A stretch of DNA of 64,000 nt from Takakia lepidozioides (Eukaryota > Plantae > Bryophyta). The notes under the pieces were generated by a model. The model saw nothing but the letters and a program-made list of their open reading frames with translations. It did not search any database and was not told the origin of the DNA. Position numbers and translations under genes: made by a program. The stretch is taken from the NCBI GenBank assembly GCA_030704615.1, contig CM060731.1:1240001-1304000 (forward strand), given 5' to 3'. Of the stretch, positions 1 to 64,000 are shown in pieces. Position 1 is the stretch's first letter; every line of letters starts with the position of its first letter.

Positions 1-515
1 ACGAAGTCAGTTCTACCATGACTACGGAGTGATAAGTGCGAAGTCATGGTCGTCAGTGAGGACGTGGCATGGGATAGTGATGCAGGGTTTGGTGATGTAG
101 TCATAACAGAAATAACTACACGACTGTAAGTTATAACTACATCACTACAGCATTGCGCCTACATGGAGAGGCTTGTGCGTGACACGTGGGATCCTTGGGA
201 TTTGACATGTGTGACCATATGGTACAGTGGACTACACGACTACATGACTACATGTCATGACTAACATGATAACTACATTACTACAGAAGTCCGCCTACAT
301 GGATAGTTGTCTGCGTGACACACGTAATCCCTCTGCTATGACACGTGTCCAAATCGTGGGATGGAATATAGTGATGAAGGCGTAATTTTATGACTACATT
401 GTGTGACTACACTGATAACTACATAACTACTCAGTACATCGCTGAGGATGATATGTGACACATTTCCTAAATACATGTATGACTATATTACTATGGGTGT
501 GACTATATCACTACA
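1..515. repeat. Degenerate repetitive TE-like end (GACTAC/ACTACA-rich, ~135-bp internal periodicity), possibly an LTR terminus ending ...ATCACTACA
   Basis: Many (A)TGACTAC/ATAACTAC motifs. cgcctacatgga...gcgtgacac recurs at ~156 and ~292. The block ends in CACTACA (TGTAGTG on the - strand). The other end is outside the window. Confidence 0.35.
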
Positions 516-2796
516 ACACTACAGATGCCACGTGGTCTTGTTGGAGTATGTGTGAATGACGCGGGTCCAAGGTACTTATGCTCGACGCAACCTTGATACT
601 GGCCTCTTCCCATAGGTCCATGCTCTCTTTGATATCAACGAAGGCACCCGTAACCTCAACTTCGCTCAATGGAAGCCCATTGCAAGCAGCCTCAAACCTC
701 CATTCCAAGCTTCGTATTCTTAATCGAACTCTTTTCGCTGGACTTCATTCTTGAAATCATACAAGAATGACATACGAGCAACTTCATGTGAAACTTTCCA
801 CTCTCACCCACATGATTCCAAGTTGCGTCATGTATCAAACGGGGTCAACTCCCCCGGACGTCAGTCTCGCAATAGCTGCTTCTCAACAAGGGAACATCTC
901 TTGATAAGCTACACGCTTCCAATTCCTTGGTCTGCGATGGTCACACCTCCTTCACCAATGTTGTAATACCACCCACACCAAGGATAGAGCTTCCACCAAT
1001 CGTTTCCTCGCACTGGCGATGAATGAAGGTTGATGGAGTCCGCCTGCCAAAGGTTGTGTGGGTCTTCGAGTACGTTGAAGCACAAGCAAGAAAACGATCA
1101 AACAACAGTGAGTGCAGCTGTAACCGTCCAGGGCGGGATGACCTGTGTGGAGAGGAGGCAAGGTGTGGATAGACCAAAGCACCTGAGCTCTTTCCGATAT
1201 GGGCGCCACGTGTGACACACCTGCTTTTTGTGCGGAAGCAACGGACCTCAGTTAGATCAGACGTCGGGTGGCCTCACCCATTTGCGTAATCAAATTGAGA
1301 GGCCCCGCAAGTTTTGGGATTCATTAGTCTCGATTCAGCACACGAGCAGATTCACAGTTGGCAGTATTTGGCCGGAGGTATCATTACTCAATTTGGGGAT
1401 GCATTCTGAAGGTTTAGTTTGTTCGATCACACTCTCCTTGCTTCACAATTGACAGTAATTTCCTGGATTAGAATCCAGGCATCAGGAGGCCGGCATGACA
1501 GGGGTGACCAATGCGCCGAGGAAGATAGGATTAGAGAGGACGTTGATGCCTTTGGCAAGAGTGTGGGTCTTGCACAGATGCTTGCAGAAGCTGAAGATGC
1601 AAATTGCGAGGTAGGACTCAGCCCCAAGCGGTGTTTACGGGTATCTGCAATTTAGGATGAAGCTCCAAGGGAACGTCCTATGGAGGCCCCTTTGGATCAT
1701 TTTGTTCATTCTGTTGTTATTTTGGGGCGGAGAGTTTTTCTCGGGGAGATGCAGGTTGAGCTGGAGCGAAGGAATACTTGTTATGACTAGGGTTTCCCGT
1801 AAGAACCACCCTATCTCTTACTTATTTTGGGGAAGTAGAGTATTAGTCCAACATGATGAGAGGAGCGACAGCGAAGATCAGAGACGCAGTGAGACCCCGG
1901 GTCAGTGCGAGCAGACAAATTCAAACAAGCCAGAAATATCGGGCAACTCTCCTCCCTGTGTTGAAGATCCCTCCACTCTGAGGACTCGTCCCACTGCGTT
2001 CCATCGCGCAGCTAGTTTCTCTCTGCTCGAGCTCCAGATATCTACGGGTCTCTCTAATTCCTCTCTCGATCCCCTTACTCCTGTGGTTTTGGGACTTTTG
2101 GACATCAACGGAGGGCTCACCAACAACTTCCTTGTTCCAGGAGATGAAGATGACGATCTTTTACTTGTGGTTGGTGCCCATCTCACACCATTATGATTAT
2201 GTAATCCAGTCATGACCCCCTTGTAGGGTGGAATAGCTACATCACGTTGACACATGGCAAAAAGGCCTTCTGGATGCAATCTGGAAGGTCAGAATCTACT
2301 TCATTTGGAAATGAAAGTTCCACTACTGGGGTAACAGTGACCCCAGCAGTGCTCCCTTTCCCGGCTTACCTCCTCCCCTGGTGCATGGTCTGTGGCTATA
2401 ATGCTCTGACGACTAATGTGTCTCTTCCTGTACTTAAAACTCCAAGTAAGTAGTCTTTGAACAGCTTGTGAAGTGTTTGGACTGGTAGGTCGGTATTGGC
2501 GCAGGAGTCTAATTGTAGATAGCTTGTAATCATAAAATGGAGCTGATGGTAGACAAGCTCTATAAGATTAACCTACTCAAAAGCCCATTGCATCGTAAGT
2601 ATTGAAAGCTGAAGTACAGAAGTACTGAAGCAATACGAAAGCTGGTCTATACTGCTCTTTGTGGCCTCAATGTTTCACAGATGACCTCGTGGCACTTCAT
2701 TCCTTGGTAGGCAAATGTTGTAGGTTTTAGATCCAGCTTTATCTGTAGAATTTGTTTCCATCTGAATGTGCATTGATTATTGGTTTCAATCTGCAG

Positions 2797-5700
2797 GAAG
2801 TTGGAGATGAAAGTACAAATTCAGTAGGAGAAAGGAAGAAATCAGCGAGTAAAGGGACGAATGTAAAGACATACAAATTTGATGTTTGCCCCCCAAGGAT
2901 GAAGGAGTATATCCCGTGTCTTGATAACGCAGCTGCAATAAACAAGCTGAACTCGACGAGTCGAGGAGAGAAATGGGAAAGGCATTGCCCATCTCGGAAA
3001 TCAAGGCGTATGTGCTGTTTGATAGCGGCTCCAGTGGATTATAGATTCCCGATCCGATGGCCCAAGAGCCGTGATGAGGTAGGTGGTTCTTCCTATCTTT
3101 GTCTTTCTCTCTCACAAGCCCCGGCCTAAGATAATGTCCTTTGGAGAGTGCTCTCCTCCATACTCGTAGCACTTGAGGGACTTCGGACACCAGAATCACT
3201 GGATACTGCTCGAATGGCTGTGGATATGTGAGAGGTACATCAAGATGGTTACTACAGGCAAATGTGACTGTGTACTGATTAGGAGTAGTAAAGGTGACAA
3301 ATCATACATCAGGTTCTCCCACTTGTTTGAAGTTAATTTGACTTGATTTCCTCTTAAATACTATTTAGGTCTGAAAGTTATTTTTCTTGGGTCTCACAAG
3401 GTTTTCAGTCCAAGTTTTCCCTGGATTTCTGTAGGAGATAAAAGCATTTGAAAATCCTCATGGTTAGGTTGGGCTTACAGGTATGGTACAGCAATGTGCC
3501 GCACCCACAATTAGCAGAAGACAAGGGAGGACAGAACTGGATGAGAATTGAGAAAGACAAGTTCACGTTTCCCGGGGGTGGCACGCAGTTTGCTCATGGA
3601 GCTGACCAATACCTGGAACAAATTGCCAAAGTGAGCTGACCAATACCCCAATCAAAACCTAGGGTGGATTGCATTTGTTTTCAAGAAACCTTGTCTTCAT
3701 TGATTTGAAAGATGTGGTGTATCCAGGTACCTTGTAATAGTGCCCAGCTGTAGGGTCATCCCATCCCTTACTCATGTTACAGAAGTGTGTATTGTAATGG
3801 AGCCCTCTTCTTAGGAAATCTTATATTCGTCACCTCCAAGGAACCTAATGAATGAATCCATTCTATTTCCTTACCCAGGTTGCTTCATTGTTCACACTAC
3901 CGATGGATGTTGTATCTGGTGCGAGTCAGGTCTAACATTTGTTCTTGCAAAATTTCTTCTTTTGTGGCCTTGGAGTATCGCATCCTAGTTCAGTTTTATT
4001 GATTCCCTTTCAAATACAACTCGGGGAATCATTCTGCACTAACTTCAATATAATATATGTCAGGGAGCCTTGGAGTGCTTCCTGGCTGGTTTTTACAGTC
4101 AGTGATCATTCCTTCGTCCCTTACTAGTTTTCTCATGCACACTGCATGCCTAGTGCAGATGTGGCCAGCCATATCATTTGGTGTGCATACGCGTGTGGTC
4201 CTCGACATTGGGTGCGGGGTAGCGAGCTTTGGGGCCTATCTCTTGGCCCACAATGTGCTCACTCTCTCCATCGCTCCCAAGGATGGCCATGAAAACCAGA
4301 TTCAGTTTGCACTGGAGCGAGGATTGCCAGCCACGGTCGCTGGTTTGGCCACACACCGCCTTCTGTATCCGAGCCAAGCATTTGATCTTATTCACTGTTC
4401 TCGCTGTCGCATTGAGTGGACACGTGATGGTACTGACTTATTCTACTTTCCAGTATCTTGTTATTGATTAACTCAGTGGGTACATGTGTGCTGCTCCAGT
4501 CGCTTTAGGAGCTGATATCTTGGCATGGACATTTTCCATTGAAGGCATGTGTCCTGCTCTCCTCCTCCTTCCATGTTGGACTCTGAACAGTGACGGACAA
4601 GGATGGCTGCAACAAGGATGCACATCTTGTGACCACATGAGAAGGATTCCTCTAAAAGATAGGGTCAAATAAATTGCACTTAGACTACATACCCAATCAA
4701 AATTGGAAAATGTTGTGAAGAAGTCTTAGAAGGAAGTATGCATGTACGCTCGACTTTGCTGTGGCATGTATGACTCTGCAACGTTAGTACCCAGCAGCTT
4801 TAATCTTCAATAGAAAGTCGTCCACAACCTAATGCTCTCTGTTTTTGTCTTGTAGTGGAACAAGCAAGCTAGTGAAACGTTGTTAACTGGAATTTTATCT
4901 GCATTGTTCTCATCGCCTGATGGAATGTTGTAAAATGCAGGTGGTGTGCTGCTGTTAGAGGTGGATCGCTTACTGAGAGCGGGTGCATACTTTGTATGGT
5001 CAGCCCAGCCCGTGTACAAGCATGAACCTGAGCAACAAAAAGTTTGGGAAGGTATTTTTCCCTTTTTCATTCTGTTTATCTCAGTTTGGAAATCCACAGT
5101 TGGTCTCATAGGCCCTTGGGGCTTCTAGTGAATGCAGCAAATTTTCTGTCATTTATTGTAGTTTCAACTTGGGGGTGAGGAAAAGGGAAACACTTCAAAC
5201 AACCTTTGTAAGCCAAAAACTTTATCAGACCGTTGGTAAGCCAAGGAATATGTCTATGGCCACAAGGCTCTGGCAAGCATACTGTCGGGAGTAACTCGTG
5301 TCTCTCTGTCTCTCTCTCTCTCTCTCGCCAGATGATTGTCCTTCCTACCTATCTACTGAGTTCTCACCATCCCTCACCCGACTTAGGAGACTTCAGAGGC
5401 ATTTGAGATGCATCTAAACCTTATGGGGAGCAAGGAGAATCACTCATCATCTTGAAGCTCACACCCCCCTTTATCGAGACACAAAGAGCCCGAGTATGCA
5501 GAGTATGGCATTCATATAAAGAGCCCAAGTTTTAGCCAATATGCTGGACTTATTGAGGGATCCTTCTACTAGGGTTTCTGACCTTTTGTTTGGTTCATCT
5601 TTTAATAGCAAAATACAATGAAAAAGAAGAAAATTGATGACTACTTGTAGCTTCATTTCAAAACTTCTCCCTACATTTTCTACCCTGCAGAGATGGATGA

Positions 5701-8326
5701 CCTGGCAAAACGCATATGCTGGGAATTGGTTGCTAAAGAAGGACAAATTGCGATCTGGCGCAAACCTATGGAGAATGGCTGTTATCACAGCCGCTCAGCC
5801 GATAGTGTCCCTGCCCTTTGTGATGAGACTGACGACCCTGACATCGTCTGGTAATATCCTTCACCCTTACTCTTTGGCTCCTTCTCCCCTTTCTGCAATG
5901 CTGTGTGCACCACTGTGGGGAGGTTCAAGACGTATCTAAAATCTTGGATCCTCCTTGGGTGTGACCTTTTTGCGTTCAATGATATGAAAAAAATATAGAT
6001 GCCTCCCGAAGGGAGCGTAAATTATGGTGTCTCTTCACCACAAGGGCTACTGCCTTCATGACACACCAGACCGTGGTTTGAACCCACAACCACATCCAAC
6101 GTGGTATGTGCCCATACCACTGGGCTACATGCTGGTTGTCTTCAATGGTATAGATCTTGATGGAGAGAATAAATTTCATGCTTAAAGACTAACCCTGTCG
6201 TCGAGCAGTCATGGTGCCCACCATTCTGCTCCTCTCCTCTTTCTCCTCATCCCTTCTCCACCTTATACGTCCAAAGAAGAAGTGGATCACACGCTACACA
6301 TGGAAATTTCGAATAAATCAGCACTACATCACAAAACATAGGCATCCACAGAACCTATAAATACTCCATTATGGAGCAGATTCCTTGTACTTGGCTCTCC
6401 AGTTCACAGGTCCAGCGACTGCTTACCTCTCAACAATAAGATTTAATCTGGACATGTATAGAGTAACTAAGCTTGATTTCATGGCTCAGCTTCCTGGGCT
6501 CTTTGTAACACAAGAGCCAGCAGCCTGTTGTGAAGCTCTTCCATTTACCTGCCAAACATGGGAAGGCTTCAACAGATAGAAAGGAGTCAACATTGACAGG
6601 GAATGAAAATATTGTAGGTACCTGCAAACAATGAGTTAACTCCGAGGTTTTGTGTGGTCTTCTTTAGCTTAGTGGAAGCCATGGAGATGGTCACAACAAA
6701 GAATTACAAAGAAAATGCACGGATATTCCCAAATAGATGATAGACTGGTCAATATATTAGAATACAGCTGTTTCTGTATCTCTGAGTAACTAGGTTTGGG
6801 GTATAACAGGTACGTTCCACTGAAATCCTGCATCAGTTTGCTGCCAGAAAGGGGGTTTGGGAGTAAGGTCTCGTCGTGGCCTGCAAGGCTGTCGGTGCCG
6901 CCCTCAAGGCTCCAAGGAATACTACTTGATTCAGGGATGGCATGGCAACAAGTATTCAAATCAGAACAGCGATACTGGCACGTAATAGTAAAGGGCTATC
7001 TTCGTGGCCTTGGGCTCAAGAAGGAAGACATGCGGAATGTCATGGATATGCGGGCTGGATATGGAGGGTACTTTCTTGGCCATGGAATTTGTTGCCTCCT
7101 GTGGGCTTCAAGCAGCAGAAGGGAGGGAGGGAGAGACTGCTTGGTTTATCATTAACAAATATACAGACACATTAAGTCTTTCCAAGTAGAGATCAAGCCA
7201 GAGACAGAGAGAGCCCTCAAAGTATACAAGTCTCTGTTTCTAATTGGTATTGACTCTGTTTGCAGGTTTGCGACTGCATTGGTGAATGAGCAAGTGGAGT
7301 GGTGGGTCATGAATGTTGTGCCAATCAGTGGGCCAAACACACTACCTATAATCTATGATCGGGGCCTCATTGGAGTTGCACATGATTGGCAAGTTCTGCC
7401 CTGCACTTCCTCTCAAGTTGGTGTATTGATCTTTCTGTCGACTTCCTCTCCTGCTCCCCACTTTTCTCTCTGCCTGTAACCCATCCTCTTTGCCTCCTAC
7501 TTCTTCTTCCCTCTCAGTGGCGAATGATGGTGCAGTCACATGTTCAGGTTCCCTAAACAACCATTCATGCAGCTGATGTGCCATGTTCTGGTTATGCGGT
7601 GGTGCAGGTGTGAGCCCTTTGATACTTACCCACGGACATATGATCTGTTGCATGCTGTTGGTGTATTCACTGCGGAGGAGAAGAGGTACTTTATCTTGTT
7701 TGAACCCCAGGATGCCAGTATCTTCATCAGTGGTAAAATATACCAGGGTAATAGTATGCAGAAACTGGCTGATGTAGCTTTGTTGCCAAGGACCTATACC
7801 TGGTTTGCCTGTAGGTGGACATTGGGGTTTGTTCGGGGTAGGTTGAATGAGAGGACAGCAGAGTATTACTGCTGAATGCTCATTCCCTCTCTGTGCCTTT
7901 GTTAAGAAAGGAAGTTTTGACCCTCCATCTGCCACAGATTTGACAGATATGGCTGCAAGGAGGCATGTTTGAGAGAAGGTAGGGAAGTAGTACAGAATGT
8001 TTATGTATGGGGGAAAGACACCCTTTCAGAAATTTCAGGCTATTGTAGATAAACAACTTCAAGAATATATCTTGTGGGAAAGGAAAATTGGATCTCTTTG
8101 TGTTTTGTGTGTGTGTAGGTGCAACATAGCTCATGTGGTGCTGGAGATGGATCGCATACTTCGCCCAGGGGGCTGGGTGCTGGTGCGGGAGACGACAGCT
8201 ATGGTAGCTCGGGTGGAGGCCTTAGCCAAGTCGGTTCGATGGAAGACACGCATCTTGGAGACAGAGAGTGGACCTTTTGGCAAAGATAAACTGCTCTCTT
8301 GCCAAAAACAGCTGTGGCATCATTAA
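2797..8326 (+). CDS. Putative SAM-dependent methyltransferase, PMT/DUF248 (Methyltransf_29) family; 5' exon(s) not located. Exons approx 2797-3078, 3481-3630, 4159-4429, 4941-5051, 5691-5850, 6810-7067, 7266-7388, 7608-7685, 8119-8326
   Basis: Family motifs [104 protein letters not shown]. They join in frame across GT-AG introns and one GC-AG intron. Confidence 0.93.
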
Positions 8327-8901
8327 TGTTGCCTTGTTAGATGTTGACATTAATTGGTAGGGACCATAGAATTTGTTGTGTGTTGGCACCAGATTATTGC
8401 CTCACTGTGCTCCATATTGGGGCAGCATAGATTTTGCGCATTAAAACAACTACCCATCCAAACAAGGGCAGGTTCTGCTTTAGATCATAAATTAGAAAGT
8501 TTTTGCTAATCAACCAAATAAAATCTTAACTTGAAAGACTCCAATTTAGTGTCAAAATGCAGGAGAGAACTTCTTAGCATGAAAGAAGAGAAATGAAATC
8601 TTCACCTGTGACTCAACTGCTTCTGAATCAGAAACCAAGAAATCAAGAAACCATGATTCTGCACAAAGGGACTTCCAGCTGTCTCTTGTTGCAACAGTGT
8701 TATGGAGAAGGCTGTTAATTTTAGACAACCGCTCTTCTCCACATCACTAATTCTGTTACAACAATTGGAAGACATAGATGGAGGACTCCATTTTGAGTTG
8801 AGATCATTGCAGTCCAGCTGAGGACCATGAGCCTGCATCCGACTAAGACAAGGCATGCAATGTTACAACCTCCAATCTGTAATCAATGCGGTATGTGTTG
8901 G

Positions 8902-9060
8902 GGAAGGAAAGCCGCCATGGGCATTGTGAATCCAAAATATGTCCTGAGAAATCAGCTTTGCCTAAATGCAGTTGATGCAGAAGAGCAAGAAGATTTTACT
9001 GAAGTACGCTGGTGATGGAGCTAGACAAGGCTGCTTGGGCCACTGCCCAGGGGTCATGTG
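8902..9060 (+). pseudogene. Relic of a SELO/UPF0061 last exon
   Basis: [35 protein letters not shown] matches [35 protein letters not shown] of the intact gene at 47820-48074. Downstream gcttgggcccactgcccaggggtc matches gcttgggcctatcgcccaggggtt after an internal deletion. Confidence 0.85.
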
Positions 9061-9519
9061 TTTCCCTGAGAGCTGGCCTACATGGGTTATGAGTTTCTTC
9101 AGATTTAGAGTTTACTCTCCAAAGATGCACTTAGAGAGGACATTCTTTGGGCTTTCGGCACCTTCTTTTATTTGACCTTATTGAGGTTTCTCCCTTGTAT
9201 ATTCTAGTGTCAAGTTTTTTGCAACTGGGAGCATGTAGATTCATGTTTGGTGCTCAACTCCTGTTGTTTTCCACTCTTGTCATTGGCATTGTTTGGTCCG
9301 TGACTGGATCAATGACCTCCCTAGTTATCATTCCTGACGTGACGTGGCGCTGACACGTCGGCCGTCACGTCACGTCACATCGAATCCGGACGTTTATCCA
9401 CGTAATTTTTTTTACATTTGACTTTTACGATTTACTTCTATCATTTGTAATGACATGACAGCCACGGTGTAAAACAGACATGGCCGATTATTAATATTTA
9501 TTAATTCTTTAAAAAAAAT

Positions 9520-10010
9520 GAGTCCGCCTATATTGGCGGTCGCATATAATTTATTATTTTTAATAAAAGCGACCGCCCATATTGGCGGTCGTTTGTAATT
9601 TAATATTTTGTTAAATTAAACTGGCGGTCGCCGGTAATTTATTTATTTTTAAATGAAGCGACCGACCATATTGGCGGTCGCCCGTAATTTGTTAAAAAAA
9701 AAAAAGAAACGACCGCCGAAATTGGCGGTCGCCCGTAATTTATTTATTTATAAATGAAGCGACCGCCGATATTGGCGGTCGTCGGTAATTTATTTATTTA
9801 TAAATGAAGCGACCGCCCAAATTGGCGGTCGCCCGTAATTTATTTATTTATAAATGAAGCGACCGCCCATATTTGCGGCCGCCCGTAATTTATTTATTTT
9901 TAAATGAAGCGACCGCCCATATTGGCGGTCGCCCGCAATTTATTTATTTTTAAATGAAGCGACCGCCCATCGCTTGTATTTTATTACATTTTAAAATAAG
10001 CGGTCGCGTA
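9520..10010. repeat. Left array: ~10 units of GCGACCGCC-catatt-GGCGGTCGC plus AT-rich linker, 50-bp period
   Basis: Units start at about 9569, 9658, 9710, 9759, 9809, 9859, 9909 and 9959, plus partial copies. Confidence 0.95.
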
Positions 10011-10303
10011 TTTTTTTTTTTCTTAAAAATCCAGGGACCCGCCGTGTGACGTTTTGTTTTTTATTTTTAATCATGAAGCGGCGCCTCGGTCAGCCACGTG
10101 GCGAGGTGCCACGGGTCAGGAAAAATGAAACAAATGGGATGGGGGGAGGTGGTTTTGAACCCTTGACCTCTCCCAAGTGGGTGCGCGTGGCGAGGTGCGA
10201 CTGGCTAGTCGCGCCGTGCTGACACATGGTGAGGCGTCACTAGCCTGTCGCGCCTTTTCAAGCATAATGTCTTTTTTTTGGGGGGGGGGGGGGTGGGTGG
10301 ATG

Positions 10304-10315
10304 CCTATATAAACC
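10304..10315 (+). promoter_or_regulatory. TATA box candidate (cctatataaacc) for the kinase gene
   Basis: Canonical plant TATA context, preceded by a G-run and followed by a pyrimidine-rich stretch, ~310 bp upstream of ATG 10625. Confidence 0.45.
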
Positions 10316-10624
10316 ATTCCCCCCTCCTTTTCTGATCACTTTTGCCCCTCTTGTGGTGTGATTCCTTGGCATCCTGTAGTCCTTTCGGACTTCGTTGCTT
10401 GGCACTGCCAACGGGAGGTGCAAAGGTGATTATTTGGGGGGGAGGTTTTGTCAGTTTTCTATTGGTCAGTCCCACACACTTGTACAATCATTGTATCACC
10501 ATTTTGTCGTTTCCGGATCTCCGGCGGCCTGTTTTTTTGCAGAAAACTACGAAGACACCATCCACACGCGTTCATTGCCATTTTTCTGAGGTTTTGGACC
10601 CTGTAGTGGGCAAAGGTTTATACA

Positions 10625-12073
10625 ATGTCGGGGGTTGTGAATTGAAGTTCTGGGGCGGGATCGTCTGGGGGGCGGAGGAAGAGAAAACGTGCCCACGAGC
10701 GGGATAGCCAGGTCAACAAGCCAGACTACCCGGGACCGGATGCCTTGGATAGGGTGAAAGAAGTGGTAGCGGATTATTTCAAGGGTAGGGACATGATGAG
10801 GCTGGAGAGTGCTTATGTTAGGCATGGATGAGAGGGGTTTCAGATTTTCCAGCAAAATATGGAGATGAAAATGACAAACGTTTTGGCGGGGGCTAAATGG
10901 ACAGGGACAAGCCGAAGTTCAATCGGTGGATCCAAAGCAGGGCGAAACACGCCACGTGGAATTTGAGGCAGCTAATGAAGACATGGAAGGTTAAAAAACC
11001 GAGGGTCAAGTGCCCTCCGCCGAAGCCGAGTTAATGCGGCGTGTTGAGTATTGGGCTTGCTCGGCAAGTCAGAATTCACATCGCCGGACTAGGGTTGTTC
11101 CTTGGAAGGCAGGGTCATCAGGCGAGGGAGGCACAACTGGTCTTTATTACCTGAACTCTAGTGCGAAGATGGTAGAGATTGGCCCTTACAAAGAAGGAGG
11201 GTATGCTAAGGTCCGTCACTGTAGGATTGTTGGCAATTCTAGAATACCGGAGCGTTGGGAGCTAGCGGGAAAAAAACCCAAGTCCAAAAATCCAGAAAAG
11301 GCGTTGAGACAACATAACGACGAGTGTTTGACAGTGAAGTTCCAGCATCCGGGTGTTATCTCGTATTTTGCTGTGAATGCACGTGAGGTAGAGGGTTACA
11401 CTCGCTGGTGGAATGGGGGGACAATATGCGACATGATGAACCTTGACAGAAAATGAGGCAACGATTCGGACAACAGGGTGATTTTGGAACAAAGGGGAAC
11501 GGAAGCAGAGTTCCAGGAATGCGATTGCTTGCTTCGTTTTCGGAAAGTGCGCAGTAAACTTGCATGGGCACTGGTGTGCATCATGAATGTTGTCCACAAG
11601 AACGGTGTCCTGCACAACGACTTGTCCCCCGACAACATCTTGTTGCATTTTCCAGATGGCACCGAGGAGATCAAGATTGGGGTGTGTGATTGGGGCTTAG
11701 TCACCCCATTGGGCATACGCAAAGCCTCGCCGTACCAGTTTGAAAACCAAGACAAGCTGGACCGGGAACTCGTGAAAAGATGGTGGGTGGAAAAAGATAT
11801 TGCATCGGTTTTCAATGCGAATGCCACCCCCCCCAGGACATGACGTCGGAGGCCTTTGCTGTTGGGAAGATAGCAGTACGAATAAATGACGGCGTTCATT
11901 ATGATCAAAGTATGTTCCAGGACCAATTTACGGGAGGTTGTTGGCATTCAATGCTACAAAGGTTGTACGACAACAACAAGAATGAGATAGTCACATTAGT
12001 TCATGTAGTACTTCGGTTCATAGGCAAGCCATTCAATTGGCCTGAGCCGAAAGACGTATATAGGACGGAGTAG
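10625..12073 (+). pseudogene. Intronless protein kinase pseudogene with N-terminal NLS-like motif
   Basis: Reconstructed as MSGVVN*SSGAGSSGGRRKRKRAH..., then GPYKEGGYAKV (G-loop), LAGKK, HPGVISYF, VLHNDLSPDNILLHF (catalytic loop), IGVCDWGL (DFG equivalent), SEAFAVGKI. At least 3 in-frame TGA and ~3 frameshifts, one in the C-run at ~11826. Confidence 0.85.
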
Positions 12074-12154
12074 ACCATAGTCTCGTAGATATGACATTTC
12101 TGGCGGTACAATGGTTCTTTTATGAAAACATAACTCAATTTTGATCGTACATAT

Positions 12155-12690
12155 AATAAATAAAGTCCCATTGTAAATACTACATTGCATATGCTCGACC
12201 CTGGCACCTGTCATCGCAACATAAATGGTTTGTGTACTGGCTCACTGTTTATATTTGTAATGTTCCAAGGTTTCGGATAGGGTTATGAGAAAACGATGTA
12301 TTAGTTCCGTATGAGTTAGACAACAAACGTCTACTTTCATTCAACTGTGCGACACTACCATGAGAGGTATGGATCGGAAAGTAATAGGTGCACATGCGAC
12401 CTCCGAACGTTTGATACTAAGTCTCTACTTAAACGTGCGGAGGTCGCATGTACACCTATTACTTTTTTTTATCCATGTCACTCATGGTAGTATCGCACAG
12501 TTGAATGAGATATGGAACGTTTGTTGTCCAACTCCTATGGATCCAATATATCATTTTCTCAGTACCCTGTCAGAAACATTGAAACATTCGCAGTTACAAA
12601 CAGTGCCACAATACACGGCCGGTTTTGTTGAAATGACATTTGTGAGGTTCGAGCGTATGCAATTTATTATTTACAACGGAATTTTATTTA
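12155..12690. repeat. Long imperfect palindrome P1 (arms ~265 bp, centre ~12421)
   Basis: Core gtaataggtgcacatgcgacctccgaacgttt / aaacgtgcggaggtcgcatgtacacctattac. The outer arms also align, e.g. ttcattcaactgtgcgacactaccatgag vs ctcatggtagtatcgcacagttgaatgag. Confidence 0.9.
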
Positions 12691-12763
12691 CTCGGGGGAT
12701 CGGTACTGCCGTTGGAGCGCAACTGATGGTGCGAGTTCTCTATTGATTGGAGCTGTCACAACC

Positions 12764-12941
12764 AATGTTAATATTCTCCACCTGGAACAGATCCACATAT
12801 GTGTGCAGAAATCCTTAAAAAACAAATGACCATCTCAACTTTTATAAGCCTCATCCCCAGCTTCCAGTTTTGATGGTCATTTGGTTTTTTAAGTTATATA
12901 CGCATGTGTGGATATGTTCCAGATGAAAGATATTAACATTG
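12764..12941. repeat. Palindrome P2 (arms ~77 bp, centre ~12853)
   Basis: caatgttaatattctccacctggaacagatccaca...aaatgaccatc pairs with gatggtcatttg...tgtggatatgttccagatgaaagatattaacattg. Confidence 0.9.
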
Positions 12942-22165: not shown

Positions 22166-25100
22166 TGCGCAAGAGGGGCTTCAACAAGTGAGAATAAATT
22201 TCAGCTCTTCCGCTCATTCACTGTCGGCATGTACAGCGGTTGCTTCCAGTCCCTAGGGTCTCCAGATCTGCAGATCATAATTTAAAAGAAACAGTTAGCT
22301 CAGCTACAGCAGTTTCTGACTGGCAGACGCATCTGTGGTTTTAGCGAGTCACATTTCTTCATCGTCGCGACGGGACAACCTCGACAAGCTCAATTGGGTC
22401 CAATGTCATAATCTCTTCTAACAATATCCCCCTCCTAGAGAGTGGTCAGAGGAAAACTGCAAACTGAAGAATACGTTACACAGCCATTATACGTCGGCAG
22501 ATACTGTGAATACAGGAGCTAATGTTCACTCCAAGGATGAGTGTAGAGAGCTGGTGCCGAGGTCCGCCCACTGAAGTACGTACTACCAGATAAGAAGTTC
22601 ATGCTAGCTCAAGAGTAAGGATCAGATGAAATGTCGCGGCTTCCATAACCAAAACGTGTTAGTTCATGTGCTTAGGAGCTGCCAAAAGAAGTGACAGAGA
22701 CGGGTCGCTTGAGATGGGTCGAGGATGGGTCTAGAGAAATAAGGGAGGAAGAGACTCCACAAGACTTAGAAATCCTCTGCGAACTACAATGGCACATTGG
22801 ACTGATTCTACACCCGAGTATCAAACCGGCAAGTAGAAAAACACATTAGGACCGGCAAACTGCAACAGCACACTTCCCCGAATTTGAACCAAAATCTGTA
22901 ACACCATGCGTCTGACTTCTTGAAGGGCAAGGGACTTACAGTAGGAGACGTCGATAATGCGTCATTTCCAGCATGCCCGCAGCTCATGGAAGCACCTGAG
23001 CTGGCTCGAATGATTTTGGAGAGTAGTCAAGTATAGAGTCGAGCTAGAGCTGAGAAAGAATAGAATGCCGAGACGAGATGCAAGGCAATGCAGGTAGCGG
23101 ACTCGGATGAAGAGCGATGGACATGGAGGGGGCAACAAGGCAGCAAGCTGCAAAGATGGGTACCGAAAGATGGAGACTGTGCGGAGTCACGAGTGGATGG
23201 ACAAGCCAGAAGTGACTGATGAGGGCATGGTGCGTATGCAACCAACCGAGGAATGGATCATAGAAGGAACTTGCAGGTACTTTAGGACCAAGTCACCCCC
23301 CTAATTACTGCCCTCATTCACTGCTGCAGTGTGTGAGAAACTCTAGTCAGCAGAAGCAAGACTGAAGACAGTTTTTGTTTCTGGGGAAGAGATAGCAGGG
23401 AGGAAGATGAAGAACAGACATAATAAAGGCTGGACAGAGAGCAACGCAGCGGCTTCCGCGTACATTAAATTGCGCTATATTGCTTGCAAGACTTGCAGCC
23501 TCCGCGTGTCGCTGCGCAGCCGGTCTGGTCTGAAGCTCGCTGCAGATCGTACCACCTCCCTCGCTGGCGCGCCGCTTGTGTCATCCTCACGCGTACCTCT
23601 GCAGCTTCTCTGAAGCTTGTGCTGCATGAGGCTCCGCTGCCATTTTGAATTGAACCAACCGTCTCCTCCACCACCCCATCTACCAACCCATGATGCCGAC
23701 AAGCCCCTCTTCACATTCCTCATCATGCTCTATGTAGGTCTCATGCTCTCTCACCAAAACTGCAAACCCACATCCACAAACCCAATTGGGTTTCTGGGTT
23801 TTGCAGTGTGTTGTATTGTGAGAGTCCGGTTAGCCTAATCAACCCTAGGTTTGAACTGGGGTTGGGTCAGAAATTTGCCATGTTCCGGGACCAGTTGCAA
23901 ACAGACACATCAATTTTGCAACATTGATTTTGACGGTCTGAAATTGGCAATCAACATGCCATGGAGTCGGTCGTGCAGTGCCTCTTTGCAAATATGTGGG
24001 CTAATGGAATAGACCATGTCTTTTATTTAGAAGACAGTTATGGAAAGTTTGTACTGAGGAGATTGCATTGTACCTTGGACCCTCATACAAACTTGGTGGT
24101 TGGGCTGAGGAAAACCCAATGTTCATAAGTTTGGCACAATCCACAAGCTTGACTATGGAAGGAAGGTCTCTCCAAGTAACTTACGACTTCTCTCCACCTT
24201 GGCTTTCTCCATGGCCCTCTTGATGGATATCTAGAACATCAAATTCTCATATTGGTGATTGCTGGCCGAACAAGGTCCAGTTACTTACAGGACACAGAGA
24301 TGAAACAGGTGCATGATTGCCCATTGTACACAACACACTGTTCTCTTGTGTGTACTAGCCCTCAATGCTCACCCTAAATCAGCGCTGCTGTCCTGGATGC
24401 TCCATTATATGTCTGAGTGTGAAAGCTTTCTGGGCTTCGAACTGAGGGTTGATGACCCATGCTTGCATGACAATTGCATGACATCTGCATTCCGGATGCC
24501 GCAACATGAACCCCCTCATTGAAAGCGGAAATTCATGATTGAGATACGATGAAGTCTGGCCATGATTACACCTAGAATTGTTATGTACTGTCGTACACGA
24601 AGGAGGAGAGAGCCTAGAGGTCCAGGAAGTTGGGTGTCTGATAAGAAACGACGATGGTGATCTTTGATCATGCAAGTCCTTACTCCTTACACTCGTTGAC
24701 CAGTTATGTCCACCACTTCTCTATTCCTTTGGGATCTCTTGGATCGGTTTCTTCGAGCTCCACCCAAAACAACAATCTTTCACTCTCTCATGAATTGCTG
24801 ATATATTGCGGATTGGGGGTCTGAGCTACGATTCCTCAAGCGGATAGTCTCATGGTCAAGCGACTTGTATCCTTTGTTCCACTTTTTTCTTTCTTCTGTT
24901 CCACACCCCCACGCGCGTGTGGGAGGGTTGGTTTGGGCGCTGGAGGAAGAGATGCAGCTTCGCTTCGCAAGGGAAAATTTTCATGTTTGTGGCAGTGTAT
25001 GGCTCAGCACTACGAAAACAGTATCCTTCGGTCAGACAGCAGCAGAACTCACTGTCATTCCAACAATTTCGAACTAGCGAACTCGAGGATCATCTGAGAA

Positions 25101-26265
25101 CACGGGGGTTTTCAGTAATTGCTACTTACCTAGCCACATCCTCAGACGCTATCGTTGAAATCTCCTATCAATTATATGAAGCAGAGCCAGTGAAGTACTG
25201 AGTTGCCACCGTCCGTCCCAGCAGCTAGGGACTTCATCACATGAATAACGACTGGGTAGCTCTGCTTTTCGGCAAGCAGGCTTATGTGTCTCACTCACGA
25301 TCATTGGAGCAACCGGGAATAGGAGGAGAATGATCAGCAGCACCCAGTTTACAGCAGTGTACGGTGTGTGCCATGGACATTCACGATCCATTACGACTGA
25401 AGGAGACGGGAATGTCGGGATGTGAAAAAGGATTGCAAGCTCTACTTATACATAGGGAAGTGCACTTGCCTCCGAGGACTTTGCATTTGTAGTACAGAGA
25501 CATCAAACTTGTTCTTTTTCCCCTCAACAAGTCACATGACATCACTCACACTGACTACCCACATGCCACGCAGACAAACACACAGCCACAAATATATCCA
25601 GCGTATCCCATCCATCGCCTTGTGATCTGTCACTGGATTTCAATTAAGAATGTTCAAGAAGAATTTGTGATGTCCATCATTATTCATGCAAGCTATTCAA
25701 ATGTTTCATGTAGCAGCATCTTCTGCTTGTTATTCTCATTCTTATGAATCAGTAATCTGCCACTATGCTACAATTGCAGCACAAGGACATGACATGACAC
25801 AATGCCATCCGGTAACATACCAGTATTATAAACTTATCATAGACAAAGTCTTACTGGACTGCAGTCAGTTTGCCAGTTTAGAGGGCAGTAAGAACTGTAT
25901 TATGAGGGGGGGGTATAATTATCTGCATCCCATCATGATGATCGGATGTGTAACTAACTTATATGATGATGGGCTGCCCACATTATTGTTTGTGATAATT
26001 TGAAGTCATAGAATCTAGTAAGATTTTAGGCATATGATTAGTTTCTCTCATGTTTTGATAATATGCGTGGAATGATTCTAAACATGTATGTCTTATCTGG
26101 TTTTCACGTTTTCACATGGGCTGGCAGTTTACAAACATGATGCACACCCACCACGTCTCTAGAAACAGCTAACCCATTACATGACTACATGTATATACTC
26201 GGTCCCTCATGGTGTGCAGTTACTTTGAATGTTAAGAGGTTGGTTTTTCCTCTCATTCTAATTAA

Positions 26266-27735
26266 CCCTTAAACGCCCAGTGCCATAGTTTGACTTTTTC
26301 AGGAAACATGACCCCTTAAGTGAAAAAAAGGTGTAACTTTCAGAAAATTAACTTTTTATGTAACTTGACCGCACATTAGGTGCCTACCAGTGTTGGCAGG
26401 GTATCACATTTTGGGCATATTGAAGGGTCCGGATAAAGCATATTCATGTAAAGTGGTATGGAGCCGGTTATATATAATATAGTGGTTCAAAAATTAAGTC
26501 GGTTACAATAGAATGGTCCCCCAAAAAAGTGTCTCGGTTATCAATATGCCGGTTATCCAAGTGGAAGACTACCGGGTACCTATATTACGGTTATCAATAG
26601 TGGTTTTATTTTTTATTTATTTTCTTAAAGGGAAACATCTGGCTCACAAATTAGGCCCTGTGAGAGGAGAAATTGATTTTCATCTATGATATATTCAGAG
26701 GTTATTTTTTCCTCTTGTATCTCTCGGACATTCATGTCCTTATTATAAAGCTTGAGGCCTCTTACCCTCTTCTTTATATATATATTTCAAGAGGACCAGA
26801 AAATAATAGTAATAATAAAGAGACAAAACACAGATCAGAAACCTTAATGGAGGGATGAGAGAATTGATTGAAAAGATGTCAATGGCTGCGTGACAGAGCA
26901 GACATGCATTCTTGCATGGCGGCGAAATCAAATCAATTGAAAGCATTTCTCTTGGACCCTGCACCTGCATCATCTAGAACCGCCTCTATGCCATCCACGC
27001 TTGCTTTGGATCTCACTCCGGGTATAACACCCTTACAATCACAACGCTCGGTTCTCTAGTCGGTTAGCAACCTTGATGGCCTTTGCCAGTTCCCTTCCAT
27101 AGCCGGGTCCCTGCGCGCTGCACTTTCCGGTTATGCACCTATGCATAACCGGCAAATAACCGCCGGGTATGAATGTCTAAATGCCATACCCGGCCACTGG
27201 TGCGTACCTTCCTCCTGCATCCACATGCCGAATTTGAGGCCAATCAGCCCCAGATCCACAAAATGCCACCATTGAATGTGGGCCCATTATTGGGCCCTTT
27301 TGAGAAACATATCCATTTTTGGTAATTTTTTAAAGATTTGAGTGACGGGATCAAATGGGATTGAGGCGAAATTAGCAGGGTTTCATCCTCTTGAGATCCC
27401 TCATCCAACAAGCCAAAAAGTATCCAATTTGGTCAATGCATGTGATGTTGCCACTTGGTCAAACCTGGGAAAATCCCATGTTTCCCTCCCTCTCTCACAC
27501 ATGTGTGAAGAATGAAACAACGAGAATTACCTTTATTAAATCGTGACCCCCCTGTTTGCGTGATGAGACGTCTTTGCAACTTAGCAGATCTGAGGCAATT
27601 AGGCAATGAATCTTGGTGTGTCAGGTGCCCAAGAACACTATATATTTTTTTCACACAATTCCATGGAGAATGCAAAAAGTTATTCAGATTTTTTTAAACC
27701 CAAAAGCCCGAAACGGGCTACTGGGCGTTTAAGGG
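26266..27735. mobile_element. Non-autonomous piggyBac-like DNA transposon (1470 bp)
   Basis: Perfect 16-bp TIRs CCCTTAAACGCCCAGT / ACTGGGCGTTTAAGGG with TTAA on both sides (26262-26265, 27736-27739). Internal cggttat repeats and a subterminal hairpin agcccgaaacgggct. No transposase ORF. Confidence 0.85.
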
Positions 27736-30700
27736 TTAAAGGGCACTATTTGTTATCACATATTTCCCTTTCAGAAACATGAACTATTCACAGTTCACAC
27801 TCTGTAATTTATCAATTGTAGAAGGAATTGACGGATGTAACATGTAACAGTGCTTTGTCTCTAGTTCAGAAGGAAGTCTTATGAGCTGAGTTATAGTAGC
27901 AGGGAGGGATACTTATTCACATAAACACTTGTCCAAATTTCAGTCATGGGCGTCAGCTTTCTGTTCAATGGAAGATGACGACGACTCATCACCTCTTATC
28001 ATTTTTGCTTGTCATCTGGTGCACCGATCAGGTGCCATCACACATTCGTCCATCATGAGCGACCTTAAAATATCCCACAAACACAGTTCAAGAGTAGACT
28101 GTAATGGTATGTTGGCACTCAATATTAAATATCGGCCCACCAATGATGAATCTATTTGGCAGTGTGCATTCATAGACCCACCTGGAAAACATGCTTCAAC
28201 TCTTCTACGGCTTTGACCCTGCCCAGCACATACACCGTTAGATGGCCCAGGGATTTGAGGCATTGAACTTCGATAAATGGGCCACGTTGTAGTGGGAAGA
28301 ACATGATGTCCACTCCATGTTACCTCTAGAAGACTTGGCGACGACAAGTTTTTTGTTTTTTGTTTTTTGTTTTTTTTTGGGATGAACAGTGGGTAGAGGT
28401 TGAAAAGAGGGGAAAACAAGAGAGCGGAGGAAAAAATAACCTCCAGGGAGGCCATAAAGGCGTATAACATGGGAACACCCAGCACTGATAGAAAGGGGGG
28501 GAACAGCAGGAACAAGCCGGATCGTGGCTAAACTATGATGCCTGAGTGATGATGAAGAAAGAGCCCAAAGTCTTGAGATGAGCCAAAAGAAGAAGCTCCA
28601 GGATGATGAAGGAGCCCCAAGTCTTGAAAAGAACCAAAAGAAGGGGCAGAGGGCTGTAGTATGCTACCAATCCTAGGGGAAAGGTAACAGTAGCCCGCAC
28701 TACAAGGCAACCCCCTCGGTAGCGCAATCATAGTACGCGCACGCGCCAGGTGCGCACTAGCACGTGAACTCCCAAAGAAGGCGCAAGTTTCCTAGCCCCT
28801 TGGATGGGGGTCACCCGATTTCGGCACTACGCAAACACACGATTAACCCAATTTACCTCTCCCACTTTTATAAGCTAGCATGCATTCTACACACTAGCCA
28901 ACCATATCATGCTCACCATTCCAGACAAAATAGGATGCACAACATTTGGAATCCATTTCATTTATAGCACGTTTTGTACAATACAAGTTTTTGCAATCGG
29001 ATTCCTAAGCTAGCTAAACCGGGCTAAGCACGCATTTCCTCCCCCACGCTCCAAGGTTGATGTCCCCATCAACGCTTCTTCCGCTTTTGAGGTCGCCCTT
29101 CGAAAGCTGCAACCGCCTCAGATGCGTTTCCCATTTCTGAGGCACGCACCCAAGATGCCTCCACATGATGATAGCCCTTCCATTTGACGAGATACTCCGT
29201 TTCTCGGTTCTTGAACCTCCTCGACTTAAGTATTGCCTCCACCTCGTACTCAGGTTCATTTTCATGATCCAACAGCATAGGTGGCGGACGCAACACTTGA
29301 TGCCGATTCGGACGCGCTTCATATTTGAAGTAAGGCTTCAAAAGGGAGACATGGAATACTGGGTGCACCTTGCTGTTTGCCGGTAGCTCCAATTCATACA
29401 CATCCTCATTCATAACCTTCCGAATGCGAAAGGGTCCCGCATACGGAGGTACGAACTTCGGACTCACTTCTGGAGGTAGTCGGAAATTCTTGATGTTCAA
29501 CCAGACCTCTGTGCCTGCCTCAAACTTCACTTCCCTCCGTTTCCGATTCGCCTACCTTTCATACCATTTCCTAGCTTTGGCAATGTTGTACTTTGCGAGC
29601 TTCAACAAACGCTCGCGTTCTTCCAGTACCACCGCTACTGCCGGTTCCTCAACGTCCTGGGCGGCCCAACTTGTCGGCACAAGAGGTGCTTTTCCATAGA
29701 CCAATACGAAAAGGGAAACTCCCGTTGCGGAGTGTTCTGTGTTATTATAACAGAACTCTGCCGCGTCTAAGTGTTCCACCCAGTTTGTTTGGTCTGCCGA
29801 CACGTAATTCCGCAAGATCTGCTTCACTACGGAATTCACCCTTTCTGTTTGGCCGTCGGTCGTAGGTCGGAAGGCGGTGCTCATCTTCAGCCTCGTCCCC
29901 ATCTTCTTCCAAAGTGCCCTCCAAAATTTACTCGTAAACTTTGGATCGCGGTCCGAGACAATATCCTTCGGGACTCCATGATGCTTTAAGACATGGGCGA
30001 AGTAAAGTCGCCCTGTCTCCTGCGCCGTTGCCGTCTCTTTGGTGGGGATGAAATGGCCCATTTTACTGAACCTATCCACCACCACCATGATTGCATTGAA
30101 TCCTTTTGACAACAGCATAGCAGTCATGAAATCCATCGAGACGCTTTCCCAAGTCCCCTCTGGAATCGGCAGGGGTTGTAACAGCCCCGCTTGCTTTTTG
30201 TACTCGCTCCGGTTTTGTTGGCATGTGGTGCATGTCTTGACATACTCCTCTGCCTCCTCCCTCAGTTTGGGCCAGAAATACTCTTTTTTTAAGAGTGCCG
30301 CAGTGCGCTTGGCTCTGCCGTGGCCCGCAAGCGGGCTATCATGGCATTCTCTCAAGAGACTATCTCTGATCCCTCCCTTCGGCACGTAGAGACGTTTTTG
30401 CTTATACCGGAGCAGTCCATTTTGCAAGTGGAACTGCGATTTAACCCCCATCCTCAAGTCGTGCATCACGGACTTCGCCAGCTCATCCTTCCGGCAAGCC
30501 TTTCGGATCTTCCTTTGGAGCGTCGTCTCGCCCTTGTACACCAACAAGAGCTGCTGCTTTCTACTTAAAGCATCGGCCACCACGTTGTCTCGTCCCGGTT
30601 TGTACTGGATATCCACGTCGAACACCGCCAAAGTATCTTGCCACCTAAGTTGTTTTGGGGACAACTTGGGCTGCGTGGCAAAATACTTCACCGTGACATT

Positions 30701-31034
30701 GTCCGTGAACACTGGGTTAGAACCAACATAGTGGCGCCAAAGCTCAAGGCAATGCACCACCGCCTTCATCTCTTTTTCGTGCGTCGGCCACCGTCGCTCC
30801 ACTTCATTCAGTTTCTTACTTTCGTAAGGCACTGGACGTCCATCTTGCATCAGTACACCCCCAATCGCGAAGTCCGACGCATCTGTATGAATCTCGAACG
30901 GACGATCGAACTCCGGGATTTTCAAGACTGGAGCTTCCGCCATCCGCTGCTTCAATTCAGCAAAAGCTTGGCCACAAAAGGTGTTCCATGCCCAGGCTTT
31001 GGATTTACACAGAAGGTCTGACAGCGGCCCCGCG

Positions 31035-31766
31035 TGTCGCGCACCTCACTTCGGTAAGCTCCCCCTCAAGTCATAGTTACTCGCTTTGATGCGCGCGCCT
31101 GACTCCCAATCTGGCCGCTGGCCCAACTTGGAGCTTCGGCTACTCACCGGGGCATAATGGTCCCCATTTGCTCTCCCAAAGAACCCTCCACCGATTTGGA
31201 ACATGCGGGAATTCCCTTTGGTAGTTGGCAGTCCGGAACAGCTCCCCACTCTTTGGTCGCTTTCCGGCTCGCTCGCTTACTCACTAGTTTTTGGTCACCA
31301 CGGGCTTGCACCGTTCTCGGGTTACTACTCCCTATATATACTTCTGTAGCTGTCTGCGGGGGTTTCACAACCAGCCATGCCATTTTATGGCGAACCACCA
31401 CGAAAACCCTCGACTCCCGTGATGAGTCGAGTCGCGTGAGTCTTGGCCCACTCACCACGGCCCCTATGGACCGTGATGAGTCCCAAGACTCCCCACGACT
31501 CCCACCACGAGGTCTCCGCCCCCATGGTGAGTCCTTAGCCACCCCCACCAAGTCCCGCTAAGCTACCACCACCCCTTGTGGAGCCACCCCCACCGCAACC
31601 CGGTGTGCGGGGCTCCACCTAGTGAGCGCCTCCGCCTCCTTGGGTGCCTTGGGCACTCAAGGGTGCTTCAGCCCCCCATACCTATCGCTGCCACTCCCCC
31701 CACCACAGGGGCAACCCCTCATGTGTCCCGACCCCCCCCCTGCCCTCAAGGCAAAGGGCCGTGACA
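31035..31766 (-). repeat. 3' LTR of inner element
   Basis: tgtcgcgcacc...gggccgtgaca; near-identical to 37000-37725. Confidence 0.93.
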
Positions 31767-34700
31767 CACACCCCTACCAACAGGGAGTCGATGTCCTCAT
31801 CGATTAGTCCATTTTGTAGAAACGAACATCCAAGTGTGGCGTCCCACATCAAGGAGTTTGTTTCCGTACCATGGCGTCCCATGGCAAAGAACCAAACCCC
31901 ACACTTGACTCTACTCTCCACTAGCTAGTTCGGCCGACTTCCTCCAAGTCCCGGCCAGGGGTGGAGCCTCTCAAGCTCCTCCCAGTGCCTACTTCAAGGC
32001 CAAGGAACGATCCTCCCCAAGGATCAAATCGCCTTACTGCAACACATTGCTTGCGATCGCTCATGATGCCGCCTTTGGTATCACCTTGCGCGCAAGATTC
32101 ACCTCGAACCCCCTTTGACTAGGAAGATAACCTTGAACCAACCATGCGCCTCAATCACTACAATTGGGTCCGTCTTGGAATGCTGGCCTAAGGTACTGGA
32201 ACACGTCGAAGCCGCACTACGACTTCGTCCCAAGGCTACACGATTATAGTACGTGAACGAAAGCACGTAGCTTCCGTGTTAGCCCGCACTACAAAGCAAC
32301 CACCTCGGTAGCGCAGTTATAGTACGCGCACGCGCCAGGTGCGCACTAGCACGTGAACTCCCAAAGAAGGCGCATGTTTCCTTGCCCCTTGGATGGGAGT
32401 CACCCGATTTCGGCACTACGCAAACACACGATTAACCCAATTACCTCTCCCACTTTTGTAAGCTAGCATGCATTCTACACACTAGCCAACCACACCATGC
32501 ATCACCATTCCAAACAAAATAGGACGCACAACATTTGGAACCCATTTCCTTTATAACAAATTTTTGTACAATACAAGTTTTTGCAATCGGATTCCTGAGC
32601 TAGCTAAACCGGGCTAAGCATGCATTTCCTCCCCCCACGCTCCAAGGTTGATGTCCCCATCAACGCTTCTTCCGCTTTTGAGGTCGCCCTTCAAAACTGC
32701 AACCGCCTCGGATGCGTTTCCCATTTCTTAGGCACGCACCCAAGATGCCTCCACATGATGATAGCCCTTCCATTTGACGAGATACTCCGTTTCTTGGTTC
32801 CTGAACCTCCTCGACTTAAGTATTGCCTCCACCTCGTACTCAGGTTCATTTTCATGATCCAACAACATAGGTGGCGGACGCAACACTTGATGCCGATTCG
32901 GACGCGCTTCATCTTTGAAGTAAGGCTTCAAAAGGGAGACATGGAATACTGGGTGCACCTTGCTGTTTGCCGGTAGCTCCAATTCATACACATCCTCATT
33001 CATAACCTTCTGAATGCGAAAGGGTCCCGCATACGGAGGTACGAACTTCGGACTCACTTCCGAGGTAGTCGGAAATTCTTGATGTTCAACCAGACCTCTG
33101 TGCCTGCCTCAAACTTCACTTCCCTCCGTTTCCGATTCGCCCTGCCTTTCATACCGTTTCCTAGCTTTGGCAATGTTATACATTCTGCGAGCTTCAACAA
33201 ACGCTCGCGTTCTTCCAGTACCGCCGCTACTGCCAGTTCTCTCGACGTCCTGGCGGCCCAACTTGTCGGCACTAGAGGTGCTTTTCCATAGACCAATACG
33301 AAAGGGAAAACTCTCGTTGCGGAGTGTTCTGTGTTATTATAACAGAACTCTGCCGCGTCTACGTGTTCCACCCAGTTTGTTTGGTCTGCCGACACGTAAT
33401 TCCGCAAGATCTGCTTCACTACGGAATTCACCTTTCTGTTGGGCCGTCGGTCGTAAAGGTCGGAAGCGGTGCTCATCTTCAGTCCTCGTCCCCATCTTCT
33501 TCCAAAGTGCTCTCCAAAATTTACTCGTAAACTTTGGATCGTGGTCCGAGACAATATCCTTCGGGACTCCATGATGCTTAAAGACATGGGCGAAGTAAAG
33601 TCGCCCTGTCTCCTACGCCGTTGCCGTCTCTTTGGTGGGGATGAAATGGCCCATTTTACTGAACCTATCCACCACCACCATGATTGCATCGAATCCTTTT
33701 GACAGCGGCATAGCAGTCATGAAATCCATCGAGACGCTTTCCCAAGTCCATTTTGCAAGTGGAACTGCGATTTAACCCCCATCCTCAAGTCGTGCATCAC
33801 GGACTTTGCCAGCTCAATCCTTCCCGGCAAGCCTTTCGGATCTTCCTTTGGAGCGTCGTCCTCGCCCTTGTAACACCAACAGAAGCTACTGCTTTCTACT
33901 TAAAGCATCGGCCACCACGTTGTCTCGTCCCGGTTTGTACTGGATATCCACGTCGAACACCGCCAAAGTATCTTGCCACCTAAGTTGTTTTGGGGACAAC
34001 TTGGGCTGCGTGGCAAAATACTTCACCGTGACATTGTCCGTGAACACCTTCACTGGGTTGGAACCAACATAGTGGCGCCAAAAAGCTCAAGGCACCACCG
34101 CCTTCATCTCTTTTTCGTGCGTCGGCCACCGTCGCTCCACTTCATTCAGTTTCTTACTTTCGTAAGCCACTGGACGTCCATCTTGCATCAGTACACCCCC
34201 AATCGCGAAGTCCGACGCATCTGTATGAATCTCGAACGGACGATCGAACTCCGGGATTTTCAAGACTGGAGCTTCCGCCATCCGCTGCTTCAATTCAGCA
34301 AAAGCTTGGCCACAAAAGGTTCCATGCCCAGACTTTAGATTTACACAGAAGGTCTGACAGCGGCCCCCGCGATCTTGGCAAAATTTCTCACATACTTCCG
34401 GTAATAGGAGGCGAGTCCTAGGAAGGATCGCACTCCCGGGACCGAAGTCGGAGGCTCCCAGTCCAAGATCGCCCTCACCTTTGTCATCCATTTTGATCCC
34501 ATCCTGTGTAATCACATGCCCCAAGAACTCCACTTTCGTGACCCCGAATTCGCACTTTGAAGCTTTGGGTACAGCTTCCCTTCCCGCAATTTTGGAACAC
34601 CCTTTTGAGGTGCTCCAGGTGCTCCTCCTTTGTTTTCGAGTACACCAAGATGTCGTCGATGTACACGATCACAAAGTCATCCAACCACTCCTGGAAAAGG

Positions 34701-36985
34701 CTGTTCATCAGCGTGCTAAAGGTCGCTGGTGCATTGGTGAGCCCAAAAGGCATCACCAAGAACTCATATGAACCATACCTTGTCCTGCACGCGGTCTTCT
34801 CCTCATCTCCTTCCCCACCCGAATTTGATGATAGCCGGAGCGCAAGTCGATCCGGCTGAAATACTTCGCTCCTGCCAACCGATCGAAAAGGTCGTCGATC
34901 CTTGGCAAAGGGTACCGGTTTTTGATAGTCACCTTATTCAAAGCCCTGTAATCGACACACATCCGCAGCGTCCCATCCTTCTTGTCTGCAAATAGCACCG
35001 GGGCTCCGTAAGGTGACTTACTCGGCCGGATGTACCCCTTTGACATTAGATCCTTGAGCTGAGTCTTCAGCTCGACCAACTCTCTGTGGCTCAACCGGTA
35101 GGGCGCCTTGGCAGGCGGTTCCGATCCCGGTATCACCTCAATCTTGTGGTCAACTCCTCTTCGCGGTGGCAAGCCGCTTGGTAAATCCTCCGGCATCACA
35201 TCCTGGTATTTCTCCAAAATCCCCTTGATCCAATCTGGGCTCGGCTCCCCATCGCCTTCTTTTCACTTCTCTAATGTAAAGCAAAAACTGGGGCTCGTGT
35301 GCCTCCTCCACGGCCCACTCCCTTGCTGACAGAAGGTTATTCGCCCTCCCACGGATTTGGGCGTTTCCGACACTCGTAAGACCTCGCCACCATTCCCACA
35401 TGCAGCGTGACTACTCTCTTGCGGCCATCTATGACCGCTCCGGATTTGCTCAAAAAGGTCATCCCCAAAATGAGATCCACTCCATCGATCTCGCAGATGG
35501 TGAAGTTCTCACGTCCCTCCCAACTCCCCAGTTGAAGAGGAACATCAAACGCCAACCTTGTCGCCAACTGTGGTTCTCCTTTGGCAGAACGCACCTCAAT
35601 AGAGGCCCCCACGTCACTTGTCGGGAGTCCCAACTTTCGCGCCGCCGCCGGCGTCATGAAGGAGTGCGACGCTCCTGTGTCCACCAACAACGACACGTTA
35701 GTTCCGGATATTATCCCATCCACGAACAATAACTGACTCCCTTTACGCAGGGCGCCAGTTTCCTGATACAACTCACAAGAATAGTTGCCTACCTTGCAAG
35801 TCCTGGCGACCACCGCTTCCACCCAAGCGACTGATGGTATCTTCCGACAGCTCCGTGGTTGCCCGAGTCATGTTCAATTGTCGGGTTTCGTGCACTTCTT
35901 GGCCATGTGCCCGGGCTCCCCGCAATTGAAACACACTCCATCAAAGGTCGCCTTCTGTCCGCCATAAGCCGCTCCACCCGCTTTTCCTTTCGAAGCACCG
36001 GGTGCCGCCTTGACGTGTGAAGGCCCTCCCTTCGATTTCCACGTGCCATTGTCGCCGCGTGGCCTATCCCACTTCTTTTCCGGTCGGAAGGAGTCACCTT
36101 CCCGCCGGGTCTTTGTGGTTCAGCTCCGTACGGCCTTGTCTCTCACCCCTAGGGACATCCGAGAAACATTCAGCCCTCTCAATTGCCTCGTTCAAAGTCT
36201 TGGGTGGCTTCTCCTCCAACTTCCGCCTGGCCCATGGGGCCAGTCCCGCCACAAAGTTGAAGACCATTTCTGGTTCTGCCATGTCCGCGACTTCGAGCAA
36301 CAGCACATTGAAAGCCTGGACATACCCCCGAATGTCATCTGTTTGCTTCAAATTCCTCATCTTGTCCCGGGCAAGCCAGGACGCGTTGAGGGCAAACTGT
36401 CTCTTCATCAATTCCTTGAACCCACTCCAGTTCAAGGTTTCCGGGCTTTGGACCTCGGTCGTGAAGGCGTTTCTGCCACCATTGTTGAGCATAGCCCCTC
36501 AAATAGGTGGGAGCCACTTCCACCCGATCCTCGTCACTCAACTTGGCCGCCCGGAAGTACTGCTCTAGCTCCAAGAGCCAGGTGTTGAGTGCCTTCCGAT
36601 TTCGGACGCCCTCGAAGGTCGGGTTCCTTAGGCTTCACCTTAAACTTTGCCTTAGTGGAAGTGGCATTAGCGCCGCCTTCAACACGTCTTTCAACGTCCC
36701 GCCAAACTGCGCCAACAACCCTTCCCAAAAAGCTGCCGGCATGGGAGCATCTGTTGGTTGTCGGAGCTCTAAGGATTCCTCGGGCTCCGACTCCTCGGAT
36801 TCCTCCCGCTTGAGCGGCCTCGTTTTCGGAAACCTGCATCGCTTCCTCAAACGGCCGCCTCGGTGACACGTCGCCCCCATCGGGCTCACCAGGATCATCA
36901 TCTTTTGGGCCGTTCCGCTTTCGCTTTGGCTTGCCCGACCCCATGATGAGGCCAATCCCAAGGACGATCGCGTACTGAACTCTAA

Positions 36986-36997
36986 GCTCTGATACCA
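36986..36997 (-). promoter_or_regulatory. Primer-binding site, tRNA-iMet (TGGTATCAGAGC), inner element
   Basis: gctctgatacca 2 nt from the LTR edge. Confidence 0.9.
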
Positions 36998-36999
36998 AG

Positions 37000-37725
37000 T
37001 GTCGCGCACCTCACTTCGGTAAGCTCCCCCTCAAGTCATAGTTACTCGCTTTGATGCGCGCGCCTGACTCCCAACCTGGCCGGGCCAACTTGGAGCTTCG
37101 GCTGCTCACCGGGGCATAACGGTCCCCCTTTGCTCTCCCAAAGAACCCTCCACCGATTTGGAACCAGCGGGAATTCCCTTTGGTAGTTGGCAGTCCGGAA
37201 CAGCTCCCCACTCTTTGGTCGCTTTCCGGCTCGCTCGCTTACTCACTAGTTTTTGGTCACCAACGGGCTTGCACCGTTCTCGGGGTTACTACTCCCTATA
37301 TATACTTCTGTAGCTGTCCGCGGGGGTTTCACAACCAGCCATGCCATTTTATGGCGAACCACCACGAAAACCCTCGACTCCCGGTGATGAGTCGCGGTGA
37401 GTCTTGGCCCACTCACCACGGCCCCTATGGACCGTGATGAGTCCCAAGACTCCCCACGACTCCCACCACGAGGTCTCCGCCCCCATGGTGAGTCCTATGC
37501 CACCCCCACTAAGTCCCGCTAAGCTACCACCACCCCTTGTGGAGCCACCCCCACCGCAACCCGGTGTGCGGGGCTCCACCTAGTGAGCGCCTCCGCCCCT
37601 TGAGTGCCTTGGGCACTCAAGGGTGCTTCAGCCCCCCATACCTATCGCTGCCACTGCCCCCACCACAGGGGCAACCCCTCATGTGTCCGACCCCCCCCCT
37701 GCCCTCAAGGCAAAGGGCCGCGACA
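37000..37725 (-). repeat. 5' LTR of inner element
   Basis: TG...CA termini, adjacent PBS and adjacent TSD. Confidence 0.93.
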
Positions 37726-40303
37726 CCGCGATCTTGGCGAAATTTCTCACATACTTCCGGTAATAGGAGGCGAGTCCTAGGAAGGATCGCACTCCCGGGA
37801 CCGAAGTCGGAGGCTCCCAGTCCAAGATCGCCCTCACCTTTCTGTCATCCGTTTTGATCCCATCCTGTGTAATCACATGCCCATAAACTCCACTTTCGTG
37901 ACCCCGAATTCGCACTTTGAAGCTTTGGCGTACAGCTTCCCTTCCCGCAACTTTTGGAACACCCTTTTGAGGTGCTCCAGGTGCTCCTCCTTGTTTTCGA
38001 GTACACCAAGATGTCGTCGATGTACACGATCACAAAGTCATCCAACCACTCCTGGAAAAGGTTCATCAGCGTGCTAAAGGTCGCAGGTGCATTGGTGAGC
38101 CCAAAAAGCATCACCAAGAACTCATATGAACCATACCTTGTCCTGCACGCGGTCTTCTCCTCATCTCCTTCCGCCACCCGAATTTGGTGATAGCCGGAGC
38201 GCAAGTCGATCCGGCTGAAATACTTCGCTCCTGCCAACCGATCGAAAAGGTCGTCGATCCTTGGCAAAAGGTACCGGTTTTTGATAGTCACCTTATTCAA
38301 GCCCTGTAATCGACACACATCCGCAGCGTCCCATCCTTCTTGTCTGCAAATAGCACCGGGGCTCCGTAAGGTGACTTACTCGGCCGGATGTACCCCTTTG
38401 ACATTAGATCCTTGAGCTGAGTCTTCAGCTCGACCAACTCTCTGTGGCTCAACCGGTAGGGCGCCTTGGCAGGCGGTTCCGATCCCGGTATCACCTCAAT
38501 CTTGTGGTCAACTCCTCTTCGCGGTGGCAAGCCGCTTGGTAAATCCTCCGGCATCACATCCTGGTATTTCTCCAAAATCCCCTTGATCCAATCTGGGCTC
38601 GGCTCCCCATCGCCTTCTCCTTTCACTTCTCTAATGTAAAGCAAAACTGGGGCTCGTGTGCCTCCTCCACGGCCCACTCCCCCCGCGGGGGATTTGGGCG
38701 TTTCCGACACTCGTAAGACCTCGCCACCATTCCCACATGGCAGCGTGACTACTCTCTTGCGGCCATCTATGACCGCTCCGGATTTGCTCAAAAAGGTCAT
38801 CCCCAAAATGAGATCCACTCCATCGATCTCGCAGATGGTGAAGTTCTCACGTCCCTCCCAACTCCCCAGTTGAAGAGGAACATCAAACGCCAACCTTGTC
38901 GCCATCTGTGGTTCTCCTTTGGCAGAACGCACCTCAATAGAGGCCCCACGTCACTTGTCGGGAGTCCCAACTTTCGCGCCGCCGCCGGCGTCATGAAGGA
39001 GTGCGACGCTCCTGTGTCCACCAACAACGACACGTTAGTTCCGGATATTATCCCATCCACGAACAATAACTGACTCCCTTTACGCAGGGCGCCAGTTTCT
39101 GATACAACTCACAAGAATAGTTGTCTACCTTGCAAGTCCTGGCGACCACCGCTTCCACCAAGCGACTGATGGAATCTTCCGACAGCTCCGTGGTTGCCCG
39201 AGTCATGTTCAATTGTCGAGGTTTCGTGCACTTCTTGGCCATGTGCCCGGGCTCCCCGCAATTGAAACCACACTCCATCAAAGGTCGCCTTCTGTCCGCC
39301 ATAAGCCGCTCACCCGCTTTTCCTTTCGAAGCACCGGGTGCCGCCTTGACGTGTGAAGGCCCTCCCTTCGATTTCCACGTGCCATTGTCGCCGCGTGGCC
39401 TATCCCACTTCTTTTCCGGTCGGAAGGAGTCACCTTCCCGCCGGGTCTTCTTGTGGTTCAGCTCCGTACGGCCTTGTCTCACCCTTAGGGACATCCGAGA
39501 AACATTCAGCCCTCTTAATTGCCTCGTTCAAAGTCTTGGGTGGCTTCTCCTCCAACTTCCGCCTGGCCCATGGGGCCAGTCCCGCCACAAAGTTGAAGAC
39601 CATTTCTGGTTCTGCCATGTCCGCGACTTCGAGCAACAGCACATTGAAAGCCTGGACATACCCCCGAATGTCATCTGTTTGCTTCAAATTCCTCATCTTG
39701 TCCCGGGCAAGCCAGGACGCGTTGAGGGGCACAAACTGTCTCTTCATCAATTCCTTGAACCCACTCCAGTTCAAGGTTTCCGGGCTTGGACCTCGGTCGT
39801 GAAGGCGTTTCTGCCACCATTGTTGAGCATAGCCCCTCAAATAGGTGGGAGCCACTTCCACCCGATCCTCGTCACTCAACTTGGCCGCCCGGAAGTACTG
39901 CTCTAGCTCCAAGAGCCAGGTGTTGAGTGCCTTCCGATTTCGGACGCCCTCGAAGGTGTCGGGTTCCTTAGGCTTCACCTTAAACTTTGCCTTAGTGGGA
40001 GTGGCATTAGCCGCCTTCAACACGTCTTTCAACGTCCCGCCAAACTGCGCCAACAACCCTTCCCAAAAGGCTGCCGGCATGGGAGGCATCTCTTGGTTTG
40101 TCGGAGCTCTCAAGGATTCCTCCCGCTCTTGAGCGGCCTCGTTTTCGGAAACATGCATCGCTTCCTCAAACGGCCGCCTCGGTGACACGTCGCCCCCATC
40201 GGGCTCACCAGGGTCATCATCTTTTGGGCCGTTCCGCTTTCGCTTCGGCTTGCCCGACCCCATGATGAGGCCAATCCCAAGGACGATCACGTACTGAACT
40301 CTA

Positions 40304-40315
40304 GCTCTGATACCA
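40304..40315 (-). promoter_or_regulatory. Primer-binding site, tRNA-iMet, outer element
   Basis: gctctgatacca 2 nt from the LTR edge. Confidence 0.9.
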
Positions 40316-40317
40316 AG

Positions 40318-41040
40318 TGTCGCGCACCTCACTTCGGTAAGCTCCCCTTCAAGTCATAGTTACTCGCTTTGATGCGCGCGCCTGACTCCCAACCTGGCCG
40401 CCGGGCCAACTCGGAGCTTCGGCTGCTTACTGGGACATAACGGTCCCCCCTTCGCTCTCCGAAGGACCCTCCACCTATTTGGGCCTAGTGGAATTCCCTT
40501 TGGTAGATGGCAGTCCGGAACAGCTCCCCACTCTTTGGTCGCTTTCCGGCTCGCACGCTTACTCACTAGTTTTTGGTCACCAACGGGCTTGCACCGTTCT
40601 CGGGGTTACTACTCCCTATTTATACTTCTGTAGCTGTCCGCGGGGGTTTCACAACCAGCCATGCCATTTTATGGCGAACCACCACGAAGACCCTCGATTC
40701 CCGGTGGTGAGTCGCGGTGAGTCTTGGCCCACTCACGCGCCCCCAATGGACCGTGATGAGTCCCAAGACTCCCCACGACTCCCACCTCGAGGTCTCCACC
40801 CCATGGTGAGTCCTATGCCAACCCCACTAAGTCCCACTAAGCTACCACCACCCCTTGTGGAGCCACCCCCACCGCAACCCGGTGTGCAGGGCTCCACCTA
40901 GTGAGCGCCTCCGCCTCCTTGAGTGCCTTGGGCACTCAAGGGTGCTTCAGCCCCCGTACCTATCGCTGCTACTGCCCCCACCACAGGGGCAGCCCCTCTT
41001 GTGTCCCGACCCCCTGCCCTCAAGGCAAAGGGCCGCGACA
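40318..41040 (-). repeat. 5' LTR of outer element
   Basis: Same LTR family, visibly more diverged from the two inner LTRs than they are from each other. Confidence 0.92.
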
Positions 41041-41570
41041 ATAACGCAAGAACCATGTTAAGGGTGTCCTTTCGGCCCAGCAGAACTCTCCTCGAGGGGG
41101 TGGCTTGGGATCTGGTATCCCAGTCAGAGTTTCTAAACTCTAATTCTAAAGGCAGAATCCTGGCACATGTGCCCTTGCCCGATATGCAGTAGGGTCCCTT
41201 CAGAGTCGGCTATAAATCTTAGGCCTTCCCAGTGCAATGCAGAGTTGGAGATAGCTAGTAAGGCAAAGAATCTGTCACCTTCATAATTACCGAGCCAACA
41301 CGGGAGGCTATTCTGTGAGTTGTCTCCCCCGGTCAGTAAAGGCAGAACGTATGACACTCCTTGCTTAATGTGCTCCCATCCGTGTGTATGATAGAACTCG
41401 CGGAAATGAGCGTAAACAGGATGTTGGGATGCAGAAAGCCTCCATTTTCCCATATATCGGCTATGTGTGAAAGTCCTTTGGAGTCCCAAGTAGCCCATTT
41501 TTTGTGAAGAGAGATGAGGGGGGCATCGTCCAGATTGTTGTTTCCGAACAACGGCTAGTGACAACGATTG
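41041..41570 (-). mobile_element. Possible degraded LINE (L1-like) ORF2 C-terminal remnant
   Basis: KKWATWDSKGLSHIADIWENG resembles the W-x-x-x-G-[IL]-x-x-[IL]-x-D-[IL]-W motif of L1-type ORF2. Frameshifted, and no RT core recognised. Confidence 0.35.
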
Positions 41571-43845
41571 TTATCAAAGCTGATCGGTTCTAGACCGCAT
41601 CTTCTTTTTTTCCCCTTAGCCCCTAGTCGAAGAGTTGAATCTTTACTGATGAGCAAATTAGTGTATGTAATCCATCTGCACGTTGTAAATGCGAATCAGT
41701 AATGTTCAAAAGCAACCGAGTTTTGAGCCTGGGATGCCATTAACACCGGCCGCACACCAACCTCAATGTAGTAAGTTCAACACAAGTCAATCAAGCACTA
41801 CAGGGCTAAAAAGCCTAAAAGCACATAAGTAGGCATGGGTGGGTCAGAGCTGGGAGTTGCAGGTCCAGAGGCATGTTACAAAGTCCAACATCCAACTGAG
41901 GATCTGAGAGTCTGCCTTTGCTGCAAGATCCTTTACAACCCAACTTTTGATTTCGAAACTTACTCTAACTTATAACAAAAGGTGCATTCTTCTGCTCCGA
42001 TCCTAGCTAGAAAGACAGTCTGTCTGATTGTTGGGGGAAGCGATGGCTAACAAGACGGCAACAATTGTCCTGAACAGAGTGGTGCTTTGTTGCAAACATA
42101 ATACGTGTTCATCTTAGCAAGTTCTTGGAGAGACTCCAAGCACGTGATGGAGAATGGGATGGTACATCCGAGTGTAGTCGCACAGCAGATCTCCATAACT
42201 ACAGGACATAAAAGCGGCAGTGCGGTTAGGTAGGCACATAAGGAGGGCTCATTCATTCCTTGAAGCCGCAGCCGTCGAGGGACGGTTGGATGGCGGCATG
42301 TTCGCAGTGTGCGAAGATAAACAATACGTTCAACGTCAGAAGCTTTTTCACATGCCAGGATGCTAGAATCTATCATTACATACTCTTTCTCGTAGGCTAG
42401 CCTACCCAATGAGGCAATGGTGGTGCTGGTGCTACGCAGCTGTAGCTCTGTCAAAGATCGGTGCTCTCTTAACTGTCTCTCAGTTTTGTTGCCAGTTGTG
42501 TCAGTTCTGAGTGGTGTGCTCGGCGGGTCGCTGTAGGCTAACCCAGTGTTTTGTGCTCGGCCATGGCCTGCACGCGCTAGCAGCAAGTCTCTTTGGGCCA
42601 CGTTTGTGGGAAAGTATGAAGCAAAGAGTCTCACTCGCCCCGAAGGTTATTTCTTCCATCATAAGTTAGCTCCCATGGCAGATCATGTCACAAGGAAGCT
42701 TACCGCGCGGCCATGCCCATTGTTCGAAGTTGGTGCAAATGCGAGATAGAAAAGGACCGCGGAACATGGGTCCACGAACTGTCAACGATCTTCATTATAC
42801 TGCATTAACCATGGGGGACAAAGCTAGTGAGCTGGGGGGCAGTGCCCACCGTCTGAGGAAGGACACTGTTTAAGAGGGATACAGCTGGAATAGACTTGTG
42901 CAGATCTTCCTTTGTGCGCGTGCCGTTTGAACTTTGCAAAGGCAGCACGAGGAGCTTACTTCTAAGTTCTAACGTTCTAACTTCTAACTCTTATTAAACG
43001 ACACTGCCGGATCCATCTCTCACATTAGAGGCACACATTTGGGAGTCAGTGAAGAATTCGAGATCATAATTTGGATCCGCCCAAATTCTTGAAGGAAACA
43101 TACTGGAGTCATAATCATAAGCAGAATTGAAACTCATAGTGCAGACGAGTCGTCTAGAAGTCAGTCTTACTTTACAAGTGTATAAGAGACTCGTCTCTCC
43201 AAGCATTTACAAAGCTCATAGGATATTATTTTTTTCGAAAACTTATAATGATTGCATGACAGTTGGAAGCAGTATGTATATGATTAGATCTTCAAACTGA
43301 ACTTCGAGCCTACTCATGAACTTCCCCCTCAACTTCTCAACAGTTCCTCTGGGTAACTGACAGCAACCCACCCCGTGGGTCCTTGAAGTTCAGCCACGTA
43401 AACTAGAGAAGCGTGTACCCCCTCCCTGTTTGCTCGCCGCTCCAATGGGTTTCATTCCCCTCCGCATGCCTGGATGAATTTAGATCTGAACGCAAAACAT
43501 TTACAACTTTCCTCCAATGGGACCCTTCAAATGGTTGTACTGAGTTAGTATTCACCTCCACTGTACCCTAGGTTTAGTACTAAACAGAATAGGAATTCCG
43601 GTGGTCAAACAATTCTCGGTATACTATACTCATCACTCAGCCAGAGAGAGCTTTTGTCAGTGTGATGCCTTTCAAGTCATCAAAGGAAGAATTGAAATAA
43701 AATCTCGACAGCTAGGAAAACCACCTTGGGATCTTCGGGTGTCACAGTATCCGTGTGTGCATGCTTTTGTCCAGCTCGACCTTGACAGTGGAGTCGGATG
43801 CGTAGTAGCTTCGCGAGGCTTCACGTCACTGTGCTGCTGGATTTT

Positions 43846-44206
43846 GCCAAGCATTAGATGGGGCCCTGGAGTTGAACGCGAGGGAGCCGGTTCAGCCAGC
43901 GTGGACCCCCGCCACCCCATGCCCACCCCCGCCTCCGTCGCCCGCACACCGCGCGGCACGCCTCCCGCGCCTCATGTGCCCGCTGCGGGGACATGAGACG
44001 TGTCCTCACCCGCATCCCCATCCCGCCTCCCATCCTGGCATGCCATCGTCGTCCAGCAGCGGGCACATGAGGCGCGGGGAGGCGTGCCGCGCGGCAGCGG
44101 CCGCGCGGGTGTGCGGGCGACGGGGGGTGGGCATGGGTGGCGGGGGGTCCACGCTGGCTGAACCGGCTCCTTCGCATTCAACTCCAGGGCCCATCTAATG
44201 CTTGGC
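43846..44206. mobile_element. Fold-back MITE (~361 bp, ~140-bp GC-rich inverted arms), probably Mutator-like
   Basis: gccaagcattagatg...gccctggagttgaa...gagccggttcagccagcgtggacccc is mirrored at the right end. Flanks CTGGATTTT / CTGGAGCTT form an imperfect 9-bp TSD (7/9). Confidence 0.8.
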
Positions 44207-44725
44207 CTGGAGCTTATACTTGTTTGGAGTCCTTGGGTTGGTCTACTTGTATGTCCCTACAATCTACTTGACATACTTGGGTCTCATTTTGGCAAGATCA
44301 AGCTTTCACAGGCAGGCCTCACGAAATCGAGGCAGCTGTCACAGACAATCTCCAGAAGGAGTTCTCCGCTGTCTTCTCCCCTGGACTTGCGAGAGAGGAC
44401 AATTGCACTACTCGATGTGGGATGCTGGATAGTCCGCTGCTGGATCGATGAGCTGAATTCCTCTCACACGGAATATTTCTGAAGGCCAAGGCCTCCAACC
44501 AAGCTGTCACGTATGTAGATGTTGTTTGGCGAACCAGAACCTAGCCTCCTCCATGCGGTCGATCTCCAGCTGAAGTCAGAAACCAATCCTGTAGTCAGGA
44601 GCTAACTTTTTCCATGAATGAACTCCGGATCCGACTAGCCTAAGTTCTGGCAGTTCAACCATTCTACATGTGCTCCTTACGTGAATGAGCAGGAGAATCG
44701 AATCTTTTTGCCTCTTGCTTGCTCA

Positions 44726-46787
44726 ATGGCACCTTGCAATGTGCTTGTCTTCCTCCTCGCACTTTTAGAGGTATTTTCTCAGCTTAGATTGGCAACAGCT
44801 CAACCTCAAGGAAACTCAACATGGGCTCTACTACTCAATAATGCGGGCATAGCCGCAATGCACGTGGCAGTGACAAACACAGGCACGGTGATATTTCTGG
44901 ATCGGACTGATATAGGACCTTCCCAACTAAATCTGTCAAATGGACAGTGCCGAGATGATCCAAATGATCAAACCTTAACCCACGATTGCACAGCCCACTC
45001 TGTCATGTTTAATCCTGCAACAAGCACTGTGCGACCTCTTACAGTCCAAACAGATACATGGTGCAGCTCCGGCCAGTTCTTACCCAACGGCACATTGTTG
45101 CAAACTGGTGGAGATAACGACGGCAACAAAAAAATCAGGTATATATCACATTGGATCCACATGATCAGAATGGGAAGAAGATCGTGATAACAGGGTTTTA
45201 GTGCGGGAGCTGTTCTTGTTCAACCTAGATTCGTTTCAAAACTTTCGAACTCTATGGTTGAGATCTCTAGACGGAAGTAAAAGTAAAGACACTTGCAAGC
45301 TTTGCGAATTTCACGTAGGTCGGCATGGCCGAACTATAGATTTTCACAAGTGATCTAAGATGGTTTTCTTCAATGTGCAGGTATTTCACGCCATGCCCAG
45401 CCGATGGCACCTGTGACTGGGTTGAATCAACTACAGATTCTCTCTTAGCAGGCCGATGGTATGCCAGTAACCAGCTGCTGCCAGACGGACGGGTCATTGT
45501 GGTCGGTGGCCGGGATTCTACTGCCTACGAGTTTGTACCAAATCGAGGACTTGGGCTGTTCACCCTCCAGCTCTTGGTTTCTACTGGCTACTACAACTAC
45601 TATCCATTCATTCACTTGCTGCCCAATGGACATTTGTACATTTTTGCCAACCGGGATTCTGTCTTGCTCGATTACAACTCAAACACAGTGCTGCAGACAT
45701 ATCCAACCATCCCGGGGGAGCCCAGAAATTACCCTTGTGCAGGATCCAGTGTCATGCTGGCTTTGGAGGGGACTTATACGGATGCAGACGTGCTTGTGTG
45801 TGGGGGTGCCAACATCATGGCACCAGGGAACGTCACAGCTCAGTATCCTGCATCCCAGACTTGCGGGCGCATGACAGTCACGTCAGCCAGCCCGAGTTGG
45901 AACATGCAGCAAATGCCCATCGTCCGCGCCATGGGGGATATGGTGATGTTGCCCAACAGCCAGGTATTCTATGCTGCTCTCTGTGTGAGTCGACTCTCAA
46001 TCCTTGCTCATAGCGATGATGCTCCTCCGTCTTTGATGCACTAGGATGTAGACCTCCGAATGGTTTGGACCCCTCTTCCATACTGCCAGCATCTCTCCTT
46101 GTGGTCTTTGCAGCAATGCATTGGGCCAATTCTTTAAACGGAACAGGGTTGAGCAGCTCCATCTGATGGACAGAAACTTTGCAGATACTCATAATCAATG
46201 GCGCTCAAAATGGAGCGCAAGGGTGGAATGGAGCATCCAACGCAGCACTCAATCCAGTGCTATACGACCCTGACTCAGCAACGTTCGAGGTACTGCCAGC
46301 CAGTCCCATACCCCGAGTGTATCACTCCATAGCCACTCTCCTCCAAGATGGGCGCGTGTTAGTTGCAGGGAGCAACTGCCATCAATTCTACACATTCACT
46401 GGGGAATTCCCAACAGAGCTGAGGGTGGAAGCTTTCCAGCCTTCATACTTGGACCCCATCAACAACCCACAGAGACCGGTTTTTGTGACGAGTAGCCTCA
46501 CTGTCAACTACAATACTCCCTTCAACGTCAGCATCACCGTCCCAACCGCAGTCACTGGAAACATACAACTCACACTCACCAGTGCTCCTTTCACAACACA
46601 CTCTTACTCGCAAGGCCAAAGACAAGTCAAGCTTCCTGTTGCAGCTCCAGTAGCAACTGGAAACAATGCCTACACTGTCAGTGCTCTGGGACCTGCCAAC
46701 TCGAATTTAGCTCCAAGCTGCTGGTATATGCTATTTGCCATCAACAACGGCATATCTGGGCCTGCAATCTGGGTTCTTGTTGAGTGA
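44726..46787 (+). CDS. Secreted glyoxal/aldehyde oxidase (AA5_1/GLOX-like), copy 2; exons 44726-45138, 45381-45963, 46185-46787
   Basis: Same motifs and intron positions as copy 1; spliced length 1599 nt, in frame. Confidence 0.93.
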
Positions 46788-47111
46788 AGATGATGCTAGG
46801 TTGGCATCTCTGCATCTCTTCTATTACCCTGTAGGGAGCTGGTCTTCCACCCGGTGCGCATGCTGGAAACAACTTGCTACAATTTGAAGCAGCGAATTTG
46901 GGTGGCACATTTATACTATCACATCAATATGTGATGCAGCGCAAGCATACATGCAGGACTAACACATCTGCAGGATTTCCTTCTGCAAGATAGGGTGGAG
47001 AATTTGGGACAAACCACCAACTGGTGGTATATGAGCAGATGGAACGCTGCAAAATAAGTCAAAGGTAGCAAGAGAGGAACAAATCTGGCAAAGCATTAGA
47101 GTTATCCGTAA

Positions 47112-47425
47112 CGTGAGCCTGAGTTTGGTACCCTGTTTGGACCCGAGTTACGGGTTTCATCCTGAGTTTTGAGTTAATCCGTAAAGTGCAGAAAACTGAG
47201 CACGAAGTCAGAAAAGAGGGCACCAAATCATAAACTGGGGATGTGGGCAACTGTTGCTATGGCGCGAGCTCCTGAGCTCTGACCGCCTCCGCCTCGACTA
47301 CTAACAAAACTCGGGTCCAAACTCCTGCCACCCCCATTTTCCTAGTCCTGGCAGTTTGGTCCCGTGTTTTTTTCTAGTCGTACCGTATGATCCTGAGTTT
47401 CGAGTTTCATACCGAGTTTTGGCGT
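47112..47425. repeat. Small degraded MITE-like repeat with GAGTTT/AACTCG motifs
   Basis: gtttggacccgagtt (~47136) is inverted to aactcgggtccaaac (~47308); atcctgagttt and ccgagtttt recur. Confidence 0.4.
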
Positions 47426-47819
47426 CTATTAGTACTAGACCTTAAAACATGGAACATCAAATTTGATCATTGGTTTCAATATTTATGCATGTGGAAACTA
47501 ATAACTACTGTCACAAAAAATGTGACCTCTTTTGGCACACACTAGTATTAAGTTGGTTTGCTAACTAACTTTATTGCATTAACATTAATCTTGACAAAAT
47601 GCTAACTACTACATCTGTGCAGCAAATGGAAAAGTAAAAAGCTACAACTCCCAGTTTACAAGTAACTTACATAAATATACAAGCCACCAATATGTTCAAG
47701 TAACAATAACGATTCCGGCCTGAGGCACAGAAAAGTACAACATCCTCTCAAGTTCGCATAATAATAGTCTCTGTTGTGTACTAACTCAAAGTGAGGAGAA
47801 AAATGCATATAGACAAAAT

Positions 47820-50800
47820 CTAGGAAGAACATGATAGCATGCAAACCCCTGGGCGATAGGCCCAAGCAGGAGGAAGTCTTGCATATTTCTCCATCCCAGG
47901 TTGATCCTCGTAGGGGCGCTCCATTACCTTCAACAGCCGCCGTACTTCACTGAAATCTCCTTGCTCTGCTAAATCAATTGCACTCTGGCAAAGATAATTT
48001 CTCAGCACATATTTTGGATTCACAGAGTCAATAGCAGCTTTCCGTTCCCTGTCAGATAGCCCTTCAGCCGCCAGCTGCCACAAAGGTAAAGATCCTATCA
48101 GTATCTCAGTCTGGCAGAATGATTAGTTTATAGATTCAGCTTCCATCTAGGAAGACCTGTGGCTATAGATTTGCTAGTACCACTAATAAGCACTTCCGCC
48201 CCATCTGAATCCTTTTAATAGTGTTTCATCTGGAAGGAACCTAATCCATCGGGCCCTCACTCACGGAGACAAATGCCAGTAACAGTGAGCCTCTTGGGTG
48301 GGACTCGTGAGGGAAACTGTGACCTAATCCTACAATTTTCAAAAACAAATCGTAGCCAGAATGAACTTCCTCTTCTCTCCACTTTTTCAGCCCCGTCCAC
48401 AAGGCTATGGAAAGAAAAGTCTGCACCTCTTGGTGGGGACCGGTGATAACTCAAATGGGGATGAGAAATACCAGCTCAATGTACTCATGCAACAAGTCAA
48501 GCCACACTTTTCTGCGCTCTTTGCTCAAGTCCAGCAATGCATTCTTCAAAGGCGCGAGCAACTTATCATCTGTAGTTCCTGGTACCGTTGTCAAGTTTCC
48601 CAGGGATCGGAAAAAATTGGTGTAGTCAACTTTGTCAAATGCCATGTTGGTTAACAGCTTGCTTATCAAGTCCTTGTTATATTGTTTAAGACCCACTTTA
48701 CTGCTCATATGACCCTGATACTCGGACATGAATTTGTCTGCATACCTGCAAATCCCAAATGGACAAACTTATTAACTCCATAGGACAGCTCCTTCACAGC
48801 AGCAACAAAAGTTGAATTCCAGAGCTCAATTGTTGAGACTATACAAACTACACTAGATCATCATGGAAGACACAAACTTGTAAGAAGTAGACAATACAAC
48901 ACAAGTAATACCTGTCCAGACTCACACAACCATCAGGAAGAGTTCACGGGTTACGGCCAGGCGAAGGCCCATTCAGACACTTAAGTTCAACATCGACTGC
49001 AAATCTACTGAAAGGAACCTGCATAAATGTGTTACCTTTGCAAGCCAAATTGGGCTTCCTCAGAAGTAACAAGCTCGCCAGTGAAGAGAGTGTTGGCCAG
49101 CTGCATCATATTCCACAAACCTATGTCGGGCTGGTTGGAGAAACCATACCGTCGGCCCGGAAGATCTGTGGTATTTGGAGTGTACTTGGGATCAAAAGCA
49201 TCCAGAAACCCAAACGGCCCGTAGTCGATTGTGAGGCCAAGAATGCTCATGTTGTCAGTGTTCATGACCCCATGAGTGAAACCAACAGCTTGCCACTTTG
49301 CAATCATCACTGCCGTCCGCTCTGCCACCTCAGTGAACCATGCTAAAAAGCCAAGAGAAAAGACACCCAACACAAGCAAATGAATCAAAGACTCCAGGCC
49401 TCCTCATTCCTACAGCTACTGCCTCAATTTACAGAGCCAAGCCATCTGTCGCCCACCAGGCCAGTGAAGAAGTAGGAACATGGTTGTGAAGTGGGAAGCG
49501 TTCTCTGGGAATGTAAAAACCGCAGTACAATGAACAACGAAGATGAGAGAAATATATTGCACCTACAGGAGGCCAGAGAAAGAGAGAGACCTGCATATTT
49601 GTTTTTCGAAACATCAATTGGAGGAGCAGTTTCCTTTGCAGCTTCAGAAGGACCCTCCCCTGAAGTCTGCAAATCAAAAGGCAAGCGCTCCAACTGCGGA
49701 AAATGGTGGTGAATAGTATAATCTGCTAGTCTCTTTACAAGGGGTAAATCTTCCTTGTCTCGGGCTGCATGAATCTGAAAAGAACCGAAGCGAATAAATG
49801 ATGGAGCCACACGGCACACAATTGCTCCTGGCTCCATCTTCACATTCCCACTGATTCATAAAGCACACCACAGGGGAGGTAAGCAATTAAAAAAGTACCC
49901 TTGGAATTTATAGGTAAGGATGGACTTTTGGCATCTGAATCTCAAGAAGCCACATCTACTGAATTGACTGCAAGCAGAAGCTGATGTTTTCCTTGATTTG
50001 GTTTTGGATGGAGATTAACAACTCACTCATAGAACATATCACGCAAAAAACCTTCTCCTGTTGTCACAAGACACAAAGCACGGGTGGTTGGGACCCCCAA
50101 ATGGTGCATAGCTTCACTGCAAAGGAACTCGCGGACACTGCTCCGGAGGACTGCCAATCCATCTGCTGTCCTACTATAAGGAGTCTTTCCAGACCCTTTA
50201 AGCTGTAGCTCCCACCTCTCCCCCCGCTTATTCAATACCTCGCCCAGAGTGATGGCACGCCCATCCCCTAGCTGCCCTGCCCACATTCCAAACTGGTGGC
50301 CACCATAGCACTGCGCATACGATAGGCTGGACAGCCAATCAATAAACGCTCTGTTAGCATGGTTACCAAACAGTCGTCAGGAAACTGTACCGCTATTATT
50401 TAGCAGGTCCACTCCTCATGGTTGACTAGCACTACATACGGTTATCCCCCTTGTTGACCCACTTTTAAGCGACTTCCAGGGTTTGGCTTCAAGGACTCTG
50501 TGGAGAGGTTTCACACAGACTAAGAGACAGGACAGCAACTAGGCCCTAACATTTGCTCGTCATGAAGACTTCGCTAGCACTATGCCACTGTGACATTGCT
50601 TCAAAGATACAGACAACATGGACACCTGGTCAGATGCAAATACAAGAGACTGCAAAATTGTAAAGAGATTAGCTAACATAGCCAATTACCAACAACACCA
50701 CCTCAAACAACAAGCAGCCAATGGAAACATACTACAGCTTAATAGATTCTATCAGAATCTGTCGAAGATTTTGCAGGACAGCTCACCTGCCTTTCAACTT

Positions 50801-53449
50801 TGAGGCTCCTGTAAAGAGAAGAGGGAAGTCTGGTCTTTCCAACCTGCCAAAAGAAATACTTCTCATTCCAAGTATCATAGATTGAACCCTGGATGTCATG
50901 CATTTCCAATTCAATAACAAGTACAAGAATCCATTTTTCCATTAAATTAGAATCTACCCTTGGCTAGCAGTGCCTTTTTTATGAGCTGATTCCAGACTTG
51001 CCTACAGATATCTAGTTGTACTTTGCCTTCAAAGCTGTCACATCAGGAGCTATTAACCCATCCAATTCCTGGATAATACAGGTTCGGAGAAGAAGCTCAC
51101 TCACTCAAGGGGGTCAAGGTCGAAAATGTCAACAACAGGCTGAGACCAAGCTACAAGCTCTGGGTCTTTCACAGACACTGACGGTGACACTTTCGAATAG
51201 CATGAATGCAGCACCTGGTCCAAGACAAACAACACTCCACTTGGTTATGACAGGTGTGTGCATGTGGAGCGAGAGAAAGAGAGAGAATAGTAGCAATGTT
51301 GAGTCCATGTACATGGATGTCCTCTTTGGCCAACAAGATACAACATACACTTGACCCAAGATGCTTTGTAGTGGCAACCTTGAATGAGAAGCCCTCTTTG
51401 AACTGTCACCAAGCCTCTTTTTCACGAGTTTAAGAGATGCAAGTCCATGCCAAAAGCTGTGACTTGCTTGTGTGAAGGCCGGATTCACCTTTTTCTACTC
51501 TCCTTTTGGCCTATCCCGCACACACCCCCCCCTCCCCTTTCTCCCCTTTTCTGATCCATCCCCGAAAAGACTGCAGTGATGAACACATCAGGCAATTCTG
51601 TGTCCAGAATATCATCAGCTGCAGAGCACAATGATACCCTCACACTGTGTTCCACTGCAGGATTAATTCCATTATTCTGCGAGTTGACAATAATAACCAC
51701 AGGTAGATTTTTTGCAAGAGTTATAAACATCGTACATTGTTTATCTTGCATAACCTCGGTTTAAATCCCCCTAACCAACTGAATCACTTGAAGTGTGTGA
51801 ACCGACCCTCACCAGCTTAGTCTCTGGTGAACAAGGGCAGACATACTAGCTGGAACAATATGCCAGAAAACTCAAAAGACTGCCCTTCCACAACCCCCCT
51901 TCCCCCACCCCGCAGCTGGTTGAATGAAAAGTTACAAGAGAATAACCTGGCGAACAGGCCCATCACTGCGAACATCACCCGGAAGCTCCTTCACAAATGA
52001 ATGGTCCCAGTTAAGCTCCTCTAGCTTTATTCTTCCTGAGCTTGCTGCATTGTCCTTTATCCCTTCCACCTGATGATAACAGATCGACAATCTCAGACTG
52101 ATAAGAGAAAGGTCCATGCACTTGTAGTGCACCACATTGTGTCAGAACTGTCCAAACTAATTAATACCTGCAAGGCTCTGGTCAAACAAAACCTGAACAA
52201 AAACCAGGAAGGTATCCCAACTTCAGAAACCGATCATGTAAATGCTGCAACACTCTGATCATCTGGAAACATGGGATGTGACATGAACATGCAACAAGGA
52301 GTTCCGCCCTGTGATGAGGGCTCGTTCTCCAGCGGAAGAAGCTATAGTACCTCAGTCAATTTTAATTTGGACATGAGCTTGCTTTCTGACATTAGGTGTT
52401 GCCATGGATCTTAACCCTAAAGCTGTAGTAGGCAATATCCTGGAGAGAATGCACATGCCATGCTCCATGTTTCCAGAATGTATATCAACCCCAGGTAGTG
52501 CTTGCACTAGTTCAACTCCTAGAAAAACGATAATCCATCACTTAGATGGTCGAAGACATCACTGTACGTGAAAATGTGGCTGGGGCTTCAAACCGTGGAC
52601 AGCACCTACCAGAAGAGCTGTCACGAGGCCACATCAGAGAATGACATTCCGAAGGATCAGCCAAATTTGGGCCATATGCTGATTCCTGACAATGTAAACT
52701 AGACATCGGCAACTATGAAGTGATTGCAGTGAAATCGATAAGACCTGCTGTATGGAAGTTCCAGAGATCATTGTGCGCAGAATCTTTACAATGGTTAAAA
52801 TCGAGTTGACCGGGTTCGGATTTAGTAGCCACTCAAAAATCTCCAGCATCCTCATAGACAATCAATCTCAGTAACAACATCCTTGGGGATGAGTTGCATG
52901 ATTTTCTGTCTGATGCTGTAGTTTGAATTCCACAAAAATTTGAAAAACCTTTGCATCTTTTAGGTCCTGCAACCCTGATCGACAACATATGCCGCAGGGC
53001 AGAGCTATCAGAGACTGCATACAAGTGACGAATTAGCATACTGTACCACCCAGAGGATTATGAAGGTCGCCCTCGAGAAAAATGATCAACAAGTAAAAAT
53101 ACCAGTCAGGTTTCGGAGATTGGCCCACCTTGTCTCTCTCCTGAGAACCCGAACCATTTCCCTCGAAATGAGCTTCTTTCCCTTTCTCTACCTCCTCGCC
53201 ATCGTCCAGCTTCAGCGCCTGCAATTCCTCCGCCATGGCAAACGGCGGCCACCTGGCAGAGAATTCCCGCGCACTGACGAACTGCCAAGGCCGCGCAGCA
53301 AACGAACTCACCTTCGCCAAAACTTCCGTTCCAAAGAGGCGATCCGACACGCTGTGTCTGGAGAGCGATCGCAAGGCAGGGCGTGTGGTGATTGAAGAGG
53401 GAATAGAGGAGGCCACGCGAAGAAGAGAACGTTGGGGGCAGGAAGCCAT
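47820..53449 (-). CDS. SELO: Selenoprotein O / UPF0061 (YdiU) protein adenylyltransferase, Cys form, with probable organellar transit peptide. Exons approx 53449-53129, 52069-51947, 51214-51105, 50843-50787, 50326-50027, 49850-49591, 49342-49036, 48745-48472, 48074-47820
   Basis: [80 protein letters not shown]-terminal CMLSCSS*. Exons join in frame. Confidence 0.95.
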
Positions 53450-54901
53450 GGTCTACCTCGGGAAAAGTTGCGGCCGAGAGAGACGTTTAATCCCCGGCCA
53501 CATCGGCAGCGGGGCTGCTGCCTGCGAAGCTACCTACTCATTTGTTTGAGAAATTGGCATGCAAAGTGTCCACATCACATGTCGCTCGAGAATGTGATGG
53601 AGTTGGATACCATTTGCGAGGCGACACCTCAGCCACAACAAGGAGCAAACATCATCTTCTTCTTCTTTTACTCGCTCATAATTATCGCCATCGTCACCAT
53701 TATGAGCGAGCTTGATTCCCGCATCTGAACACTTGGTACGCTCGGGAACCTATAATGTATTTGCTCGCTTGGAGGATGGGATGAAAGAGCTGGGGTTACC
53801 AGGAAAATCCTCTCACGTGGCAAGGCAGGTGGCATCGTCGAGCCGCTGATGATTCTAATAATCAGAGTACAGTGATTTCAATGAAGAGAGCATGAAGACA
53901 TTGAGACGATTTGAAAGAGGAAGAAGGAGTGGAGATGTATTCAGGGGCCAGCACAACATGAATCCTTAGCGGTCATCGTCGAGCTTGATGACTCTTCCAT
54001 CTTTTTCCCCGCTGGCTTCTCCGAGTCTGCGCGTGCGATTGCAGAGGTCGAAGTTCTTGCTGTCGTTCGCGTATTTCTCAAATTATGGCATGCCCCTCGC
54101 TGCAAATGTTTCCCTCAATGGCAGCCATTCGGCAAGTTCGTTCTTCGGTCTCTAGCATTCGTTCACCTGGTGGTTGAGGTCTTGAGCTGCGGCTGGATTT
54201 TTTCGCAAAGAATCGGAAAGTGTGAAGGAACAATTTCGGGAGGCGGTATTGTTTGGAAAAAGTCTTTGTCTCTCATGCTGGCATACTGTGGATATACCAC
54301 GAACAGCTTTTCGAGATGTATAAGACGGAGGAAATAAAATGTTCTGGCTTCCCAGTGATTCGGTGAAGTTAAGCATTCCACCAGCAAATAACTAAAAGAA
54401 TTGAAGGAAGTCTGCGTGGTGAACTCTTAAGGGATTTAAGAACTTGCAGGCTCAAAGAGTTCAATTTTTGATGTGGGGTGGCAGATGAATGACGAAATGA
54501 CCAAGAGCGCGACAGCAGACGCGATCAGTAAAGAAGCAACAACCTTTGTCCCACAGCTACATAGTGCGAGCAATGTCACACCCACGAGGAGGCATGGCCT
54601 TAGTTGCAATCTGCATGAGAATAATCGGATTGGTGAACATTTTCCAGGTTAGTGTCAATGAACTTCGAATTCCTCGATTGAGATTGCCTACACCTGCTCG
54701 GTTGAGTACCATGAAGTTGAGAGCTGCAGTGTTTGGGAGCTCGAAGGCTCCGTAATGGAGCCACTTCTTTTTGAAGTGGATTCGTCAAACTTGACCAGAA
54801 TTTTATCCGTACTGTAAAGTGGGAACTCTCAATATGTGGTTGCATATTTAGCTGCTTGATACCGCCAGCAACAATATGCAGGTGTGGGAGAGGCTTATGG
54901 G

Positions 54902-57900
54902 ATGTGGAGACGTTATCTTCTTGTTCTTATGAGAGGGATACACAGAGAGGCAGGGGGACAGAGACCCCAAGATGAGGGAGATTGGAGATATTCTCCAGAG
55001 TGGTGGGGAACGCAGGGCGGTGGCTGGGGTCGCGATTGTGGGGACGTTGTCTTTGAGTCCCGTTCAGCCATGGGTAATGGTGTTGTGGCGGTGACCGCAC
55101 ATTCTGCTTCTACTCCTGTATGTTCCATTGGTCGAGCGAAGTGGCTCTCTTCTCCCTCCATTTCTAGCTCACAGACTTCCACTCTTGACTGGTCCCTTAT
55201 TTCCTTCTCTTTTCTGAGCTAGTTTTCTGATCATCATAATCACTGTTGGTTATGACTATCTTTCTGCACTAGTCGTGAAGGATAGCTGCAGGGCACTCTG
55301 CCGAAGGCAACTGAGGCAATGTAGCACCACATGTGATTAAATTACTGGCAAAAGACATACAGGTCTCACGGCAGTTTGATTAAGTTTCATGAATTTGAGG
55401 TCTTTATGACTCAAATTTCAAGCCTCAGAGCCATGAAATACTTGCTCATGATTGTGCCAAAGAGGACAGAGGATTTTCCGGCAGTGGGGAGAGAGCTTCA
55501 GCAAAGGCTAGAAAGGGAGGGCAGGGCAGGGCATGACCACGGCCTCTTTCAGATCCTGGGGTATGACTGGCGGGTGCTACGCTTCAACCTCGTGACTCGC
55601 CAAAGTGTGGCGAAAGTTATGGCAGTGAGGAAAGATACGAACACTTCTCATGTGATGTTGCTTCAGCAGCCAAACTGTATTGCATTTGAATGTGAGTTGT
55701 GGCTCCCTACCTTCCAAGTGGTCACAATACCTCTTGTTGCAGAGAACAGGTCAGGATGGAGTTTTTTTATTCCAAGGACTGAAGTAATGTCATGGTTAGT
55801 GCTGGACGGGCTTCATTTGTGTGCAATGGTGGACAGCAGGAGAGAGTGAAGACAGGAATTTTGTAGATTGATTAGCAAGGAATACTGTAGGATGGTTGAC
55901 TCTGGTAACATGCAATTCAGAGATGTTGTTTCACTTTCATCTTGTTATGTTCCACCAGTAGGAGGCCACTTACATACAGGCCATTACATTGGTAATTGAA
56001 ACTTGCTACCACTTGCTTTGAGGCTCATTCTAGTGTGTGTTGAGCTTGATTTTTAACAGATGTCAAGAGTATGCTATCAGTGGGGCTCACAACAGCAAGC
56101 CTATCAGGCTTGAATTTACAAGGAGAGAAGATCCGAATTCTGTGTGTGGGACTTGGGGGTGGAAGTCTTCCCCTTTTCCTGGCCCACAACTTGGTTGGTA
56201 AGTGATCATAGCCATAGTATCCTTGGAGGTTGCAGATTGTTCTTGTGTTTAGGTTGGTCAGTGAAGAACTACAACAAAAATGATGGATTTCCCTTTCCCA
56301 CTTTTTCATTTTTGGAAATGGTGGGCTTCTAGGCCAGAAGTCTTGGATAAGCAGGGCTGCTAAGTGTCTTGTTTTGTGTGGTCCAGTCCTTCAGCTGATA
56401 TTTGTTTTGGTAACAACATTAATGCAACTGGGTCCCCATGACAGTTACTGGACATATTTCATGAATGGCTTACATAATGAAGCAAATGAGGGTGACTAGG
56501 GTTGAATAGAAAGGCACTTCAAAGCCATTTTTAGCACATTAATTACGCCTTGCTGCTTATGTATATGCATGGAGAAACTTGTCTCACAAGGTCACCTCAC
56601 TTGGAAGCTTAAGAGATAATGGAGCTTCTGTTGGGCATCATTAATCTTGGCATTTATCAGCTCATACTTTTGGCTTTGACAGGTCGTTCCTCACGTATCA
56701 CAATACGAGCTAGAAAAAGAATGATAGGCTGAAAGTGGAGGGTGGATTGATAACCAGGTGCAATTGTGGAAGTGGTTGAGATTGACCCTGCAGTTATTGA
56801 AGCAGCCGTAGAGAGCATGGGCTTCCCGCCCTGTCGGGCAACCGTCCCCTCCAAAGGCACTGCATGCAATTCTGTGCCAAAAAGCCTATCCGAAGTCAAA
56901 GGGTTATCGGACAAAACAGGTAGAGGTTCCCGTACAACCTGGCAGATGACAGGGGAACAGTCTGCAACAGTCGAGGGCCCATCAGGCTCTTCAAAAGTCA
57001 GCAAAACTGGAGTCCTCAAGCATCAACCTTTCTTGCAACCCAATCCTCATATATCTGGTAATGGATTTGGCTCTGGTGCTCGCCATGGGATTGGGAAGGA
57101 TGGGAATGATCTCAGAGGATGTGTTTCACATAGGCAGGTAGAGCCTGACCATGACGAAATAGTGCTATGGGGAAGCATTTTAAGGCGGATGTTTGTCTAC
57201 GAGGCAGATGGAGAAGACTTTGTGGCGGAGGCTCTGTTGAGGCAACTTGGAAAGGAAGGTTATACAGGTCACTATGACATGGTTTTTGTGGATGCGTATG
57301 ATGGGGAAGATGTTGTGCCTTTCAAGCTATGGAACAGAAATGGACCCTTCCTGACAGCTCTGGGTAGTCTTTTACATCCCAAGCATGGCACTGTGGTGGT
57401 GAGTTAAGTCAGAACCCAAGACAATTTGTTAGGCATTGCTCAGTTGATAAAAGTCAAACTTGGTTCTCGTTGAAACCGTGGACCTTGTATGAAAAGTCAG
57501 GGAATGCTTGCCTTTCTACAATAGAAGGTACTTGGTAAACTGTGCTCTTCAAAGTATTTGAGTAACAGTAGAACATACCTCAACAAGGGGCAGCATGTGA
57601 AGATAACCATTTCTATCGATCTCCCTCTTCTCCACCTTTATCTGATCTCCATTCCTCTTCCAATTCTTTCATGGTGATAAAATGAGGAGCAAAATGTGTG
57701 TCAACCAAAGTCTGCTAAGCACATTGCTCTTTGCTTCATGTCTGAGACAGATGGGTCCACCGGTTGGGTGCAGGTTAACTTGCATACCGACTCACCTCCA
57801 CCATCCCTGTTGGAGAGAGCTACAGGACAGTATGGGCCAGGATTCGACCCGTTGTTGCCACAAGGAAGAAGAGTGCAAGACGCCTGTGTGAATTATAGGT

Positions 57901-58630
57901 GAGTTTATCCTGTTTTCGTTTGTATAGTGTAGAATGTCATGGACTTTCTGTTTCTTGAGCTAAACAATCCATATTGCAAGGCCAGTGAAATGGTGGGGCT
58001 GAGTCTGCCTCTCGATTGATCGTACTGCAACGACAGTACTTTTCATTGGCAGATATAGATTTCTCTGAATGATGGGATTGTTGATGTCAGAGTGGCATGA
58101 GTCATGTCAGAGTGACATTGACTGGAGTCTGGGACAGATTCAACCGAGCAATGTACTCTGTTGCGAGCCCTTTGTGACATCACCTTCTAATATGCTATTC
58201 TCTAACATTACTTTTGAAGAATCAAAGAGAACCAAGCCCAGTTAATAAATGCACAAAAAATGGCAACAGATATTTGAAGACATTTATCAAATGCAGGGAC
58301 GCGTTGCTAAGCTCTTCAGTGAACCAAGCAAACTTGAACCATGGTGGGGCGAGCAGACATGGTACAGTCAAGGGCGGCTCTCAATCCGTGACTGGGAGTG
58401 GGGTGGCATTTACTGTGGCTGTCCCATTACAAGGTAATTTATCCCTTGTCGTTGCCAGAGGGGTCTCTGTCCAGGATGTGGCTAGCGCTCCATCAGGCAA
58501 CAGAGAAACCACAGGAAATCAAGCTCTTGTAAATGCTTTGGTAGAAGAATCCAAGAACGTGGAGCGCACGCTTGGTTTGAGTCTGGATTTCTCTAGGCGT
58601 GTGGTTCGAGGCTTCCAAGTTGTCAAGTAG
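54902..58630 (+). CDS. SAM-dependent methyltransferase-like protein (spermidine-synthase-like fold). Exons approx 54902-55117, ~55463-55691, 56060-56197, 56758-57398, 57774-57898, 58296-58630
   Basis: DEGDWRYSPEWWG, WRVLRFN, ILCVGLGGGSLPLFL (motif I), VEVVEIDPAVI, YDMVFVDAYDG, HGTVVVNLH. The exon 2 acceptor is uncertain. Confidence 0.85.
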
Positions 58631-59867
58631 TCAATGCCAGGAAGATGTTGGGGAAGGAAGAGGACAGGTATAGCAACAGGTATAGTACATTTTGAAGTCT
58701 CTTAATTATTTGTTCATTGAAAATGGATAGTAACTTTCAGCTGTAAGTCTGACCTTTGTCGGTGTGTATTCAGTGAAGACTGTTTTGTTTCTCAAGAAAG
58801 AGCATGTAGTTTCAGATGTACATGGGGAAAGCATATGGATCGTTGTTCATGCACCCCAGTACTGGCCGGGATAGGAAGTTTTAATAATTTTCTCACATTT
58901 GAAAATATTTGAAATCAGCCAGCAGCACAAGATTTACTTGTCCCGTTCAACCGACTGAATGTGCTTTTCCAATGTAGAAAACAAATGTGACTCATTCCAA
59001 CTGATTGGAACACCCACTGAAAAGGTAACCGCATTGAAGTGTACAAAGCAGTGCATTAGGAGTCAAACAGAACATATCCCCTTCTTGCCCTCCAACTCCA
59101 CTTAAATTGTGTTCATTCTGAAATAATTTAGAATGCTATGGTCTGTAATTCAACAAAATCATATAATAGTTGGACAGAAGGATGCACCATCATCCAACAA
59201 GTTACAGTTGGGTGAACTATTTTACACGCGCTTGAACTGACCCTGTGGTGTATAGCCGGCCATAGTGAAGTGTACCACTACCAGATTGCAGCTTTTGATC
59301 CATATACCTGACTGCAAACTTGGATGTTCAGTCTAGCATATCATGCTTTGAATCAGACGATTCCAACGACCTCAACACCCTTTTTGAATAATAGACTTAG
59401 TCTATCTTCAGACAGCTGGGGAATTTAACTCAACTAATCCTACCTACAACAAGTACAGAAGCCCATTTCCCATCACTGGATTCGTTTTGGAGAGCAGCCC
59501 GGTGAGATGGTTGGCTTTCACAGGAATGGATTGCACACTGTTGATACTCTGCAATGGCAGGGATATGCTCTATAAGCACAGCATGTTGCTATTTCAGAAG
59601 CTCAGATGAATAACCCGAAGATTGGGGAAACAAGCAGGAGGCAACAGGCTAGACCAAATGCCTTCAAAACTTCGTTGGCGAGTAAAACACTCTTTTGCTG
59701 ATGAGATCTCTATCCCAATTATTTAAGTGAATGACCTGATTCTGATCCTCGGGAACAATTCAAGCCCCTACATCAATTAATTCAATCCAATTTAGCTGAG
59801 GTATAATACAGCCTATCAGAAAGGGCATAAGACCAAGCTTACAGTGAGTGTTGACTACATGAAGGTC

Positions 59868-62800
59868 TCATTGCCGATGTCCTTCTGGAAGCTGCACAAC
59901 ATGATGAAAGGGTACTGGCCGCTTTGGGAGACCCTCCACACCTTCCTCTTCATCACCATCGAACTCCAGCAGAAAACTGCAAGTTCCACCCATCATTGTC
60001 TTTATTTGAAATGCTCATTAACTAGCCCACTTTATTCCCTTCACAGCTCTCAAACCTAAGATACAAGGTTCTGCTACACACGTTACTTGCCGAAGCTCCC
60101 GGTATTACCAAGGAAAGCCGGAAACTAGACACTTGATTCAGATCATTGAACATGGCCTCAGAAAAGGGACTGCTGCTGCAATGACTTGTCTGATTCCAGA
60201 GCTGCCTTGTTTCACTTTACAGTGGGACAATCATTCTGATTAGACAACCTTCACATCAATTTGTGAGTAACAAATATAGGCCAAACAACGCTAGCAAAGA
60301 GTCCATGCATCATGTCCGTGCATATATCTAGGGGATTTTCAGAGCCTATTGTGCCAACTTACTCGTCACTTCGTTTCTGAATGTGTCACATCGCCACCAC
60401 GTACAGTCGTGCACATACACCAAAGTCAATGTTACATGTAGACAAACAAGACTGTCATGATTGAGTCACCACAAAGCTCCAGAAAGGTGTCATGTCAGTG
60501 CAGTTAAGACTCTCTTAACTGGTAGGGATCTTCCCGTGAAACTCGCCTGCTACATGTTGTTATGAAGTTGCAGAGACAGAAGATGTACTCTGACAGAAGA
60601 TGGCAACACATTAACAATCTGATCTGGAACACTCAGTAAAAAGGAATGATGGAAAAGGGGAGTTGGAGTGAGTGCTGCTGTGAGAGGTAGTAATCGTGAG
60701 GTTTCTGTGTGGTACCTTTGGAACCTAGATCCTGTGCTCATGTGAAGAGAAGAGGAAGCTGGGGAGAGGGTGCAAAGCAAGATAGAAGTAGAGCATAGAA
60801 GCCACTACCATCGGTGATGGTTTAACCAGTAGTGGACCTACCTACATAAACACAGTCGGTACTGGCCTTCCAATAACTGTGAAGAAAACACTGGGCATAG
60901 CATCCATATTGAGCCAGAGAAATGCCTTACCTTCCGGTGGGGTCCCACGACAGCGGCCTTGTAAAGTGCAGTGGTACCAGGATAAACAGCCAGCACCTGG
61001 GACCCAGGCGGGAAGTCTGGCACATTTGCTGCCTCAGTGCGTTTCGGAAGCGGGATGATACAAGATGATGGTAGCTTATATTTTCTGCAAAATGGTGGAA
61101 TTCGCCTCCAAGTGAGCATACAAGCATGTGAGTGGTTGGGAGTGACATTGCAAGTGAATCTAAAGGCACCTCAAAGATCAAGCCTCATCACAGGGTCAGC
61201 ATTCAATGTCACGGGGAAGAATTCAAAGTAACCTATCGGTCTACAAATACAACCACAAGTGTGGCAACAAGCATCTCAATTTTGTTTGAACAGAGAATCA
61301 CCTAGCAAGAAAGTACAGGTGCCTTGGTTAGCCTAAATAACATACATCTAAGACCAAGTATAGAAACAAGGAATATCATATTTAGGGCTTAGAAGTCTGC
61401 ACTTCAACGGGGCATGCCCTGCGATCCACCATTGCGTCAACAGCCTATGTAGTTAGATCTGCAAGCAGAGAATTGGAATGGAAGCTTTTTCAGATTCCTA
61501 TTGATATTGTGGACCACAACTACAGGTCAAGTAGAAGCACCTCTGATCAGTCTCTGCATCGTCATCAGGTTCTTCATCAATCACTTCATATCTGCACATC
61601 AGCACTCATCTAATTATCTGTCAGTTTCCAACTGTTGGTCTTGAACTGGTGATTATATCAACCACTCTCATCTCTGCTTCCCTCTCTCTGTCTCTATGAT
61701 CCCTACAGATGGCCACAAGGCTATGGAAAACAACATCTTATGAGTACATTCTATGGTTCTTACAGAGGTAACCAGTTGTGGAACTTTTCAGAACAATGTT
61801 TGCCTGCGAACATGGTAATGAAACTGTAGACTACAAACGACAATACATGCTTTCTTCATCATGACTTTCCACATTGAAGAAAGAAAGAGGAGCAAGGATG
61901 ACCAACTTGTTTGCATCCCTGTCAAATCGGGTAACTTTGACCACTATCCATTCGTGATTTTCCGAGTCATCGGCTGTTACCCGAGCTGCCACCTGGCATG
62001 GATCAGAACCATTCATAGAACACTTAGCTTGTGGATAAAGTATCACAGACATTCAGAAGGGAGAAGAACATCAACATCTCCGCCCCTGAACCTTTACCCA
62101 ATCTTGTAACCAGATTTCATAACTGGCGTTATACAGCACAGGGTTGCACATATGTGGACATCTTCTGTGGTTTCAACAAAAGATTAGATACATTCACCTA
62201 AAAGTCACGATGACCTCAAGAGTCTTAGTCCTTCATCCCTCAAACAAGCGCTTGCTCCTTTGTGAATTGGGTGCAACCTTTGTATACAGTGTAGGCACCT
62301 TTTCTGCTCTTGTGAATGGTAGGGGGGTTGTTTGTGTGTGACAGAAGAGACAGAGGGGTTGTCCACCTGATCCCCAGGAAGAATGCTGGAGTGAGAAACA
62401 GGTGTCCGTGGCAACGTTGGCGAACACAAACGTGACGAATCAGCCTCTGTCTTGATGCGCTTTCTTTTCTGTTCACCTGCACCTGTCATATTCACCGCTG
62501 AGACTGCTCAAAGAGTCATACCTAATTTACAATTAGTTCGATTCTCCCATAAAGCAGCCTCCATATCACACCTTGCACAACTCGAAAACATACTTTGCCA
62601 AATGCATTGTGGTGCACATTCCCATCAACTGATGCTCTATTAATCATGTCCATCTATTGGAGGCCAGCCAACAAGTTGAACATGAGCATCTGACACTTCC
62701 ACCTGTTTGCAGCTTTTCTATGGGTGGCAGAAACGAGTGGCAAGTCCCACCTAATTTCTTGCGGTGGGGGGGCACCTGACCAGGTGTGATTAAACTGTCC

Positions 62801-64000
62801 AGCCGCCCAACACACAGAGAGGAGACACTGCCACAAGAGGTGACGTTTCTGTTAGTCCTCTCTCTTACTCACTCACCTCACAAACACACATCACCAGGAA
62901 AAAGGAAAACCCCAGGACAAACCTCATAAATCAAACCCCGCAACATATATGTAGTCATGGAGGATCATAGATGAAATTGGTGGATTGGCAACACTGCATC
63001 TTGACACAAATAGATATCCTTGGCACTGGGCCAAACCTACCAAGAGATTTAGGTGAAGGTTGAGACCCATTCTTCTGTAGAGATTGCATGTGCAGGCTAT
63101 CTCAACTACATTTCTGTTGGGCAACCAATAGGAGATTCAAGAAAAATTGAGATGAGGATGGAGTAGAATATAACTTCTCCTCGGCTTCAGCCAAGGTCTT
63201 TGCTTCCACGTAGAAGCCCCGCAGCTTGATCCATAGCTTCTCCCCAAACTTCTCTGCGGTCTCTGGAGCTGCACGTGCTTAAACTTCATCGTTCAGAAAT
63301 ACCACATTATTATCGAGCTAGTTTTGTTTGTTTCTCACTGGGAGTAAGATGCCTTTAATTTGCTGACTTAAGCTTGTCTAATCTCTCTTTTATCTTTCTT
63401 TCTGATCTTCAAACAAGGGCAAGCAGACGTATACAGTGGCCAATCTAGAATACCCCTGGTGTGCTGCAAAAAAACTCACTGGCGGATGCTGCTATATCAA
63501 CAGAAGTTCGCGGAGGGTGCGAGAAACAGGCAAACTTGGACGCCTATCCTTGACTTTCTTTTGTTAATTTTAAGGGAGCATATGAGGGTGTGCGTAAAGA
63601 CCAACAAGATTCACCACACAGACGCCTTGAGAATTTTATGCAAGAGATAACAAACTCGGAGTAGACACTTGTGTTCACAGATGGTAAGCCTTCAAAAAAG
63701 GAGATATTCTTCATGAAACTTCATGAATTAAATTTTCCGTTGGTAGCAAGCTGGTTCCTCTCCAATTTCTAATACACTGAATCCAGATACATCACTATAA
63801 ACATGTGACTCACATATCGAACAACCAAGCAAGCAAAAAAATTCCCTACACGGAGTTATCCCCCGAGCAACAAAGTCAGGACGCAAGAGACGGACCGGTC
63901 TGAGAAAGTTTCAAGTGGATTTTGTTGATTTTCCGTATCACCGCGTCCTGCTCTTTTCGCAAGCGGTCCAGCTCCTTGAGATGATGGTTTGCCGCCTCCA
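59868..64000 (-). CDS. SGF29: SAGA-associated factor 29 (double Tudor); start lies beyond the window end; includes a 14-nt micro-exon at 60376-60363
   Basis: KELDRLRKEQ, GDQVAARV, EWIVVKV, YEVIDEEP, KYKLP..CIIPLPKR, VLAVYPGTTALYKA, FLLEFDGDEE, VPFHHVVQLPEGHRQ*. Confidence 0.93.

What the first reader, a model, noticed from the sequence alone, without database searches (positions are those of the whole stretch)
26262..27739. piggyBac-type element in a land-plant genome
Seen: perfect 16-bp TIRs starting CCCT and ending AGGG, with a TTAA duplication. Established: these are piggyBac hallmarks, and the superfamily is chiefly known from animals, fungi and protists and seldom reported from land plants. 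Perfect TIRs suggest fairly recent activity and an autonomous partner elsewhere.
Basis: partly seen in the sequence, partly recalled or inferred. Interest (0 to 1): 0.7.

Follow-up and report, generated by a model that had tools for sequence, protein, structure and literature searches.

The report
piggyBac-type transposon family in a bryophyte
This is a real, many-copy, non-coding jumping element in a moss-like plant whose ends look like those of piggyBac transposons, so it was likely moved by a piggyBac enzyme (not found here), a transposon group only barely reported from land plants.

Summary
Observation confirmed: TTAA + 16-bp perfect inverted repeats + TTAA around 1,470 non-coding bases. 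It is one copy of a multi-copy family: read depth is far above the flank's, 18-21 contigs per run diverge exactly outside the left TTAA, and internally deleted variants exist. The host is a bryophyte. The ends fit piggyBac, not Kolobok, and one end carries a palindrome at bases 17-31, where piggyBat's zinc-finger domain binds. Two other plant mRNAs, one from a Ceratodon-like moss, hold 72- and 92-bp elements with the same ends. Not shown: any transposase linked to these ends, an empty site, or horizontal transfer. 'Recent' is only partly supported, since this copy differs about 3% from the deepest family contig. Land-plant piggyBacs are mentioned in one line of a 2025 paper, yet none was found active in 1,007 plant genomes. 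Verdict: new non-autonomous member of a known superfamily in a rarely reported host lineage.

The parts
26262..26265 (.). Left TTAA, inferred target-site duplication
   Evidence: Sequence; 21, 18 and 21 contigs in runs X1, X3, X4 match from 26262 inward and carry unrelated flanks before it (table 7)
26266..26281 (+). Left terminal inverted repeat, 16 bp, CCCTTAAACGCCCAGT
   Evidence: length and first six bases fit the piggyBac description in PMC5381638
26282..27704 (.). Non-coding interior, shared with other family copies; no transposase remnant
   Evidence: 50 of 50 stop-to-stop frames of 20 aa or more have no Pfam hit under E 0.09; own piggyBac profile finds nothing; no Rfam match; covered by multi-copy contigs
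26379..27198 (.). 820-bp segment absent from a shorter variant of the family (about 650 bp if the rest is the same)
   Evidence: Joint 26378 to 27199 in X3, X4 (depth 1,332) and X5; further joints skip 842-1,016 bases (table 5)
27705..27719 (-). Perfect subterminal palindrome AGCCCG-N3-CGGGCT at bases 17-31 from the right tip; predicted binding site for the transposase's cysteine-rich domain
   Evidence: 1.1% of 6-nt ranges in the window hold such a start; a related palindrome sits at the same place in moss locus L020; analogy to piggyBat and piggyBac from PMC11707139 passages
27720..27735 (-). Right terminal inverted repeat, 16 bp, perfect match to the left
27736..27739 (.). Right TTAA, inferred target-site duplication
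   Evidence: Sequence; right-junction flanks of other copies were not among the rows shown

Best explanation
The 1,470-bp element is one copy of a non-coding, multi-copy DNA transposon family in a bryophyte genome, likely moved by a piggyBac transposase predicted to be (or to have been) encoded elsewhere in that genome. Shown: the ends, the lack of coding sequence, many other copies starting at TTAA, and a series of internal deletions. Inferred from established piggyBac biochemistry: a transposase dimer would bind the 16-bp repeat with its core and the palindrome at bases 17-31 with its two cysteine-rich domains, cut the element out through TTAA hairpins, leave one TTAA behind, and paste it into another TTAA, duplicating it. 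This copy is not among the youngest; part of the family probably spread more recently.
For: Ends: TTAA + CCC...GGG + TTAA, 16 bp, first six bases CCCTTA, matching the published piggyBac ranges of 12-19 bp and C[C/A/T][C/A/T][T/G/A][T/A/G][T/G/A]. 7 rows of the 50-row transposon table of PMC13461360 begin TTAACCCTT, one TTAACCCTTAA. L069 has TTAA-CCCTTAACCAGGA ends around PF13843 coding sequence. Multi-copy: summed contig depth 248-25,263 inside against 58-80 on the left flank in X1, X3, X4 (three runs of one sample), 18-21 different left flanks per run, deletion variants, and the family also in X5 from a second study. One-sided subterminal palindrome as in piggyBat (palindrome at bases 19-30 of one end only). 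Same ends on 72- and 92-bp elements in two other plant mRNAs, L020 nearest to Ceratodon (76%). Host gene groups with mosses, support 100/99.
Against: No transposase was found inside, nearby or attached to these ends in any fetched locus, so the assignment rests on ends alone. No empty site, so the duplication is not demonstrated. Only left junctions of other copies were displayed, and 385 loose-end rows were hidden, so the share of copies with TTAA is unknown. A survey of 1,007 plant genomes that screened for PiggyBac found recently active autonomous elements in seven other superfamilies only. None of 20 piggyBac proteins looked up, of 150 found, had a plant name. The 18-base end pattern also occurs in bacterial-looking and animal-looking contigs, so the pattern alone is not lineage-specific.
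Confidence: 0.85

Rival explanations
1. The family belongs to another superfamily that yields the same sequence picture: a TTAA-duplicating group such as Kolobok, or a TA-duplicating element whose repeat starts ACCC and that strongly prefers TTAA.
For: No transposase is linked. Kolobok also makes TTAA duplications. A TA duplication inside TTAA with ends ACCC...GGGT gives identical letters (logic from the sequence).
Against: Kolobok termini are 5'-RR...YY-3'; these are CC...GG. Cryptons lack terminal inverted repeats. All displayed left junctions include the whole TTAA. Elements with TTAACCCTT ends and a known enzyme are piggyBacs.
Confidence: 0.08
2. The TTAA are part of the element's own ends and insertion makes a shorter duplication or none, as earlier scan notes claim for a fungal piggyBac branch.
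For: No empty site seen. Unchecked earlier notes e1-9856466 and e1-7826528 describe piggyBac-like elements with non-canonical duplications.
Against: No matching bases lie outside the two TTAA in the window, L019 or L020, and TTAA outside CCC/GGG is the canonical arrangement.
Confidence: 0.04
3. The element comes from a fungal or animal associate and was mis-assembled into the plant contig.
For: piggyBac is mainly known from animals and fungi. No listed contig spans the whole stretch, and the contig at the left junction reaches only 29 letters past 26261, under the tool's 31-letter rule for bridging.
Against: The left flank runs into the element with 0 differences at single-copy depth in X1, X3 and X4, and an internal 129-base piece matches with 0 differences at depth 48-60. 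Many other copies have flanks at similar depth. Related elements sit in the 3' ends of plant mRNAs.
Confidence: 0.03

Closest known systems
Non-autonomous piggyBac elements (MITE-like derivatives of the piggyBac superfamily; type element Trichoplusia ni IFP2)
   Same: TTAA on both sides, short C-first inverted repeats of 12-19 bp, no coding capacity, many copies, deletion series.
   Different: Host is a bryophyte; the repeat sequence after CCCT differs from T. ni's; no 19-bp subterminal repeat on both ends; the mobilising enzyme was not found.
piggyBat (Myotis lucifugus)
   Same: Core motif within the first 16 bases, then a palindrome a few bases further in, on one end only (PMC11707139 passages).
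   Different: piggyBat repeats the motif-plus-palindrome unit three times and encodes its transposase; here there is one perfect palindrome of unrelated sequence and no gene.
PiggyBac Group 4 of PMC13461360 (fungi, land plants, algae)
   Same: Shows that transposase-bearing piggyBacs with TTAA and inverted repeats have been mined from land-plant assemblies.
   Different: The passages and readable supplements name no plant species or plant repeat; membership of this family in Group 4 cannot be tested without a transposase.
Kolobok superfamily
   Same: TTAA duplication.
   Different: Termini RR...YY, not CC...GG.

Membership tests
piggyBac superfamily | TTAA on both sides of the element | tested here: met
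   Window copy, L019, L020; left end of 18-21 other contigs per run
piggyBac superfamily | The two TTAA arise by duplication of one target TTAA (empty site) | tested here: inconclusive
   No joint skipping the element among the rows shown; flanks have no second copy in the window
piggyBac superfamily | Terminal inverted repeats of 12-19 bp starting C[C/A/T][C/A/T][T/G/A][T/A/G][T/G/A] | tested here: met
   16 bp, CCCTTA
piggyBac superfamily | Subterminal palindrome close to the tip (cysteine-rich-domain site) | tested here: met
   Perfect 6-bp-arm palindrome at bases 17-31 of the right end, none at the left; binding itself not tested
piggyBac superfamily | Dispersed copies with the same ends | tested here: met
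   tables 2, 5, 7
piggyBac, autonomous element | Encodes a DDD transposase (PF13843) with a cysteine-rich domain | tested here: not met
   No hit in 50 of 50 internal frames or with a custom profile; this copy is non-autonomous
piggyBac, non-autonomous element | A PF13843 element with the same ends exists in the host genome | not testable with these tools
   No genome held; proxy searches found none
PiggyBac Group 4 (fungi, land plants, algae) | Transposase falls in the Group 4 clade | not testable with these tools
   No cognate transposase in hand
Kolobok | Termini 5'-RR...YY-3' | tested here: not met
   Termini are CC...GG
Crypton | No terminal inverted repeats; short direct repeats only | tested here: not met
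   Perfect 16-bp inverted repeats present

The most novel reading that the evidence does not exclude
A resident piggyBac lineage with CCCTTAAACGCCCA ends and a GCCC-type palindrome lives in several bryophyte lineages, has spread recently in this host, and still has an intact plant-encoded transposase: a native, footprint-free cut-and-paste system of land plants that standard plant transposon pipelines do not classify, possibly acquired from fungi or algae.
Probability: 0.4. Interest if true: 0.68.

Novelty: new member of a known kind. Interest (0 to 1): 0.45.

Why it matters
[quoted passage not shown] A high-copy piggyBac-type family in a bryophyte, with related mini-elements in another moss's mRNA, gives a concrete handle on the land-plant piggyBacs mentioned in one line in 2025: the ends can be used to pull out the enzyme and test its origin. 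A plant-adapted piggyBac transposase would also be a candidate tool for scarless excision. The mechanism itself is well known.

Tried and rejected
No whole genome was held, so the genome-wide searches could not be run; PF13843 search by locus handle was not possible. No RNA holder listed. The right flank 27825-28300 had no contig cover, which proves nothing. End pattern in viral contigs: 0. In metagenome contigs: 25 distinct loci; 5 of 25 (L002, L010, L017, L019, L020) have a partner end within 2 mismatches, none shares interior sequence with the window copy (longest match 27 bases), so they are no evidence of horizontal transfer. Pfam scan of 105 of 392 frames from 12 of those loci: no transposase; custom profile over all frames of 15 aa or more in the window and L001-L025: nothing at E 1; one tblastn hit at E 0.012 far from the element was taken as chance. 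To find a plant transposase I used short piggyBac motifs recalled from memory, not from a call: viral scans gave chance hits or nothing, the prokaryote-genome scan gave 40 loci with piggyBac frames, which I read as eukaryotic DNA inside those assemblies. L069's piece found no longer relatives; the exhaustive search gave 150 proteins, 20 were looked up, 6 clusters had organism names, all animals; the Atlas showed mostly arthropod clusters. These are weak negatives for plants. No Rfam match. Two papers asked for by recalled id were not held. Kolobok and Crypton were rejected on termini.

Full report
Observation. The window holds TTAA (26262-26265), a 16-bp repeat CCCTTAAACGCCCAGT, 1,438 bases, the exact reverse complement, and TTAA (27736-27739). 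About 0.002 such perfect 20-bp pairs are expected in 64 kb, and it is the only TTAA-CCC...GGG-TTAA pair a targeted script found.

Host. No genome was held. The window encodes a plant methyltransferase (PF03141), SelO and chromodomain Gypsy elements. A glyoxal-oxidase exon is 66-68% identical to Sphagnum, 64% to Ceratodon and 57-60% to the nearest lycophyte proteins. In a tree of both window paralogues with 34 of the 120 listed hits, chosen by me to cover the named lineages, they fall in a clade with Sphagnum and Ceratodon (100/99), outside those two (89/84, not starred). The set held no named hornwort, so the host is a bryophyte, likely a deep-branching moss, hornwort not excluded. This rests on one gene.

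It is a multi-copy family. Five of 10 listed runs hold part of the element: four from one sample and one plant metagenome from a second study. Four were laid on 25400-28300. The left flank is covered by contigs with 0 differences at depth 58-80; inside the element the summed depth is 248-25,263. The tool warns that this is no copy number, but tens of copies or more is the plain reading. 21, 18 and 21 contigs in X1, X3 and X4 match from 26262 inward and have unrelated flanks before it (agreement 0.37-0.40), so these copies start with the whole TTAA. 385 loose-end rows were not shown, so I cannot give the share of copies with TTAA, and no right-end row was shown. Joints show variants that skip 820-1,016 interior bases, one also in X5. 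No displayed joint skips the whole element, so there is no empty site.

Age. The window copy differs from the deepest X1 contig (345 bases, depth 1,226) at 11 positions, and 23 of the 40 displayed differences have T or A in the window where other copies have C or G, as expected of decay by cytosine deamination (inference). So this copy is not brand new. The deep contig suggests some twenty near-identical copies, that is, a later burst, but contigs merge variants, so this is a hint.

Ends. PMC5381638 (passages) gives TTAA, repeats of 12-19 bp and the start C[C/A/T][C/A/T][T/G/A][T/A/G][T/G/A]; CCCTTA fits. In the supplement of PMC13461360, 7 rows of a 50-row table start TTAACCCTT. L069, from a giant-virus assembly, has TTAA-CCCTTAACCAGGA ends around PF13843 coding sequence. 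Kolobok has RR...YY termini (PMC9587614, passages) and Cryptons have no inverted repeats (PMC3212892 and PMC13465315, passages). Directly inside the right repeat lies a perfect palindrome, AGCCCG-N3-CGGGCT, at bases 17-31; 1.1% of 6-nt ranges in the window hold such a start. In piggyBat the core domain binds bases 11-16 and two cysteine-rich domains bind a palindrome at bases 19-30, on one end only (PMC11707139, passages). That the palindrome here does the same is inferred.

Other carriers of the ends. An exact scan for the 18-base end in metagenome contigs gave 25 loci. Five have a partner end within 2 mismatches. L019 and L020 are mRNA-like plant contigs with 92- and 72-bp elements between TTAA just after the coding sequence. 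L020 encodes an acid phosphatase 76% identical to Ceratodon and 55% to Sphagnum, so probably a different moss than the window's host (different genes, weak). L020's element has a related palindrome at the same place; L010, of unknown origin, has an unrelated one; the other 29 of 32 ends tested, including the window's left end and both L019 ends, have no perfect one. L019's lineage was not tested. Other hits look animal (LDL-receptor domain in L017) or bacterial and share no interior sequence, so they say nothing on horizontal transfer.

The missing enzyme. No transposase was found near any of these ends. Searches seeded with piggyBac proteins from other contigs returned no plant-named protein among 20 of 150 looked up; these searches were not aimed well at plants. 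The assignment therefore rests on ends, insertion site and family structure.

Mechanism. Most likely (0.85) a non-autonomous piggyBac moved in trans. Shown: structure, copies, deletions. Inferred from established piggyBac chemistry (hairpin step and my own knowledge): end binding, hairpin excision, precise repair, TTAA duplication.

Literature. Ten searches showed no paper describing a bryophyte piggyBac family; most subscription papers and Repbase are not covered. [quoted passage not shown] PMC5381638 says 'except in plants'. PMC12973397 (passages) screened 1,007 plant genomes for 17 superfamilies including PiggyBac and found recently active autonomous elements in seven others. PMC12550479 (passages) classes plant MITEs without piggyBac. 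PMC6890710 (passage) lists 1,230 automated PiggyBac hits in a fern; PMC12130436 (passages) lists 0 in a liverwort; PMC7466625 and PMC8075897 (term searches) do not mention it; PMC10619864's hits are the word 'piggybacking'. Other papers were seen as listings only.

Verdict. A real, new non-autonomous family of a known superfamily in a host group where it is barely recorded. Interest 0.45; 0.68 if an intact plant transposase with these ends is found across bryophytes (probability 0.4).

Noticed in passing
window 9500-10020 and 16950-18650: Two arrays of 50-53-bp units with the palindrome GCGACCGCC...GGCGGTCGC, in opposite orientation, enclose kinase-like (11457-11840) and RING-like (15222-15674) frames; possibly the subterminal arrays of one large DNA transposon with captured genes.
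   Followed up: no
window 19877-22180 and 44639-46809: Two glyoxal-oxidase genes in inverted orientation, 85-95% alike in exons, about 23 kb apart; used to place the host.
   Followed up: partly
window about 28990-41020: Several near-identical (96-100%) tandem or nested pieces of a chromodomain-bearing Gypsy retrotransposon with many frameshifts; recent tandem insertion or assembly artefact.
   Followed up: no
window 12259-12588, 13310-13659, 43861-44192: Three short elements with 70-92-bp imperfect inverted arms, MITE-like.
   Followed up: no
L069:1875-5375: A 3.5-kb piggyBac with TTAA-CCCTTAACCAGGA ends and a transposase split over frames, in a giant-virus assembly contig, apparently nested in another inverted-repeat element.
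   Followed up: partly
L028-L067: 40 loci in 'prokaryote' genome assemblies carry piggyBac frames, many from two assemblies; likely eukaryotic DNA inside those genomes.
   Followed up: partly
L019:776-875 and L020:262-341: Very small (92 and 72 bp) piggyBac-type elements in the 3' ends of plant mRNAs; could affect transcript ends.
   Followed up: partly
L010:785-1650: An 866-bp TTAA-flanked element with the same first 18 bases and its own subterminal palindrome, in an AT-rich contig of unknown origin.
   Followed up: partly
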